Shown here: piece by piece, positions 1-64,000 of the stretch | Numbering within the stretch: position 1 is the first letter of the stretch | Layout of the letters: every line of letters starts with the position of its first letter | Virus record (IMG/VR): IMGVR_UViG_3300047550_004303 | Length of the DNA stretch: 64,000 bases | DNA from: a virus | Taxonomy: Duplodnaviria; Heunggongvirae; Uroviricota; Caudoviricetes | Reading direction: 5' to 3' (one strand) | Notes under the pieces: generated by a model | The model's input: the letters and a program-made list of their open reading frames with translations, nothing else | Databases searched by the model: none | What the model was told of the DNA's origin: nothing | Translations under genes and position numbers: made by a program

Positions 1-357
1 AGTTTTGTGTTTCGTTCTTGAGTTTGTATTCTAAACTTGCAACCCAAATCTCATCACGAAAGTGTTTTCTCAACACATCAGTTGCGATATGTTGCATTGC
101 AAATCTAGGAGAAAAATTTTCTATACATAATCTTTTAGACCACCAAACATCAGGTTGTTCTCTAAAATTTCTACTCTCTACAGTATAGCCATTAAGTAAT
201 TCACGATCCCAACCAAATATTAGTGACAGACAATCTTTGACTACTCCTGCATAACTGTATCTTTTAAAGTCATGTTGTTTTACCAAATAATCAGCAACAG
301 TATCTTTGCCGGAACCTATTCTTCCAGATAAACCTATTATCAATTAAACCTCTTATA

Positions 358-1155
358 TTAACCTTGAATCCATGCAAGTGGTTGTGACCCATCAACATAA
401 CGTTTCAATTCATCAATTAAACGTTCTTGATCCGCTTTGCTTTCAGATTTCATAGCAGCACCATTTAAGGTTGTTCCGCCACCAGGACCAGCGATAGACC
501 CAAACTTTTCACGGGCTTCACCTATGATTCCTTTTAATACAGCAAAAGTATAATCACCTATCCAAACACCTGCATAAGGATCTTGCAACAACTCTATTAC
601 TGGACGTTGAATATCAGCCCAAATCAAAATTCGCTCACCAGTACCTTTGAAATCTCGTACAACTCTTAATACTTTGGTAACTGGATTAAACGTGTAGTTT
701 ACATAACCACCAAACATACGTGCAGCCAATTCAACGTATCCAGCATAAAAATCATAAGTTGCCATACCACCTGTATAGTTGTAGTTTAACAAATAGGTGT
801 TCAATATTGCACTACTAAACGGGTCAAAACTAGTTGAACTTGGGCCAGTTTCTAAACCCACTGTTCTTCTAAACAAGGATCTTACATTAATAAATTCTTC
901 CGGTAGGGTATAAGTATCAACGTTCTTAATTACCGTCATCAAAGTATATGTTTCAACTGTGGCATTTTGCGCTCTTTGACGATAAATCTTTATGGCATAA
1001 TTTAATGCTGCTTCATAATGTTGTGGATCTAGTTCAAGATCAATTATATCCTGACCTAATCTATAACTTATGTTATTGAACAATGCTTGTTTTAATTCAT
1101 CGATGGTAAGACCAGATGGAGTATTTAACGGACTAGCAATAGAACTTATTGTCAT
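358..1155 (-). CDS. hypothetical virion/baseplate-like structural protein
   Basis: 265-aa ORF. A late-motif GAATAAATA lies 20 nt upstream. It sits in a structural gene neighbourhood. No diagnostic motif. Confidence 0.45.
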   Translation of the reverse strand: MTISSIASPLNTPSGLTIDELKQALFNNISYRLGQDIIDLELDPQHYEAALNYAIKIYRQRAQNATVETYTLMTVIKNVDTYTLPEEFINVRSLFRRTVGLETGPSSTSFDPFSSAILNTYLLNYNYTGGMATYDFYAGYVELAARMFGGYVNYTFNPVTKVLRVVRDFKGTGERILIWADIQRPVIELLQDPYAGVWIGDYTFAVLKGIIGEAREKFGSIAGPGGGTTLNGAAMKSESKADQERLIDELKRYVDGSQPLAWIQG

Positions 1156-1175
1156 GTGTTTTCACCTATATCATG

Positions 1176-1184
1176 TATTTATTC
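1176..1184 (-). promoter_or_regulatory. late-promoter-like motif GAATAAATA
   Basis: 20 nt upstream of the ATG at 1155. Confidence 0.35.
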
Positions 1185-1621
1185 AAATGATATCGGTATT
1201 ATCGGTATTTCTTATTTGTTATTCTTAGGTCAAGGCGAGTAGATAGACCTACTCAACCTAAAAAAATATTCTTGAGGTACGTTTACGACGATGAATTCAG
1301 TTATTAAAATGGAGGATTGCCTATGTCTCATCAACCTATTTCTAGGAAACTGTCATATTCACTGTTATATCAAGACATTATTCATCGGATAGTCTTGAAC
1401 AGTCCGGACCCTCTATCGCTATTACTATGATCCGGCAGCATCAACCATTAAGATACAGGAAATGTTTCTGTGCATTGGACAGACATTTATGGCATCCCGT
1501 AGGGTAGTCCTGTAAATTGATGTCAGTATTCATCATCTACCGTCACACCACAATTGAGGACGGATTATAGCCACATTTACAGGCTGTGGGTCACCTACAT
1601 ACTGAAGAAGATTTTACTTAT

Positions 1622-2029
1622 TCAAAGGTCGTTTTCTTTACGATTCTCTGAATAGTAAGGATCAAAGTGTCCTCCCGGATACCTTGATTCCAACTTCTTC
1701 ACATTTTCTGCAACAACATCATTAGGGTCATATCCGAGTGCCCTACAAGCATTGACCCAATACCAAATAATGTCGCCTAATTCACGCTTCATATGAAAAC
1801 GATTTTCTTCATTAAAGGGTTTACCCTGAAAAACCATCTTCTTTACAATCTCACTGAACTCTCCACCCTCACTTGCTAGACCAATGCTAGCGGTCATCAA
1901 TAGACTGATATTAAGATCGGGCTCCTGAGATAGATCGTGTAGACGCTGAATCAGTACGGCAACATCCTTGCTAGGCTTACTGGTAACAGCTTCTACGAAG
2001 TGCTGATATTTATTTAAGTCAATTTGCAT
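1622..2029 (-). CDS. mazG: MazG-like nucleoside triphosphate pyrophosphohydrolase
   Basis: Acidic EGGEFSE motif (cf. the MazG metal-binding EExxE signature) and an ELGDIIWYW helix, as in phage MazG. Confidence 0.75.
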   Translation of the reverse strand: MQIDLNKYQHFVEAVTSKPSKDVAVLIQRLHDLSQEPDLNISLLMTASIGLASEGGEFSEIVKKMVFQGKPFNEENRFHMKRELGDIIWYWVNACRALGYDPNDVVAENVKKLESRYPGGHFDPYYSENRKENDL

Positions 2030-2040
2030 AATTTCTCCAC

Positions 2041-2071
2041 AAAAAATAACCTCTACATTTTACTGTAGAGG
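2041..2071 (-). terminator. intrinsic terminator after ORF 2079..3266
   Basis: 8-bp stem CCTCTACA/TGTAGAGG with a 6-nt loop, followed on the minus strand by GUUAUUUUUUG. Confidence 0.5.
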
Positions 2072-2078
2072 TCGTTGA

Positions 2079-3266
2079 TTACCAAGCTTTAAGGATAATC
2101 ATGTTTTCGTTAGTACGTCCATTCGGTGTAGTTGCTACAGCACGAATATCACTGAAGTACTTACGTCCTGCAGGCTTACCCAACTTCAGAATTTGTGCAA
2201 TCTGTTCAGCCGGCTTACGCAGTGTTTTGGTCTGACTCTTGATATTGTCGAACCCAAGCAACGTAGTGCCCTTCACTGAGAAGGTCTTGCTGTACTCATC
2301 GGCAACCATGTAAATCAATTTACGCTTGGCTGTATCGTAGAGATAGCATTCACTGGCTCCATGAAGTTTGACAGGGTGCAAACTTACCAAATCCAGTTTT
2401 GTTGCAGTGTCCTTGAATTCCTTCAAAAACTTCATCTTAGCAACCTGCTTCTCGATAGGAACTGCCTTACGCTTACGCGGTGCCTTTGATGCCTTCTTGA
2501 CGCTAATGTAGCTATTCAAATCACCCAAAACTTGATCAATAAACTTGGAAATGTTTTTGAGTTGGGTACGAGTAAAATGATTATAACCCTGAACCAATTG
2601 TGCATCGGTTCCCTTCAGAACTTCTTCAAACTCAGTTTGCTTTTTCTTCCAAACATCACTGATAATGGAAATGTGTTGAGGAAGAACATTAAATTTTGCT
2701 ACGGTGTCAATCGGGCGCAGAGTATGCGTTGCCTTTGCACCAGAAAGAATATAGTCGTCCAGAACACCTTCAAGTTCTCCAGCAGCCTCACGGGCACGTT
2801 CACGCATAACTTCTTGCACGTTATGCTTGGGAGCTTCTTTGACTTCGGGCTTTGTGCCCCCCGTCTTAGAAACTTTTGCTTCTTTCTTGACGGGTGTGAT
2901 CAATGCATCAATTTCTTTTTCAATCATGTCCGATTCTTCTTTTGACAGAACCAGACCGCGCAGGCTCATGCGAGCAAGCCACGCTGTAGTGATAGTAATA
3001 TCACGTTCATCAACCTTGCGAAACAACTTTGCCTTGTCAATTTTGTCAGTAAGGTCAAGATATTGGCAAATCAGTTCTTTAGCGTCTTTACGCCCGTAGA
3101 ACCTTCCATACCAATTGAAGCCTTTGACCAGGCTAATCTTTCGCGTGGCTTCGTTAGGCTGAACAGTAAACAGTGGTTCTTCACCCATGTACTTGGTATC
3201 AGGATCTCTGGGATCAAGAGCCTTGACAACTGAGGTATCGACTTGTTTTGCTGCTTTACGAGGCAT
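2079..3266 (-). CDS. hypothetical protein
   Basis: 395-aa ORF, Lys-rich, no recognisable motif. Confidence 0.55.
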   Translation of the reverse strand: MPRKAAKQVDTSVVKALDPRDPDTKYMGEEPLFTVQPNEATRKISLVKGFNWYGRFYGRKDAKELICQYLDLTDKIDKAKLFRKVDERDITITTAWLARMSLRGLVLSKEESDMIEKEIDALITPVKKEAKVSKTGGTKPEVKEAPKHNVQEVMRERAREAAGELEGVLDDYILSGAKATHTLRPIDTVAKFNVLPQHISIISDVWKKKQTEFEEVLKGTDAQLVQGYNHFTRTQLKNISKFIDQVLGDLNSYISVKKASKAPRKRKAVPIEKQVAKMKFLKEFKDTATKLDLVSLHPVKLHGASECYLYDTAKRKLIYMVADEYSKTFSVKGTTLLGFDNIKSQTKTLRKPAEQIAQILKLGKPAGRKYFSDIRAVATTPNGRTNENMIILKAW

Positions 3267-3297
3267 TTTTACTCCGTTTTCTAACGTTTAAGCTTGA

Positions 3298-5046
3298 TTG
3301 TATAACACCTGGTATTTATTGTCAAGAGTCTCAGATAAATACATTATGCCAAAACTTAGCCTGTATAGACAAAATAAGCAAAACGATTATCGTTTTTTTG
3401 ATAGAACCATTAGTGAACAATTGACCGTTGGTGGAACCGATCTGTATATACACAAATATTTGGGTCCTACTAATCAAGGTCCATCGATAGATTATACACA
3501 ACCTGACTACGCTAATCTTAGTCCTACTAACATTCAAGACCTATTGTTTTTGGAAAACCGTGATAGAACTTATGATGACAACATTTATAGATTAAGAGGG
3601 CATTATAACGTACAGAATTTAGATTTTGATTTAAGTCAGTTTGGTTTGTTTTTGAACAACGACATCCTTTTTATCACAGTTCATTACAACGACATGATTG
3701 ATATCATAGGTAGAAAGTTGATGGTCGGTGATGTTATTGAATTACCGCATTTATTAGATTACAACCCATTAAAAGAAACCATACCTGTTGCACTAAAACG
3801 TTTCTATCAAATAACAGATGCAAATTTTGCAAGTGAGGGTTTTAGTCAAACTTGGTTCCCGCACTTGTGGCGTATAAAATGTGAGAAATTGGTTAATAGC
3901 CAAGAGTTTAGTCAGATACTTCAGCAGCCAGTTGAAACCGATAACTTCTTAGGAACATGGGATTCAACAAAAACATATCCTGCTGGTTATACAGTAACGT
4001 TTGGAGATAAGAATTATATTTCTATTGCGGAAGTTCCAGCAGGAGAAAGTCCTCCTAATGCCACATATTGGGCCCTTGATACAGGTGAAACACTTAGTGA
4101 TATACTTTCAACTTACAACACAAATATCTCAATTAACAATGCTCAACTAGAAGAAGCAAATAGAATTGTACCGTTGTCTGGGTATAACAATACAAACTTG
4201 TATGTTGTGCCTATTTACGGTGAGTGGGAAACAAATACACAATTGTCTGGAAAGATTGGACAACCGGCTCCTCCTATAAACTTGACAATTTCAAGTGATG
4301 GACCACCTGGGGTTGTGATGATGATGCACAATCCTAAATATAAAAAACCTAGTCCTGCAATTAAAGTTCCAAAACAAACTTTTAAAAACATCTATGATAT
4401 GACGGTTGATATGGACATATCGGATAAATTAGATAAGTTTGTACATGCGGCTTTAAAAATCGCAGTTCAACCACCTGAAAGAATAGGCTCAAATTCAGGT
4501 GCGGTTGAAGGCACTTATATGATTAGTGTAAGATCCTTAGGCGCAATAACAGGACCATATGGTACAGCAGATAACACATTTGCAACTGCTGATCAAGATC
4601 CTACTGCTCCTGGGTTTACTGGAACAATAACTCCACAGATGGACTTTAGAGCAGATGCTGATCCTGCATTCCAATTTATAAGTAGATATAGTCCATTAAA
4701 CTTTAATTATACACAAGGTTATTTAACAGGAGATGGAAATGCTCCTAACGGATTCCCTGTAGGTACAGGATTATCTTTCCCGCAAAACCCAGAAGTAGGT
4801 GATTATTTCCTTAGAATTGATTACAAACCTAATATATTGTATCGTTGGAGTGGTAGGTTATGGGTAAAAATCTCTGAAAATGTAAGAACTCCAACTGGAT
4901 ATAGTTATGACAGTAAAAACTTACTATCTACCTTTATCAATAATAGAGATCAGGTTACATTGACCGATGGATCTACTATACCAAGCAGACAAGCATTGTC
5001 TACGATATTAACACAACCATTTGATCCTATACCACCGGTTACTTAA
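3298..5046 (+). CDS. putative baseplate/tail structural protein
   Basis: 582-aa ORF with an alternative TTG start. An in-frame ATG at about 3346 is preceded by AGATAAATACATT. Structural-type composition. Confidence 0.5.
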   Translation: MYNTWYLLSRVSDKYIMPKLSLYRQNKQNDYRFFDRTISEQLTVGGTDLYIHKYLGPTNQGPSIDYTQPDYANLSPTNIQDLLFLENRDRTYDDNIYRLRGHYNVQNLDFDLSQFGLFLNNDILFITVHYNDMIDIIGRKLMVGDVIELPHLLDYNPLKETIPVALKRFYQITDANFASEGFSQTWFPHLWRIKCEKLVNSQEFSQILQQPVETDNFLGTWDSTKTYPAGYTVTFGDKNYISIAEVPAGESPPNATYWALDTGETLSDILSTYNTNISINNAQLEEANRIVPLSGYNNTNLYVVPIYGEWETNTQLSGKIGQPAPPINLTISSDGPPGVVMMMHNPKYKKPSPAIKVPKQTFKNIYDMTVDMDISDKLDKFVHAALKIAVQPPERIGSNSGAVEGTYMISVRSLGAITGPYGTADNTFATADQDPTAPGFTGTITPQMDFRADADPAFQFISRYSPLNFNYTQGYLTGDGNAPNGFPVGTGLSFPQNPEVGDYFLRIDYKPNILYRWSGRLWVKISENVRTPTGYSYDSKNLLSTFINNRDQVTLTDGSTIPSRQALSTILTQPFDPIPPVT

Positions 5047-5067
5047 TAATTTCATAACACTGATAAC

Positions 5068-5075
5068 TATAAATA
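5068..5075 (+). promoter_or_regulatory. T4-type late promoter TATAAATA
   Basis: Exact TATAAATA about 20 nt upstream of the GAGGTGA RBS and the TTG start of ORF 5097. Confidence 0.45.
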
Positions 5076-5096
5076 CTTTATTATTGAGGTGACAAA

Positions 5097-6464
5097 TTGG
5101 CAGATTTCTTTTATGATTCCCAAATTCGCAGATTTTTGATACAGTTTGCGAAAATTTTTTCAAATTGGTATGTAACCAAGGGAAAAGATCCAGACGGCAA
5201 TGAAATCTTAGTTCGTGTGCCTATTATGTACGGTGATAGCAGTAGACAAGCAGCAACCATTATTGCAAATAACAGTGCAAGTAATCTTCCAAGCGCACCT
5301 ATGATTACCTATTACATAACTGGTTTAGAATACGATCAACGCCGTACCCAAGATCCCACTTTCGTAGATAAAACAGTAGTAAGACAACGTACATACAATA
5401 GCACTACACAATCTTATGAAACAACACAAGGTCAAGCATTTAGTGTTGAAAGATTAATGCCAGTACCCTACACATTGAGAATAACTGTAGATTTTTGGAC
5501 TACAAACTACAATCAAAAATTAGAGTTGATAGAACAATTAGGTGCATTGTTTAATCCTGCTCTTGAAATTCAAAGTACTGAAAATTTCTTAGATTGGACT
5601 TCATTGTCTGTTGTTTTCCAAGACGGATTAACCTTTTCATCAAGATCGATTCCACAAGGCACTGCCAATCCAATTGATGTATTGAGTTGGAAATTCTATA
5701 TGCCAATATGGATAAGCACACCTGCTAAACTTAAGAAGATGGGAGTAATTCAAAAAATTATCGCATCAATTTACAAAGGTTCTGCATTATTGGATATGAA
5801 AGATGATGATCTATTGTTAGGTACCAGACAAAAAATTACTCCTTATGGATATAAAGTATTGTTGTTAGGTGATAGATTACAATTATTACCAGAGAACGAA
5901 CCCTTTGTTCCTCCTAATAGCACATTTGATTTGCCAACACCACCTGATACATCATTGTATTGGCATTCAAATTTAAACTTGTATGGTACAGTAAGACCGG
6001 GTATATCTCAAATATGGTTACAGAATCCATATATGGAATATGATATCGTGGGTACCATTGATTATGATCCAGATGATGATAGATTACTAATCTACAATAT
6101 TGACCCTGACACATTACCATCAAACACATTAGATCCAGTAGATAGTATAATAAATCCACAGGTAACTGGTCCAGGGGCTGGATTACCGGCGCCTGTTAAC
6201 GGAAAACGATATTTGATTGTTGAGAATATGGGTGGTTCTGAGCCAACTACAGCTTGGGGTGATATAGTTGCAAACGCAAATGATATCATTGAGTACAATG
6301 GCGGATTAGGAGAATGGGAAGTTTCTTTTGATTCTCAAGCAACAACTACAATTGAATATGTAACCAATCTTACTACTAACGTGCAATATAGATTTGTAGA
6401 TCAAGAATGGGTTAAATCATATGACGGTTATTATGAAGCAGGTGACTTTAGTATAGTGATTTAA
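5097..6464 (+). CDS. putative structural (baseplate-like) protein
   Basis: 455-aa ORF with a TTG start and GAGGTGA RBS. A late promoter lies upstream. Confidence 0.5.
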   Translation: MADFFYDSQIRRFLIQFAKIFSNWYVTKGKDPDGNEILVRVPIMYGDSSRQAATIIANNSASNLPSAPMITYYITGLEYDQRRTQDPTFVDKTVVRQRTYNSTTQSYETTQGQAFSVERLMPVPYTLRITVDFWTTNYNQKLELIEQLGALFNPALEIQSTENFLDWTSLSVVFQDGLTFSSRSIPQGTANPIDVLSWKFYMPIWISTPAKLKKMGVIQKIIASIYKGSALLDMKDDDLLLGTRQKITPYGYKVLLLGDRLQLLPENEPFVPPNSTFDLPTPPDTSLYWHSNLNLYGTVRPGISQIWLQNPYMEYDIVGTIDYDPDDDRLLIYNIDPDTLPSNTLDPVDSIINPQVTGPGAGLPAPVNGKRYLIVENMGGSEPTTAWGDIVANANDIIEYNGGLGEWEVSFDSQATTTIEYVTNLTTNVQYRFVDQEWVKSYDGYYEAGDFSIVI

Positions 6465-6884
6465 ATGTCTTGTTTCAATGTGTCAGCAGGTGTTTTTTTC
6501 TACAGTAAAAACACAAATAGATTCTTATACCTTTTACGGAACGATAGTAAAAATTACTGTTGGGGGATACCGGGAGGTAAAATTGAAGACACCGAAACTT
6601 TATTTGATGGACTAGAAAGAGAATGTATTGAAGAATTAGAGTATTGGCCTGCTAATGCAAAATTAGTGCCGTTACAAAAGTTTGAAAATCATAATTTTAT
6701 CTATCATACCTTTTTTTGTGAGATTCAAGACGAATTTATCCCTAAGTTAAATGAAGAACATTTGGGATATGCATGGGTAAATTTAGGCAATTTTCCTAAA
6801 CCATTACATCCTGGGTTATTTAATATGATAAATTTTGATGTGGTGCAAAAAAAGGTAAATTACTTAGTAAAACAAGGGGAATGA
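6465..6884 (+). CDS. NUDIX hydrolase
   Basis: Nudix box GGKIEDTETLFDGLERECIEELE (Gx5Ex7REUxEExGU). Confidence 0.75.
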   Translation: MSCFNVSAGVFFYSKNTNRFLYLLRNDSKNYCWGIPGGKIEDTETLFDGLERECIEELEYWPANAKLVPLQKFENHNFIYHTFFCEIQDEFIPKLNEEHLGYAWVNLGNFPKPLHPGLFNMINFDVVQKKVNYLVKQGE

Positions 6885-6893
6885 TTCCCCTTG
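6873..6893. terminator. bidirectional intrinsic terminator between convergent genes
   Basis: 9-bp stem CAAGGGGAA/TTCCCCTTG with the loop TGA, which is the NUDIX stop codon. T/U-runs follow on both strands. Confidence 0.55.
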
Positions 6894-6897
6894 TTGT

Positions 6898-7209
6898 TTA
6901 CTTTAACAGTTTTGATAGAGTGTCGAAACCCAAAGAACCAATTACAATACCTGCTCCCATCATCATCCATCTCCACTTTTCAAGTGCTGATATTTTTTTA
7001 GATAATGATGAATGTGCTTCTTCACTAGCGTCTCTAGTAGCTTCAAGTAGTTTCATTTGTCTTTCAGAATTTTCCTGAATTGAAGCTTTTATTTCTTTGA
7101 TATCATCTTTTACATCAGAAATTTTTTCTTCAATGTTTTTAACTTGCACATGAAGAATTGCAATCTCTGTTTCAGGATTTTGAATCTTAGCGGCGCCTAT
7201 TGTACTCAT
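6898..7209 (-). CDS. hypothetical coiled-coil protein with C-terminal TM anchor
   Basis: 103 aa. Charged heptad-like region, then the hydrophobic segment MMMGAGIVIGSLGF. Confidence 0.4.
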   Translation of the reverse strand: MSTIGAAKIQNPETEIAILHVQVKNIEEKISDVKDDIKEIKASIQENSERQMKLLEATRDASEEAHSSLSKKISALEKWRWMMMGAGIVIGSLGFDTLSKLLK

Positions 7210-7907
7210 GATATCTTTATTCCATAGTGTAAAGCTGTTTCTCGGCCATGAAAGCCTAAACTGTTCTTAAACCAGTTACTATTGTAACTTTCTGACCCTT
7301 CTATACTCCAGCGATGGGCTAAATCAATTGAGGGCCATTTACACCCATATCTTTTTTCTAATATGGGTCTATATGGCCCTGCAATAAGATTATCTTCACT
7401 TAACCCTTCTTTATTTCCTGGATTATAATAACGAAGTGGCAAATAAGGCCAATCTTCAATTAAATAACCAGGTTCCCAATCAATTAAAGCATCATACAGT
7501 TTACGACTTCTAAGACTGAATCCACCATTTCCAATCTGTTCTTCTAATGTACCCCACCAAAGCCAAGGAGCACCTATGTAATCATATTGTAAAAATTCTT
7601 CAGTCCAAGCCTTCTCATTGAATGCATAACCATCGCTTTGTACTATAATATTGAAATCTGCATCTACTACACTAGGAAGTAATCTAAGTGTAATCCTACT
7701 GTACCAGTTGTTAAAAACTTCTTCAGTAGGATCAAAATGACGAATACGTATCCAATGAGTTTCACAACCAAATACATCACGTGGTTTTTGATTGCTTACC
7801 CAATAGACCTTACTAGCAGGAGTACTTTTAAGTGTACTAAGAACAGCAAGTTCCGCAGCAGTATGGTCTCTGGTTTCAATTACAGCAATAGCAATGGTTT
7901 TATTCAT
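7206..7907 (-). CDS. hypothetical protein (possible sugar/nucleotide transferase-like)
   Basis: 233-aa ORF. ATGA overlap with the downstream gene. No firm motif. Confidence 0.45.
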   Translation of the reverse strand: MNKTIAIAVIETRDHTAAELAVLSTLKSTPASKVYWVSNQKPRDVFGCETHWIRIRHFDPTEEVFNNWYSRITLRLLPSVVDADFNIIVQSDGYAFNEKAWTEEFLQYDYIGAPWLWWGTLEEQIGNGGFSLRSRKLYDALIDWEPGYLIEDWPYLPLRYYNPGNKEGLSEDNLIAGPYRPILEKRYGCKWPSIDLAHRWSIEGSESYNSNWFKNSLGFHGRETALHYGIKIS

Positions 7908-7909
7908 GC

Positions 7910-9151
7910 TTAGGCGTTGTTGATTGTTACTATTGGGTAAGGTTGTCCGCCATATGTATCAGCAGCATATGCAGTATTGAATGTTGCAAACGCTGGAGTA
8001 CTATTTGGCAATACGTTACCTGTTCCAAATATTTCAAGAGTATGATCACTGAGACTTTGTACTCTTGTTGTTGAAGAATTAGCATATGTTGCAATAATGC
8101 TCATGGTATTAGGAGTCAATGCAGTATTAGCAACGTTTGCAGTAAAGCAAGGAGCTGTTAAACCAGTTGTTGTACCTGTTACCAAATACTTCTGTTTACC
8201 TTTTTGACGAACGATATAACCTGCTTCATCGTTTGCATATGCATAATCTGCATTGGTGAAGTTTGCAGTAGCGTTAGCCGTTAATACAGCAACATCAATA
8301 GTTGCATTAGAAACATCAGTACCAGTTGTCAACTGAACTTGTGGTCCATATTGTGATGAAGCTACAGTAAATGCTGCTGCGTTGGCAATAGTATCAACGA
8401 AATATACAGTACCAGTTGTCAATCCACCTGTATTTGCATCAAATGTTACAGGAGCACCAACAAATAATGTTTCAGCATTTCCTGAAGTACCGATGATATT
8501 ACCAGTAGCAGTTGTATTAGCTACCGCAACAGTGATATAACCAGTTACAGAACTGACAAAACCAATATCAACGTAGTCAGTAGAACCGTTAACATTTGCT
8601 ACAGCGACTTGAACTGCTGATCCTACAGATAATGTGTTAGCTAAATCTGTATCTTGCCCGTATATGTTTGTGTTACCAGTGTCTCCGTAAATTGTTCCAT
8701 TTCCGGTTCTACCAATTGCAACGCTTACTAATACTTGTTTACCGTAAATACTGGTGTTGCCGCCTACTACAGAATAAGTACTGGTGTTTGTCGCTGGATA
8801 TCCATCACCACTTACTGGATTATTGAAATATGCATCAACTACATTTACTGTCAGCGCGACTGATTGTGCAGCAGTAGTACCTAAGTCAAATTTAGTAAAA
8901 GTTGGATTAGCGGACAAATCAGTTGCTGAAACTGTAAATGTACTGTTATTACCTGAATTTATAACTTCAAGAATCCAATATGTTGTGCCAGCTACTAAAT
9001 TTCCTACGTTACTAGCAGGAATAAAAGTCATGCCAGCAATAATACCTAAATTTGTGAAATTTGCACTTGTTGTAACTACTTCTGTAGTACCATTAGTTGC
9101 GGTAAGTGTTACAACTGCTTGTGCTTTTGCGATTTTAAGAGGACGTCCCAT
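7910..9151 (-). CDS. fibre-like structural protein
   Basis: 413 aa, rich in T/G/A/N/V with no charged stretches. Adjacent to the tail-fibre gene. Confidence 0.55.
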   Translation of the reverse strand: MGRPLKIAKAQAVVTLTATNGTTEVVTTSANFTNLGIIAGMTFIPASNVGNLVAGTTYWILEVINSGNNSTFTVSATDLSANPTFTKFDLGTTAAQSVALTVNVVDAYFNNPVSGDGYPATNTSTYSVVGGNTSIYGKQVLVSVAIGRTGNGTIYGDTGNTNIYGQDTDLANTLSVGSAVQVAVANVNGSTDYVDIGFVSSVTGYITVAVANTTATGNIIGTSGNAETLFVGAPVTFDANTGGLTTGTVYFVDTIANAAAFTVASSQYGPQVQLTTGTDVSNATIDVAVLTANATANFTNADYAYANDEAGYIVRQKGKQKYLVTGTTTGLTAPCFTANVANTALTPNTMSIIATYANSSTTRVQSLSDHTLEIFGTGNVLPNSTPAFATFNTAYAADTYGGQPYPIVTINNA

Positions 9152-9234
9152 TTGTTTTTCCTTTATTAAATATGCGAGTTCTAGTCGCTACGCAGTGGGT
9201 ACTGCATAAATTCACCCTATGTGAATATATGCAG

Positions 9235-9243
9235 TATTTATCA
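9235..9243 (-). promoter_or_regulatory. late-promoter-like motif TGATAAATA
   Basis: Lies between the tail-fibre gene and ORF 7910..9151. Confidence 0.35.
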
Positions 9244-9256
9244 AATGGGATAAAAT

Positions 9257-11077
9257 TTACAGTCTTCCTACAGCTACTTCTATAGTACCTTCTGTTCCGT
9301 TAAAGTTTTCTAATGCTTTCCCTATTACAGAACCTATTGTAGGATTCATTGAAGCTCTAGCGAATCCATTCCCCGCACTAATTAACATATCGCCTTTTTC
9401 TATGTTACCTCTTACTTTGCATGGAACTCTTCCTTGTAACGCTATTGCAACTGCTAATCCAGGACATTTTGCATTCATTGCATAGGCTGGTTCAGTTGAA
9501 ACTACTCCAGCTACTTTGTTTGTCCCGTCACTTGCTAAAGTAACATCAAACATTCCACCAAATTCTAATACAGTACCTGGCTGATAATAATCATCTGCCG
9601 AATAATATTCTGCTAAGTCCGCATATGTAGCTTGCAGTCTACTACCTGTTGTTAAAGTCCAATTCCCTGTTATAGTACCGGGGTTGGTATTTGCACCTGT
9701 TGTCAATGACAAATTGTTTCCTGTAATAGATTGAGCATTGGCAAATGTAAGATTAGTAAAAGAAGTGCTGACGCTTGTTACATTTGGCTGTGATGCAGTT
9801 GTTAGTGTTCCTGTCAACAAAGAACCTGAAACAGTATTTGCTGTGGTTATATTTCCACCAGATACATTACCAGTAGCTGAAACAACACCAGCAGTGGTAA
9901 TATTGCCACCAGATACATTACCAGTAGCTGAAACAACACCAGCAGTGGTAATATTACCGCCAGATACATTACCGGTAGCATTTAAAATTGTAGTAGATAA
10001 ATTTCCTGTTGCTGCATTAAACACTAAATTTGTATTACTATTCAATGCATAGTTTGCATTTGAACTTGCACTTACAAATACAGGAAAAAATGTACCTGTA
10101 GTTTGTGTATTGGTCTGTAAACTATCTGCATTTCCTGCTCTTGCAACATTTAAGTTTGTAACTCTAGTAGTACTGGTCACAGTAAGTGGCGCTGTACCAG
10201 TACTTACTGTTGATGTAAGTGTTGATCCACTTATTGAACTTGTTGCAGTTAAATTACCTACACTGATATTTCCTACCACTGTCAATACTGAAGTAGTTTT
10301 GTTAAATGTAAAGTTACTGTTTCCTGCAAGGAAGCTACCATCATTAAATTGCACCTGTGTATTTGAACCACCTGCACCTATTACGCCTCCACCTGTACTT
10401 AATACGGCAGTTGCAATACCTGTATTTGGAGTCGCTGTTAAGGTGGTAGTATTTAAACCTGTTGTTAATCCTGAATCAGTGTATAAACTTACATTTCCGG
10501 TTGTAGCAAAATCAACTGCTAGCTGTACATATAGTGTTTGACCATTTATGACGGTGTTTGCGTTAGTTCCTAATACTCCCGAAACGGTAATAGATTGTCC
10601 ATTTGTATAAGGAGTAGTATTTGCTACGGTCATTATACCCGTTGCAGCACTAGAAACCGCTAATATATTTGTGTATAAAACACCTTGGGGACTAAATGAC
10701 AAGTTTCCAGTACCGTCAGTAGTTAGAACATAACTTGCTGCTCCGCCTGTAATTTTTACATTTGATACATTACCTAAATTTATTAATCCGCCTGAAGTGG
10801 CTCCTCGATTAGTCCATTCTGTACCGGTGTATGTTAAAACTTGTCCATTAGCAAGATTACCTTGCACGATGTTTAAATTTCCAACAGAGCCATCAATCTG
10901 ACTGAAACTAATAGTTGAATATGAAGTTAAAACTTCAATGTTTTCTACTGGAGTTTCTTTACCTATGTAAAGTTTTTTTACATCAGACGCCCAACCAAAT
11001 TCAGCTTCGTCTAGTTGAGGTAAATCTACTAAGTTGCCTGATCTTTGTTGTAATTTTGAAATTTGGACTATTGCCAT
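9257..11077 (-). CDS. tail fibre/tailspike with C-terminal peptidase-S74 intramolecular chaperone domain
   Basis: Gly/Thr/Asn-rich beta-type repeats, including three 17-aa GNVSGGNITTAGVVSAT repeats. The C-terminus is ...YADLAEYY...EPAYAMNAK..., typical of auto-cleaving chaperone domains. Confidence 0.75.
   Translation of the reverse strand: MAIVQISKLQQRSGNLVDLPQLDEAEFGWASDVKKLYIGKETPVENIEVLTSYSTISFSQIDGSVGNLNIVQGNLANGQVLTYTGTEWTNRGATSGGLINLGNVSNVKITGGAASYVLTTDGTGNLSFSPQGVLYTNILAVSSAATGIMTVANTTPYTNGQSITVSGVLGTNANTVINGQTLYVQLAVDFATTGNVSLYTDSGLTTGLNTTTLTATPNTGIATAVLSTGGGVIGAGGSNTQVQFNDGSFLAGNSNFTFNKTTSVLTVVGNISVGNLTATSSISGSTLTSTVSTGTAPLTVTSTTRVTNLNVARAGNADSLQTNTQTTGTFFPVFVSASSNANYALNSNTNLVFNAATGNLSTTILNATGNVSGGNITTAGVVSATGNVSGGNITTAGVVSATGNVSGGNITTANTVSGSLLTGTLTTASQPNVTSVSTSFTNLTFANAQSITGNNLSLTTGANTNPGTITGNWTLTTGSRLQATYADLAEYYSADDYYQPGTVLEFGGMFDVTLASDGTNKVAGVVSTEPAYAMNAKCPGLAVAIALQGRVPCKVRGNIEKGDMLISAGNGFARASMNPTIGSVIGKALENFNGTEGTIEVAVGRL
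9855..9990 (-). repeat. 2.7 copies of a 51-bp tandem direct repeat inside the tail-fibre gene
   Basis: ccaccagatacattaccagtagctgaaacaacaccagcagtggtaatattg repeated head-to-tail. Confidence 0.8.
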
Positions 11078-11100
11078 TCTTAATTCCTTCTACTTTAGTG

Positions 11101-11109
11101 TATTTATCA
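11101..11109 (-). promoter_or_regulatory. late-promoter-like motif TGATAAATA
   Basis: 23 nt upstream of the tail-fibre ATG. Confidence 0.4.
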
Positions 11110-11116
11110 CACACTT

Positions 11117-11806
11117 TCAAAGGAACTTAGTGTAGTACTCCTCTAAACGCTTAAACCATTGATTAGACCAATGATCAAATTCATTACCTTCAATTATGAA
11201 CTCTTGATATATGTTATCTGCTGAACACATAAAAATCACACCTTTACGAATATCGGTATTATATACTTCATTATGTGCATTAGCGTAAGCTGCCAATTGC
11301 AAAAAATAATCTTCAATCCATTCTTTTTTCTTTAGCTTATTGGTTTGTTTATGATCCATAATAGCAGGACTGCCATTATGCATCCCAACTAAATCGGTTG
11401 TACCTGCATAGATTTTAGGAAAATAAAGTGATATTTCCATTCCCCAAAATTCATCACAATTTACTAAACCATTAGCAATAATAGTTTGAGCCATTAAGTG
11501 GCTTTGTTTGCTGTATGGATTGGATCCAGGCTCGCTCAGTGATCCTGTTTTAATATAGTCTTCAAGAAATTTATGCATACGTGTTCCGCGGCCTGCGGCT
11601 TCCGTAGTAATTTCTTTTGCTTTTTGTTCCCCTACTCTTTTTCGCCAATTAAGTAAAGCTTTTTTACTTTCTTCACTTTTAGTAGCTTCAAGCACAGTTG
11701 TAACAGAGGGAAGTTTTTCACCATCTGGACTTAAATATCTTCGTCCATTTCCTGTGTCTAACCTATTAAGCTTATGATAGTCAAATTTTTGTATAAGTTT
11801 AGTCAT
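11117..11806 (-). CDS. PD-(D/E)XK family nuclease
   Basis: D...TTDLVGM...MDHKQTNK reads as a D-x(n)-E/D-x-K signature. Typical size for a phage exonuclease. Confidence 0.55.
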   Translation of the reverse strand: MTKLIQKFDYHKLNRLDTGNGRRYLSPDGEKLPSVTTVLEATKSEESKKALLNWRKRVGEQKAKEITTEAAGRGTRMHKFLEDYIKTGSLSEPGSNPYSKQSHLMAQTIIANGLVNCDEFWGMEISLYFPKIYAGTTDLVGMHNGSPAIMDHKQTNKLKKKEWIEDYFLQLAAYANAHNEVYNTDIRKGVIFMCSADNIYQEFIIEGNEFDHWSNQWFKRLEEYYTKFL

Positions 11807-11871
11807 GTAAAATACAAGTTAATAACTATATTAACTTATTAATTACCTAACTTCAAGCATATAGGTAAAAT

Positions 11872-12192
11872 TTATAGATTTGAAGCTTTTTTAGCCATCT
11901 GCTTGACAATACTATCAGTTTTTTCTTTTGGTTCTTTTGGCTCTTCATATCCCCTGAAAATAATTTGTTTATTTTTTATATCACTTATGATGTTTTTCAG
12001 AGGAGGTTTTTTGATCATTTTAAAAAGATCATTCTGATCTAATGTAATATCATACTTACGCAAATAAGCCAGAAATTCATCTAATGTTTCTGGCTTCTTT
12101 TTTTTATCTTTTTCTAAATCCGTTTTTAATTGATCGGTGACGGCAATCAACCTAGTCACCATTGGATCATCACTGAATTCAAAAAGAAACAT
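11872..12192 (-). CDS. hypothetical protein
   Basis: 106-aa ORF. Confidence 0.4.
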   Translation of the reverse strand: MFLFEFSDDPMVTRLIAVTDQLKTDLEKDKKKKPETLDEFLAYLRKYDITLDQNDLFKMIKKPPLKNIISDIKNKQIIFRGYEEPKEPKEKTDSIVKQMAKKASNL

Positions 12193-12194
12193 AA

Positions 12195-12953
12195 TTATCT
12201 TTTTGATCTTCCTGCACCAGGAATTTCCATTGTCTCAGGTGGCTCTTCAAAATCGTCTAATTCTTCATCACCAGCCATTTCAGGTGCTGGTGGTATATCC
12301 ATGTCAGGTTCAGATGCATCCATTCCCATATCTGGTTCAGTTTCGTCTTGGAATCCAACGTCTTGTCCTTCAATAATCATTAACGCCTGTTCTAATTCTT
12401 TTTTGGATTGATCAAGTTGAGCAGAAAGGTTCTTCAATGTTTCAGTTACTTTTTGTTCATATTGCTGACCTTGATTTACCCCAATATCAGAGGTGATACT
12501 TTGAACTAATGCAGGTAACTCTTTGACTAAAGTATCGCTGACATCAACAATCATTTTCTGAACACTATCAACTATTTCTTGTGCAGCCAAATAAACTTGT
12601 GATTCTTCTACTTTGCTAGCTTCAACAATTATTTTAGCAGAAGGATTGCGTAATAAAATATTGTAATGCTCAACCAATGCTTGTTCCATAAAAACTAATT
12701 TCATATAGGATGGATTTGTTTTTATGTCATAAAAATTACTTTCTTTCCTTGCCTCCATAGCAAGTTTTCTGACTTTGTTCAACATGAGTTTTGTTTCATG
12801 TTTGTTTAGCCTGCTGGTATCAAATTTAACATTGTAATTTTCTTTAAGAGCCTTAGCAGCGGTTTTTTTAGAGTCAAATGATTGTAATCTCATAGTGTTA
12901 CTTTCTGAAATAGTTATAAAGTATTTATCATACCTTTTAATTTTTTTGTGCAT
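12195..12953 (-). CDS. hypothetical protein with acidic C-terminus
   Basis: 252 aa. The start may instead be the internal Met (MRLQ..., about 12893), which has TGATAAATAC 28 nt upstream. Confidence 0.45.
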   Translation of the reverse strand: MHKKIKRYDKYFITISESNTMRLQSFDSKKTAAKALKENYNVKFDTSRLNKHETKLMLNKVRKLAMEARKESNFYDIKTNPSYMKLVFMEQALVEHYNILLRNPSAKIIVEASKVEESQVYLAAQEIVDSVQKMIVDVSDTLVKELPALVQSITSDIGVNQGQQYEQKVTETLKNLSAQLDQSKKELEQALMIIEGQDVGFQDETEPDMGMDASEPDMDIPPAPEMAGDEELDDFEEPPETMEIPGAGRSKR

Positions 12954-13413
12954 AGAGTTGTTTCTCTTGCCACAAAATCGCTTCTTTATTGTAGAAATTA
13001 ATTTCCTTTTCTATCTTTTTCTTTTTCAATTCACCTTCGTTTAGTTTGTTCAAATACAATGATTCACTTTCGATGGACAAATTTTTTGTTGTCAAAAGTT
13101 TAGAGTAAAGAGTTATATCAAAATTAGCACTATTTAGATAGTTATCTAGTTTTTCTAATGCATTGGCTTTCAATATTTTGTTCCTATGATCAAACACACA
13201 CCAAGAAAAAGCATTGATTAATGAAGAAAATGTTTTCTCCGTGTAGTTATATTTTTGTTTGACATGAAAAAGACCATTTTGTTTGAAAACTTCATACCTA
13301 CAAAATAGTTCGTAACCATTATCGGTTTTAAACATACAGAAGTTTTTTACTTCTTCTGATAACGATGTGTTGAAAAACTTTTCAATTTTATTTAGGTTTT
13401 TATTCATACTCAA
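12937..13413 (-). CDS. hypothetical protein
   Basis: 158-aa ORF. Confidence 0.4.
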   Translation of the reverse strand: MSMNKNLNKIEKFFNTSLSEEVKNFCMFKTDNGYELFCRYEVFKQNGLFHVKQKYNYTEKTFSSLINAFSWCVFDHRNKILKANALEKLDNYLNSANFDITLYSKLLTTKNLSIESESLYLNKLNEGELKKKKIEKEINFYNKEAILWQEKQLYAQKN

Positions 13414-13780
13414 AATGTATATTTTTATTATTTAATGTTGTCTCTAAAATAGGACTCAAACTATTTATTTCTTCTCCGGTCAATAACATAGGAACGTTAT
13501 GACAATCAGTATACAGTAATTTCAATTTTTCTTCTTCAAGATCAAAGACTTTAGCATGTTGTACTTCAAAAACAAATTTCCAACCTTTTAAGTTTTGGTT
13601 TTTGTATCGTGTACCAAAAAATGTATTATCAGCGAAACTTATCATTTTAGGAAATACAACTATTTCTGGTTGTGATCTAAGTGAAATCAACTGTTGAATC
13701 GTGTCAAAATTGCATTTACTATTTCTCTTTTTAATCCACTCTTGCGTGTTGTTTGGATCTGGTTTGGCTCTTATGTTCAT
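13400..13780 (-). CDS. hypothetical protein (N-terminus trimmed)
   Basis: The Cys/Tyr/Arg-rich first 74 codons of the listed ORF look like a read-through artefact. Internal Met MNIRAKP... is taken as the start. Confidence 0.35.
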   Translation of the reverse strand: MNIRAKPDPNNTQEWIKKRNSKCNFDTIQQLISLRSQPEIVVFPKMISFADNTFFGTRYKNQNLKGWKFVFEVQHAKVFDLEEEKLKLLYTDCHNVPMLLTGEEINSLSPILETTLNNKNIHFEYE

Positions 13781-13846
13781 TTCCGAAAAAGTAACATCAA
13801 ATAGCGTATAACATAATATCCTAAAACTCATTAAAATATTTAATGG

Positions 13847-13878
13847 TAAAAAAACCTGAGAAATATTTCTCAGGTTTT
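13847..13878 (-). terminator. strong intrinsic terminator
   Basis: Perfect 12-bp palindrome AACCTGAGAAAT/ATTTCTCAGGTT flanked by A7 and T5, directly after the stop of ORF 13897..14286. Confidence 0.6.
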
Positions 13879-13896
13879 TGCTAGAGATTGGTTTTA

Positions 13897-14286
13897 TTAA
13901 CCAGTGAATGTTGCTGTAGCAGCAATACTTACAGCTTCGCCTGCAGCAGCAGTAATAGCAGCATCTAGTGTACCAGCGCCTGTTGCTGTAACATCGCCCC
14001 ATGCATTGATTGGGTAGAATGCAACTGCCAATGTGTCATTGGTATCAGTTGTGAATTCATACATGTAGATAACAGCAAGTTGCTGAATAGCATTGATAGT
14101 TGCTAGAATTTGAGCGCCAGTTGTACCAGTACCAGTGAAAGTAACTGTTGCAAAGTCAAGCTTTGGACCTTGAGGTTGTACTGTTGCGGCTGAAGTGATC
14201 GCATTAACTGCACCGACGGTATAGTCTGGTGCATCATAGTTCATTACTGGTTGAAAGTCACCATGTGTTCTTGTAAATTGTGCCAT
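13897..14286 (-). CDS. small Thr/Ala-rich protein, probably abundant virion protein
   Basis: 129 aa. It has its own late-like motif upstream and a strong terminator downstream. Confidence 0.5.
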   Translation of the reverse strand: MAQFTRTHGDFQPVMNYDAPDYTVGAVNAITSAATVQPQGPKLDFATVTFTGTGTTGAQILATINAIQQLAVIYMYEFTTDTNDTLAVAFYPINAWGDVTATGAGTLDAAITAAAGEAVSIAATATFTG

Positions 14287-14366
14287 TTTATTTTTCCTTT
14301 ATGTTGTGAGCAATTGCTCTACACATATTTATTCCAAATACTAAAAAATTCGGTTTGAGGATATAA

Positions 14367-15272
14367 TTATGGCTTGTTCATTTGTTGTTTGAACATAGCG
14401 AATTCTCTAGGATACTTTTGAGCAAAAGCTTGCATTAAGTTAACAAGTTGAGTAGAAAAATCTTCTGCTGAATAATTTTTACCTTGCGGTGCAGTAGCTG
14501 CACTGTTATAACTTGGTGCTGTAGCTTTACCTTGAAAACTTAATGCATATACTGCATTTGCTAATTTATTCATTGCATCTCTTGCTTTGTCTTGCTTATA
14601 TGATTTTTGAACATCATTTATCAATGCTATTAAGCGTTTTCCTGTTTCTGGATTTGCGTTAAAATCTAAACCTGAATATTTGTCAACCCATGAATAAAGA
14701 TATTGACTTATACTCATAGTCCCATCTTCATTTTGTTCATTAAGAATACTTTCAAAAATATTGTTTAAAATATCATATTTGGATTCATGTATTCCTCTTG
14801 CAGCAGCTTGTCTAAGTAAACCTTTGTTCTGCTGAAATCCAGGTTTTAGTTTTTCGGCTTTAACTCTCGCAACTAATTCGTTATCTGCGGCTGATGTTGC
14901 TTTATTTGTTGCTGCTGTTTGTTGCATTTGAGCCATAGCATCTTTTTGTGCTTGTGTTCCTGCAGCACGTTCTTGATCTCTACGTTGTTTATATGCATCT
15001 AAATCAAGTGCCTGTCCTTGTTGCGGTGAAGCAGTTTGTGCCTGAGGTTGTGTTGGTGTTTGCGGTTTTGCTTGTTGTCCTAAAAATACAGTTGAATCTG
15101 GATCTACCATCCCACCTGTAATAGCACTATCTAAATCAGTGTATACCTTTTGAAAGAATTTTTTGACGAATTCATTTCTTGCAATAGTAGCAGTATCACC
15201 TTGAAATTTATCTAACATATTACCCCAAAAACCTTCTTCTAAGTTTTTATTTTTAAAGTCATTAAACTTCAT
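14367..15272 (-). CDS. hypothetical Gln/Ala-rich protein
   Basis: 301-aa ORF with a low-complexity central region. Confidence 0.45.
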   Translation of the reverse strand: MKFNDFKNKNLEEGFWGNMLDKFQGDTATIARNEFVKKFFQKVYTDLDSAITGGMVDPDSTVFLGQQAKPQTPTQPQAQTASPQQGQALDLDAYKQRRDQERAAGTQAQKDAMAQMQQTAATNKATSAADNELVARVKAEKLKPGFQQNKGLLRQAAARGIHESKYDILNNIFESILNEQNEDGTMSISQYLYSWVDKYSGLDFNANPETGKRLIALINDVQKSYKQDKARDAMNKLANAVYALSFQGKATAPSYNSAATAPQGKNYSAEDFSTQLVNLMQAFAQKYPREFAMFKQQMNKP

Positions 15273-15507
15273 GGTTTTTCCTTATAGATTTTGAAAACTT
15301 AGATTGATCTTTTACTCGTATTGCATTTAAAAGTTTTCTTTCAAGCAATTCAGCAGTTTCTTTGTCATAATGCTTGTTGATCATTTCAAGTAGATTAATG
15401 GCACTTGTAATTATGTTGTGGGCTCGGTTTTCCACAACATAATTAATGTCCCGATTCTTGCCTATCGATTCTAATTCTTCTAACAAGCTTCTAGTTTTCT
15501 TTTGCAT
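15262..15507 (-). CDS. hypothetical protein
   Basis: 81-aa ORF overlapping its neighbours. Confidence 0.35.
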   Translation of the reverse strand: MQKKTRSLLEELESIGKNRDINYVVENRAHNIITSAINLLEMINKHYDKETAELLERKLLNAIRVKDQSKFSKSIRKNHEV

Positions 15508-15527
15508 GATACCAGTATTTATCTGAA

Positions 15528-16961
15528 TTAAGTATATTTCTTAGTCTTTAGATCATTCAACAAGGCCTTCAATTTGTTTCCTTGTGTATTTGCAACAACT
15601 TTCTTACCTTCATTTTCTGTATTTAGAATTTCTCCAGTTTCACTATCAATTTTTACTTTGTTTTGTTGCAACGTACCTATAATGTTGTTAGGACTAGGAT
15701 TAGGTTTGTTGTAACCTACATTACTGTCTTCACCCTTGTCTGGGTCTGTGATTCTTAATGTCTCGACATTGAAATCTAATTCAATTTTTTGACCTACCCC
15801 AGAACTTGATCGTGTTTTCATTAACTGTAATTGATATTGACCGCGCTCACGCATACTTCTACTTGTGAAAATACCAAAAACATTATCAGCAGTATTGATC
15901 TTTGAAATACCACCACTGATATGACTGTGGTCAAATTCAATCTCTTCAACCGCAGTACGATTCAACTGACTAGCTGTTACAAACAATACATTCAACTCTT
16001 TTGCAAGATTTCTAAGTTCTTCACTTACATACTTGTCTTTTACGAACAAATCACTGGGGCTTACCTTAGCACCAACTGGCATCAGTAAGTCCAAATAATC
16101 AACACATAAAAAATCAATTTTTACACCAGTTTGAACCTGTAGTTCCTTGCAATAAGCACGTATATCATTTACATTACTCTGTGCTGGCATGTACTTAACA
16201 CGTAACTGACCTGATCGTTTTGCCATCATTTTGATTTTAAGTTCAACATCATCTATATTTTTAAAAATATCTTTGGTTGAAACATCAGTCATCATACTAT
16301 CAAGTCGCATACTACAGAGGCCCTCACTTAATTCAAGTGTAAGATATACACCATTAAGTCCTGCTTGAGCCCAATTAACTGCTAAGTTTTGCATGAATAG
16401 ACTTTTACCTGAACCAGATGACCCTGCAAAAATCTGCAATTCACCTCTGTTAAATCCACCATACAGTTTCTTGTCCATACTTGGCCAACCAGTCGATACT
16501 TGACCATTGTTAGACTTTAATGCCATAAGTCTAGATTTAGGGTCATAGAAGTAATCTGTACCCATATCTTTTTGCAAACTAATTTGAACCGCATCTTTGA
16601 TTAGTTTCTCAACTGGCCCATATTCATTCTTTTCTAACAACTCCGCGCTCTTCAATATCGCACGTTCTAATTCTTGACGCTTGGTGAAGGCTTCAAACTC
16701 CTTCAAAAACCAATTGGTATGATCATCATTTAATTCAGGAATGATTTCTACTTCAGTTTCGGTTACTGCCTTTAACTGAATAGGGTCTGGTAATATATTG
16801 TAGTTCTTAGAATAGTCAACTATAAATTCACATACTGGTCTCAACTTCTTATCAAAGTTTTGTGGATTCATGATATTGGTAACTCTGGTATATAACTCAG
16901 CATTAGTTATCATCATCCTCAAAAACAAAAGTTGAACTTCATAACTATAATCATTCGTCAT
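15528..16961 (-). CDS. gp41: DnaB-family replicative DNA helicase (T4 gp41-like)
   Basis: Walker A FAGSSGSGKS and a RecA-fold C-terminal domain. 477 aa, against 475 for T4 gp41. Confidence 0.85.
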   Translation of the reverse strand: MTNDYSYEVQLLFLRMMITNAELYTRVTNIMNPQNFDKKLRPVCEFIVDYSKNYNILPDPIQLKAVTETEVEIIPELNDDHTNWFLKEFEAFTKRQELERAILKSAELLEKNEYGPVEKLIKDAVQISLQKDMGTDYFYDPKSRLMALKSNNGQVSTGWPSMDKKLYGGFNRGELQIFAGSSGSGKSLFMQNLAVNWAQAGLNGVYLTLELSEGLCSMRLDSMMTDVSTKDIFKNIDDVELKIKMMAKRSGQLRVKYMPAQSNVNDIRAYCKELQVQTGVKIDFLCVDYLDLLMPVGAKVSPSDLFVKDKYVSEELRNLAKELNVLFVTASQLNRTAVEEIEFDHSHISGGISKINTADNVFGIFTSRSMRERGQYQLQLMKTRSSSGVGQKIELDFNVETLRITDPDKGEDSNVGYNKPNPSPNNIIGTLQQNKVKIDSETGEILNTENEGKKVVANTQGNKLKALLNDLKTKKYT

Positions 16962-17926
16962 TTCGTAAATTTTCTCCTATACATTTCTAATTTAATAAGA
17001 CTTGTGGTTGTATTTTGTAATATGCTTTGAATGGTGTTGAATTTACCGTACTTCACTACTGCATCATTTACATCTTTTATGTTTTTATCCCATTCAGGTA
17101 AACTAATCTTGTACCCCAAATCTAATGCTCGTTCGCACACTTGAAGCCCTGCTTTATCTCTATCTGGAACATAGATTATTTGACGCTGTAAAGTGCTTAA
17201 CAATCTTGCTTGTAAATCATTAATATCACTGTGCATTATTGCACATCCATCTATAGATAGTGCATCAAAAATTCCCTCGGTGACAACACAATATTGCCAA
17301 TTTGGTTTCTGAAAATCTATGCCAAATACATAACCTTCTGGTTGCTCATTAATGTATTTTGGAATTTTGTTATCAATATACCTACTTGTTTGTCCTACAA
17401 TTTTGTTCTTGTAAAAATAAGGTATGATGATTCTGTTGCGATTTCTACCCGCAACATCAGGAGTAATCAAGAAAGGATAGCGTGTAGCATCAATATGCCT
17501 GCTTGCTAGATATTTAACATAGATTTCATGGTCACTATTATTAACATCTATTGCTATACCTTCTTTAACTTTGTATTCGTCAAACTTGATTTTGATCTTT
17601 TTTGGCTTTTGTGTGATTAAATCTAATGCATCTTTGTTTTGTAAACTTTGCAGATTCCATTTATTGATTTGGTCTTGATCGATACCACACCAAGCTAGAA
17701 AACTTCTGCAATTCTTACTGATAGATTTGCCTAATGTAAATCCACATTTGAAATTGCAGTTAAAGCAATGTATTGACCAATTATTATTGTCAAACTTTAA
17801 TCCAGACCGTCCACGCTTGTCTGGATTATGTCCACGATGATGACAACATACCCCATTGAAGCTATACCAGCCACTTTGGGTCTTTTTCTTGTTGCCTGGA
17901 ATAATGGACAATATATCTAACATCAT
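16958..17926 (-). CDS. gp61: DNA primase (T4 gp61-like)
   Basis: N-terminal zinc ribbon (CCHHRGH...C..C), then a TOPRIM-like region. ATGA overlap with the helicase gene. Confidence 0.8.
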   Translation of the reverse strand: MMLDILSIIPGNKKKTQSGWYSFNGVCCHHRGHNPDKRGRSGLKFDNNNWSIHCFNCNFKCGFTLGKSISKNCRSFLAWCGIDQDQINKWNLQSLQNKDALDLITQKPKKIKIKFDEYKVKEGIAIDVNNSDHEIYVKYLASRHIDATRYPFLITPDVAGRNRNRIIIPYFYKNKIVGQTSRYIDNKIPKYINEQPEGYVFGIDFQKPNWQYCVVTEGIFDALSIDGCAIMHSDINDLQARLLSTLQRQIIYVPDRDKAGLQVCERALDLGYKISLPEWDKNIKDVNDAVVKYGKFNTIQSILQNTTTSLIKLEMYRRKFTK

Positions 17927-17968
17927 TACAGTATAACTGTAATTAGGTGTAAAAACAATTATAAAGGA

Positions 17969-18742
17969 TTATCGTGCTAGGATATTAGTTACCACGCCGA
18001 CATTGCTTGTAAAGTTCATTCTTACATAAGGATGATAACCTACAATTGTGTAACCTTTTGTCTCGGTTAGGTTACTGTACGATTCGTTGGTTATTGGATA
18101 CCAATCATTATCAACAATTGTTGAACCTTCTATGGTTACATTACCATAATACCCATCATAATGAGTTTGCAATGTAAGTATAGGATTGTTTTCGGTGTTG
18201 ATTACACTGCTGAAATAAGTATTTGCAGTTGTATTTGCATTTGCATTGGGATTAAGATTAGGGAAAGGTTGTCCAGTTGGAATTGTGATCGGCATTGAAG
18301 GAATAAATGCTGGCAATACTGAATTAACGATAAACATATCGCCTCTTGCTCCTGCATTTTGATCTACGAATACTGGATAGTTAAATGAACTTACTGGAAT
18401 CTCTAGTGAATAATATGCTTTTTGTGCAGGAAAATTCTCTATATCAGCCGCGTTTAATATCAATGCTGCGATGCCATTTGCTGGGAGTTGTAAGGTAAGT
18501 GCCTTTGACAATAATACTTCGGACCCATCATAGCTAATGATTCTACAGGTTATGTCTTTGCCTGTGATGTCAACCGGTTTTTGTTCCTGGTTCAAGAACT
18601 GAAAATCTATCCTATTGTCCACACCTTTGTGTAGTGTTAATGGTTTACTGTAGACCGGCATATATCGTCTCGCTGAATTTCCAGACAGTAGGACAACGAT
18701 TTGTCTCTGGGTATATAAAAAAACCGCGGTTGAATAGCTCAT
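17969..18742 (-). CDS. putative virion structural protein
   Basis: 257 aa. TGATAAATA lies 30 nt upstream with an AGGAG RBS. Confidence 0.45.
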   Translation of the reverse strand: MSYSTAVFLYTQRQIVVLLSGNSARRYMPVYSKPLTLHKGVDNRIDFQFLNQEQKPVDITGKDITCRIISYDGSEVLLSKALTLQLPANGIAALILNAADIENFPAQKAYYSLEIPVSSFNYPVFVDQNAGARGDMFIVNSVLPAFIPSMPITIPTGQPFPNLNPNANANTTANTYFSSVINTENNPILTLQTHYDGYYGNVTIEGSTIVDNDWYPITNESYSNLTETKGYTIVGYHPYVRMNFTSNVGVVTNILAR

Positions 18743-18772
18743 ACAAAGTTTCGTCTCCTATCATCATAATAA

Positions 18773-18781
18773 TATTTATCA
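18773..18781 (-). promoter_or_regulatory. late-promoter-like motif TGATAAATA
   Basis: 30 nt upstream of the ATG at 18742. Confidence 0.4.
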
Positions 18782-18855
18782 AATGGAATAAATAAAAGTG
18801 TAGTTCGCGGAATTGGCGTTCCCAACTACTCTAACGCTTACAAGGAGCAATCAGC

Positions 18856-19512
18856 ATGACTATTTATTCAAGAAAAAACCCTCCCACAGGGTTTTATGTG
18901 TATGCATATTTAAGACAAGATAACACCCCATACTATATTGGAAAGGGATACAATATCCGAGCATGGAATACTCACGATAAGGGTATAAAACCACCCAAAA
19001 ACAAAACAAGAATTATCATACTTGAATCTAACCTTAGCGAGATAGGGGCATTTGCAATAGAAAGAAGAATGATTAAATGGTATGGACGGAAAGATTTAAA
19101 TACTGGAATACTAAGAAATAAAACTGACGGCGGAGAAGGAGCTACAGGTTATAGATTTTCAAAAGAGGCATCTACAAAACGAGGAAGAATGCGCAGGGGA
19201 ATTAAAAATCCCAAAACCAGTTTGGCTTTGAGGGGAAGAACATTTTCAGAAGAACATAAATTAAACATCAGTACTAGTAAAAAAGGTAAAAAATTTTCAG
19301 AAGAACATTGTATTGCTTTGTCTAATGCACATAAAGGAAAACCTTCTCCAAATAAAGGAAAAAAGCAATCGTTAGAAATTATACAAGCAAAAAGCAAAAT
19401 GTTAAAAGGCGTACCAAAAAAAGAATATGTTTGCCCCCACTGTCACAAAATCGGAAACGGACCTGTTATGATGCGGTTTCATTTTCAAAAATGTAAAACG
19501 TTGAAAACTTAA
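18856..19512 (+). CDS. GIY-YIG homing endonuclease (Seg-like)
   Basis: GFYVYAY...YYIGKG... GIY-YIG core. The C-terminus has NUMOD3-like FSEEHK..S..KGK repeats and a zinc-finger-like CPHC. Confidence 0.85.
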
Positions 19513-19583
19513 TACTATTTTATCTGTCCCAAAATAATTAATTTGTTATTTTTTGTGTAAATAATAAGTTACATGAAAAGATA

Positions 19584-19964
19584 ATGGCAGATCAAGAATT
19601 TTTCAAAAAATTAAATCAAACACATCCGTTCATAACTGTTTGTTCGTATGCAGGTACGGATTATGTGGGAATAGTACAAAATCGTGACGATACTGTCACT
19701 ACACTTTATGATTATGGCTCAATCGTAGATGCAGATTTAAAAAACAAATTTTTAGAGTTAGGTGAAGTTTGGTGGTGGGAAAGCAATAGATTGACTTCAA
19801 TAAATTTGTTTTTAAAGGAAGAATGGGCCATGTTTAGGCCCTACTTAAAAACGTTTAACAATAAAAGTTTGATTATATTACATGGGCCAATCACCAGTAT
19901 GAATGAACTTCATAAACGCAGAAGTAAACGTAGAAGTATTACATTGATCAAAAAGTTATACTGA
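19584..19964 (+). CDS. hypothetical protein
   Basis: 126-aa plus-strand ORF downstream of the homing endonuclease. Confidence 0.4.
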   Translation: MADQEFFKKLNQTHPFITVCSYAGTDYVGIVQNRDDTVTTLYDYGSIVDADLKNKFLELGEVWWWESNRLTSINLFLKEEWAMFRPYLKTFNNKSLIILHGPITSMNELHKRRSKRRSITLIKKLY

Positions 19965-20546
19965 GAACGGATTTTGCTCTTCTACTAAATTCATATTAAC
20001 AATAACAAGATGTGCATATCCATACGAATGTGACTTTTTGAACTGATAGCCAGTAGAATCTTTTTCCCAAACAGTTTTACTAACCTCTTCCCAAGATTTA
20101 CCAATCAAATGTTTTTTACCAGGTCTGATAATAGCAAGAAACATTGCTAGTTTTGGAATAGAATCAATAGGTTCTGGCATTCTTTGAATGTTATCAAACT
20201 GATTGTTTAAATGAATCAATTTTTCAACAAACTGTTTGTCTTTTAATAAATTCCAATTTGGATCACGCATTAGTTCGATCAAGTGAATTTCATCCCTTAC
20301 TTCATTATATATGTGTACATTAAGAAAATCTAATTTTAGATATCCTCTTTTTTCAGCAACAGTATAATCAATTGTTGCCATATCATGTATTGGATCATAT
20401 GGTATTTCAGTAACATGAACGCCAGACAAATGTTTTCTTACAGATTTGACATTTGTCATTGCTGCTGGGATATGCTCAATAAGATCAAGTATCTTACTTC
20501 GGTCTCCGAAATCTATATCAATGTCACTGTTAAACTTCATAGCCAT
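19956..20546 (-). CDS. hypothetical protein
   Basis: 196-aa ORF. Confidence 0.45.
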   Translation of the reverse strand: MAMKFNSDIDIDFGDRSKILDLIEHIPAAMTNVKSVRKHLSGVHVTEIPYDPIHDMATIDYTVAEKRGYLKLDFLNVHIYNEVRDEIHLIELMRDPNWNLLKDKQFVEKLIHLNNQFDNIQRMPEPIDSIPKLAMFLAIIRPGKKHLIGKSWEEVSKTVWEKDSTGYQFKKSHSYGYAHLVIVNMNLVEEQNPFSV

Positions 20547-20728
20547 CGCAATTGAAAAATTAAATCTTTTTCGTAATCAGGCATATGCAGAACTCCTGCA
20601 GTAGCACTCCAGCCCTCAGCATTCTCGTCTAACCATTCAATCAACTCAGATACTTCGGCAGCAGTACTAAATTCAAGGTTAAAGAAATAATCTCTTTTTA
20701 CAAAGGGATCTCTGGTAATTTTAATCAC
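20537..20728 (-). CDS. hypothetical protein
   Basis: 63-aa ORF overlapping its neighbours. Confidence 0.3.
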   Translation of the reverse strand: MIKITRDPFVKRDYFFNLEFSTAAEVSELIEWLDENAEGWSATAGVLHMPDYEKDLIFQLRWL

Positions 20729-21267
20729 AACAAACCTGATTTTATCAACTTTTTATATGCATCCTGCACTACTATGGCTTGGTGTTCAGCATCTTCAACT
20801 GCCTTATGAGTAGTTTTGGTTTGATATTTTTTGTCGCTTAGTTTGACATTACAAATATCAAACAATGTTCTAGTATCACGAACACTATGATAGGGCCAGG
20901 GGATTTGCATCTCTAAATTACGAAATGCACTCTCCATTACTACTACATCAAAACCTGCACCATTACTCCATACTGCACGATGATTCCAACAAAACTTGTA
21001 AACTTTTTCCATGCATTCTTTAAATGGAATTCTACCTTCGTCGCTCAATGCTTCATTTAACGCTTCGGGGCTTTGTTTGCTCCACCACAATAATGTACCT
21101 TCGTCTATAGATCGTTTGTATATTTCGGTTTGCTCTTCTACACTAGGCTTAAGTTCAAGTTTTGAAGTGATTCCTATACCTTTTGGATCAAACAAAACTA
21201 CCCCAATTGACAATATTGTGCAATCAGGGCTTGTACCTAGTGATTCAATATCTATCATTACATCCAT
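20725..21267 (-). CDS. DEDDh 3'-5' exonuclease (DnaQ-like)
   Basis: Exo I DIESLG and an Exo III H-x4-D (HKAVEDAEH) arrangement. 180 aa. Confidence 0.65.
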   Translation of the reverse strand: MDVMIDIESLGTSPDCTILSIGVVLFDPKGIGITSKLELKPSVEEQTEIYKRSIDEGTLLWWSKQSPEALNEALSDEGRIPFKECMEKVYKFCWNHRAVWSNGAGFDVVVMESAFRNLEMQIPWPYHSVRDTRTLFDICNVKLSDKKYQTKTTHKAVEDAEHQAIVVQDAYKKLIKSGLL

Positions 21268-21268
21268 G

Positions 21269-21478
21269 TTATTCCCATTTAAGTTTATAATATAAGGCTG
21301 TTTTAGTGTTGTTGAAAATGATGTTAACTTTTACTGTTGATGGAGCATCACGAATAGTGCTGCGCCAAATCCAAGCAAAATCTACATATTCTACTAATCC
21401 AGATTCAATCAACTCGGTTTTGCAATCATTTGCATCGTTAATTGTTATATCTTGTAATTTTACTAGGTGAATGTCCAT
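21269..21478 (-). CDS. hypothetical protein
   Basis: 69-aa ORF. Confidence 0.3.
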   Translation of the reverse strand: MDIHLVKLQDITINDANDCKTELIESGLVEYVDFAWIWRSTIRDAPSTVKVNIIFNNTKTALYYKLKWE

Positions 21479-21494
21479 AATACAAGCACAAAGG

Positions 21495-21899
21495 TTATTT
21501 TGCTAGTTTAAGTAATAATTGATAGGCTTCGTAGGCTTGTTGTACTGATGGATTATTTTTACGAATTAACGCTTCTTGTAGTTGTTCCTTATTTGTTTTA
21601 TAAGCAGCATTTAATTCTTCGTATACATATTTAGGATCTAATCCATACATTTTTTCTAATTGATAGCCATAATGTGTATGTTCTAACAATGAATTAAAAC
21701 TACTCTCAGATAAAGTAATATCTATTGCAGGTTCATAATATGAACGTTTTGCTGACCGAAGGTCATCGTAACGATATGGTTTATCATATTGATACGGATC
21801 ATATTTTTCTACTTTATAACTGCTTACTCTAATTTGAGCAGTATACTTACTTTTAAATTGCTGTAATTGCAAATTGGTTTTAACTTCTAAATTGTTCAT
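21495..21899 (-). CDS. hypothetical protein
   Basis: 134-aa ORF. Confidence 0.4.
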   Translation of the reverse strand: MNNLEVKTNLQLQQFKSKYTAQIRVSSYKVEKYDPYQYDKPYRYDDLRSAKRSYYEPAIDITLSESSFNSLLEHTHYGYQLEKMYGLDPKYVYEELNAAYKTNKEQLQEALIRKNNPSVQQAYEAYQLLLKLAK

Positions 21900-21912
21900 T
21901 TGTGTAGTATGT

Positions 21913-22140
21913 TTATGATTGAATTATACCATTAAACTGTTGACTGAATTTTTCAGCGTGATATTTGTTACCAAAATAATATACATGATATTTAAAGTCT
22001 ACTAATCCAAAATATGTCCAAGCTATATTTTCTGGCATATTTTTGTATAACCAAGCAACTGTGTCACCGGCAATATTAGATTTATCTGAGATATGAACTT
22101 GATGATTTAAATCAGAAGGAGAACATTTTACTATTGGCAT
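21913..22140 (-). CDS. hypothetical protein
   Basis: 75-aa ORF. Confidence 0.35.
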   Translation of the reverse strand: MPIVKCSPSDLNHQVHISDKSNIAGDTVAWLYKNMPENIAWTYFGLVDFKYHVYYFGNKYHAEKFSQQFNGIIQS

Positions 22141-22147
22141 AATTATT

Positions 22148-22462
22148 TTAACTCCATCTCAACAAAAACAATATGTAATCTTTTTCTTCTTTAAAGACCC
22201 AAGTAGAACCACGTGATTCATACTTTCCACAAATATGTTCCTTGCACCATGCGTCAACCTCTAATCTATCAAATTTAGATAATATGACTTTGTGCCATCC
22301 TCCGTGAAGAATTAGACTTTTAACAAGTATGTCCCAGTCTATTTGTTCCTGTAAAATTTTAGTAACTTCTTTATCTATATTAATACCATAGTCCAAAGTC
22401 CATTTATCCGAAATCATGCGGGGTTTAACATTAATTTGATTTTTTATTATGTTCATGACCAT
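22148..22462 (-). CDS. small protein, FLLRWS C-terminal family
   Basis: Ends ...ILFLLRWS. Member of the tandem paralog array. Confidence 0.55.
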   Translation of the reverse strand: MVMNIIKNQINVKPRMISDKWTLDYGINIDKEVTKILQEQIDWDILVKSLILHGGWHKVILSKFDRLEVDAWCKEHICGKYESRGSTWVFKEEKDYILFLLRWS

Positions 22463-22713
22463 CTCAGCAAAAATATTACAGCATCTTGTTCATTAGCAAA
22501 TCCAAAACGATCATATCCAGGTGAGACTCCTAGCGCATCACATAGTAAATCGGAGTAGGGTTTATCAATTTCGCATCCTTGTTCCGTTAGCCATGAACGA
22601 TAACCATTGTACCACGCAGTTTCATCGTGTGGCAAGTTAGGCATGATATTTTCTTTGAAGTAACGTCTGGTAGTGTAATGTAATGGATTAGTATCTAGGT
22701 ATATCATGACCAC
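22453..22713 (-). CDS. small protein, FLLRWS C-terminal family
   Basis: Ends ...VIFLLRWS. Its stop overlaps the next start in AGGTGGTCATGA. Confidence 0.55.
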   Translation of the reverse strand: MVMIYLDTNPLHYTTRRYFKENIMPNLPHDETAWYNGYRSWLTEQGCEIDKPYSDLLCDALGVSPGYDRFGFANEQDAVIFLLRWS

Positions 22714-22985
22714 CTCAACAAAAATAACATTTTATCTCTTTCATGTTTGAAATAGATAGTAGTCCAATTCCAAATCCAGTCATTTCCAAAGTTTTCTTCA
22801 CACCATAATGATATTTCAGTATTCAACACAGGACATGAAACACTTGGGAAATTCTTTTTAATATAATCTGAGGCCTCAAAACTGCCGGTATAACGATGAT
22901 TTGTTCCACTAATAAAATTTAGTATTTTAGTGTGTAGGGACGAGTAAATTTTTTCCACTTCTATTGTTTTTACGATCATACCCAC
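22704..22985 (-). CDS. small protein, FLLRWS C-terminal family
   Basis: Ends ...MLFLLRWS. Confidence 0.55.
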   Translation of the reverse strand: MGMIVKTIEVEKIYSSLHTKILNFISGTNHRYTGSFEASDYIKKNFPSVSCPVLNTEISLWCEENFGNDWIWNWTTIYFKHERDKMLFLLRWS

Positions 22986-23197
22986 CTCAACAAAAACAGT
23001 GTTGCCATACGTTCGTCTTGAAAACTAATATAGTAATTAAACCTTTTTGAATACTTTGAGTCAAAACCGCGAACTACATGCCAGCCTTTTCCGCCGAATT
23101 TATAATGAAGATGATAAAGTTTAGGGCCGATATTTTCCGTCAGCCAACATTCTTGCTCATACGTAAGGTCATGTTTTAATTTTACTATATTTGACAT
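22976..23197 (-). CDS. small protein, FLLRWV C-terminal family
   Basis: Ends ...TLFLLRWV. First gene of the array. Confidence 0.55.
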   Translation of the reverse strand: MSNIVKLKHDLTYEQECWLTENIGPKLYHLHYKFGGKGWHVVRGFDSKYSKRFNYYISFQDERMATLFLLRWV

Positions 23198-23265
23198 ATG
23201 AAATTACATTGAATTTATTAGACATTTTAACATTAGAAAATATTTTCTGTCAACTAAATATGTAG

Positions 23266-24039
23266 ATGCGTATAGATGAAATCATCACTCCAGTAGAAAA
23301 AACCAAACAAGTACCGCAATCTTGGGATTTGAATGCAATGCGATCACAAAGGTCAGATGCTATAAACATTTGGCCACCAAAACCAGAAACAGGATATTAT
23401 AGCCAAGGCTATCAAACACAGGATCCATTTTTGTATGGTAAAAAAGCACATGTACCTACTAATCTAAATGATGATCCATACTATCAGTACGTTAACGCAA
23501 TCAAACCATTAATGGACAGCAATCCATATGTTCCCAGAGTATATGTTGTGAAATTGTATCGTGATCAACAAGGTTACATTAAACCAGATTACACTATGGA
23601 AAAACTAGTAAAAGGTCAAACATTACCAAAAAAATTAATATATGGTATGGGCGTAAGAATGTTTGGTTCTGAAAATTGGTTTGACATACATGATAAAATG
23701 ATGGCGGGATTTGTAGATCCTGTCATGATGGCTACAAGCATGAAGTATGAAGATTTGGACAGCACTGATTTGTGGAAAAAGTTAGCCAAAGTCATAGATA
23801 TGTCCATAGAAACCTATCCTGCCAATTCATTTTCTAATTTAAGTTTTAAGAATTTTGATCCAAATCTACTACAACTAATTGCACTTATAAAACGTCTAAT
23901 AATTCGTGTACCGCATACAGAAAGTGATGTACATGCAAATAATATTATGGTTCGTATGGGAACAACGCCTCAAGTAGTACTCAGTGATCCTATCAGTTCC
24001 GAAGATACATTGAATCCAACACAATATCAAACTACTTAA
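23266..24039 (+). CDS. hypothetical protein
   Basis: 257-aa plus-strand ORF, divergent from the paralog array. Confidence 0.45.
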   Translation: MRIDEIITPVEKTKQVPQSWDLNAMRSQRSDAINIWPPKPETGYYSQGYQTQDPFLYGKKAHVPTNLNDDPYYQYVNAIKPLMDSNPYVPRVYVVKLYRDQQGYIKPDYTMEKLVKGQTLPKKLIYGMGVRMFGSENWFDIHDKMMAGFVDPVMMATSMKYEDLDSTDLWKKLAKVIDMSIETYPANSFSNLSFKNFDPNLLQLIALIKRLIIRVPHTESDVHANNIMVRMGTTPQVVLSDPISSEDTLNPTQYQTT

Positions 24040-24382
24040 ATCTCAACAAAAAAGTTGATAAATCTTCGTCAGTACGCAAATAGATTGCCTCTCGGTTTCC
24101 ATCTTGTAAATAAGACCAATGCTCATTATGAACATAAGCATTTTCTTTTACAAACCATGAATCGGTTGAAAAATCAAAATCAATATCAGCCAACCAATCA
24201 ACTAAATCTTTGCTATGACCGAATGTATCGGTGCAAAAACTTTTAAATTCATAAAACAACTGTGTACGTTGATATTTGTTTGTGAATTTATCTAGATAAC
24301 AGGTTCTTGCGTTAACCAAATATTTGAAGTGGTTATAACCAGTATGCCTACCATCTAATTTTAGATAAAATTTATTCTCCAT
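24032..24382 (-). CDS. small protein, FLLRFK C-terminal family
   Basis: Ends ...STFLLRFK with the same TTTTTGTTGAGA codons. Confidence 0.5.
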   Translation of the reverse strand: MENKFYLKLDGRHTGYNHFKYLVNARTCYLDKFTNKYQRTQLFYEFKSFCTDTFGHSKDLVDWLADIDFDFSTDSWFVKENAYVHNEHWSYLQDGNREAIYLRTDEDLSTFLLRFK

Positions 24383-24383
24383 G

Positions 24384-24626
24384 TTACGAAAACCTCAATA
24401 CAAAATTTATATAATCTCGTTCATATCTAAACTTGAAAGCCGACACAAATGTTATAAGTTTTTCATCATTTAACCTAATATTCCATCTACAATGACGATA
24501 CGGGTTTTCAACATTCTGTTCTATAAATTCTAGCATTTCATCATACAGAGGAAAAGTAACAGGTTTGATAAATTTATACCAACCCAACTTTTCATTTTCA
24601 AAATACCATTGTTCCTGCAATGCCAT
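24384..24626 (-). CDS. small protein, FVLRFS C-terminal family
   Basis: Ends ...INFVLRFS. Confidence 0.5.
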   Translation of the reverse strand: MALQEQWYFENEKLGWYKFIKPVTFPLYDEMLEFIEQNVENPYRHCRWNIRLNDEKLITFVSAFKFRYERDYINFVLRFS

Positions 24627-25334
24627 TCAATATCCACCTTGCTTCAGTATATCTTTAATAGATTTTACAAAGTCGGAATTCTTGATGAACTTGATCGCCC
24701 ATAATTCTGGATTAATATAATCAAGAACCATTCTTACTTGTGTTTCATCTAATGACTCAAGAAATTTTGTACCACTTTCACTATGATACAACATCCATGG
24801 ACTGATCTTACCTGTGGTTATTTTATGACATAATCTGTTTTTGTTGCTATATCTAAAAATATCATTGTGCTTGATATTTTCATTTTTAGCAATATCCATA
24901 GTTGTCTCTACACTACGATATAAGGCATCAAATGGATCTTCGTTACGAAGAAATTCAATCAAAAACTTATTGTAATTTGTATCTGTATTCCAAATATCTA
25001 ATCTAATGTTGTTGTTTACCAACCATTCAGCATACTTTACAACATTGATTACATTGGCTTCAACACAATAATGTCCAAACTTAACAAACGCTGAATAATA
25101 TGCGCTTTGTATAAAGTCTTGATATGTTTTTGTTTTCTTTGCGGCTGAATTTTTCTTGTAAAACACTAGCCAAGTTTGAAACCCAATACGATTTGGTTGC
25201 TTGTCTTTATCTAGCCATCTTCTTTTTTGTTCACATGAATGTTTTACTATAGAGGAGAAACGCTTGAAGGTTTTATTACAGAACTCACAAGTGGATTCTT
25301 CATTAACCGTTTCCTCTTTGTCTTTCATAATCAT
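24627..25334 (-). CDS. hypothetical protein with C2H2-like zinc-finger motif
   Basis: CEFC...KH.C near the N-terminus. 235 aa. Confidence 0.45.
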   Translation of the reverse strand: MIMKDKEETVNEESTCEFCNKTFKRFSSIVKHSCEQKRRWLDKDKQPNRIGFQTWLVFYKKNSAAKKTKTYQDFIQSAYYSAFVKFGHYCVEANVINVVKYAEWLVNNNIRLDIWNTDTNYNKFLIEFLRNEDPFDALYRSVETTMDIAKNENIKHNDIFRYSNKNRLCHKITTGKISPWMLYHSESGTKFLESLDETQVRMVLDYINPELWAIKFIKNSDFVKSIKDILKQGGY

Positions 25335-25863
25335 CTATATCTTCTTGTGTGATAAGTTTAGATAAGGTTTCGATGTCTTCAAGTTTTAAGTTAGGATAAA
25401 CATCGGCTAAGTATTTTTTTGTTTTGTGTTCTTCTACAAACGCTGTGGCTACTGCCTTGATTGTTTCTTTGTCAGCATTTTTATAGATTTTACTATAGTA
25501 TTCAACAATATCTTTGTGTTTAGGTGAAGTCTTGAGTTTTGCTACACTTGCACTGATGTTGGGAATATACTGATGAAATTGTTTTCCCATATTTGGACTA
25601 GCGGCACATAACATCAACCATACTAGTTCAGGATGTTTTTGTACCGTTTCATTGAACATATGTTTGTTAGCATGGTAATCAGTACTAGACAAATAATACC
25701 TTTGTAGGTCACTATTGCCTTTTACTGCACTGAACCATTGCACCAACATGAAGGGTACAAATTTTCGTTTTTGTTCTTCTGAAAGTCTACTGTAATAACC
25801 ATAATCTTTTTTATCCAATGCAGTAAGTGCATCAAACAAATCAAAGTCTGTGTTCATATTCAA
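25303..25863 (-). CDS. hypothetical protein
   Basis: 186-aa ORF. Confidence 0.4.
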   Translation of the reverse strand: MNMNTDFDLFDALTALDKKDYGYYSRLSEEQKRKFVPFMLVQWFSAVKGNSDLQRYYLSSTDYHANKHMFNETVQKHPELVWLMLCAASPNMGKQFHQYIPNISASVAKLKTSPKHKDIVEYYSKIYKNADKETIKAVATAFVEEHKTKKYLADVYPNLKLEDIETLSKLITQEDIDDYERQRGNG

Positions 25864-26360
25864 AAAGCTTTACTGTAATCAATTACTTCACAACTGCGGC
25901 TTACTTCTTTAATAAAATAAACGCATCTTGGCTTTTCACCTTCATCAATTGGTACACAAAGATATTGCCCATTTTTCAATCTAGGGCTGTACCATGTTAC
26001 ATCATGATAAATGTCTACGATTTCAATGGGCAAGAATTCTGGGAGAAATGATGATAATGGATTAAAGGAAAAGGCACTGAATCCGCGATCATTTAAACTA
26101 GTTAATGGAAGTGCTTCTAAGTCACCGTGATCTTTTTCACCAATTACAATTTGCCAATCTACTGGCATTTTAATTGTAGCATCTCCTATCTTTAACACCA
26201 ATGCAGGAGAACTAAAACTTTCTAAGAATATAAGTGGGATAAAAAAGTAGTCTACATTCTGTTGGTTGCTGTTGTCTAATATAGCGAACCTAATGTCATC
26301 TACTTCGTCGGGTAGATTTTCTAGGTTGTATTTTTCATTTGAAAGCAGTAATATGTTCAT
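25860..26360 (-). CDS. hypothetical protein
   Basis: 166-aa ORF. ATGA overlap with uvsW. Confidence 0.4.
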   Translation of the reverse strand: MNILLLSNEKYNLENLPDEVDDIRFAILDNSNQQNVDYFFIPLIFLESFSSPALVLKIGDATIKMPVDWQIVIGEKDHGDLEALPLTSLNDRGFSAFSFNPLSSFLPEFLPIEIVDIYHDVTWYSPRLKNGQYLCVPIDEGEKPRCVYFIKEVSRSCEVIDYSKAF

Positions 26361-26362
26361 AA

Positions 26363-27844
26363 TTATTTGTACTCTAGTTTTTTGGTTGTGTGTGGATATC
26401 TAGCTTCGTTATAGTATTGTTTTCTAGCAGAAAGATGCCGCTTTGAAAACTTACAAGAACTTGTGATGTCGTAAATTTCTACGTGATCTTTATCGTTACC
26501 TTTACGTAAGCCTCTCCCTATGCTTTGAATAGTTCTGATGAACGATTTACCTGGTTCAATCAATACTACATTGTGTAAGTTTACTATATTAATGCCTACA
26601 GCAGCAATGCCATAGGTAGCAATGATAATTTTATTACTGGTACTGGTAACACTTTCATATTCTTCTTTTCGTTCATTAAGTTTAGTGCTACCTGAAAGGA
26701 ATACTATTTCTGGTTTGGGCTGTTTAGTGTTTGCCAAATCAGATAATAATTCTTCCAATATCGTTCCGGCTTCTAACCGGTCAATCAAAATCAATGTGTT
26801 GTTTGGAAAATCTATTACAAGCTTACTAATGTATTTAAGTCTATCAAGGTTGGTTGTCAAAAATTTCAATTCACTTTGATAGTCCTTATATTCAACTTTA
26901 TCTTGCAACTGAAAGACATTGATATTGCAATTACTAAGTACACCTTTATCCTGCAAATCTTTAGCATCTATTTTACCAATAGAAGGTCCAATACTTATTT
27001 CTAATGCTTTTTTGCTGAATTCATCTTTTGGTAATGTACCTGTTATTGCCCAACGAATTGGAATATTAGCCATTTCATTGATCAACAATGTCTTAAGTGC
27101 TTCAGCTTTGATACCATGTGCTTCATCAACTATAACGCATACCACATCTTGGATAAAGTCATAGATTGAGATTTCCAGTTCTTTTTCTTTGCCTATTTTC
27201 TTAAGTGAGTTTAAGCTTTGCCAAGTACAAATAGTATGTTGTTTGTTGTATTCTTTTCTATTGCCAAAAAATACACCAACATCTAAACCCAAATTTATAT
27301 AGTCTTGTTCTGTTTGTGTTACTAGGCTTTGGTTAGGAACAATAACAATTGTTCTACCATACTTTTCTACACTATAGCTTAGTGCTGCTGTAACGATTGT
27401 TTTACCTGAACCAGTTGCAGCAACGGTCATTGATTGTGTATTTACTAATAGTGTGTTGATGATATCAACTTGATAGTCTCTAAGTTGTATGGATTGACCT
27501 TCTTGTGGATGTTTTTTGGGCCAGACTTTATCTTTAAAGCTATCTATATTTACCAAATCAAAGTTGAAACTTGTATCGTGTTTTCTACGATCATCAAGTT
27601 CAATTTCATATCCAGCTTGATCTAGTAGTGGGATGATTTCGGTAAGTAAATTGACGTATGTTTGACCACCTAAACTAAAGTAGCTGGTTTTGCCGTTCCA
27701 TCTACCTAATCGGACACTCGGCAAATACCTAGCACCTGGCTTCTCGTATTCAAACATTTTAACCAGTGCTTTTCTTTCTCTTAGTTCTAGGTCAGTGATC
27801 TTGCAGTTTACTTCATCAAGGATAACAATAGTGCATTTTTTCAT
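26363..27844 (-). CDS. uvsW: SF2 DNA helicase, UvsW-like
   Basis: Walker A ATGSGKT, DEAH box VDEAHG and motif VI QSIGRGLR. The N-terminal region resembles T4 UvsW. Confidence 0.75.
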   Translation of the reverse strand: MKKCTIVILDEVNCKITDLELRERKALVKMFEYEKPGARYLPSVRLGRWNGKTSYFSLGGQTYVNLLTEIIPLLDQAGYEIELDDRRKHDTSFNFDLVNIDSFKDKVWPKKHPQEGQSIQLRDYQVDIINTLLVNTQSMTVAATGSGKTIVTAALSYSVEKYGRTIVIVPNQSLVTQTEQDYINLGLDVGVFFGNRKEYNKQHTICTWQSLNSLKKIGKEKELEISIYDFIQDVVCVIVDEAHGIKAEALKTLLINEMANIPIRWAITGTLPKDEFSKKALEISIGPSIGKIDAKDLQDKGVLSNCNINVFQLQDKVEYKDYQSELKFLTTNLDRLKYISKLVIDFPNNTLILIDRLEAGTILEELLSDLANTKQPKPEIVFLSGSTKLNERKEEYESVTSTSNKIIIATYGIAAVGINIVNLHNVVLIEPGKSFIRTIQSIGRGLRKGNDKDHVEIYDITSSCKFSKRHLSARKQYYNEARYPHTTKKLEYK

Positions 27845-27896
27845 TCAGTAATTATACAAAACTATGAAGGAGAAATAAAGATTTTGTTTACCGAAT

Positions 27897-29231
27897 TTAA
27901 TTCAGCCAATCAGATAAGCTTTTATATGCCGCAAAAATTTTCTTTTTGTTTGGTGAATTCTTAACAAGATTTATGAAGTCATCTTCCTTAGGTAAATTCT
28001 TATCAAGATAAACCAAATATTTCAGATATTCTGGATTATCCCAAGGTAATATACTAAGCATAGAATCAGAAAAATATCCTGGCACATCCTTTAACTCTGC
28101 TGTAGTTGCTGATTTTAGTGCATCAAGAACCTTATCTTTATTTTGTCTAATAAACTCTATATTCTTGGGTTCCCTAGTCTTTATATGTATTAGTGTTGAT
28201 AAATTATTTTTCATTGCAGCCTCAAACTCATCTGGGTCTAAATTTTTCCCACTAGCCCAAAACATTTTATTATAACGTTTACTAGGATCAGCATATAACT
28301 TGTAACGCAATTTTTGTGGAATATACCTAAAAAGTATTTCCCAATCCCAACCATTAAGGTTTAATGTGTCACGCATCAAATATGGTTTTAATATTTCAAC
28401 ATCATCATTTTTTAACGCAATTGCTATATCACGTTTAAGTGAGGCTAATATTTGTTGAGTATCTACCCCTCTTTGTTGTTGCGTTTTAATTGTTTCTGGA
28501 CTGTATTTGTTATCTACAATACCTAATACACGTAATGGTGCCAAACTAAAAAATACAGCCTGTACTGGTTCTGCTTCATGTATTATGCCAGCACCTTCAT
28601 CTACTACACCATCTATACCTATTGATCTAAACAATTTGTTCCAGGAAACTATAGGATTTTGTCCATAATTTGGACCATAATAATTACTAAATCTATAGGT
28701 TACATACCATAATCTTCCACCTGGAAGATTTTTAAATTTGGCTCTTTCTGGTGCTAATTTTATACATAGCTCAAGTATACTAAGCCAATCTTTTGCTATT
28801 CCGTTCGGTATGTATATATCAGAATTTATTTTTGGTAATCGTTTTGCTACCTCTCTTAGTTTATCATAATAAAGTTCTTCATCATTAGTAGTCATTCGTC
28901 TAATATCAATAATATTACCACCAGCACTGAAAACAGCAGCATATGGTTGTTCGCCGGCATAAGGTAACGAATATCGCATTACTTTATCATCGCCGGCCCT
29001 TACCATAACATAACCTGCTGGATAGGCATAAATTCCTAATGGTGTATTAAACTTTGATCGTGGATTTATTCCTAATTTGGGCACTGCTACAAAACTTACG
29101 AAAAGATTTTTCAAATTAGTATTAGGCAATTGTGCGGCGGCATCATATGCTTGACGTATGTATTGATTTATTGAAACTTTAGGATTAAGTTCAGGATACT
29201 TACGGGCTTCAATTATTTCTATTGTTTTCAT
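27897..29231 (-). CDS. hypothetical protein, tandem paralog A
   Basis: 444 aa. Shares ...EARK.P.LNPKVS.NQYI...LGINPRS..NTPLGIY.YPA.YV..., RYS...LP(Y/F)AG.QPYA and GIDG.VD.G.GIIH..EP.QAVFFS with its neighbour. Confidence 0.55.
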   Translation of the reverse strand: MKTIEIIEARKYPELNPKVSINQYIRQAYDAAAQLPNTNLKNLFVSFVAVPKLGINPRSKFNTPLGIYAYPAGYVMVRAGDDKVMRYSLPYAGEQPYAAVFSAGGNIIDIRRMTTNDEELYYDKLREVAKRLPKINSDIYIPNGIAKDWLSILELCIKLAPERAKFKNLPGGRLWYVTYRFSNYYGPNYGQNPIVSWNKLFRSIGIDGVVDEGAGIIHEAEPVQAVFFSLAPLRVLGIVDNKYSPETIKTQQQRGVDTQQILASLKRDIAIALKNDDVEILKPYLMRDTLNLNGWDWEILFRYIPQKLRYKLYADPSKRYNKMFWASGKNLDPDEFEAAMKNNLSTLIHIKTREPKNIEFIRQNKDKVLDALKSATTAELKDVPGYFSDSMLSILPWDNPEYLKYLVYLDKNLPKEDDFINLVKNSPNKKKIFAAYKSLSDWLN

Positions 29232-29232
29232 A

Positions 29233-30663
29233 TTATTTGGCCTTGCGTTCCTTATCCAAATATTCTTGATAATTTAAAGATTCAATAATACCTAGTAAGT
29301 TATCAATGTCATCTTGATCAAAATTCGTTGGATCTTCCTTCATTTTCTTCAAAGCATATTGATAAATGTATTTTCTTCCACCTTCAAGACCCCAATTATT
29401 ATAGAAAGATTCGTATACACCTGGATATAAATCAATCAATCCCTTTAAAAATTCAGGATCGTCTTTTGGAAATTTTCTGAATAGCATTTTAGCTATATCT
29501 CTAATATCACTTATATAGATTCTTTTTAATGCTGTTTCTAACTTACCTTTACCGACATTACTCTTGAAGTCCTGTAATATCTTCATTATTGCATCTAGAT
29601 TATCAAATATAAGTTTTTCATGTTGTTGAAGTGCCCCGTAGTATAAAATTTTGGGGTCTTCAGATACAGCATATAAAAATTCATCTGCTTTTAATTTTTC
29701 ACCCAAATCAAGTGCTAGCCCTGATTTATAATCTTTATACAGCAAATATCTAACATCTTTGGGTATATACTTCAGTAAATACTTACTATCAAAATTTTCA
29801 CCATCAATGACACTACGTTGAAGTATTTGCCACACTATTGTTCCATAATCTTTCTCTTCTAGTGCATCTCGCAATCTTTCTAATTGCTCCTTCATCTTTA
29901 CACCACGGTCTTCGCCGGCTGACATTTGCTCAGGACTATATTTGTTTTGAACAGTAGAAATGAGTTTAGTCGCACCCAAACTAAAAAATACAGCCTGTGT
30001 GGGTTCACTAGGATGTATAATTCCTTTACCCGTATCAACACAACCGTCAATACCTAATGCCTGTCTGAATAATTCATTCCATGCTAGTGATGCAGGTTTT
30101 TTTAGATATGTCTCTATATAGCCACTTAATTTCCAAGTTGTGTACCATAATCTGCCACCGGGTAACATACGCTCTCTTGCATAGTCAACTGCGGCATTGA
30201 TTGTGTTGTCTACTATGTCAGGCCAATCTTTGCCGGGAGGAGCATAATGCTTAGTAAAATCTACAGCTGGCAATCGTTTTGCATAAGCACGAAGTTTATC
30301 ATTGTAGCGATATTCATCTTGCAAACTCATTGTATTCAAATGAACAATATTACCACGACCTTGAAAAATATTAGCATAGGGTTGTTTACCAGCAAAAGGT
30401 AAAGTAGCCATAGAATATCTTCCATGAGTAGATTCTATCACATAATCTGCTGGATATGAATAGATTCCTAATGGTGTATTGTAATGTGATCTAGGATTAA
30501 TACCTAACTTAGGTAATTGAGTAAAACTAATGAATAGATTAGTAATATCTGAACCTGGCAATTTACCTGCTGAGGCCATTGCCTGATCAATGTACTGATT
30601 TACTGATACTTTAGGATTAAGATCAGGGTTTTTTCTGGCTTCAAATATATCTATAAGGTGCAT
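29233..30663 (-). CDS. hypothetical protein, tandem paralog B
   Basis: 476 aa. Collinear similarity to paralog A. Confidence 0.55.
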   Translation of the reverse strand: MHLIDIFEARKNPDLNPKVSVNQYIDQAMASAGKLPGSDITNLFISFTQLPKLGINPRSHYNTPLGIYSYPADYVIESTHGRYSMATLPFAGKQPYANIFQGRGNIVHLNTMSLQDEYRYNDKLRAYAKRLPAVDFTKHYAPPGKDWPDIVDNTINAAVDYARERMLPGGRLWYTTWKLSGYIETYLKKPASLAWNELFRQALGIDGCVDTGKGIIHPSEPTQAVFFSLGATKLISTVQNKYSPEQMSAGEDRGVKMKEQLERLRDALEEKDYGTIVWQILQRSVIDGENFDSKYLLKYIPKDVRYLLYKDYKSGLALDLGEKLKADEFLYAVSEDPKILYYGALQQHEKLIFDNLDAIMKILQDFKSNVGKGKLETALKRIYISDIRDIAKMLFRKFPKDDPEFLKGLIDLYPGVYESFYNNWGLEGGRKYIYQYALKKMKEDPTNFDQDDIDNLLGIIESLNYQEYLDKERKAK

Positions 30664-30869
30664 TTAGATATTTATCTAAATGGCGAAAGGTCCCTAAAGG
30701 ACCTTTCTGTAAATGTTTTGTTAGTTATTACTTTACACTACCTAGCATAGTTAGGTTGCTGGGAATAATGATTGTCTGAATCTAAAAATAATATTTTTGA
30801 TAAATAAAAGTGCAGGTCGCGATGCTACCAACATCCACCCGCTCTAACAGTTGAAAAGGAACTATCAGC

Positions 30870-31595
30870 ATGAATATTTATTATGTTTACGCCTATTTAA
30901 GAAAAGATGGGACTCCGTATTATATTGGCAAAGGTAAAGAAAAACGTTATCTTGCTAAACACTCAGTTAAAATACCAAAAGATTTAACCAAAATAGTTTT
31001 TCTAGAAAAAAACCTAACTGAAATAGGTGCAATAGCCCTTGAACGTAGATATATTAAATGGTACGGCAGAAAAGATTTAAATACAGGGATATTACGAAAT
31101 AAAACAGACGGTGGTGAGGGAACGTCTGGTAGAATTTTTGAAGAGAAAACAATAAAAAAACTATCAATTGCCGCAACTGCAAATAATCTCAAAAAAACAG
31201 AGAATGGCTCTCATCCATTCTTAACAAGAGATAACATGAATGTAGCTAAAAAAATGGCAGAACAGAAAAAATTAAATTTTCAAACTATGAATAAAGATGA
31301 ATTATCTGAACTTTCTAAAAAAATAAATCAACAACGAGTTGAAAATGGAACACACAATTTTTTAAATAAAGAAACAGCTAGAAAAAATAATCAAATTCGT
31401 GTTGAGCAAGGAAATCATAATTTTCTTGGTAAAAATATAATAACTCTAATAGATAAAGACGGAAAAGGACATAGATTGCCTGTAGAAATTCTAGATGAAT
31501 GTAAGTCTACAGGAAAACCTATGTCCGAATGGACTTATGTTACTGCGGCTAGCAAAGAAGCTAGACGCAGAAAATTACTTAGAAATATTCCCTAG
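30870..31595 (+). CDS. GIY-YIG homing endonuclease (Seg-like)
   Basis: IYYVYAY...YYIGKG core, R/E catalytic region and three NUMOD3-like ENG(S/T)HNFL repeats. Its 3' end overlaps the SPFH gene by 21 nt. Confidence 0.85.
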
Positions 31596-32372
31596 CATAG
31601 TCAGATTACTTGGGATGATAATGGTCTGAACTTTTCCCGCTTTTACTGCTTCACTAATATTCAAAGTGGCCTGGGCTTGCATGAAAGCAATAGAACTCTG
31701 ACTGTTATTAGCCAGTGCTGCCATACGGCGAGCCTCAGCTTCGGCGGTCTTGACTTCAACTTCCTTTTGCTTAAGTTCATTCTTAGCACGAACCAGATCA
31801 TTAGCACTTGCTACAACCGAATCAGCAGGAACAACGTTACGAATCAGAACCTGACTGATAGCAATACTACCATCAAGCTTTTCTTCGGTCAAATTACGAA
31901 CAATTTCTTCCTTGATGAAGTTCTCCATTTCACTACGATTGTCACCCATATCTAGCGCATCGTACTTTCGTGCAGCCTTGTAAACTGCATTTCGTGCATT
32001 TTGCACTACATAATTGTACATCAGATAAACATCATCCTTGGTGATAGCGTGAAACGCCTTGTTCTTAGTAGAATAAATTTCACTTACCTGATTTGGATTG
32101 ATGTTATAAACTACCACAACATCAAAATCCTTCATGGTACTGTTGTCCTTAGCAACAGGAGTCATGTTCTCAATTGCCACATTGACATCCTTTACCGGGA
32201 ACGTCAATACATCACCGACAAGGGTTTGATTAAAACTACCAGGTTGAAGTTCACCGGGCTTGACTTGCTTGTCAAAGCCCACACGAACGCCTACTTCACC
32301 GGTTTCGATACGAGTGCAACCCGTAGCAAGAACAGCAGCGGCAAGAATACCAACACTAAAAATACGCTTCAT
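31575..32372 (-). CDS. SPFH/band-7 (prohibitin/HflC-like) lipoprotein
   Basis: Lipobox LATGC after the signal peptide (start taken at MKRIF with an AAGGAA RBS). SPFH core plus an Ala/Glu-rich coiled-coil tail. Confidence 0.65.
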
Positions 32373-32385
32373 TTTATATTTCCTT

Positions 32386-32481
32386 TCAGAGAACAACAGC
32401 GAAGATAAAAGCAGTAGCAGCAGCTACGCCAAGAGCAAAGTAGGCAACACGGCCAACAATATCCATAACAGACAACTTCAT
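32386..32481 (-). CDS. 31-aa single-TM peptide
   Basis: MKLSVMDIVGRVAYFALGVAAATAFIFAVVL with an AAGGAA RBS. It is below the ORF-track length cutoff. Confidence 0.3.
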   Translation of the reverse strand: MKLSVMDIVGRVAYFALGVAAATAFIFAVVL

Positions 32482-32513
32482 ACAATTTCCTTTCTTAGGA
32501 ACAAGTTAATTTT

Positions 32514-32690
32514 TTAAAAGATTAGCACAATAGACACTAGAGCTACCATTGTCAGCGAAGCACATAGTGTACTAAAGGCAATCAATTTTGTCAACTGCCA
32601 TTTTTCTTTTTCAGTAGTAAGACGAAATGCCGTGATACTAAAGAAAAATAGTCCGAACAGAATCAAGAATGAAAGAATACCTTTCAACAT
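32514..32690 (-). CDS. 58-aa two-TM peptide
   Basis: MLKGILSFLILFGLFFFSITAFRL...LIAFSTLCASLTMVALVSIVLIF. Coordinates are approximate. Confidence 0.3.
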   Translation of the reverse strand: MLKGILSFLILFGLFFFSITAFRLTTEKEKWQLTKLIAFSTLCASLTMVALVSIVLIF

Positions 32691-32693
32691 GGG

Positions 32694-32957
32694 TTACAAC
32701 ACTCGATTTTCAGAAATCGCCTGACGGAATTCAACGAATGACCCAGCGAAAGTACGACGATAGTTAGAACTATTCAGCCGACCCTGCGCCTTAGCACGAC
32801 CGTAGGCCTTATTGAAATTATCACGATCACTGCACCATGATTCAGCGAATTCTACTCCGCCGGGCACTTCACGATATGCGATAGTGGCACCGCCAAAGTT
32901 GCTGATACGATCAGAGGTGTCAACGTTACGAACGTGCATGAAATAAACCTTAGACAT
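32694..32957 (-). CDS. hypothetical protein
   Basis: Start at MSKVYFMHVR... with an AGGAG RBS. The longer listed ORF would overlap the upstream gene. Confidence 0.45.
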   Translation of the reverse strand: MSKVYFMHVRNVDTSDRISNFGGATIAYREVPGGVEFAESWCSDRDNFNKAYGRAKAQGRLNSSNYRRTFAGSFVEFRQAISENRVL

Positions 32958-33003
32958 TTTACTTACTCCTTTAGATTGAAAAAACACACTGACAAATTTC
33001 TGA

Positions 33004-33288
33004 TTAATCACTAGAATCGATACCGTAGCTATCGCCACAGTGTTCACAGGTGTAGACCACGTAGCAGCGACCTGCAACATGAGCCACATACTTGTGTTCG
33101 CACGGCGTACCATCAGGACGCAGACGAACTTTGCCCGTTGCCTTCATGCTCATGGTCTGACCACCGCAATTACGGCAAGCGATAGTATCAGTTTCCTTGT
33201 CGTAGCCAGCAGTACGACGATAGTTACCAGCCGGGACACGGCCAGTGCCGTTGCACACGGGGCAAACACCATGTTGATGAGAATGCAT
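33004..33288 (-). CDS. Cys-rich zinc-ribbon protein
   Basis: CPVC...CRNC...C..C...CEHC motifs. AAGGAAA RBS. Confidence 0.5.
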   Translation of the reverse strand: MHSHQHGVCPVCNGTGRVPAGNYRRTAGYDKETDTIACRNCGGQTMSMKATGKVRLRPDGTPCEHKYVAHVAGRCYVVYTCEHCGDSYGIDSSD

Positions 33289-33311
33289 TTCTATTTCCTT
33301 TGAGTTAAAGA

Positions 33312-33545
33312 TTAACCAACAACAATGACACGAGGAGATTGAGCGCGATCAAACATATGTTGACCTTGCTGCGGAGCCGTGAAGAAATCAGTCTTGAACT
33401 TGCGATCTTCAACGCCTTCCCAAACACGCTTGATGAACTTCGCACGGAACGTGCCGTCATGATGAATACCGACGACCTTGCCAACCATGTAGCAGTTGTC
33501 AATACCGTTGAAATCCAGGCTCTTAACGATGTCACCAACTTGCAT
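33312..33545 (-). CDS. hypothetical protein
   Basis: Preferred over the overlapping alternative frame 33305..33538. A GGAG RBS sits in the conserved leader cassette. Confidence 0.5.
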   Translation of the reverse strand: MQVGDIVKSLDFNGIDNCYMVGKVVGIHHDGTFRAKFIKRVWEGVEDRKFKTDFFTAPQQGQHMFDRAQSPRVIVVG

Positions 33546-33578
33546 TTCTTGCTCCGTTATCTAACTGTCTAGAAAGAC

Positions 33579-33607
33579 ATTATATGCGATTTGGGATTTA
33601 TTGTCAA
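33579..33607 (-). promoter_or_regulatory. sigma70-type early promoter (cassette copy 1)
   Basis: Minus strand: TTGACA, 17 nt, TATAAT. The 55-bp cassette is near-identical to the copies at 34761, 35031 and 39189. Confidence 0.6.
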
Positions 33608-33924
33608 GCCGACACAGGATCAACAGCTTCAATAAAACTGAGCAGCAGTTTGTTGATGTTGCGGGAACCGACAGGGTTCTGGCTATGAACCACGAACTCA
33701 GTAGGGAACACCTTGATATCACCATCCAGATAGAGATTAATCATACAGTAGATGAAGACCATGCTGGTGTCTTCGCCTCCCAGATCATGATCATATGAGA
33801 TAAAGTTGGGCACACCACGATCAAGCACCATCTTCATGGCTTCAGCAGAACTACGAACAATGACCCATTCCTTACCATCGTTGGGTGGGAATCGCTCGTC
33901 ATCAATGAACATCCGATAGGTCAT
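33604..33924 (-). CDS. cREC-like (cyclic-phosphate-processing receiver-like) domain protein
   Basis: MFIDDER.P...W..VRS...A..M.....P..IS.DHDLG...HS.NP. Assigned by motif resemblance only. AAGGAG RBS. Confidence 0.4.
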   Translation of the reverse strand: MTYRMFIDDERFPPNDGKEWVIVRSSAEAMKMVLDRGVPNFISYDHDLGGEDTSMVFIYCMINLYLDGDIKVFPTEFVVHSQNPVGSRNINKLLLSFIEAVDPVSA

Positions 33925-33952
33925 CAGGTACTCCTTGTGTTTCAGTGTGTGT

Positions 33953-33981
33953 ACTATAGCACCGATCAAAGACCCTGTCAA
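33953..33981 (-). promoter_or_regulatory. sigma70-type promoter
   Basis: TTGACA, 17 nt, TATAGT on the minus strand, 30 nt upstream of the RBS of ORF 33604..33924. Confidence 0.5.
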
Positions 33982-34253
33982 TCAACCTTTGGGATCAACA
34001 GGGTCCCACGCCATAGAAAAATTTTACCCACCGGAATGGACCACGCTGCGTCTTCAAGAATCTCAAAGACCACTGTCTCAGCGGCGTTGTCTACCTTGTA
34101 TGGACGAAAACGACCTTTTGAACCTCGGATAATATACTGCGCCGCGTCATTGCTGATCTCCATCAGCATGATGCCGTTTTCGTCCCGAACAATATAACCC
34201 ACCGTGTGCTCCTTACGGTCAAAATGTCGGTTAAACCACTCGCGAATATTCAT
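33978..34253 (-). CDS. hypothetical protein
   Basis: Start at MNIREWF with an AGGAGT RBS. Probably co-transcribed from the promoter at 34792. Confidence 0.4.
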   Translation of the reverse strand: MNIREWFNRHFDRKEHTVGYIVRDENGIMLMEISNDAAQYIIRGSKGRFRPYKVDNAAETVVFEILEDAAWSIPVGKIFLWRGTLLIPKVD

Positions 34254-34266
34254 TTTTACTCCTGAA

Positions 34267-34755
34267 TCAAGCAGCCTTCGAAAGATATTCCGAGACCTGC
34301 TCACCGGTGACCGAATCACCGTTACGCATCGTATAGACCACACGGTAGTTCTCACGACCGCCAGCCATCAGCATGTCATACTGCTCGGACTTGCTAGCAA
34401 CCTCACGGCGCATGCAGCCGTACTCACCGTTCTCGACGGTGCGCCGAGCGATCCAGCGACCCTGTTCCCAGAACAGTTCGAACGGGGTTTCCCACTCATC
34501 ACAGACCTTGGCGTCATCATCGAGGATAGACCAATCAACAACGTACTCCTCGAAACCCTCATTGCGGGATTCGATCAGAGCCTTCAGGGTCGGGATGCCC
34601 TGATCCTTGACCTTGAGGACCTGAGCAACCGTCAGGTTCGGGATAACGTAGGTGTCGCCACCCTTGCACTTCCAGTACTGCGGGCAAGCACCCTCGCCAT
34701 CCCAATCGTGGGCGCCGTAGTTTTCGCGGATTTGAGTGCTGATGACGATCTTCAT
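34267..34755 (-). CDS. hypothetical protein
   Basis: 162 aa. The conserved leader and a GGAG RBS lie immediately upstream. Confidence 0.5.
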   Translation of the reverse strand: MKIVISTQIRENYGAHDWDGEGACPQYWKCKGGDTYVIPNLTVAQVLKVKDQGIPTLKALIESRNEGFEEYVVDWSILDDDAKVCDEWETPFELFWEQGRWIARRTVENGEYGCMRREVASKSEQYDMLMAGGRENYRVVYTMRNGDSVTGEQVSEYLSKAA

Positions 34756-34791
34756 GAATTTGCTCCGTGTTTCTCAACTGTCTAGAAAGAC

Positions 34792-34820
34792 ATTATATGA
34801 GTTTTGGGATTTATTGTCAA
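34792..34820 (-). promoter_or_regulatory. sigma70-type early promoter (cassette copy 2)
   Basis: TTGACAATAAATCCCAAAACTCATATAAT on the minus strand. Confidence 0.6.
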
Positions 34821-35016
34821 CCGAGAAAATCGTAAGAGGTCTCGTTACCGACCTTACCAAACGCAACCGCGGCCGTGATGTTTTCCCAAATTGCATTGAA
34901 AACACGAACAGCAATGTCGCTGTCAACAGTTTCCAAAAACAAGGTACCGTTGTAAAAGTAAGCGTTGGTATCGGTCACAGACTTGACAACTTTCAGGACT
35001 TTTGCTTCGTTGATCA
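34817..35016 (-). CDS. hypothetical protein
   Basis: Start at MINEAKV, 11 nt downstream of the cassette GGAG. Confidence 0.4.
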
Positions 35017-35052
35017 TTTCGTTTGCTCCGTGTCTCAACTGTCTAGAAAGAC

Positions 35053-35081
35053 ATTATATGAGTTTTGGGATTTATTGTCAA
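35053..35081 (-). promoter_or_regulatory. sigma70-type early promoter (cassette copy 3)
   Basis: Identical -35, spacer and -10 to copy 2. Confidence 0.6.
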
Positions 35082-35090
35082 GAAGAAATA

Positions 35091-35447
35091 TTACAGATTG
35101 TACGGGAATACCAACTCCCAAACAGCATAGTGAAACAAGGGCTCAGGACCCATGGGATCAGCGCCACCCAAATAAGTGTATTTGGAGATATTTTCGTTTT
35201 GTCTCAAAATACTTTCTACATCGCTAACCAAAAAATTATAGGACTTTTTGTCTCTTTGTAATGCAGGACTGTCAATATGAATTTCCAAATGTGCTTTGAA
35301 TTCGTTGATCCAGTTTGTGGTAATTCTATATTGTTTGGATTTGAAAGTCCTGGGAAACTCTTTAGTAATTGCAGTAATACTTTTCTTGAGCGCCCGTTCT
35401 TTTTTAGGAGAAATCTTCGGGGTATTGTTGATTTCGTTAATTCGCAT
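35091..35447 (-). CDS. hypothetical protein
   Basis: 118 aa, in an AT-rich patch inside the GC-rich block. Confidence 0.4.
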   Translation of the reverse strand: MRINEINNTPKISPKKERALKKSITAITKEFPRTFKSKQYRITTNWINEFKAHLEIHIDSPALQRDKKSYNFLVSDVESILRQNENISKYTYLGGADPMGPEPLFHYAVWELVFPYNL

Positions 35448-35570
35448 AGACTATTTCCTTCTGAGGATAGTCAGATATTTATCTTAAACCAGAACAACTT
35501 GAATTTGACGACAAAATAAATCATCACATACCAATTCAATTGGTAGAGTATTCTCAAGACAAAAAAATTG

Positions 35571-35737
35571 TCACCCCAGCGTGTAGACCACGACACCATC
35601 ATAAGTGTCAACGACCTTTACAGTGCAACCACGGTCGATCCAACGTTGTGCAGCGGCCTTATAGGAGTCTGCGGCATAAGCAGGATCAACACCGACCAGT
35701 TCACCATTGTCCGCGTTATAGACATAGATATCAAACA
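35571..35737 (-). CDS. hypothetical small protein
   Basis: Start at MFDIYVY with a GGAGAG RBS. Confidence 0.4.
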
Positions 35738-35768
35738 TCTTGCTCTCCGTTGCGTTCAACATGAATAC

Positions 35769-35797
35769 AGTATATCAAATACCATATTATTTGTCAA
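35769..35797 (-). promoter_or_regulatory. sigma70-type promoter
   Basis: TTGACAAATAAT, then TATACT with a 17-nt spacer. Confidence 0.5.
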
Positions 35798-35969
35798 TTT
35801 TCTTTTCCTTACATTCATAGACTGTACCACCTATATAGAATGCACCTAACTTTTGGCAATCTTCTACAACCGAATGGAAGGCGCCTGCCCTACCAAATCC
35901 ATGGATGCAAATTGCTGTCGCTATAGTAGCGATACAATAAAAGATAGCAAAACCGAGTTCTTTATTCAT
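35787..35969 (-). CDS. small membrane protein
   Basis: MNKELGFAIFYCIATIATAICIHGF... has one TM segment. AGGAG RBS. Confidence 0.35.
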   Translation of the reverse strand: MNKELGFAIFYCIATIATAICIHGFGRAGAFHSVVEDCQKLGAFYIGGTVYECKEKKIDK

Positions 35970-36034
35970 TATGTTTTTTACTCCTGTTTGTTGAGATATG
36001 GCAAAAATAACCCCACTCAAGGTAGGGTTATTCA

Positions 36035-37081
36035 TCAACCATCGTTCTTAATGAGCCACCGGTTGGAAATTGCCTTGAAACTAGGACCACCAAACGTATT
36101 GCACTTGAACACCAGCCCTTCACGATTGGTCTTAGAATTCAGTGCGCTAACACCATCAGCCATAGTCAACAGTCCAGTAACCCATTCTTCAATCACCATT
36201 TCAGTAGCAAGCACAGGAACATGCTTGATACCGTGAGTGTCAGCAAACACACGACGCTCAAGGGGACCAAGGTATTCTCCGCGATCAATATCGTAGATAT
36301 CAAACAAGCGGAAATCTTGACCCTTAACGTTGTAGGCATTACCTTGAATACCTTCACCGATCAATTCACCTTGCAGGGCAAGATTGCGACCAGTTTGACG
36401 AACCTTTTCAATCAACTGTTCACGACGAGCCACAGCCCACAGGGTATTGCCAGCAGTTTCCTTGAGTGCCCAATTACGGCTGCAAACACCTTCACGATCA
36501 CCATGAACGAAAACAGTCATAGAACTGCCATCGAGCTTTTCAGTAACCTCCCAAGTAAAGGCACTGTTGCCTTGCCAAGTTTTGAGTTCTTCAGTGAGAT
36601 TCTGGATACGCTCTTGATCAGTCTTGGGGATCACAGAAGGAAAATTTCCTTCAACATCACCAGCCAGTTGAGCAGGAATAGGAGCCTCCCACTTTTGAAT
36701 GCCAAGCCGCTCACTAATATCAACATTCACCTGACTCCACCAGAAACGGCGGTCAGATCCAGGAAATGCCGTTTCAATAGGCAGCAACAGCCCTTGACTG
36801 ACCTGGCCACGCAGCTTTACAGTGCGAAGACGTTCACCCTTGACACCATTAAACTCACGGGGTTCTTGACCCTTACTGAGAAATGGGGCAACAGCATGAG
36901 GAACCCAAGAATCAATTTCCAGGTAGACGGCAAGGTCACCTGCCTTGAATTCACCCTTCTTGATGACAACTACCCAGCCGCCAACCACAGCGGCTTCAAT
37001 AGCATCCGCACCTTCAATCGGACGAATTTCATCAATCTTGCGGATCGTAGTCATTTTACGTTCGGACATTTTAAACTCCAT
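36035..37081 (-). CDS. ATP-dependent RNA ligase (N-terminal OB domain plus nucleotidyltransferase, Rnl5/DraRnl-like)
   Basis: Motif I KLDGSS (KxDG lysine nucleotidyltransferase). The N-terminal IRPIEGADAIEAAVVGGWVVV is an OB-type fold. 348 aa. Confidence 0.65.
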   Translation of the reverse strand: MEFKMSERKMTTIRKIDEIRPIEGADAIEAAVVGGWVVVIKKGEFKAGDLAVYLEIDSWVPHAVAPFLSKGQEPREFNGVKGERLRTVKLRGQVSQGLLLPIETAFPGSDRRFWWSQVNVDISERLGIQKWEAPIPAQLAGDVEGNFPSVIPKTDQERIQNLTEELKTWQGNSAFTWEVTEKLDGSSMTVFVHGDREGVCSRNWALKETAGNTLWAVARREQLIEKVRQTGRNLALQGELIGEGIQGNAYNVKGQDFRLFDIYDIDRGEYLGPLERRVFADTHGIKHVPVLATEMVIEEWVTGLLTMADGVSALNSKTNREGLVFKCNTFGGPSFKAISNRWLIKNDG

Positions 37082-37098
37082 TAAATTTCAATTTTAGA

Positions 37099-37127
37099 AA
37101 TGTATTTAATTACTGATTTATTGTCAA
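37099..37127 (-). promoter_or_regulatory. sigma70-type promoter upstream of RNA ligase
   Basis: TTGACAATAAATCA, 17 nt, TACATT. Confidence 0.4.
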
Positions 37128-37837
37128 GCAACCCGGGGACGATTGACAACAGTTTGCTTCAGGCCCTGATATTCGCCGTGCTCCTTGACGGTAGCCACAA
37201 ACTCAACAGCAGAACCCTTTTCATATTCGCTGCCGAACGAACCAAAATACACGACGGTAGAACCATCCACATCCACGTGGGTGATGTAACCAACACCGCT
37301 ATCGTAGTAATGAAACTTGGGACGATCAAAGGTCTTGACAAACTTAACCACACCCTTGAAGGTCATACGCTTGCCCACTTCGCCGATATGCTGGCTAGTG
37401 TTAGCTTCGGCGACAACAACAGGACGCTCCAGCGGAGTAATTTCACCCTGACGGCTCCAAAGCAATTCAGTCTTGCCGGGATCAGGACTAGTGCCGCTAC
37501 GCATATCGCCCACGTAGCCCAGCTTGTATTGAGCAACCACACCCTCACGGTCAACCACAAACTTCCAGGTCACCGGACGGACACTCCTAGTACCATAACC
37601 AGCCCAACGAACGTAGGCATTGACGGCGACCATGACCTGACCTTCAGTCAGATCCACATTGAACAGGTTCTTAGCGGAAGCGGTGTCCCACAGATTTTCA
37701 CGGCTGAAAACCTTGAACAGAAAATCCGCCTGCTTGATGCTCTTGAACTGACCGTTGTTGAACTTGACCAGACCGCTGAGAGTCTTGAACGTGTCAGCGT
37801 CTTGTTGGCTAGCGAATTGAAAAGTCATTTCAGACAC
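37124..37837 (-). CDS. hypothetical protein
   Basis: 237-aa ORF with a GGAG RBS. Confidence 0.5.
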   Translation of the reverse strand: MSEMTFQFASQQDADTFKTLSGLVKFNNGQFKSIKQADFLFKVFSRENLWDTASAKNLFNVDLTEGQVMVAVNAYVRWAGYGTRSVRPVTWKFVVDREGVVAQYKLGYVGDMRSGTSPDPGKTELLWSRQGEITPLERPVVVAEANTSQHIGEVGKRMTFKGVVKFVKTFDRPKFHYYDSGVGYITHVDVDGSTVVYFGSFGSEYEKGSAVEFVATVKEHGEYQGLKQTVVNRPRVA

Positions 37838-37858
37838 TCCGTTTGCTTACTGTTTTCA

Positions 37859-37887
37859 CAGTATAACAATTTTGGGAATATTTGTCA
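37859..37887 (-). promoter_or_regulatory. sigma70-type promoter
   Basis: TTGACAAATATTCC, 17 nt, TATACT. Confidence 0.5.
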
Positions 37888-37906
37888 AACTTTTTTACAA
37901 AAAAAT

Positions 37907-38098
37907 TTAAGGATTTACATTTACCGGACCAACAAATTCAGCCTTAGGTAGGTATTTGGACACTGCTGGATCATTGTCATGACGGTTGAAATCTACAGAA
38001 AACTTCAAAGCTTCAATTCTACTGTCAAAAAAATGTTCGCGGATAACGGTACGATTGGTTGTAGGATTTTGAATAATTTGAACCTTAAACTTACGCAT
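37907..38098 (-). CDS. hypothetical small protein
   Basis: 63-aa ORF. A degenerate cassette and TGATAAATAC lie upstream. Confidence 0.35.
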   Translation of the reverse strand: MRKFKVQIIQNPTTNRTVIREHFFDSRIEALKFSVDFNRHDNDPAVSKYLPKAEFVGPVNVNP

Positions 38099-38155
38099 GT
38101 TTTACCTCACAGTGTGATTAGTGTGTGGACTTATTGACATTGCCACACGTATTTA

Positions 38156-39187
38156 TCAAGGGCGAACGCAAGTAGCCCGTGCAAGACTCTTCCAGTTGGA
38201 AGCACTAATCTTCACCAGATCAGCCAGCTTGAGGCACATACGCAGGCTCATCTCACGAATCTTACTACGATTTTCCCACATGAAATCAAGAATTTCAACC
38301 TCTTGTTCCTTAGAGAAATCGTAATCAACGAACAGACCCGGATCAGCATCACGATAGACCTGACGGATGCGGAGCATCTTATCACGATCGGTGTTGATAG
38401 TCAGATCCAGGAAGTGACTGCGAGATTGCAGAGCCTCCATGTGCGGCTGAATCTTACTAGCCCGCTTGTTATCAAAGCTATTGTTGGTGATGAAGATGAT
38501 AGAACCGTTGAAATTGAAAGTGTTAGGAACACCTTCCTCACGCAGAAGACGAGAGTCCTTGTTATAAGAAATACGACGGGTCTTGCCCGAATCCAATGCA
38601 CCCTTCAGAATGTTGATAGCATCCTGATCTTCCCAGATATCGCAATCGTCAAAAACCAGGACATTCTTGGAATCACTATACTTATACAGCAGTGCGAACA
38701 GACCAATCGCAGACATAGTGCCCTTGACAATCTCGAAACGGGGCTTCTTACCAGCCAGCTTATCAAAAAGGCTAGCCTTTTGCAGTTGGGTATGAACACC
38801 ATGCGACTTACCGACACCGGGAGGGCCAGTGACGATCATTGCACGGATATCACCCGCAATGCAAGCACCGCTCATTTCATCAAGGATGCCAAAACGCTCC
38901 TTGATACGATCCATAGCCTGCTCATCAGTCTCAGACACAACTTCGGCAACAGCCTGAGCAACAGGGTGAACCGAAACCTGCTCGGGCATACCGTTGACAT
39001 ATTCAATGTCAGTGATAGCCTCAACCTTGACCTTGACAGACTCAATGTCAATATTGAATTGACCATCATTCTTGACGGTCACGTAGTTGCCAAGCTTGCC
39101 AGTCTGAAAGCCCTTGACGAGGGTAAAGACTTGATTCTTGACGGGTTGGTTGCGATAAGAACCATTGAGAATGCGAATAGTAGACAT
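38156..39187 (-). CDS. AAA+ family ATPase
   Basis: Walker A GPPGVGKSH and Walker B VLVFDDCD. Start at MSTIRIL with the cassette GGAG 8 nt upstream. Confidence 0.6.
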   Translation of the reverse strand: MSTIRILNGSYRNQPVKNQVFTLVKGFQTGKLGNYVTVKNDGQFNIDIESVKVKVEAITDIEYVNGMPEQVSVHPVAQAVAEVVSETDEQAMDRIKERFGILDEMSGACIAGDIRAMIVTGPPGVGKSHGVHTQLQKASLFDKLAGKKPRFEIVKGTMSAIGLFALLYKYSDSKNVLVFDDCDIWEDQDAINILKGALDSGKTRRISYNKDSRLLREEGVPNTFNFNGSIIFITNNSFDNKRASKIQPHMEALQSRSHFLDLTINTDRDKMLRIRQVYRDADPGLFVDYDFSKEQEVEILDFMWENRSKIREMSLRMCLKLADLVKISASNWKSLARATCVRP

Positions 39188-39219
39188 GTGTGCTCCGTGT
39201 TTCAACTGTCTAGAAAGAC

Positions 39220-39248
39220 ATTATATTAGATTGAGGATTTATTGTCAA
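39220..39248 (-). promoter_or_regulatory. sigma70-type early promoter (cassette copy 4)
   Basis: TTGACAATAAATCCTCAATCTAATATAAT with the conserved leader. Confidence 0.6.
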
Positions 39249-39402
39249 GCCTGAACATCACGTTCAAGCTTGGACAACATGCGGGCGATCTTGCGCTGGT
39301 GTTGCTTTGCAACAACACCACGATGCTTGGGGGCGGGGCCGCAGCAAGTGCAGCGCCAGCCACCGGGACCCACATGGGCGTGATGCTTTGCATTGAAAAG
39401 AC
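39245..39402 (-). CDS. small basic Cys-containing protein
   Basis: Start at MKTGLF with an AAGGAG RBS. Contains GPGGWRCTCCGP. Confidence 0.4.
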
Positions 39403-39436
39403 CAGTCTTCATGTCTGTGCTCCTTACTGTGTTCAC

Positions 39437-39465
39437 AGTATATAGCACAGAGGATTTATTGTCAA
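39437..39465 (-). promoter_or_regulatory. sigma70-type promoter
   Basis: TTGACAATAAATCC, 17 nt, TATACT. Confidence 0.5.
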
Positions 39466-39466
39466 A

Positions 39467-40129
39467 TTATAGGACCTTAAAATGAGAAAATTTATGGAAC
39501 TGAAAATCGCTATCGTGATATTTAAATTTGCCTTCTACTGTTATTTCTGACGTAGAAATAGATTTTTCCCAAATTGATAACAAAGGATTTTTCTTACCAA
39601 TCTCAGTCATATAGGCATTGTTATTTGCATCTTTAAACCAATACTCACAAGAAAATCTATTTTTGTGTTTTTTATCAACTTTACCGACATAGGTAAAAGT
39701 ACCTTTAAACTTAAGATTTGTTTTATCTTCACACGTTTTGTTCAAAGACTCGGTTACCTTAAGTACTTCCAAATCTTCATTGTACAGTTTAGGCAAACTT
39801 GTGATCATTGGAATGTCATCAACTAATACCTTTTTTCTATCCGAGGTTAAAAATGTCAGCAAATCTTCTTTGAATTTACTTAGATGTTTGCCCTTAAGTT
39901 TAGCAATGACTAATTTATTTTTGTAAAACTGTTCAATTGCTGATGCTAAAACATAATCGGCATGGGTCAACGCAGAGTCTACGATAGAATCCATGATACC
40001 AAATGTATTGTTATGGCGATACACAGCACAAGATAAAACCAATGTATCTACTTTACTTTCAAAGAAAGTAACCGGCTGACGTTTCGGTTGATAATCTTCA
40101 TTAAAAATATCTACTGTTGTTAGATTCAT
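39467..40129 (-). CDS. hypothetical protein
   Basis: 220-aa ORF. AT-rich composition returns here. Confidence 0.45.
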   Translation of the reverse strand: MNLTTVDIFNEDYQPKRQPVTFFESKVDTLVLSCAVYRHNNTFGIMDSIVDSALTHADYVLASAIEQFYKNKLVIAKLKGKHLSKFKEDLLTFLTSDRKKVLVDDIPMITSLPKLYNEDLEVLKVTESLNKTCEDKTNLKFKGTFTYVGKVDKKHKNRFSCEYWFKDANNNAYMTEIGKKNPLLSIWEKSISTSEITVEGKFKYHDSDFQFHKFSHFKVL

Positions 40130-40138
40130 TACATTGCC

Positions 40139-40594
40139 TCATATAGTTATATCTTCAAGACCAGCAGTTCGTAGTCTTGTGATATGCCCTAACATAAAAT
40201 TTTTGCTTTCTAATCCTTTAAGTAAACCCAAATACTTATTACGTATTAGTGCCACTTCATTTATCAAGATTTCAAAATCGATAACTTCATCTTCACCATC
40301 CGCATATTTTTCTGCATCACGGCTCGATAATTCACGATTATACGCCTCAAGGAATTTTTGAAAATGTTTTCGGCGAATCTTTTTAAGTTGAATATTGAGG
40401 TAATTTAAAACAGCTTCAATTTCTTGAAGCTGGTTAAAACGTTCTTCAGTGATACCGGGTAGATTGGCAATATTTTTTTCAATCTTGCCATATATACCTA
40501 CCTCTTTTCTAGCTTGTTCTAGTTCTTTTTCATAATGCGATATAAAGTCTGGGATAACGGATAGATTTTCCGAAACTTTCGTATGCCAATTCAT
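40139..40594 (-). CDS. hypothetical protein
   Basis: 151-aa ORF. Confidence 0.45.
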   Translation of the reverse strand: MNWHTKVSENLSVIPDFISHYEKELEQARKEVGIYGKIEKNIANLPGITEERFNQLQEIEAVLNYLNIQLKKIRRKHFQKFLEAYNRELSSRDAEKYADGEDEVIDFEILINEVALIRNKYLGLLKGLESKNFMLGHITRLRTAGLEDITI

Positions 40595-40597
40595 GCA

Positions 40598-40843
40598 TCA
40601 CCATTCTTCGTCTTCTTCATCATCTGATTCATCATTTTCAATATCATTAAAATCTTCATCTTGCAAATAGTCTTTCAATGCAGTTAGTACTACTTTGTCC
40701 TTAAAAGATTCTTTGATATCATCGGCATCATAACCATAATCAATAAAAAGACTTACCATATTTTCTGCTACTTCTTTTGTATCGTTTTGGTTAAGATGAG
40801 ACTTTACTAAATCCCAAAGTTCGTTAGCAATCATCAAACTCAT
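40598..40843 (-). CDS. hypothetical acidic protein
   Basis: 81 aa with a poly-D/E C-terminus. ATGA overlap with uvsX. Confidence 0.4.
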   Translation of the reverse strand: MSLMIANELWDLVKSHLNQNDTKEVAENMVSLFIDYGYDADDIKESFKDKVVLTALKDYLQDEDFNDIENDESDDEEDEEW

Positions 40844-41898
40844 TCTGGTGCCTCCTCAAATGTAGTATTTACATTTGCATCCAATTTTTTAAATGCTAAC
40901 ATTACTTTGTCTAGACAACCATCTTCGTTCTTTTCCCATGCCTTGCGAAACTTTTTGATACTTGTACCATCTGGAAACACAGCCTTAAGACTATTGCCAT
41001 CCTTTTGCAGGATACTTTTTCCTTCAAACATATCAACAAGTCCGCTATGAGGATTCATACCAGTTTCATATGGAATTTTGATTTGTACACTTTCAAATGG
41101 CTTTGCGTATCGTGTTTTCATGATCTTACATGCACTACGAATACCACGTACTTCTGTAATCTTATTGCCTTCTTCATCTTCCTTTAGCTTCAACTTACGC
41201 ATTGCTACCACAATAGAACTTGCGTAAATAAAACCTTGACCTCCGCTGATCTTATCATCAGGGTCAAACATGTCTTGACTTGCATATGTGTGATTAGTAG
41301 CAACCAAACCAATATTTAGATCACCGAACATGTTGACGCAATTGCGAACCAATGCAGTTAGTGCCTTAGGCTTTCTACCCATATCACCCTTCAGATCACC
41401 ACTTTCAAACTGATTTACATCAGTAGGTGTCAACAGCATACCTAGACTGTCCAACACAAACAATACCTTTGGACGTTCGGCTTCTGGGATTACCTTATAT
41501 TCTTTGACGAATTCACTGATAAGTTTAGCCACGTCATCAATCATTGCCATATTAATCTTCAGCAATTTATTTTCTGATGTATCAACATCAAGATTGCGTA
41601 GCCACTGTTCATCAAGTGCGTTTTCACTGTCAATAAGAATTACATAGATTCCTTGTTCTTGTGCGTTTCTAATTAGATTGCCAGAACAGATGAAACTTTT
41701 TCCTGATCCTGATTCACCTGCAAAGACAGTAACCTTGCCAAGAGGAATGCCCTTATTGTAATCACCTGAGATTAGATAATTCAATGCATGATTACCAGTT
41801 GAAATCCAATCGGTTGGATCGTTGAATCCAAGGCTAATGCCATCGATAGATTTAGTTATTGATTTACGAAATTTTGATAGGTCAAAGGGCTTTGTCAT
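40840..41898 (-). CDS. uvsX: RecA-family recombinase (UvsX-like)
   Basis: Walker A GESGSGKS and a RecA core layout. 352 aa. Confidence 0.7.
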   Translation of the reverse strand: MTKPFDLSKFRKSITKSIDGISLGFNDPTDWISTGNHALNYLISGDYNKGIPLGKVTVFAGESGSGKSFICSGNLIRNAQEQGIYVILIDSENALDEQWLRNLDVDTSENKLLKINMAMIDDVAKLISEFVKEYKVIPEAERPKVLFVLDSLGMLLTPTDVNQFESGDLKGDMGRKPKALTALVRNCVNMFGDLNIGLVATNHTYASQDMFDPDDKISGGQGFIYASSIVVAMRKLKLKEDEEGNKITEVRGIRSACKIMKTRYAKPFESVQIKIPYETGMNPHSGLVDMFEGKSILQKDGNSLKAVFPDGTSIKKFRKAWEKNEDGCLDKVMLAFKKLDANVNTTFEEAPE

Positions 41899-41909
41899 TT
41901 ATTCTCCAT

Positions 41910-42137
41910 TCATTTAATTCCTGTATGATAAAAGTTTAAAACTTGTTTATCAAGATATTCTGGACAGGTATCTGCAATACGTTCAAGTTCATGTTCACTT
42001 GGATAATGACGTAATGCACCACGAGCCCTTTCACGTACAATACTAGGGACCCTAGGTGTTTTACCTGGATCGCATAATTCTTCTAATAGTTTTCGTCCCT
42101 GTTTTAAGGAACGAAACCTTTCATTTGGTAATGTCAT
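41910..42137 (-). CDS. hypothetical protein
   Basis: 75-aa ORF. Confidence 0.35.
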   Translation of the reverse strand: MTLPNERFRSLKQGRKLLEELCDPGKTPRVPSIVRERARGALRHYPSEHELERIADTCPEYLDKQVLNFYHTGIK

Positions 42138-42162
42138 AATTTACTCCTTAAATATTAAGTAA

Positions 42163-42184
42163 AGGGAGATTAATCTCCCTTTAA
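42163..42184 (-). terminator. hairpin/possible terminator after the SSB gene
   Basis: Perfect 11-bp palindrome AAAGGGAGATT/AATCTCCCTTT, followed by a U-rich tract on the minus strand. Confidence 0.4.
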
Positions 42185-42188
42185 TCAT

Positions 42189-43172
42189 TTAAGCAACTTT
42201 TGTTTGTCTTGCCTTGATCATGGCCAATATGTCACTGGCCTTATCACTAGAAACAGTTGCACTTGGAACCTTCACTGGTTGTTTAGAAACAACTGGTTCC
42301 TGTACAGAAGTGTCTTCGTCTTCATCTGCTACTTGTTTGTTCTGAGGAACATTTGATGTTGATGAATTAGAAGCACTTGGGCTATTAACTCCAAATGGAC
42401 GATAGTAATTACCCCAACGATTTGGGTCATATTGTTCACCGTTTACCGATGCATCAAACATTTCCTTGATGATTGCAAGTTCTGATTGAGTTGGCTTCTT
42501 AGGAAGAAGATCGGTTAGATTGTAAAGTCCTTGTGTTTCAATAGCCTGACGTTCTGCATCTGTAAGAGCAGATTCACGCCTTGCCCAACTGCTAGTACCA
42601 TAATCAGCATAGCCGCCCTTTGAAGTCTTCTTGATATGAAAATCAAGACCACGTTCATAGTGAGTTGGCAGTTCTAGAATTTCTGGATCTACTAGACCTG
42701 ACTTAATGATAGTGATAAGTTGAGGGCTGATGATAAACTTACGAATCGTGTTTGCAGGACTCTTATCATCTTGTAGAGGATTTTGATGTACAAATCCCTG
42801 AAAGAGATAACTACGCTTTTTCCAATACTTGTTTGCCATTTCCTTAAGTGATTCATCTTTGTACCAAGGACGAACTTCAGCTAGAATTGGGCATGATTCT
42901 CCGTACATCTCCATACATGGAACTGTAACTTCAACACGCTTCATTTCGGGTTGACCCTTGACTCCGTTGAATGGAAGTTTGATTAGCGCACGTTCTACCC
43001 AGAAAAATTCATTCTTTTCGTTTCCGTCTTGTAGGAATCTTAGTGAGGCAGTTGTACCTTCGGGGATATTCCAATGTAGATAAATTGCATTATCTGACTC
43101 ACGATTGGAATTTTGTTGTGATTTGTTTTCTTGTTGAGCGATTCTTGCTCGTAGTTCGGCTAAGCTTGGCAT
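42189..43172 (-). CDS. gp32: ssDNA-binding protein (gp32-like)
   Basis: LRFL-type core, Cys/His cluster (CMEMYGESC) and an acidic C-terminal tail. A 160-nt structured leader precedes it. Confidence 0.55.
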   Translation of the reverse strand: MPSLAELRARIAQQENKSQQNSNRESDNAIYLHWNIPEGTTASLRFLQDGNEKNEFFWVERALIKLPFNGVKGQPEMKRVEVTVPCMEMYGESCPILAEVRPWYKDESLKEMANKYWKKRSYLFQGFVHQNPLQDDKSPANTIRKFIISPQLITIIKSGLVDPEILELPTHYERGLDFHIKKTSKGGYADYGTSSWARRESALTDAERQAIETQGLYNLTDLLPKKPTQSELAIIKEMFDASVNGEQYDPNRWGNYYRPFGVNSPSASNSSTSNVPQNKQVADEDEDTSVQEPVVSKQPVKVPSATVSSDKASDILAMIKARQTKVA

Positions 43173-43282
43173 CTTGTTTTACTCCTTAAAAAAAATGAGA
43201 TGGTCTCTGTTGAATATAGTCGTCACAAGCCACTGTGACTAACTTCTCGTAAGTATTACATACTCACAGCGAGAAATCAATG

Positions 43283-43291
43283 TATTTATCA
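43283..43291 (-). promoter_or_regulatory. late-promoter-like motif TGATAAATA
   Basis: Located in the gp32 leader. Confidence 0.35.
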
Positions 43292-43304
43292 TGGATATGG
43301 TAAA

Positions 43305-43328
43305 CCGCACATTTTTGTGCGGTTTTTT
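43305..43328. terminator. intrinsic terminator
   Basis: CCGCACA, TTTT loop, TGTGCGG, then TTTTTT on the plus strand. Lies directly after the stop of the 959-aa gene. Confidence 0.5.
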
Positions 43329-43334
43329 ATGAGT

Positions 43335-46214
43335 TTATTTACCCATTAATTTTTTGAGTGCATCAAGGTCTTCTTGCCCTTCCGCCACACCTTTTTTTAC
43401 AGGTCTTGCCCAATTTAGTGATAGGCTTTGAGTCCTAAATGTTTTCTTGGCCTGTTCTTTTGCTTTAGAGATAGCTTCCTCTTTAGAAGATGCCTTTACT
43501 TTAACACTGTCTGATTGATGTGGACCATGTTCAAAACTTACTTCCCATTCTTGTTCCATGCCTTCCGCCATACCTTGCCCCAAATGTTGTTTCATCGCTT
43601 CCAGTGCTTTTTCTTTGCTCTCAAAGCCTTCTTTAGTTTTGGCTGACGTATTGATAAAGAATCCCCAACTACCTGATTTAGTTTGAAATAATTCACCAAC
43701 ATCTTTGCCATTACGTCTTACCGGTGTTGAATGTGATATAGATCCTGGACCGGCTGAGGGGTTAGGATCATCGGTGCCTTCCGCCACACCTTCTCTTCTT
43801 TCATTCCATTCACTGGCATATAATTTTGAAGTAGGATCTTCGTTAGAATAATTATAAACAATATATGTTCCATAATCATTTTTAGGAACATTAGTTTCAA
43901 GACCTTCACTGTTCATCCATTCTTCAAAAGCCTCGGCACGGTCTTTTGAAATATATACTAGGTCTTGCTCAGAGCCTTCCGCCACACCTTCCTCTTTCTT
44001 TCGACCAAAATAATCGTGACCGGGGTCAGGTTTCTTTAACCCAGAACCGCCACAATCAGGGCATTTAACTCTTATTGCACCTTTTTTATTATCTTTAGTT
44101 AATTTTCCATCTAAACTGTACATAAACTTATGACCACTACACTTAATACAATTCCAGTTAGTGTGTGGTAAAGTTGCTCCCGGCATATAATCACTAGCAC
44201 TTAGACTACCAGGCAAGCCTTCCGCCACACCTCGCTGACCTGACCAAGGTATTGCCTTAAATCTATTTCTAGTCCATAATGCTATATCTTTAGCGTCACG
44301 CTCTAAATTAAATATTTCGGCTTCTTCTGGATTTCTAGTAGAAAGATTTCTACCAAACTTATCCATGCCTTTATAATAATTTCCACGGTAATCAACAAGA
44401 ACATATTTCATACCTTCTACTATTTTAGTCACAATAAAGTGAGGATATTTTTTTGCAAATTTTTCTTTTGCTTTTTGTTCATTGGATGCAAGTATTCCTA
44501 CATCTCCAGTACCAGCGTCAAATCCCTTACCTGTTTTATAGTAAATAACAAACAGTGTTTTATTAGTCGAGCCTTCCGCCACACCTTGCTCTACACTTTC
44601 ATTGGCACCAACTAGTTTACCTCTGGCACCACTATTTTTCTTAACCTTTTCAGTTGGTCCAAGTTGACCAACACGTTTTTGTTCTGGTCCCAAACCTTCT
44701 TCATCTAACTTATCATATTTGGCGCGAATCTTTGCCATCTTTTCTTTGCTCGCACCTTCACGACCTGCTTTGCGTAATGAATCCATGCCGTCTTTGCCGT
44801 ATTTCTTGTTTCCTAAATACGCCTGCAGTCCACTTTCTTCAACTTCTTCTTCAGATAAACTAGAATTTCTGCCAGCATTGACTTTTCTAGCCGCAGCAAT
44901 TAATTTTTGAACTTCTTCATCACTCATCATTCTTGCCATTGATGGTTTACCATGTTGAGCGGTTGTAGGAACTCCCATATCTCTCTGTAGTTTTAGTAAT
45001 AATTGTTTATCATTTGGGGCCAGCTTGTCTAATACAGCCTTCCCCACACTTTTTAATGTGTCAGCAAACCAACCTTCATTTACACTGTCTTCTTCTAAAT
45101 CAAATGACTTTAAATTAGACTTTGCTGTAGATTGGTTATGTGCTAATGTTTCTGCACCTGGTGCTTCAAGTAAACCATTAGCCCATTCTTCTAGTTCTTT
45201 AACTTCTTTTACTTCACTTAAATTTTTACTCAATTTAGAAAGAATAGGCATTACACTTTCAATTCTTGGATCTAATGTCTCTTGAACAAACAATTCATTG
45301 ATGGAAGTTTCATCACCATCAGTCTCCATTAATGTAGGAGTCCAACTTTCAAAATAACTATTGTATCCACGATTACCACGCATCTTACCTAATGTTTCTC
45401 TTAATGAAACATAATGGTTCAATCCTGCTTCTACTAACTTCTGTGCTGATTCATTGAATTGATTTCCACGAACTGCACGAACAAACCCTGCCATTTTGCT
45501 ATATTCTTCACATAATGATTTGATGTGATTCCAACGTTCATCATTAACACTACCGCCTTCTGCTAAATGTCTAGCATATACTTGTGCAATGCCAGGCTTT
45601 ACAGTGGGTGCTAAAAATCTTTCACCTTGGGTATTCTCTAAATAAATTCTTGCAACATTACGATAACGTTGTTCACCTTCTTGGATTTGCCTTGAATGTT
45701 GTAAAATTATTTTTACAGTAGGAATGTTATCATTATAACTACTGTTTTTCCCCATAGCATAATAGCCTTCACTTATGTTTGGCATGGTTGTTCCTTTGTT
45801 CATCAATTTCTTTTTACTTTCAGCAACTTCTTGCTTCTTAACATAATCTCTTTGTGCCATATCACTGTGTAAATGATCTTTGTTTTCTAAATCAAAACCC
45901 ATTTGTCTACGTTGTGCCCACATTTTTAGATACTTTAAAAAGTTGGTCCAACTCATATTTACATCATCTACTCCACCTACTTCTTCGCTAACAACCTCAT
46001 CATCATAATAAACTGTTAATGTGTTGTTTCCGTCAATAGTTGCATATGCTGTACCTTTAACTTGATTGTCATGTTTAAAGGTGAATTTAAATACATCTGC
46101 ATCATCGGGCACTGGACTAGTTTCTCCAGTAGCATCTTTTGGAATAGGATCGAATCCTCTAGTTTTTAGCAAACTATACAGTTCTTTGTTTAGTGATTCA
46201 TTGTTTTTTGGCAT
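43335..46214 (-). CDS. large protein with six C-terminal GVAEG-delimited modules; putative internal-head polyprotein
   Basis: 959 aa. Sites QGVAEG, RGVAEG, EGVAEG, EGVAEG, QGMAEG and KGVAEG lie in the last 410 aa, and one module carries a CxxC...CPDC zinc ribbon. TGATAAATA lies 21 nt upstream. Confidence 0.55.
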   Translation of the reverse strand: MPKNNESLNKELYSLLKTRGFDPIPKDATGETSPVPDDADVFKFTFKHDNQVKGTAYATIDGNNTLTVYYDDEVVSEEVGGVDDVNMSWTNFLKYLKMWAQRRQMGFDLENKDHLHSDMAQRDYVKKQEVAESKKKLMNKGTTMPNISEGYYAMGKNSSYNDNIPTVKIILQHSRQIQEGEQRYRNVARIYLENTQGERFLAPTVKPGIAQVYARHLAEGGSVNDERWNHIKSLCEEYSKMAGFVRAVRGNQFNESAQKLVEAGLNHYVSLRETLGKMRGNRGYNSYFESWTPTLMETDGDETSINELFVQETLDPRIESVMPILSKLSKNLSEVKEVKELEEWANGLLEAPGAETLAHNQSTAKSNLKSFDLEEDSVNEGWFADTLKSVGKAVLDKLAPNDKQLLLKLQRDMGVPTTAQHGKPSMARMMSDEEVQKLIAAARKVNAGRNSSLSEEEVEESGLQAYLGNKKYGKDGMDSLRKAGREGASKEKMAKIRAKYDKLDEEGLGPEQKRVGQLGPTEKVKKNSGARGKLVGANESVEQGVAEGSTNKTLFVIYYKTGKGFDAGTGDVGILASNEQKAKEKFAKKYPHFIVTKIVEGMKYVLVDYRGNYYKGMDKFGRNLSTRNPEEAEIFNLERDAKDIALWTRNRFKAIPWSGQRGVAEGLPGSLSASDYMPGATLPHTNWNCIKCSGHKFMYSLDGKLTKDNKKGAIRVKCPDCGGSGLKKPDPGHDYFGRKKEEGVAEGSEQDLVYISKDRAEAFEEWMNSEGLETNVPKNDYGTYIVYNYSNEDPTSKLYASEWNERREGVAEGTDDPNPSAGPGSISHSTPVRRNGKDVGELFQTKSGSWGFFINTSAKTKEGFESKEKALEAMKQHLGQGMAEGMEQEWEVSFEHGPHQSDSVKVKASSKEEAISKAKEQAKKTFRTQSLSLNWARPVKKGVAEGQEDLDALKKLMGK
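43377..44585 (-). repeat. six dispersed copies of the 15-nt motif gccttccgccacacc (coding G-V-A-E-G)
   Basis: Exact motif at 43377, 43786, 43974, 44217 and 44571. One variant (gccttccgccatacc) at 43561. Confidence 0.75.
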
Positions 46215-46235
46215 AAAATCTCTTAGTAATAAATC

Positions 46236-46244
46236 TATTTATCA
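46236..46244 (-). promoter_or_regulatory. late-promoter-like motif TGATAAATA
   Basis: 21 nt upstream of the 959-aa ORF. Overlaps the terL stop. Confidence 0.4.
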
Positions 46245-47879
46245 ATTTAGCACTGCAAAGAAGGGTAATGGTTGTATAAACTCATCGTGGTCACTAATTC
46301 TTTCTTCTAGATTGTAATGATAATCACCCAACACCTGAAACATTCTTACTGATAATAGTGATGCCATTACTAAATCATCTGTTTCACCTGTCTTTGCTTC
46401 ATAACTTCCACCTAATGCCACAAAAGTTTTGCATTCACTGATTAAACTTTTACTATTGATTTTTAGTTTTTTTGTTTCAACTAATGTTTTAAATTTAGCA
46501 CAAGCGGCTAATTTTACTTTATGAGTTGTATTGAAGCCCTTACGTTTTTTTCCCGGCTCACTTAAAAAGACACCAGGAATGTTTGATTCTCCGTATTCGG
46601 TTAATGAAATCAACGCAGCTTCCCCTATACTATTGTTTTCAATTGAATAATAAATGCTGTCTGGTTCGTTAGTACATTCTGCAATATATTTGTTTATCTG
46701 TGCTAGTAATTTTATTTGATTTGGGATATCTGTTTTATTATGTTTCCATTCACCAATTTGTGTAGTGGTGTTTGCTTCATAGATTTCTATTGCTGCAGGG
46801 TCTGATCCAGTACCTAAGCTAGGATCTAAAGCCACAGTATAGATATTTCCCTTTTCTGGACGTTTATACCAACGAACTTGTCCCATTCTACTGACGGGTT
46901 CTATACCATTTAAATCAACTAATGTAGTTGGTGATATCAATGTTTCTTCTGCAATAACGAACTCACATCCTATTTCTCGTCTAAAGCGTTCTGTACCAAG
47001 TTGAGCTTCCATTTCTTTAGCCCATTTATCATCTCTTCCTGGTTGTTCACTCCAATGTGCTTTATATGCTTTAAAACCATTTATTCCTAATTCTGTTTCG
47101 TTACCATATTCATCTTGACATTTGTTTGCTTGTTTCCAAATTAGTGCAAATTGATCTTCATCACTATTTGGTGTGCTTGTGATTATTGCTTTACCACCTG
47201 TTGCCAAAGTAGGTGTAATAGAAGTCCAGAATAATTCAGCAATGCTAGGTCTAACGAATGCAAATTCGTCCAAGTATAATAAGGAAATAGCCATACCACG
47301 ACCTGTATTTTCAGTTGTTGTTGCTGAAACTATACGAGATCCATTCTCAAAATCAAGAGACCCTTTGTTATAAGTGGTAACACCTGCTTTGATATGATCA
47401 GGGCAATTTTCATATGCATACCTGATACGTTGCATTATTTCTTGAGCACCAGTATACTTATGTGCTGCAATTAATATTGTTGAATCAGGCACAAACATTG
47501 CATACCACAGTAAGTAGCCAGCTGCACTAGTTGACTTTCCGCTTTGACGAGGCATCAAACTAATGCTAAATCTATATTTGTGATATGTTTCTATAAGCCT
47601 CTCTTGGTAAGGCCACGGATGATACAACATGCTACCTCGTGTAGGATGTTGTATATAGAAAAAGTTATCCATAAAATATAGATAACCATTTATTGGATCA
47701 CAACACTTTACAAAATCATCCAATTCTTTTTGTGTTTTGAATATTGTTTTTGTATAAGGTGTTTTTACTAAAGTAGATGTTCCACTCATAAATTTATTTA
47801 TTGAGTAATTATTTGCTGAAGGGATTTTCGCCTGTAATATCTGGTTGTGCAAACCAAAGTTTAAACCATTCTTTATCAC
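46242..47879 (-). CDS. terL: terminase large subunit (gp17-like)
   Basis: Walker A MPRQSGKST, an ATPase domain, then a nuclease domain. The listed start is GTG. An internal ATG (MSGTST) has CAATAAATA upstream. Confidence 0.8.
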   Translation of the reverse strand: MIKNGLNFGLHNQILQAKIPSANNYSINKFMSGTSTLVKTPYTKTIFKTQKELDDFVKCCDPINGYLYFMDNFFYIQHPTRGSMLYHPWPYQERLIETYHKYRFSISLMPRQSGKSTSAAGYLLWYAMFVPDSTILIAAHKYTGAQEIMQRIRYAYENCPDHIKAGVTTYNKGSLDFENGSRIVSATTTENTGRGMAISLLYLDEFAFVRPSIAELFWTSITPTLATGGKAIITSTPNSDEDQFALIWKQANKCQDEYGNETELGINGFKAYKAHWSEQPGRDDKWAKEMEAQLGTERFRREIGCEFVIAEETLISPTTLVDLNGIEPVSRMGQVRWYKRPEKGNIYTVALDPSLGTGSDPAAIEIYEANTTTQIGEWKHNKTDIPNQIKLLAQINKYIAECTNEPDSIYYSIENNSIGEAALISLTEYGESNIPGVFLSEPGKKRKGFNTTHKVKLAACAKFKTLVETKKLKINSKSLISECKTFVALGGSYEAKTGETDDLVMASLLSVRMFQVLGDYHYNLEERISDHDEFIQPLPFFAVLN

Positions 47880-48105
47880 CAGGACGAATATTATGTTCGC
47901 GCATATATTCTGCTTTTTTAGTAGCTAGAGCAGAATCGGGAGTTTTTCTTGTTTCTCCCGTAATTTTTCCATTACCACTCAAACGTTTTAACTCATCTAA
48001 TGTCATATCTTTTTCAAGAGCAGGTTTGTACTCCTTCATAGATTGATATGCGTTTTGAAGTTTAGATTGTTTAAATGGATCAAACATTATGTTATTTCTT
48101 GCCAT
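47809..48105 (-). CDS. hypothetical protein (possible small terminase subunit by position)
   Basis: 98-aa ORF immediately upstream of terL. No motif. Confidence 0.35.
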   Translation of the reverse strand: MARNNIMFDPFKQSKLQNAYQSMKEYKPALEKDMTLDELKRLSGNGKITGETRKTPDSALATKKAEYMREHNIRPGDKEWFKLWFAQPDITGENPFSK

Positions 48106-49589
48106 TCAATACTTGCATATACAGTTTGATTTTGACCAGTAGTTGCCATAGTTATTACATACTCATAGGCTACACCAGTAAAGGGCTGTCTTTCAAGTTG
48201 ATATACAAAAGTGAAGCCTTCTTGTGTGGGTGCTGCTGTGCTTTGATTAGTAGAGTTCAAGAATGACTGTTCTGCAATATCACCGGAGACTAGTGCAGTA
48301 GGACCAAGATTGTATTGCACTGAACTATCTGCGGCTGAATCTACCCAAGAACCACCTGATGTTATTGCTCTTTTATATATTCTATATTGGAATATGCTAG
48401 CTGCCGTAGGAACCAAAGAGTAGTTCATAGGTATTACTACCGCATTTAAGTTTGTACTCTTTAATCTGATAGCGATTACAGGTTTAAAACTATTATCGTT
48501 GGGTAATGTTACAGGAGATCCAATCAAATGAGATGCCGCTCTAGGATTACCCGATCCTGCTAACTGAAACCCACCTTCGCTAATAACTGAACTACAAATC
48601 TGCGTCATCGTACTGGTGCCTGTAGTAGCACCAGTGTTAGTGATTTCATACCGAATAGGCAATGTCGCGGTAGTCATATAAACTTTAGTATTTCCGGTTT
48701 GATTGGCGTGATTAAATTGATGGCAAATAATATAAGCACCATTAATAATAAATCCAACACGGACACTGCCTACACCAAGCCATTCAACATCTGCAAACAC
48801 AATCTGTGTGCGATCTGGATATAATGTATAGCCAGAAGGATTATTTGCGCCACCTGCACCATTCAATCTATCACCGTTCCACGCATCTTGTCTTACACGT
48901 TCTTCTACACCAGTTGATCCGGAACGAATAACAAAATAGTTGTAGGTACCATCATTTTCAAAGAATACCCCATCATTGCTATCAAACAATCCTACACGCT
49001 GACGCAAATTTGTCTTTGGTGTACTCATACAAAATGTATTAAGTGTGAGTTGACTCTTTCCAGGTTGATATGGGAATGGTTTTAGTGTTTCTCTTATAAC
49101 ACTATCGCCTGATGCTGAACCTACATTGAGTTGATAACTACTTTGATTTTGTACATAAACCACATTACCTGTGCCAGAAATATTTGAAGCAAACTGTCCA
49201 TGATCATAATAACGAGCTTGAGTATCAAACAAGGTATAAGGTTCTGATACCCTTAATCTACCAAATGCATCTGATGTTGCCCCACTAAAGCCTGAAATAA
49301 TTACGTTAGCATCACCATTAAGTGTAGCATTGACATTACCAGAAACAATCCACGGATCTGTTCCTTGAAATACAGTAACGTTACCACTATCAATGGTTAC
49401 TGGAAGAGTTGTGCCTGAGATGTCAACATTACCTAATGACCCTATAGCAACGTTTCCTACGCTGACGTTACCTATTATAGATGCGTTAGTACGTACAAAT
49501 ACATTACCAGTAGCCTCATCTAATTCTAGGGCTTGATTTATATTTCTCAAGTACCATGGTGCTACTTCAGTTGGTTCTGGAACTGCCAT
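48087..49589 (-). CDS. putative virion structural protein
   Basis: 500 aa, Gly/Asn/Ser/Thr-rich with GNV(S/A) repeats. Confidence 0.5.
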   Translation of the reverse strand: MAVPEPTEVAPWYLRNINQALELDEATGNVFVRTNASIIGNVSVGNVAIGSLGNVDISGTTLPVTIDSGNVTVFQGTDPWIVSGNVNATLNGDANVIISGFSGATSDAFGRLRVSEPYTLFDTQARYYDHGQFASNISGTGNVVYVQNQSSYQLNVGSASGDSVIRETLKPFPYQPGKSQLTLNTFCMSTPKTNLRQRVGLFDSNDGVFFENDGTYNYFVIRSGSTGVEERVRQDAWNGDRLNGAGGANNPSGYTLYPDRTQIVFADVEWLGVGSVRVGFIINGAYIICHQFNHANQTGNTKVYMTTATLPIRYEITNTGATTGTSTMTQICSSVISEGGFQLAGSGNPRAASHLIGSPVTLPNDNSFKPVIAIRLKSTNLNAVVIPMNYSLVPTAASIFQYRIYKRAITSGGSWVDSAADSSVQYNLGPTALVSGDIAEQSFLNSTNQSTAAPTQEGFTFVYQLERQPFTGVAYEYVITMATTGQNQTVYASIEWQEIT

Positions 49590-49599
49590 AAATTACTCC

Positions 49600-50145
49600 T
49601 TAATTAAAACCTGAAGTGCCTGTATTAGCATGTGGCATACCTAATTCAGAAACACTAAAAGTTGCATTACTTGCACTGGCATTTATAAAACTAATTACAT
49701 TGCCTTGACCAACATATACGTCATTTAATACAGTATTACTCGGTACGATGCCACTTGCTCTTGGACAATTACTACTATCTAACACATCATCAACATAAGG
49801 AACACCATAAGGTGTAAATTTATATGCTGCTGAACTTATTGCAACATTTGCATTTGCAGTTAGTGTCAAACTTGTAGCATTTGCAATGCTAGCAACTATT
49901 CCTACTGTAACACCAGTTGAATTTCCTATCCAATAACCAACACCTAATTGATTAACAAAATCACTACTAGTGCCAGTTACAGTTTTACTATTGGTAGCAC
50001 ATACTACAGTACCATTGCCTGAAACATTCGGAAACCCGACTCCAAATAATATTGGATATGCTGTCGTTGCAATTCTTACTTTGTCTGTTGCTATATTAGC
50101 TGAGACATTGGCGGTACCTGATGAATTATAAACATATGTTGTCAT
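49600..50145 (-). CDS. putative virion structural protein
   Basis: 181 aa, S/T/N/G-rich. Confidence 0.45.
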   Translation of the reverse strand: MTTYVYNSSGTANVSANIATDKVRIATTAYPILFGVGFPNVSGNGTVVCATNSKTVTGTSSDFVNQLGVGYWIGNSTGVTVGIVASIANATSLTLTANANVAISSAAYKFTPYGVPYVDDVLDSSNCPRASGIVPSNTVLNDVYVGQGNVISFINASASNATFSVSELGMPHANTGTSGFN

Positions 50146-50196
50146 ATTTTTTTCCCGATCACAACTTATATTTATGCTTCTATGAAAATAAAAAGT

Positions 50197-50886
50197 CTAC
50201 TTGATATCCAACGCCATCTTTTTAGTTGCTACTATGCAATAGTATTTTTCTTTAAACTCTTTCTTACCATCAATCTCAGCTTCTAACTTTAAATCAAAAT
50301 CTAGATTATTGAAGTGATCAATTTGAAATCCGGTTCGTCTCAACAATGCATTCAATTGATTATGACCTAAAATACTATAATGATTTAAATTGAATTCATG
50401 ATTTCGTTCGCAATTTGGTTGAGGGACTTCTATATAAATTTTACCCCCGCTTTTCAAGACTCTGTTAAATTCTATCAATGAAAAAATAGGGTATGGACTA
50501 TGTTCTAACACATGACGTGCAAAAATAAAATCAACACTTTCATCATTAAACCCATCTTTTTTAGGTAAGAAACTGAAATCATATTTCTTTATAGTGTGAC
50601 CTTTTGATAGGCACTGCTTGACATCAGGATCGCTTAAAGTAATACCTATGCAGTTGGTGTAACCACGTGATTGCATTATGTCTAAGAAATATCCTGCTCC
50701 GCAACCCAAATCTAAAATTTTTGAGTCTTTATCTAGGTTAAGTGGATCAACATATGTCTTTACCATTTGTTCAGTTAAATCTTTATGGTATCTACTTTCA
50801 CCTTCTGAATAAATGTGCGTTGAATAAATCCACTCATGATATAATTTCAACTTTAATAAATCTGTTATGTTATTTGTATCGATCAT
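50197..50886 (-). CDS. class I SAM-dependent methyltransferase
   Basis: Motif I ILDLGCGAGYF and post-I acidic residue. Confidence 0.65.
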   Translation of the reverse strand: MIDTNNITDLLKLKLYHEWIYSTHIYSEGESRYHKDLTEQMVKTYVDPLNLDKDSKILDLGCGAGYFLDIMQSRGYTNCIGITLSDPDVKQCLSKGHTIKKYDFSFLPKKDGFNDESVDFIFARHVLEHSPYPIFSLIEFNRVLKSGGKIYIEVPQPNCERNHEFNLNHYSILGHNQLNALLRRTGFQIDHFNNLDFDLKLEAEIDGKKEFKEKYYCIVATKKMALDIK

Positions 50887-50936
50887 TTGTATCCTACATC
50901 ATTTGATGTAAGTACTTATAAAAGTTGAAGTCTATA

Positions 50937-51308
50937 TTATTTTTTCTTGTAGCCCTTAAATGGCTTAACAACACTTTGTGTATTAGTTGATTTTAACTCT
51001 TGGCTCCGCATGTCACCGTGATTATGATCTTTATGTGGAATACCCACTGCTTTATATGCCAATTTGAGCATATCAGATTCTACCTCTGAATATGGATGTG
51101 CTGTATTATATTTTGCATTCCAACTTTCACCATCCATATCTGGCATTGTAGTTCCATCTGTTGATGCTACTGCCATCATTACTCGGTTTAAATCATATCC
51201 ACGATCATAATTTGTATCGCTAAAAGTATGAATGCCTCTGGTTGCCATACGTTGTCTGTTGGAAAGTTTTCCCTTTTTTTCTTCAAATACAAATTCATCG
51301 GCTCTCAT
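50937..51308 (-). CDS. internal-protein-like small protein (CTS-like N-terminus)
   Basis: N-terminus MRADEFVFEE resembles the T4 capsid-targeting sequence MKTYQEFIAE. C-terminus KPFKGYKKK. Confidence 0.4.
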   Translation of the reverse strand: MRADEFVFEEKKGKLSNRQRMATRGIHTFSDTNYDRGYDLNRVMMAVASTDGTTMPDMDGESWNAKYNTAHPYSEVESDMLKLAYKAVGIPHKDHNHGDMRSQELKSTNTQSVVKPFKGYKKK

Positions 51309-51706
51309 TTTTTGTATCCTTTGAAGGGTTTTATCGGAGAGGTTTTATCAACATCATCTAATTCTTCACTTCCTGGCGAACTTACCATAGTTTTACCTTT
51401 TTTGCCGATTTTTTTCAAAGCCTGATCAATTACCTTACCTACATCCTTATCAAAACTACTTACAACCTGTTTTTCATTCCATAATGTCTCAGCTTCAAAT
51501 TTTGGTTTGAAGTTATTTACACCATCATCTATGCTTGTTCCTCTAACATCAGCTATAGCAACACCAAAACGATACAAATCATAGAAATCTTGGTTTTTCA
51601 ATTGATCTACAGTATAAGTGTAGGGTAATGTTTTAGCAGCAACATCTAATCCGTCGTGGATGCCATCAAGTGATGTTTGTTCAGTAATAAATTCTTTTGC
51701 TCTCAT
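51305..51706 (-). CDS. internal-protein-like small protein (CTS-like N-terminus)
   Basis: N-terminus MRAKEFITEQ. C-terminus IKPFKGYKK, shared with the neighbouring gene. Confidence 0.4.
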   Translation of the reverse strand: MRAKEFITEQTSLDGIHDGLDVAAKTLPYTYTVDQLKNQDFYDLYRFGVAIADVRGTSIDDGVNNFKPKFEAETLWNEKQVVSSFDKDVGKVIDQALKKIGKKGKTMVSSPGSEELDDVDKTSPIKPFKGYKK

Positions 51707-52713
51707 GTTGGTTCAACCAGTAGTTGTGAATAAATGGTATGCGTTAAATTATTAGAAGTGATTGGATTACATAATATTCGTAAATTTGAACCAGATATAG
51801 CCATATCATATCTACATATTGGAGTTCCTATAAATGTTGTGCCATACGCAGAAAACACAACACTACTATTGTCATTACTTATCTGTGCTGATAAAGTAAT
51901 GTTTTGGCTATTAGCAAAGTTATCTTTGCTTCTAACTGTAAACATTGCACTATTAAAGTTAGATATTTCAGTATCAAATATAATTTGTCCAGGGGTATTA
52001 CCTGTAGTATTAGCACTTTCTGGTACACTAGCGGTATTGAATAACGTTGTAAAATTGTTGTTGATCTTACCGAAAGCAGTTCTTAGTGGATCACCTGTAC
52101 CATCGTTGGGCAATGCACCAATATTGATTATTTCTTGTGCATTAGTAGCCGGGGTCGATAATAAATCAAAAACGACTGGATCTGATACAACCATTGAAGT
52201 TTGTACTGTGATTTCAGTTTGGCTTACTAATGGTTCTGGGTCTAATACTTCAATTGTTATTTTGCTATTCAATAGATCAAAAATTTGTTGGAAATTATCG
52301 TTGATCTTAAGAAAAGCTTGATGCCAGTTATCCGCATACTTTTTACCTAATATTATTGGTTGAAAATTTACATTACCCAACCCCTCTATCGAAGAAACAA
52401 TATTACGTACATTTGCAAAATTATTATTTATTTTGGTAAAAGCAACCATAAAACTGTCACCTTTACCATCGTTAGGTAAAACACCTGTACTAACTAGTTC
52501 AGGTTGTAATTCTGTAGTACCAAAATATAAATTAAAAAAGTTAAACAATAACACAAAATTATTGTTTATCTTATTGAACGCTAATCTAAATGAATCACCA
52601 GTGCCATCGTTGACCGACACACCTGTGTTTATATATTCGGCGATTAATCCATTTGGAAAGTTAGAAAGAGCATTGTATATGCTCAATGTGGTATTTGATT
52701 CTTGAACTGACAT
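51703..52713 (-). CDS. structural protein with tandem G(A/V)LPNDG(T/K)GD..R.AF.KIN.NF repeats
   Basis: Three full and one partial copy of a roughly 55-aa repeat. TGATAAATAC lies immediately upstream. Confidence 0.5.
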   Translation of the reverse strand: MSVQESNTTLSIYNALSNFPNGLIAEYINTGVSVNDGTGDSFRLAFNKINNNFVLLFNFFNLYFGTTELQPELVSTGVLPNDGKGDSFMVAFTKINNNFANVRNIVSSIEGLGNVNFQPIILGKKYADNWHQAFLKINDNFQQIFDLLNSKITIEVLDPEPLVSQTEITVQTSMVVSDPVVFDLLSTPATNAQEIINIGALPNDGTGDPLRTAFGKINNNFTTLFNTASVPESANTTGNTPGQIIFDTEISNFNSAMFTVRSKDNFANSQNITLSAQISNDNSSVVFSAYGTTFIGTPICRYDMAISGSNLRILCNPITSNNLTHTIYSQLLVEPT

Positions 52714-52719
52714 ATTGCG

Positions 52720-52728
52720 TATTTATCA
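52720..52728 (-). promoter_or_regulatory. late-promoter-like motif TGATAAATA
   Basis: 7 nt upstream of the ATG of ORF 51703..52713. Confidence 0.3.
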
Positions 52729-53001
52729 TTTTTTAGATGATACGCTGTCCATTATCTTTTTCTGCTGAATATACCATTCTTGCCAAGAGTTGACTAACTC
52801 ACTACAACTATAATATTTGGTATAATTTCTAGTCATAACTTTCAAGAAATCACTTAATATTACCTTTTCTTGGTCAATTGTTTCCAATTGTGGACATTTT
52901 TCCATTAATAATGGAGGTACATCAGGAAACTTTTGTTTGACTGGTACAGTAGTTGAACAACCCACAAGTAACACTGCTATGATAAGTATGGACCACTTCA
53001 T
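52726..53001 (-). CDS. o-spanin-like outer-membrane lipoprotein
   Basis: Signal peptide and lipobox LLVGC, a Pro-rich region and two further Cys. The start overlaps the upstream stop (ATGA). Confidence 0.45.
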   Translation of the reverse strand: MKWSILIIAVLLVGCSTTVPVKQKFPDVPPLLMEKCPQLETIDQEKVILSDFLKVMTRNYTKYYSCSELVNSWQEWYIQQKKIMDSVSSKK

Positions 53002-53459
53002 TTATTTTCTTCTTTTTGATTGTCAGGAGCAACATTCTTTGCTGCTAAGTTATGTACCTGAATCACACTATTTGGTATTTCACATATGTTATTAATTTTG
53101 ACGATTTCTCTGTCAATATATTTGATAACATCTTCACCTTTTTCTTTGATAATTTCGCGTTTCGTTACAAATTTTGTTACTACTTCGGTGTTTACTTTTT
53201 GTCCTTCTGCTTCAGCTTCTTTTAGTTTGACTTCTAATTCTGCAATTTTTAGCTTGTATTCTTTTTCAGTTTTTAGTTTTCCCTGATTGTATAACCCAAC
53301 GCTAAAAAACAAGGCGCCCATCACAATGATGGGCAACATTCGTTTTTTTACAAAAGGGATAAAACGTAATAACAAACCAACTATTAGTAGTAATACCCCT
53401 GCAGTAACGATTAGGTTAGAAATTATTTGCGAAAGGTTAAATAGTGTGAACATCAACAC
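52998..53459 (-). CDS. i-spanin-like membrane protein
   Basis: N-terminal TM segment(s), then the coiled coil KLKIAELEVKLKEAEAEGQK. The first 40 aa form a second TM helix; this may be a separate holin-like peptide or an alternative start. Confidence 0.4.
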   Translation of the reverse strand: MLMFTLFNLSQIISNLIVTAGVLLLIVGLLLRFIPFVKKRMLPIIVMGALFFSVGLYNQGKLKTEKEYKLKIAELEVKLKEAEAEGQKVNTEVVTKFVTKREIIKEKGEDVIKYIDREIVKINNICEIPNSVIQVHNLAAKNVAPDNQKEENK

Positions 53460-53749
53460 TATTTATACTTTAAATTGTAAAATATGTTTGTTTGCTCATC
53501 AAAATAAGCAACAATATTTAACCTAACAGAAAGAGAAGAAACGTCATGAAATGAATGAATTGTAATGTCTGGTTTACTATTTTCTAAAACAAATTTACCT
53601 AAATCACTTTTGGCCCATTCACGAATATGACCGTTAATTTCTTCATAGTCTCCGAAAAAAAGTCTAAATTCTGCAACTTTTACTTTTTTATTGTCGGTAA
53701 CTCTGAGAGGTGTATTTTCATACGGCCATCGTTGCTTTAAGAGCGCCAT
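53459..53749 (-). CDS. hypothetical protein
   Basis: 96-aa ORF overlapping the td 3' end. Confidence 0.35.
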   Translation of the reverse strand: MALLKQRWPYENTPLRVTDNKKVKVAEFRLFFGDYEEINGHIREWAKSDLGKFVLENSKPDITIHSFHDVSSLSVRLNIVAYFDEQTNIFYNLKYK

Positions 53750-54629
53750 GACTTTGGTATCCTTCTAAACAAATATCGTTCATTGTCATTTCAAAAATGT
53801 TTGTCTTACATGTATTTAATAATAATTTTGGTAATGGATATTCAGTTCGTGACAACTGTTCTTTTACTTGCTCAATATGATTTTTGTAGATATGTGTATC
53901 ACCTGTACTAATAACAAGTTCACCTACACTGTATCCACAATGATGTGCTAACAAATGTGTTAGTAATGCATAACTGGCAATATTGAAGGGCAAGCCAAGA
54001 AAAACATCCACACTTCTTTGATACATGTGGCAACTCAGTTCGTTATTTTTACTTACATAAAACTGACTCAAAACATGACACGGTGGTAATGCCATTTGAT
54101 CTAGTTCACCTGGATTCCATGCACTTAAAACATGTCTACGGCTATATGGATCTTTTTGTAGTCCATTGATCAATTCTTTGAGTTGGTCGGTTTCTTTGAT
54201 ATGAATTGACCCACCGCGATTGTACTTACTGCCAAAGTCATCTGTAAATGTTTCTTGTTTATGTACAACTGGAGTTTGCCAATGACGCCACTGAACACCG
54301 TATACTCTGCCTAAATCACCAGAATATTTGACTTTGTTTTTCCAATAAGGAGCTAGTGCATTTGGTGTCCAAATTGTAACAGTACCTTCTTTGGTGCCAT
54401 GTGTAATTTCAGCTAAACGACGTTCATCTCCGCTACCTTCAATAAACCACAACAATTCACCAACCATTGCTTTAAATGCAAGCTTTTTAGTAGTAATTGC
54501 AGGAAACCCTTGTCTTAGGTCAAAACGTACTTGCCTAGAAAATACACTTAATGTGCCCACTCCTGTACGATCTTCTCTTTCTTCACCGTTATCTAAAATG
54601 TCTTGTAGTAAATTGTGATATTGCTTCAT
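53718..54629 (-). CDS. td: thymidylate synthase (ThyA type)
   Basis: RTGVGT, PPCH active-site Cys and the HLLAH region. Uninterrupted 303-aa ORF. Confidence 0.85.
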   Translation of the reverse strand: MKQYHNLLQDILDNGEEREDRTGVGTLSVFSRQVRFDLRQGFPAITTKKLAFKAMVGELLWFIEGSGDERRLAEITHGTKEGTVTIWTPNALAPYWKNKVKYSGDLGRVYGVQWRHWQTPVVHKQETFTDDFGSKYNRGGSIHIKETDQLKELINGLQKDPYSRRHVLSAWNPGELDQMALPPCHVLSQFYVSKNNELSCHMYQRSVDVFLGLPFNIASYALLTHLLAHHCGYSVGELVISTGDTHIYKNHIEQVKEQLSRTEYPLPKLLLNTCKTNIFEMTMNDICLEGYQSHGALKATMAV

Positions 54630-55078
54630 TTTCTTTTGTAAATTGTATATGTATGATCAGAATGTGTTTCTGTATATGAAGGAACAAATTCTTTCTTCAA
54701 TTTTACTAAGTCAATGAATGTATCAGCAACGTAATCGGCAAAAGTCTCAGTAAGATGTACTTCATGTATTAGATGCCAACTTGAATTTACAACTTTAGCA
54801 CCTCCTATCAACCAAACATCACTTAAATCCATCTTATCAACTTCAGGTAAGCCCATTAGTGTTGTAACACCTTTGATGTAAGATGTTGTTACTACAACGT
54901 TAATTCTGTTAGGTAGTGGTTTTACGGGTAAACTTTCATAAGTATTTCTACCCATCATTATAACTTTACCGGTAGTAAGCTTTTTGAACCTAGCTAAATC
55001 ACCATCTAGTTTTTCCCATGGCAATTTATTTTGATACCCAATGCCTCCATTGGGTGTACATGCGATTATCAATTTCAT
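54626..55078 (-). CDS. frd: dihydrofolate reductase
   Basis: IIA...GGIG..N.LPW and MGR.TYES motifs. Coupled to td by an ATGA overlap, as in T4 frd-td. Confidence 0.8.
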   Translation of the reverse strand: MKLIIACTPNGGIGYQNKLPWEKLDGDLARFKKLTTGKVIMMGRNTYESLPVKPLPNRINVVVTTSYIKGVTTLMGLPEVDKMDLSDVWLIGGAKVVNSSWHLIHEVHLTETFADYVADTFIDLVKLKKEFVPSYTETHSDHTYTIYKRK

Positions 55079-55371
55079 AAGTTTTTCAGCAATTCATCAG
55101 TTGACGGTTGAACCGCATCAGCAATGTTTTGAACATTTAATATAAATTCTACACTAACTAGAACATCATCCAATTCATATAATTTTCTGTTGATTACTTC
55201 TTCTATTTGTTCTGGATCTAGTCCTTGGTTGAATAATTTTTCAATGTTCAATGATTGTTGTTTTTTTCCTTGTAGTTTAATAACTAGTTTTTTAATGAAT
55301 TGAATGGGAATTTTTTGCTTATCTACATCATGTAGAATATGTTCCCATTTTGCACTAAATTCCGGAGACAT
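55075..55371 (-). CDS. hypothetical protein
   Basis: 98-aa ORF. Confidence 0.4.
   Translation of the reverse strand: MSPEFSAKWEHILHDVDKQKIPIQFIKKLVIKLQGKKQQSLNIEKLFNQGLDPEQIEEVINRKLYELDDVLVSVEFILNVQNIADAVQPSTDELLKNL

Positions 55372-64000: not shown

Follow-up and report, generated by a model that had tools for sequence, protein, structure and literature searches.

GGAG is the cleavage motif of RegB, and the early mRNAs of phage T4 contain it in their Shine-Dalgarno sequences. For the same phage, Cowe and Sharp reportedly described temporal differences in codon usage in 1991. Early and late phage genes are known to differ in their synonymous codons, with the late genes matching the phage tRNAs (Mioduser et al. 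2017, PMC5683454; Shigella phage Sf14, PMC12482277). In addition, promoter-early stem-loops (PeSLs) have been described in the T4-like phages RB49/phi1, PST/T4 and nt-1/KVP40 (Arbiol et al. 2010, PMC2839356; Comeau et al. 2014, PMC4122927).

The 64-kb stretch of DNA analysed here (the window) comes from an uncultured giant myovirus of a clade to which Atu_ph07 and Phosso are related and whose contigs reach 360 kb. These two phages are the closest isolates as judged by UvsX, albeit at no more than 70% amino acid identity. The window contains a GC-raised block of genes, next to which UvsX is encoded. Our favoured reading, which as a whole we hold to be probable, is twofold: genes of the block are shuffled by the PeSL mechanism in a stem-loop-less form, an extension of gene shuffling already known from phages, and the GC-richness of the block is a codon dialect of one promoter class, the amino-acid content staying phage-like.

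Composition and gene content of the block

In 1-kb windows along the 64 kb, the GC content outside the block is about 30–39% per kb, whereas between 32.7 and 39.4 kb it is 0.44–0.585 in 200-nt windows and 0.38–0.51 in 1-kb windows. The jump in GC noted in a preliminary description of this DNA is therefore real by sliding windows, but the figure of 50–60% given there was too high, the values being 44–58% locally and about 46–50% per kb. Sliding-window GC also recovers the AT-rich islands previously placed at 35.1–35.5 and 35.8–36.0 kb, and a further one is present within the block at 37.8–38.1 kb. A second, weaker GC-raised island is located at 57–59 kb.

Domain and family matches bear out the earlier gene calls of an RNA ligase, a cREC-like protein and an AAA ATPase. 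All features given below lie on the minus strand. The AAA-type ATPase is a homolog of T4 NrdC.10 (phrog_1250; 38156–39187, GC3 0.51), the RNA ligase (36035–37081) combines an RNA_ligase domain with a PHA02142 OB fold, and the third protein contains a cREC_REC (cyclic-phosphate processing receiver) domain (33604–33924). Most genes of the block have no family match. The most GC-rich of the block's genes (34267–34755, GC3 0.70) encodes a 162-aa protein without assigned function, for which none of 904 metagenomic homologs has a function name. Four small genes without assigned function occupy 32514–33545 (32514–32690, 32694–32957, 33004–33288 and 33312–33545), and the last gene of the block encodes an SPFH/Band_7 protein (31575–32372).

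Only two strong terminators are found in the area of the block. An intrinsic terminator with a 12-bp stem and a U run (35998–36033, z = -4.1) follows the RNA ligase gene and divides the block into two transcription units, and a 10-bp hairpin at the downstream end (30685–30707) is followed by a late-promoter-like GATAAATA before the next AT-rich gene. Late-type GATAAATA motifs are carried by the AT-rich genes, and the genes of the block are, to judge the timing from promoter type alone, presumably early. The genes that flank the block are conserved, but in Phosso and Atu_ph07 they adjoin different content; from this comparison of sequences, the block appears to be a hyperplastic region.

Promoters and cassettes

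All nine sigma70 sites listed for the block in the preliminary description were located, with -10 ends at 33579, 33953, 34792, 35053, 35769, 37099, 37860, 39220 and 39437. The characterization of these sites as near-perfect holds for eight of the nine, which have a 17-nt spacer and scores of 11/12 or more (12/12 in four), but not for the degenerate promoter at 37099 (-10 TACATT, 10/12). Promoters of the same type are also present outside the block, as proposed, at 59070, 59537 and 60223, and one more, overlooked at first reading, lies at 3325. In total, 11 promoters in the window reach 11/12 or more, and every one of them lies on the coding (minus) strand; Markov simulations predict 1.1, with a maximum of 4. 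The extended -35 motif is matched 11 times against 0.7 expected. Outside the block, the promoters precede a MoxR-like AAA gene (59031–59098; GC3 0.44), with the upstream stop within the -35 box, a 141-aa gene (59518–59565; GC3 0.44) and a 395-aa gene (3264–3325; GC3 0.43).

The promoter logo of the clade contains a conserved ATAAAT extension and lacks an AT-rich upstream element, with less than 0.2 bits per position from -24 to -4 among 284 distinct promoters. No consistent hairpin is seen in the 55 nt 5' of the 11 promoters (z -1.9 to +1.8). Rather, the upstream coding sequence extends into the -35 box: among 53 distinct junctions, most upstream stop codons are only a few nucleotides from the -35 box, and in 22 the stop is the TGA within TTGACA.

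Four of the promoters belong to one near-identical cassette of roughly 62 nt, and alignment confirms the four copies reported earlier. TGTCTTTCTAGACA occurs exactly four times, against 0.73 expected, and the A-rich leaders carry an ACGGAG ribosome-binding site 6–9 nt 5' of the ATG, in agreement with the RBS-bearing leader proposed before; GGAG is contained in every Shine-Dalgarno sequence. Copy 1 (39185–39248) runs from TTGACA-N17-TATAAT through TGTCTTTCTAGACA, the leader and ACGGAG to the ATG of the ATPase gene, and bases 2–4 of its TTGACA form the TGA stop of an upstream 55-aa gene. Copy 2 (35015–35081) precedes a 66-aa gene (34817–35017) and copy 3 (34753–34820), with the upstream stop within the -35 box, precedes the gene for the 162-aa protein; these two copies do not differ between TTGACA and GTTGAGA, ends included. 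Copy 4 (33543–33607) is placed before a 77-aa gene, and the cREC gene ends at the TGA within the -35 box of this copy.

Related promoter and leader elements with TATACT are found at 39410–39465, where the block's first promoter, with CTGTGAACACAG, precedes the 55-aa gene, at 37826–37888 before a 234-aa gene, and at 35736–35797 before a 55-aa gene, where the upstream gene stops at the TAA of the extended -35 motif. The cREC gene is preceded by a promoter of the form TTGACAG...TATAGT (33922–33981) at a position where relatives have the canonical cassette. The RNA ligase gene is preceded by a degenerate half-cassette (37067–37127), in which the extended -35 is intact, the -10 is weak and the leader is AT-rich; in the relatives L003, L007 and L010 the cassette at this site is complete.

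Gene shuffling at the cassettes

Five metagenomic relatives (L003, L004, L007, L010 and L016), with 89–99% nucleotide identity to the window, differ from it by gene insertions, deletions and swaps that have their breakpoints at cassettes. Six such breakpoints were mapped (33607|34267, 33543/33610, 33924|33977, 34760/34823, 35081|36028 and 37072|37126). The end of the cREC gene with its cassette leads into three different genes (in the window, at L007:10544 and at L011:340), and the gene beginning MTKTEQKIL is found after at least three different upstream flanks. The notion that a portable promoter and leader cassette drives small genes of a hyperplastic set is upheld by these breakpoints and by identical cassettes that join different gene pairs.

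In the favoured reading, a module of about 60–65 nt stands before every small gene and comprises the stop of the preceding gene (the TGA in TTGACA), a consensus sigma70 promoter with its ATAAAT extension, a short, unstructured leader and the ACGGAG ribosome-binding site. Recombination between such near-identical modules would insert, delete or swap genes within and between related phages while leaving expression intact. We infer that the mechanism is homologous recombination, with the phage's own recombination system, including UvsX next door, as the presumed agent.

Two other roles could be envisaged for the cassettes. The preliminary description saw a conserved leader hairpin in the transcript start region, and the palindrome with its leader could be a regulatory target, either as an RNA hairpin for a RegA/RegB-like factor or RNase or as a DNA operator for a repressor of early promoters, a proposal that we regard as rather unlikely. 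The palindrome is present at the DNA level, but its 5' arm covers cassette positions 29–33, of which position 29 is the final T of TATAAT; because the arm begins inside the -10 box, at its final base, and so upstream of any plausible start site, the palindrome is not part of its own promoter's transcript, and leaders folded from the predicted start are unstructured. The exact match to TGTCTTTCTAGACA in four of four copies, the 3' arm TAGACAGT, which is invariant across the cassette family, and the GGAG in all Shine-Dalgarno sequences would suit a regulatory target; against it, the 21 distinct cassette variants contain no compensatory change and nine broken pairs, every one due to a change in the 5' arm. 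Of 229 distinct promoters of the clade, 37% have an inverted repeat of 5 bp or more that overlaps -10/+1, compared with 18.5% in shuffles, but a swap control alone yields 29% and the promoter variants are mutually non-independent. Moreover, the stability of the hairpin is low (about -4 kcal/mol), there is no Rfam family match within the block, and the palindrome is not conserved clade-wide and is absent from TATAATACATACATAGACAG, the commonest variant of the clade. That the cassettes are instead integron-like sites of a dedicated site-specific recombinase, as opposed to substrates of general homologous recombination, seems very improbable to us. The layout as an array, in which the gene cassettes bear promoters and have a palindromic core, might be taken in this sense, as might the many combinations in which the cassette sub-modules (spacer, discriminator and leader) assort; however, the switch points lie at more than one position, the palindrome lacks clade-wide conservation, and no recombinase was seen in domain and family searches of the block's proteins. 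Indeed, L007:10165 and L016:163 have the same gene behind cassettes that differ in the middle segment only, which points to patchy gene conversion.

Codon usage of the promoter-proximal genes

The region looks GC-rich because its genes avoid A-ending codons. Third-position A is about 0.14 (0.08–0.14) in genes of the promoter class compared with about 0.37 (0.35–0.37) elsewhere, whereas third-position T is 0.39 in both gene sets and second-position A is 0.34 in the block versus 0.35 in the rest; the depletion is specific to strand and codon position. The effective number of codons, Nc, is 44.3 in the block genes versus 59.9 expected. The avoided codons are TTA, AGA, ATA, AAA, ACA, CCA and GTA, with G- or C-ending codons used instead, and AAA (Lys) is the two-fold codon avoided most strongly; AAG makes up 0.85 of Lys codons, yet GAA still makes up 0.70 of Glu codons (GAG 0.30) and CAA has a fraction of 0.56, so CAA and GAA are not avoided. 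GC at first codon positions is somewhat raised too, which entails some shift in amino acids.

The same bias extends across the clade, where A3 is 0.20 in 197 promoter-class genes versus 0.33 in 872 others (p=3e-65). GC3 of promoter-proximal genes from about 30 families is 0.37–0.74, nearly all 0.40–0.74, and that of most core genes is 0.13–0.30. ATPase orthologs with 75–81% amino acid identity still have an A3 of 0.06–0.13, although the strength of the dialect differs by subclade (0.05–0.27 for the ATPase gene). Singleton changes, polarised by parsimony with 3–6 sequences, which is imperfect and tends to equalise counts, are balanced overall (S>W 174 versus W>S 175). At third positions of early genes they lean to A (41 to A, 20 from A; S>W 111 versus W>S 84), which fits a mutation-selection balance and also slow decay.

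Eleven loci of the clade hold 112 tRNAs, in arrays assigned to the clade only by shared genes and promoter type. UNN anticodons dominate the four- and six-fold families, tRNA-Leu(CAG) is absent among the 112, and the arrays are rich in decoders of codons that the block genes avoid; no tRNA genes were seen in the window or its closest relatives. The early genes would appear to be written for host tRNAs, most likely since they would have to be read by the naive host tRNA pool straight after infection, and the remaining genome would suit A/T-ending codons decoded by the clade's own tRNA arrays. This provides a testable connection to the question of why tRNA genes occur in giant phages.

The preliminary description offered two explanations for the GC-richness, of which selection on early mRNA is favoured by our data and horizontally acquired host-like DNA is disfavoured by the A3-only depletion and the clade-wide bias. 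The composition sharply unlike the flanks, the hyperplastic and mosaic nature of the region, the mild excess of third-position singletons towards A/T and the approximately 49% GC of the syntenic region in Phosso would all be in keeping with recent foreign DNA, from a host or GC-richer phages, whose composition has yet to drift to the AT-rich one of the phage. However, a GC-rich donor would lower A- and T-ending codons alike, whereas T3 is steady, and the bias is codon-specific, as the AAG and GAG fractions illustrate. It is shared by about 200 promoter-proximal genes clade-wide and kept in orthologs with saturated synonymous divergence, and the share of S>W changes seen is well under the one that the flank regime predicts. 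The genes of the block belong to phage or metagenomic families, and megablast returned no nucleotide matches in phage and plasmid collections. Neither donor-like composition at all codon positions, T3 and A2 being unchanged, nor non-phage similarity was found; we thus consider recent host-derived DNA unlikely, and recent foreign origin in general quite improbable. It is also unlikely that A-ending codons are avoided for a reason unconnected with the wait for phage tRNAs, for instance to evade a host or phage endoribonuclease cutting A-rich RNA or to do without the U34 tRNAs lost to host anticodon nucleases. The specificity of the depletion for strand and codon position is compatible with such nucleases, and the RNA ligase and cREC cyclic-phosphate-end domain protein encoded in the block are RNA-repair-type functions. 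Lys AAA, the most strongly avoided two-fold codon, is moreover read by tRNA-Lys(UUU), the classic target of PrrC. Nevertheless, GAA and CAA are also read by U34 tRNAs and are not avoided, and the leaders are themselves A-rich.

Comparison with known systems

The cassettes resemble PeSLs in several respects. Like these, they are repeated modules of about 50–70 nt in which a near-consensus sigma70 promoter is combined with a Shine-Dalgarno sequence and a start codon; they cluster in hyperplastic regions before small genes of unknown function, and indel and replacement breakpoints between close relatives coincide with them. In contrast to PeSLs, the cassettes have neither a stem-loop or terminator 5' of the -35 box nor an AT-rich upstream element; instead, TTGACA contains the stop codon of the upstream gene and the promoter carries the conserved ATAAAT extension. 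They also occur in another clade, that of the giant phages related to Atu_ph07 and Phosso, and are followed by a codon dialect, which is unreported for PeSLs.

With the temporal codon usage of T4 and Sf14, the block shares the idea of an early/late difference in synonymous codons and a match to phage tRNAs, but the effect is far larger here (GC3 about 0.5 versus 0.2–0.3, visible as GC islands) and is linked, at the level of single genes, to one type of promoter and to mobile cassettes. As for RegB/RegA control in T4, GGAG in the Shine-Dalgarno sequences of early mRNAs is common to both and is the one feature that would speak for it; here, however, it is simply a good ribosome-binding site, and the supposed hairpin lies outside the transcript. 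Integron arrays likewise consist of tandem, small, exchangeable single-gene units with short conserved elements between them, yet no integrase or attC-type site was found in the block, each unit of the phage block has its own promoter, and exchange probably proceeds by homologous recombination.

Affiliation of the window with giant myoviruses

The UvsX protein encoded at 40840-41898 on the minus strand shares 68-70% identity with its counterparts in Sinorhizobium phage Phosso, Agrobacterium phage Atu_ph07 and Rak2-like giant phages, and the genes neighbouring UvsX are syntenic with those of Phosso and Atu_ph07. The GC-richer block at ~31.6-39.5 kb is unmatched at the nucleotide level in 50,697 phage records and in plasmid collections, and its promoter cassette has no match in isolate phages. 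The promoter motif and the ATPase gene of the block are found again in hundreds of IMG/VR contigs, some of 348,701 and 359,563 nt, and the clade comprises more than 300 IMG/VR contigs, some of ~350 kb. Taken together, the UvsX homology and synteny, the lack of a match in phage records and the recurrence in hundreds of contigs indicate that the window derives from an abundant clade of uncultured giant myoviruses. GC islands comparable to the block are absent from the syntenic 41 kb of Atu_ph07, and thus the trait is specific to the lineage of the window.

Promoter and cassette architecture

The nine promoters initially listed for the block are all present. Requiring a 17-nt spacer and a match at 11 or more of the 12 consensus positions yields 11 promoters in the window against 1.1 expected, all on the coding strand; a promoter at 3325 had been overlooked. 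Alignment shows that the four cassettes are indeed near-identical from TTGACA through the ribosome site, and TGTCTTTCTAGACA occurs exactly four times. Pfam confirms the gene calls for the RNA ligase and the cREC domain protein, as well as an SPFH protein in the block, and the ATPase is homologous to T4 NrdC.10; for most small genes of the block, Pfam and PHROGs provide no function.

The TGA within TTGACA is the stop codon of the upstream gene in 22 of 53 distinct junctions, and in the remaining junctions the upstream stop is mostly no more than a few bases away from the -35 box, so that the unit comprises a stop, a promoter, a leader and a ribosome site. Straight after TTGACA, the sequence ATAAAT (cassette positions 7-12, for example window 39242-39237) carries 1.0-1.4 bits among 284 distinct clade promoters, a conservation that is unusual for a sigma70 spacer. 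This extension gives a second in-frame stop (TGA CAA TAA), and may serve as a back-up stop of this kind or as a binding site for a factor. The array is bounded by only two strong hairpin terminators, located at 35998-36033 and 30685-30707. No known RNA family of Rfam is matched in the block. The sole Rfam hit is a freshwater-2 cis-regulatory RNA motif at 9149-9226 on the minus strand (68.8 bits; gathering score 49.9), which is situated between two large AT-rich genes, 5' of 7910-9151, and thus places this motif in a giant phage.

The preliminary description, largely right as an observation, also proposed a conserved leader hairpin, which is unsupported. In the palindrome, the 5' arm covers cassette positions 29-33, of which position 29 is the final T of TATAAT, and therefore any start site of that promoter would lie downstream of the arm. 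Since A38 and G39 are the sole purines in range, the transcript is predicted to start at AGACAG. Among 21 distinct cassette variants from the window and its relatives, all changes are confined to the 5' arm, with nine pairs broken and none compensated, and TAGACAGT is invariant. In addition, leaders folded from the predicted start exhibit no more structure than shuffled sequence, and the commonest discriminator of the clade, ACATACAT, is devoid of any palindrome. Thus, it is the transcript start that appears to be conserved, rather than a hairpin. RegA/RegB-type control, with which the leader had been compared, is likewise not supported.

An interpretation of the palindrome as a LexA-like box (CTGT-N8-ACAG) was rejected because the first half-site reads ATGT and the element is not conserved clade-wide. 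Short inverted repeats over -10/+1 are present in 37% of 229 promoters, compared with 18.5% of shuffles and 29% in a swap control, an excess that is real, weak and confounded. The short palindromes that overlap or adjoin the -10 box differ between promoters and are of at least ten kinds (229 distinct clade promoters; cassette positions 21-45), such as CTTCAAGCTTGAAG at window 59565 and ACTGTGAACACAGT at window 39465, with an enrichment near the -10 box of ~2-fold over shuffles and just 1.3-fold over the swap control.

Gene shuffling at cassettes

The exact 20-mer TATAATGTCTTTCTAGACAG was used to recover viral and metagenomic contigs. Several of these contigs are 89-99% identical to the window, yet carry insertions, deletions and replacements, the breakpoints of which coincide with cassettes. 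Two genes are absent from contig L003 at the breakpoint joining 33607 and 34267, and a replacement in the same contig spans 35081 to 36028; contigs L004 and L007 harbor an extra gene between duplicated cassettes at 33543/33610, contig L016 contains an additional gene at 34760/34823, and further breakpoints join 33924 with 33977 and 37072 with 37126. In three contigs, the 3' terminus of cREC together with a cassette precedes three different genes, and one gene is found behind at least three different upstream ends. These junctions support the portability that had been ascribed to the promoter cassette. Sub-parts of the cassette, namely spacer, discriminator and leader, are mixed in many combinations, as would be expected from repeated recombination or gene conversion between cassette copies. 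The 20-mer is also part of a longer repeat in two Bartonella rattimassiliensis scaffolds (L018 and L019) and one IMG/VR contig, and is found in a Saprospiraceae MAG; these copies (L006 and L017-L019) have neither -35 box nor leader and were therefore treated as probably unrelated to the phage cassettes.

A GIY-YIG-like homing endonuclease gene at the block end (30870-31595, plus strand) is very AT-rich, with a G+C share at third codon positions (GC3) of 0.17, and is absent from L003 and L007, both of which lack window 30781-31573. The gene is flanked by an imperfect ~39-nt direct repeat (30742-30780 and 31592-31630) whose sequence comes from the 3' terminus of the SPFH gene, and looks like a recent mobile insertion; as Pfam returns no hit, its assignment to GIY-YIG is based on the N-terminal motif. 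In L003, a 249-aa GIY-YIG endonuclease gene (6164-6913, minus strand) interrupts the RNA ligase gene, separating the OB-fold part (6888-7301) from the catalytic part (5461-6234), and Rfam detects no group I intron. The adjacent large genes 27897-29231 and 29233-30663 are apparent paralogs; a single L003 protein matches the downstream one at 80% and its upstream neighbour at 46%. The 959-aa gene 43335-46214 has a variable internal segment within a large conserved protein, since contig L010 lacks ~1 kb at 43579-44566 with both flanks 95-99% identical.

Codon dialect of the promoter-proximal genes

GC content per kb is 0.30-0.39 in most of the window and 0.38-0.51 at 32-39 kb, with a maximum of 0.585 in 200-nt windows; the compositional jump is thus real, whereas the 50-60% first reported is too high. 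Every gene directly behind a promoter of this type (~30 families, from the window and 13 loci) has a GC3 of 0.37-0.74, nearly all ≥0.40, compared with 0.13-0.30 for most core genes, and the genes behind the three promoters outside the block have a raised GC3 likewise. Almost the entire shift is accounted for by the share of A at third positions (A3), which drops to 0.14 versus 0.37. The corresponding share of T (T3) is 0.39 in both gene classes, A at second positions is 0.34 versus 0.35, and lysine content is not reduced in promoter-proximal genes. From core to early-type genes, the codon share of TTA falls from 0.41 to 0.01, AGA from 0.47 to 0.01, ATA from 0.35 to 0.01 and AAA from 0.70 to 0.15; the share of GAA is unchanged at 0.70, indicating that the shift is codon-specific. 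Nc is 44.3 versus 59.9 predicted from GC3s. Clade-wide, the median A3 is 0.20 for 197 promoter-proximal genes versus 0.33 for 872 others (p=3e-65), with T3 equal, and ATPase orthologs with just 75-81% protein identity still exhibit an A3 of 0.06-0.13, with milder values of 0.15-0.27 in other subclades.

Horizontally acquired host-like DNA and selection on early mRNA had both been put forward for the GC-richness. A GC-rich donor or GC-biased conversion would depress T3 as well; since T3 is not depleted, GC-biased gene conversion is rejected, and a host-like origin is disfavoured by a shift that is restricted to A3. The block genes are old phage families. Polarised singletons in the block are in overall balance, with 174 G/C-to-A/T and 175 reverse changes, corresponding to an equilibrium GC of 0.46, and those in the flanks 118 and 116, corresponding to 0.35. 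Third positions of the block have a moderate lean towards A/T (111 versus 84; 41 to A and 20 from A) that is far below the prediction from the flank regime. This lean fits mutation pressure opposed by selection, and slow decay of the dialect is also compatible with it. On balance, selection on early-gene codons accounts for the GC-richness better than a foreign origin does.

tRNA arrays and a putative late gene class

No tRNA genes are present in the window, its close relatives or 80 ATPase-anchored loci; tRNA genes are seen only in other promoter-anchored loci of the clade. Eleven such loci (L103, L178, L208, L152, L102 and six more) contain 112 tRNAs, with up to 30 in 9.6 kb in L103. Between the tRNAs of these arrays lie promoters of the same type and small genes common to cassette regions, and many small genes in common tie these loci to the clade. 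Readers of A-ending codons predominate in the 4- and 6-fold families, with Ala-UGC (6/6), Pro-UGG (6/6), Val-UAC (4/5), Leu-UAA and Leu-UAG (7/10) and Arg-UCU and Arg-UCG (6/9); Ile-UAU is also present. Leu-CAG does not occur among the 112 tRNAs, even though early genes prefer CTG for Leu.

A late-type GATAAATA motif is frequent ahead of AT-rich genes. Many AT-rich genes of the window have a recurrent (G/T)ATAAATA 10-30 nt 5' of the start codon, for example at 3346, 9257-11077, 15262-15507, 29233-30663, 43335-46214, 51703-52713 and 52998-53453. This motif is similar to the T4 late promoter TATAAATA and is probably the mark of a late gene class. We infer that the predicted early genes are written for the tRNAs of the host, and the remainder of the genome for those that the phage encodes.

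Discussion

Tentatively, and with somewhat less than even confidence, we propose that one giant-phage genome holds two time-separated codon dialects, with the cassette as a universal adaptor for early-dialect genes. The early cassettes would constitute a mobile inter-phage pool that is kept nearly free of NNA codons, so that early genes could be translated at once by naive host tRNAs, or even while the host attacks U34 tRNAs. The remaining genome would be written for the ~30 tRNAs of the phage itself, and the fused stop, promoter, leader and RBS would allow any early-dialect gene to plug in anywhere. A promoter class is here tied to a strong and specific codon dialect inside one genome, alongside matching tRNA arrays in members of the clade. 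The long-debated presence of tRNA genes in large phages thereby becomes open to a direct test, the prediction being that host tRNAs serve the early genes and phage tRNAs the late ones. Early genes of metagenomic phage contigs could be classified from the promoter logo and A3 content, with no need for transcript data, and the cassettes provide ready-made strong promoter and ribosome-site parts.

The shuffling behaviour of the cassettes is the same as that of the promoter-early stem-loops (PeSLs) of T4-like phages (PMC2839356, PMC4122927), and thus of a known kind, extended here from T4-like phages to an abundant uncultured giant-phage clade. The cassettes differ in design, however, since the stem-loop upstream of the promoter is absent, with folding of the upstream regions revealing no consistent PeSL-style structure, as is the AT-rich upstream element. 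Rather, the upstream stop codon can reside within TTGACA itself (22/53 junctions), resulting in a leaner arrangement in which stop codon, promoter and ribosome site are fused. The codon dialect is a testable addition to such shuffling: temporal codon differences in phages have already been reported (PMC5683454, PMC12482277), and the dialect described here is a strong version of them.

Follow-up and report, generated by a model that had tools for sequence, protein, structure and literature searches.

In phage T4, the prohead protease gp21 cuts after Glu in I/LxE motifs (bioRxiv 10.64898/2026.03.04.709575; PMC5694885); the head proteins processed in this way (IPI-III, Alt, gp22, gp67, gp68, and the gp23 propeptide) include small internal proteins that are carried in the capsid and injected (PMC5694885). 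T4 cargo is encoded by separate genes, with an N-terminal targeting peptide of 10-20 residues, and the T4 sites are loose three-residue motifs without conservation at the nucleotide level. In the giant phages phiKZ, 201phi2-1, and SPN3US, which belong to another phage lineage, many head-packed proteins (ejection or inner-body proteins) are cut at (S/A/G)-x-E, often at several sites (PMC5694885; PMC10052503). There, processing takes off propeptides and does not release a series of unrelated modules, and neither a conserved junction string nor cassette exchange has been described for these phages.

Polyvalent proteins combine many unrelated domains in one polypeptide, are often encoded near virion genes, and have been proposed to be delivered together with the DNA and then processed into units (Iyer et al. 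2017; PMC5512222). Their domains are recognizable as enzymatic, they usually contain their own zincin-like peptidase, and no uniform inter-domain junction, whether in peptide or in DNA, has been described. Shuffling at short conserved motifs is known from the gp38 adhesins of T-even phages, in which, in the account of PMC3157838 (citing Tetart et al. 1998), variable segments are delimited by glycine-rich motifs and exchanged by recombination; there, a single domain has the motifs as its structural core and the variable segments as its loops. Integron cassette arrays likewise consist of unrelated small units bounded by a recombination site, with rapid turnover and a large shared pool, but depend on an integrase and a structured attC site, and their cassettes are separate genes. 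Eukaryotic RNA viruses encode polyproteins in which a repeated, strongly conserved cleavage motif separates the units of one precursor.

The locus described here lies in a 64,000-nt stretch of Caudoviricetes DNA (the window) and encodes one protein in which a carrier is followed by five cassettes, separated by hydrophobic-x-Glu motifs of the kind cut after Glu in T4. The phage clade has a T4-type portal, S77 protease, scaffold, and Gp23-family major capsid protein (MCP), and small capsid-carried proteins like those of T4 are proposed for it from sequence, but they would be released from a multi-cassette precursor. Unlike the domains of polyvalent proteins, the cassettes are tiny (median 68 aa) and mostly without family match; unlike the loops of gp38, they appear to be whole independent domains with unrelated folds, and one junction string, doubling as a likely cleavage site, is common to many genes. 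In contrast to attC, the site is 15-18 nt long, unstructured, and placed inside the reading frame in constant phase, and none of the window genes scanned carries an integrase annotation. Unlike the RNA virus polyproteins, the array belongs to a DNA phage, holds variable accessory modules rather than a core replication or capsid set, and has a junction conserved at the nucleotide level. A full-text literature search found no phage paper for the motif, nor a description under related themes.

Table 1. The array gene and its flanking signals; positions refer to the 64,000-nt window and residue numbers to the 959-aa product.
Feature	Position	Strand	Description
Whole gene	43335..46214	(-)	959 aa; carrier domain at the N-terminus, then five cassettes in an array and a conserved tail at the C-terminus
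Carrier part	44586..46214	(-)	aa 1-543
Junction 1	44571..44585	(-)	GGTGTGGCGGAAGGC = GVAEG, aa 544-548; homology to L121, L123, and L124 stops here
Cassette 1	44232..44570	(-)	113 aa, aa 549-661; without family match
Junction 2	44217..44231	(-)	exact 15-mer, aa 662-666
Cassette 2	43989..44216	(-)	76 aa, aa 667-742; CxxCxGxx...CxxCxGxG, zinc-ribbon-like
Junction 3	43974..43988	(-)	exact 15-mer, aa 743-747
Cassette 3	43791..43973	(-)	61 aa, aa 748-808
Junction 4	43776..43790	(-)	exact 15-mer, aa 809-813
Cassette 4	43575..43775	(-)	67 aa, aa 814-880
Junction 5	43560..43574	(-)	GGTATGGCGGAAGGC = GMAEG, aa 881-885; homology to L123 restarts here
Cassette 5	43392..43559	(-)	56 aa, aa 886-941; predicted beta-beta-alpha-beta domain
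Junction 6	43377..43391	(-)	GGTGTGGCGGAAGGG = GVAEG, aa 942-946; homology to L121 and L124 restarts here
C-terminal tail	43338..43376	(-)	QEDLDALKKLMGK, conserved; predicted helix
Terminator-like hairpin	43302..43322	(-)	CCGCAC-AAAAAT-GTGCGG then TTT, directly after the stop codon; read from sequence
Late-promoter-like motif	46236..46243	(-)	GATAAATA, 7/8 positions of the T4 late consensus TATAAATA; read from sequence

A sequence-only reading of this DNA had described a 959-aa protein with six GVAEG-type sites, and the ORF translation and motif positions bear this out (Table 1). The module sizes it gave (about 110, 85, 65, 72, and 58 aa and a 14-aa tail) are corrected here to 113, 76, 61, 67, and 56 aa and a 13-aa tail. 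The late-like motif that it placed 21 nt upstream is present at that distance before the start codon (ATG) and overlaps the stop codon of terL. Its description of the surroundings as a late region is only half right: the gene does come after terL, but the genes that follow it encode a gp32-like single-strand DNA-binding protein and UvsX. Nearly every family member has the tail, with x-x-E-G invariably in front of it.

The carrier region is conserved in >1,700 metagenomic proteins, and a decayed junction lies within it at about aa 505-511; its residues 86-328 are homologous to gp278 of Pseudomonas phage PA5oct. This distant homolog is flagged as an ESI-MS/MS virion protein in its record, and has neither junctions nor tail. 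Among cultured phages, the PA5oct-like group is closest (terL 50% identical), with the conserved gene order terL - gp279 - gp278 - gp277 - UvsX; megablast of 10 kb against GenBank phages returned nothing. These homologies suggest that the carrier is virion-associated. A PHROGs search gave one weak match, to "virion structural protein," and no Pfam family matched the window protein at E <= 0.01. The MuF (PF04233) N-terminal domain of MuF-anchored polymorphic toxins and SPP1 gp7-like head proteins was not matched by Pfam, nor, at E <= 0.01, was the polyvalent set (zincin-like MPTase, ArdC-N, methylases, helicases, and LPD domains). The carrier fold had no significant PDB match (best E = 0.2) and only uncharacterized relatives in BFVD; one BFVD structural neighbor is annotated "Large polyvalent protein-associated domain." In contrast to T4 IPI-III and Alt, the window protein has no 10- to 20-aa N-terminal targeting leader ending in a gp21 site: (L/I/V)-x-E is absent from the first 20 residues (MPKNNESLNKELYSLLKTRG...), and the N-terminus lies within a confidently folded conserved domain (AlphaFold, about aa 10-290).

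Exchange at the junctions is seen in three metagenomic relatives (L121, L123, and L124) that are 92%-99% identical to the window in flanking DNA; all comparison data are metagenomic contigs. In each, homology is lost at junction 1. It returns at junction 6 in L121, which has different cassettes in between, at junction 5 in L123, which lacks cassettes 1-4, and at junction 6 in L124, which has no cassette at all. The breakpoints lie no more than a few bases from junctions 1, 5, and 6, so that, as in gp38, exchange breaks at conserved motifs. The comparison of homologs that the sequence-only reading had called for finds differences exactly at the sites, with the cassettes replaced, partly deleted, or all absent; gain, loss, and swapping of cassettes at junctions is the recombination pattern that these alignments show.

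The nucleotide-level behavior of the junction is the best-documented and most unusual part of the finding. On the + strand the string GCCTTCCGCCACACC has six matches at <=2 mismatches, where shuffles give an expectation of 0.01 (six matches were reached in 0/100 shuffles); six-frame translation of the whole 64-kb window contains only two further occurrences of [VILM]AEG. Four sites (44571, 44217, 43974, and 43776) carry the exact string, rather than the five first counted, and two are one base off: site 5 (43560) reads GGTATG... and encodes GMAEG, and site 6 (43377) ends in GGG. At five of the six sites the common string extends to 17 nt (AAGGTGTGGCGGAAGGC). Its codons are rare in this 36.7% GC phage (GTG 9%, GCG 8%, GGC 14%), and the chance of the exact string given the GVAEG peptide is P = 4.5e-4 per site. 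Across arrays, the Gln codon preceding the junction is CAA 114 times and CAG twice.

The same constraint appears in family loci picked without reference to the motif, in which 19 GVAEG sites show only five DNA variants (nine exact, the remainder one or two bases off); the invariant AEGG of the carrier domain, which serves as a control in the same genes, is written in 23 codon combinations across 79 genes. A recoded control encoding the same peptide in preferred codons (GGTGTTGCAGAAGGT) matched 120 loci, with no ORF containing a second junction-like motif, while 103/160 sites of the canonical string are in ORFs with such a second motif, and at least two exact copies occur at 30 loci. By these counts, and from the spectrum of variants given below, the junction is constrained at the DNA level, with its synonymous positions frozen, and its V-A-E core is protected at the peptide level. 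The earlier side remark that the site might have a nucleotide-level role or undergo gene conversion proved apt: the junction behaves as a clade-wide, codon-frozen breakpoint for cassette exchange. Purifying selection at synonymous sites could also stem from a role at the RNA or translation level.

In viral metagenomes the 15-mer is in frame within long ORFs at 140/160 sites. Only about 14 of the 123 ORFs that bear it resemble the window protein, and the motif is present in 32/120 homologs of that protein; many arrays are on other carriers or have no recognizable carrier. The window gene is not peculiar in having the motif, which is a general junction across many multi-module ORFs that are unrelated.

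None of the 30 further ORFs scanned in the window encodes a prohead protease, MCP, or portal, and the scaffold gene is likewise outside the window; a 395-aa ORF at 2079-3266, considered as an MCP, was rejected on examination. The window phage presumably has protease, scaffold, and MCP, as its relatives do. In PA5oct, the genes for portal, head maturation protease (gp331), and major head protein are grouped as a T4-type head module, and a metagenomic relative (L265) encodes Portal_T4, Peptidase_S77 (PF03420, the gp21 family), and a Gp23-family MCP, with the protease adjoining the MCP. The L265 gene content runs from portal to MCP, its final gene is a Peptidase_S74, and it is without the family gene that another relative, L133, carries. 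Protease, scaffold, MCP, and a GVAEG-array gene are on one contig in L015 and L040, and L061 has an MCP gene and an array gene; in these three contigs, which were found only via the 15-mer, the array gene adjoins the MCP gene.

The MCP N-termini and scaffold proteins of the clade contain LLE-G, LAE-S, LAE-A, and IAE-S. All six window sites read V/M-A-E then G, with Val or Met where the canonical gp21 site has Ile or Leu, and the proposed fit of V-A-E/G to gp21 specificity agrees with the I/L-x-E rule (bioRxiv 10.64898/2026.03.04.709575) apart from this P3 residue. The motif, with five invariant residues and a preferred preceding Gln, is far stricter than the three-residue motifs of prohead proteases, and Val at P3 is non-canonical. 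Structure prediction places cassette 5, the one cassette modeled with a proper alignment, as a folded unit (pLDDT about 80-85) in a model of aa 871-959 in which both junctions fall below 50 and the tail is a helix, suggesting that junctions are in disordered linkers between folded parts. Predicting the individual modules, as the sequence-only reading had advised, was informative for cassette 5; most of cassettes 1-4 have low confidence in the full-length model and are uninformative. The prohead-protease reading of the junctions is partly, and indirectly, supported by these motifs and models, by the head genes of the relatives, and by the virion detection of PA5oct gp278.

On balance we regard it as probable that the gene is an in-frame cassette array whose junction is a recombination patch, as the breakpoint pattern shows, and is probably also a prohead-protease site. 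The C-terminal 416 residues would be an array grafted onto a virion-associated carrier encoded beside terL, each cassette being a small, independently folding module. At the DNA level the junction (consensus (C)AA GGT GTG GCG GAA GGC, read (Q)GVAEG) would serve as a universal, frame-preserving identity patch at which recombination may delete, insert, or exchange cassettes, whether inside one array, from one carrier gene to another, or from phage to phage. Copies with the exact string would keep taking part, and such ongoing exchange, or gene conversion, would explain why synonymous positions are frozen on rare codons. For homologous recombination to be efficient, however, a patch of this length (15-18 bp) is short. 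At the protein level, the exposed V-A-E/G would most likely be cut after Glu by the T4 gp21-type prohead protease of the clade; the precursor, brought into the prohead by the carrier domain and/or the conserved C-terminal helix, would be split into several small proteins, which would be carried inside the capsid and could be delivered into the host along with the DNA.

Rare codons frozen at synonymous positions, breakpoints exactly at junctions, and arrays on many unrelated carriers might also arise if the string acted as a DNA signal and nothing else, either recognized or used for crossover by a dedicated enzyme (such as a nuclease, a homing-type endonuclease, or a site-specific recombinase) or acting as a Chi-like hot spot, with the protein staying intact and GVAEG as a harmless translation; homing-endonuclease-like genes are common in these genomes. 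We consider this unlikely, since one-base variants of the junction are enriched for synonymous changes (33/66, against 29% expected), non-synonymous variants retain V-A-E (GVAE[D/A/E/S], DVAEG), which is the best-conserved stretch among variants, and V-x-E-G is still kept before the tail in distant family members that lack the DNA string; moreover, no dedicated recombinase or nuclease was identified, and in the loci read none accompanies the arrays consistently. The junction might also be cut by some protease other than the prohead one, from the host or from the phage, or by the protein itself, either in the cytoplasm or once injected, in which case the products need not be capsid cargo. The strictness of the motif compared with known gp21-type sites, the arrays without a recognizable virion carrier, and the metallopeptidase domains thought to process polyvalent proteins (PMC5512222) all favor such an enzyme. 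We think it quite improbable, given that 0/60 array ORFs have a peptidase domain, that array genes adjoin terL or the MCP gene, and that the gp21 family, which is encoded in the clade, has Glu at P1 together with a hydrophobic P3 as its signature.

The rare-codon cluster (GTG GCG ... GGC) could instead pause ribosomes for co-translational folding, or the identical strings could permit ribosome bypassing and thus isoforms; rare codons do stand consistently at domain boundaries, in linkers between folded domains. Very little probability attaches to this, as any rare codons would serve for pausing, without a fixed string, the DNA breakpoints would be left unexplained, and RNA structure at the six junctions (z -1.1 to +0.3 against shuffled controls) was rejected. 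That nothing special is involved is hardly credible. Gly- and Ala-rich pentapeptides are plausible passive linkers, which recent duplications might copy, and metagenomic contigs might be chimeric at short repeats, but five residues and their rare codons are kept across carriers only about 50% identical, and the cassettes are mutually unrelated. Repeats of 15-18 nt are also shorter than the k-mers of the usual assemblers, which counts against chimeras, and the same arrays recur in independent assemblies: one (P0002) in JGI/NCBI and Logan contigs from different samples, while another (P0121) reproduces the cassette order of the window at 100% identity.

If the junction does have the dual use that we favor, as recombination patch and protease site, giant phages could renew pre-made injected proteins very quickly with reading frame and processing intact. 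We suggest, tentatively, that it may even be a purpose-built coding "splice point," in a large clade of uncultured T4-superfamily giant phages with a shared pool of hundreds of cassettes, where the same string is both recombination point and head-protease tag. Any array could then receive any cassette in frame, since all cassettes would end in one codon-frozen string of 15-18 nt. Were this so, every recombination event would of itself produce a new protein, correctly processed and delivered by the capsid; the system would be an equivalent of the integron at the protein level and a new way of replacing injected effectors quickly. The locus also offers a rare case of synonymous-site selection in a phage structural gene tied to a specific evolutionary behavior, and the junction might offer a nature-derived rule for designs in which T4-type capsids are loaded with foreign proteins.

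As a handle, the single 15-18-mer retrieves hundreds of arrays and about 100 families of uncharacterized small cassettes from metagenomes; 167 doubly flanked cassettes form 104 clusters, 77 of them singletons. In 185,579 bacterial and archaeal genomes, the 18-mer gave only single, probably chance, matches in GC-rich genomes and a few phage-like contigs; the latter are binned into metagenome-assembled genomes of discordant taxa and point to no host. The five window cassettes fall in five different clusters and have no further repeats in common, as expected from the earlier statement that the modules are unrelated, and homologs of all five occur in other arrays, in alignments that start and stop at junctions.

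The cassettes had no significant Pfam or PDB matches, and among 60 array ORFs there were a few matches to GNAT, LysM, deaminase, DUF6321, and GP88. The zinc ribbon noticed in the sequence is present in cassette 2 as a CxxC...CxxC module (aa 690-726), with only sub-threshold similarity to DnaJ-CXXCXGXG and Anti-TRAP; its homologs in other arrays are junction-flanked. In a fold search, cassette 5 best matched YkzG and T7 Gp2, of small beta-beta-alpha-beta fold, at a non-significant E = 0.1-0.2 that offers a lead only. Because cassettes turn over rapidly and have free-standing small-gene versions, we would guess at roles in host takeover or counter-defense, for which the cassette families form a candidate list. 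Cassette 5, the most widespread, also exists as free-standing genes of 54-104 aa, and T4-like cyanophages have a different array cassette as a gene of its own, about 55 aa long.

The 959-aa protein carries six G[VM]AEG sites (aa 544, 662, 743, 809, 881, and 942), here termed junctions 1-6, which divide the part behind the carrier (aa 1-543) into five cassettes and a C-terminal tail. On the plus strand of the window the junction 15-mer, GCCTTCCGCCACACC, has six matches at no more than two mismatches, with 0.01 expected from shuffles. Four copies are exact, not five as counted in the sequence-only reading, because site 5 begins GGTATG (GMAEG) and site 6 closes with GGG; the five modules and short tail of that reading stand, with lengths now measured as 113, 76, 61, 67, and 56 aa and a tail of 13 aa. 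The shared string is 17 nt long at five of the six sites, and the gene has no other meaningful internal repeat. GC content of the window is 36.7%, and within their respective codon families GTG accounts for 9%, GCG for 8%, and GGC for 14%; under this codon usage the probability of GVAEG being spelled with the junction codons is 4.5e-4.

Searching IMG/VR for the exact 15-mer returned at least 120 loci, and among the matches listed 140 of 160 sites encode GVAEG in frame in the longest ORF (at least 150 aa), 103 of the 160 lie in ORFs with two or more junction-like motifs, and 30 loci have more than one exact copy. Of the 123 ORFs with the 15-mer, again among the matches listed, only about 14 resemble the window protein, so the motif joins modules in a wide range of proteins. 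In its extended form the consensus reads [K/E]-Q-GVAEG-[S/L], with the preceding Gln encoded by CAA in 114 cases and by CAG in two. Further GVAEG sites in ORFs retrieved through one exact copy are themselves exact in 37 of 71 cases, the others being one or two bases off. In a motif-unbiased sample of 80 family loci, retrieved with carrier-domain peptides, the 19 GVAEG sites show just five DNA spellings (nine sites exact); by comparison, the AEGG that is invariant in the carrier domain encoded by these genes is spelled in 23 ways across 79 genes, the commonest all using GCT or GCA for Ala. GVAEG in preferred codons (GGTGTTGCAGAAGGT), scanned likewise as a control, also gave at least 120 loci, and among the matches listed no locus had two copies and no ORF a second junction-like motif. 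Matches to the 18-mer among bacteria and archaea were limited to scattered single occurrences in GC-rich genomes, probably due to chance, and to a few phage-like contigs that had been placed in MAGs. The junction is clade-wide, in frame, and codon-frozen.

Constraint is also evident in the peptide. Among in-frame junction copies with a one-base change, 33 of 66 are synonymous against an expectation of 29% (13 synonymous changes among 45 possible), an excess of about 3.8 standard deviations by our own arithmetic. The non-synonymous variants mostly affect the outer glycines (GVAED, GVAEA, GVAEE, DVAEG) and retain V-A-E, which is protected at the peptide level.

At least 1,797 metagenomic proteins (537-1,139 aa, on contigs of up to 370 kb) match the 959-aa protein, and they cover only its first 36-62%; the family thus combines a conserved carrier with a rear that varies. 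Contigs of 200-370 kb with a family member include IMGVR_UViG_3300046787_000200 and 3300028394_002328. In nearly every member the C-terminus is a conserved tail, ...EG-QEDLDAxxxxxxK, and ahead of it stands x-x-E-G, often as V-K-E-G or V-A-E-G. G-x-AEG occurs in 32 of the 120 best matches, at 55 sites, every one in the variable rear. A minimal form (P0003) reads ...ESVEQ-GVAEG-QEDLDALKKLMGK, with the junction directly abutting the tail. The window protein also has a look-alike of a decayed seventh junction, KLDEE-GLGPE; three relatives (P0004, P0028, and P0038) show KLDE[E/Q/K]-GVAEG here and P0001 shows GLAEG, and the segment KYGKDGM..LRKAGR ahead of it is found behind a junction in two other loci (L021 and L040).

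Three close relatives (L121, L123, and L124), 92-99% identical to the window in their flanking DNA, show that cassettes are gained, lost, and replaced, and that the breakpoints fall at the junction. Homology to L121 is lost 2 nt past junction 1 and regained 2 nt ahead of junction 6, with unrelated cassettes between; in L123, which lacks cassettes 1-4, it returns at junction 5, and in L124 the tail is fused to junction 1, leaving no cassettes. Assembly chimeras might produce such differences and are unlikely here, since arrays recur in independent assemblies: one array protein (P0002) is present in both a JGI/NCBI contig and a Logan contig, and a JGI fragment (P0121) has the cassette order of the window at 100% identity.

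The cassette pool is large and consists of small unrelated modules. Among the collected proteins, 167 segments have a junction at each end; they form 104 clusters, 77 of them singletons, with a median length of 68 aa (5-95% range, 48-217 aa). Against 5.8 billion protein clusters, the rear half of the window protein matched only 43 proteins, all multi-module, and the alignment to each cassette starts and stops at junctions. A profile of cassette 5 found about 100 representative clusters, most within arrays; several others stand alone as complete genes of 54-104 aa, one of which sits among four small genes packed closely in a row. Many T4-like cyanophages, including syn9 (gp114) and P-SSM2, have another array cassette, DACYxKVKSRY..., as a gene of its own (about 55 aa); in the cultured phages S-SM2 and S-SCSM2R that cassette lies inside a hypothetical protein with several modules (about 710 aa), encoded between terS and terL, from which the GVAEG junction is absent.

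No Pfam family matched the window cassettes above threshold; cassette 2 has a DnaJ-like CxxCxGxG pattern, and 60 array ORFs gave occasional matches to GNAT, LysM, deaminase, DUF6321, and GP88. An AlphaFold model of aa 871-959, built from a 21-sequence alignment, predicts a disordered stretch with junction 5 (pLDDT below 50), a beta-beta-alpha-beta domain corresponding to cassette 5 (pLDDT around 80-85), a second disordered stretch with junction 6, and a terminal helix. The model places the junctions in predicted linkers. The matches of cassette 5 to its nearest PDB folds, YkzG and T7 Gp2, fall short of significance (E = 0.1-0.2, TM about 0.6-0.7 relative to target), and the predicted likeness is only a lead; YkzG (the epsilon subunit) and T7 Gp2 are both small RNA polymerase-binding proteins. 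The full-length model is confident for the carrier at about aa 10-290. The carrier has no significant structural neighbor in the PDB; its neighbors in BFVD are uncharacterized proteins of uncultured phages, one labeled "Large polyvalent protein-associated domain." Predicted RNA folding at the six junctions was no better than that of shuffled sequence.

The nearest cultured relatives are PA5oct-like Pseudomonas jumbo phages (terL identity, 50%). Residues 86-328 of the window protein are 27% identical to PA5oct gp278, and the gene order is shared: structural protein, terL, gp279, gp278, gp277, then UvsX. The gp278 record flags virion detection by ESI-MS/MS, so a distant homolog of the carrier has been detected in virions. 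The capsid protein is far more conserved than its neighbors in this clade, with the PA5oct major capsid protein (MCP), a Gp23 family member, sharing about 78% identity with thousands of metagenomic proteins (among them P0164-P0283).

An ORF scan of the 64-kb window found no MCP, portal, or prohead protease gene. PA5oct has consecutive genes for portal, head maturation protease, a scaffold-sized protein, and the major head protein, and one contig with a homolog of the PA5oct MCP (L265) encodes Portal_T4, Peptidase_S77, a 374-aa scaffold-like protein, and Gp23. T4 gp21 cleaves after Glu in I/LxE motifs (bioRxiv 10.64898/2026.03.04.709575), and its substrates are the scaffold, the MCP propeptide, Alt, and internal proteins (PMC5694885). 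MCP N-termini in the clade read ...EALLEGLSG...RRYLAESAT, and the L265 scaffold-like protein contains KLAE-A, QLAE-E, and KIAE-S. Three loci retrieved through the 15-mer only (L015, L040, and L061) have a GVAEG-array gene alongside or near a Gp23-type MCP gene. In L015 and L040 the order is protease, scaffold, MCP, then array ORF, with portal and an acidic protein also in L040, so the gp21-family protease and the junction co-occur on one molecule. A GIY-YIG homing endonuclease look-alike gene lies between MCP gene and array in L040.

Taken together, the array precursor may be packaged and cut at its junctions by the prohead protease, and the fragments would then be delivered to the host, where they could act in takeover or counter-defense. 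A protease site does not by itself explain why the motif is so strict and its synonymous sites frozen; for both, a putative role at the DNA level is the simplest explanation. Recombination probably uses the junction as a homology patch, with selective retention of junction-bounded products alone as the less favored reading.

The array resembles several known systems and is a member of none: the processed head cargo of T4 and phiKZ-type phages, Aravind's polyvalent proteins (PMC5512222), the gp38 adhesins with their motif-delimited shuffling (PMC3157838), and, by analogy, integron arrays. A full-text literature search found no phage paper with the junction motif, and thematic searches gave no account of it.

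The gene starts 27 nt past the stop codon of terL (which matches Terminase_6N and PHROG terminase families), with GATAAATA 21 nt upstream of its ATG, in line with the late-like motif and terL adjacency proposed from sequence alone. A terminator-like hairpin directly follows its stop codon; a gp32-like single-strand DNA-binding protein and UvsX are encoded downstream, and a virion structural protein gene lies upstream of terL. Two endonuclease-like genes in the window have PHROG matches, and PA5oct has several Hef-like homing endonuclease genes close to structural genes. Between 36035 and 39229, three successive pairs of long ORFs on opposite strands overlap almost completely, and either strand may be coding. 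Arrays seem to have a second hot spot around a 123-aa gene; in the window this gene has no junction nearby and a methyltransferase-like gene alongside. In the clearest cases, seven loci (L012, L032, L039, L079, L082, L090, and L116), a GVAEG-array ORF adjoins a homolog of this gene or lies within about 1 kb of it.

Coordinates of features in the window and in loci compared with it
Feature	Sequence	Position (nt)	Strand	Remark
959-aa gene	window	43335-46214	-	
Cassette 5	window	43392-43559		aa 886-941
Decayed junction look-alike	window	about 44682-44702		aa ~505-511
Overlapping ORF pair 1	window	36035-37081; 36221-37084	-; +	
Overlapping ORF pair 2	window	37124-37837; 37100-37951	-; +	
Overlapping ORF pair 3	window	38156-39205; 38303-39229	-; +	
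Homing-endonuclease-like gene	window	18856-19512	+	
HNH-endonuclease-like gene	window	56557-57846	-	
123-aa gene	window	50937-51308	-	homolog in 12 of 120 15-mer loci listed
Head genes and array	L040	1855-9937		
S-SM2 multi-module gene	L126	3701-5827		Synechococcus phage
S-SCSM2R multi-module gene	L127	3947-6121
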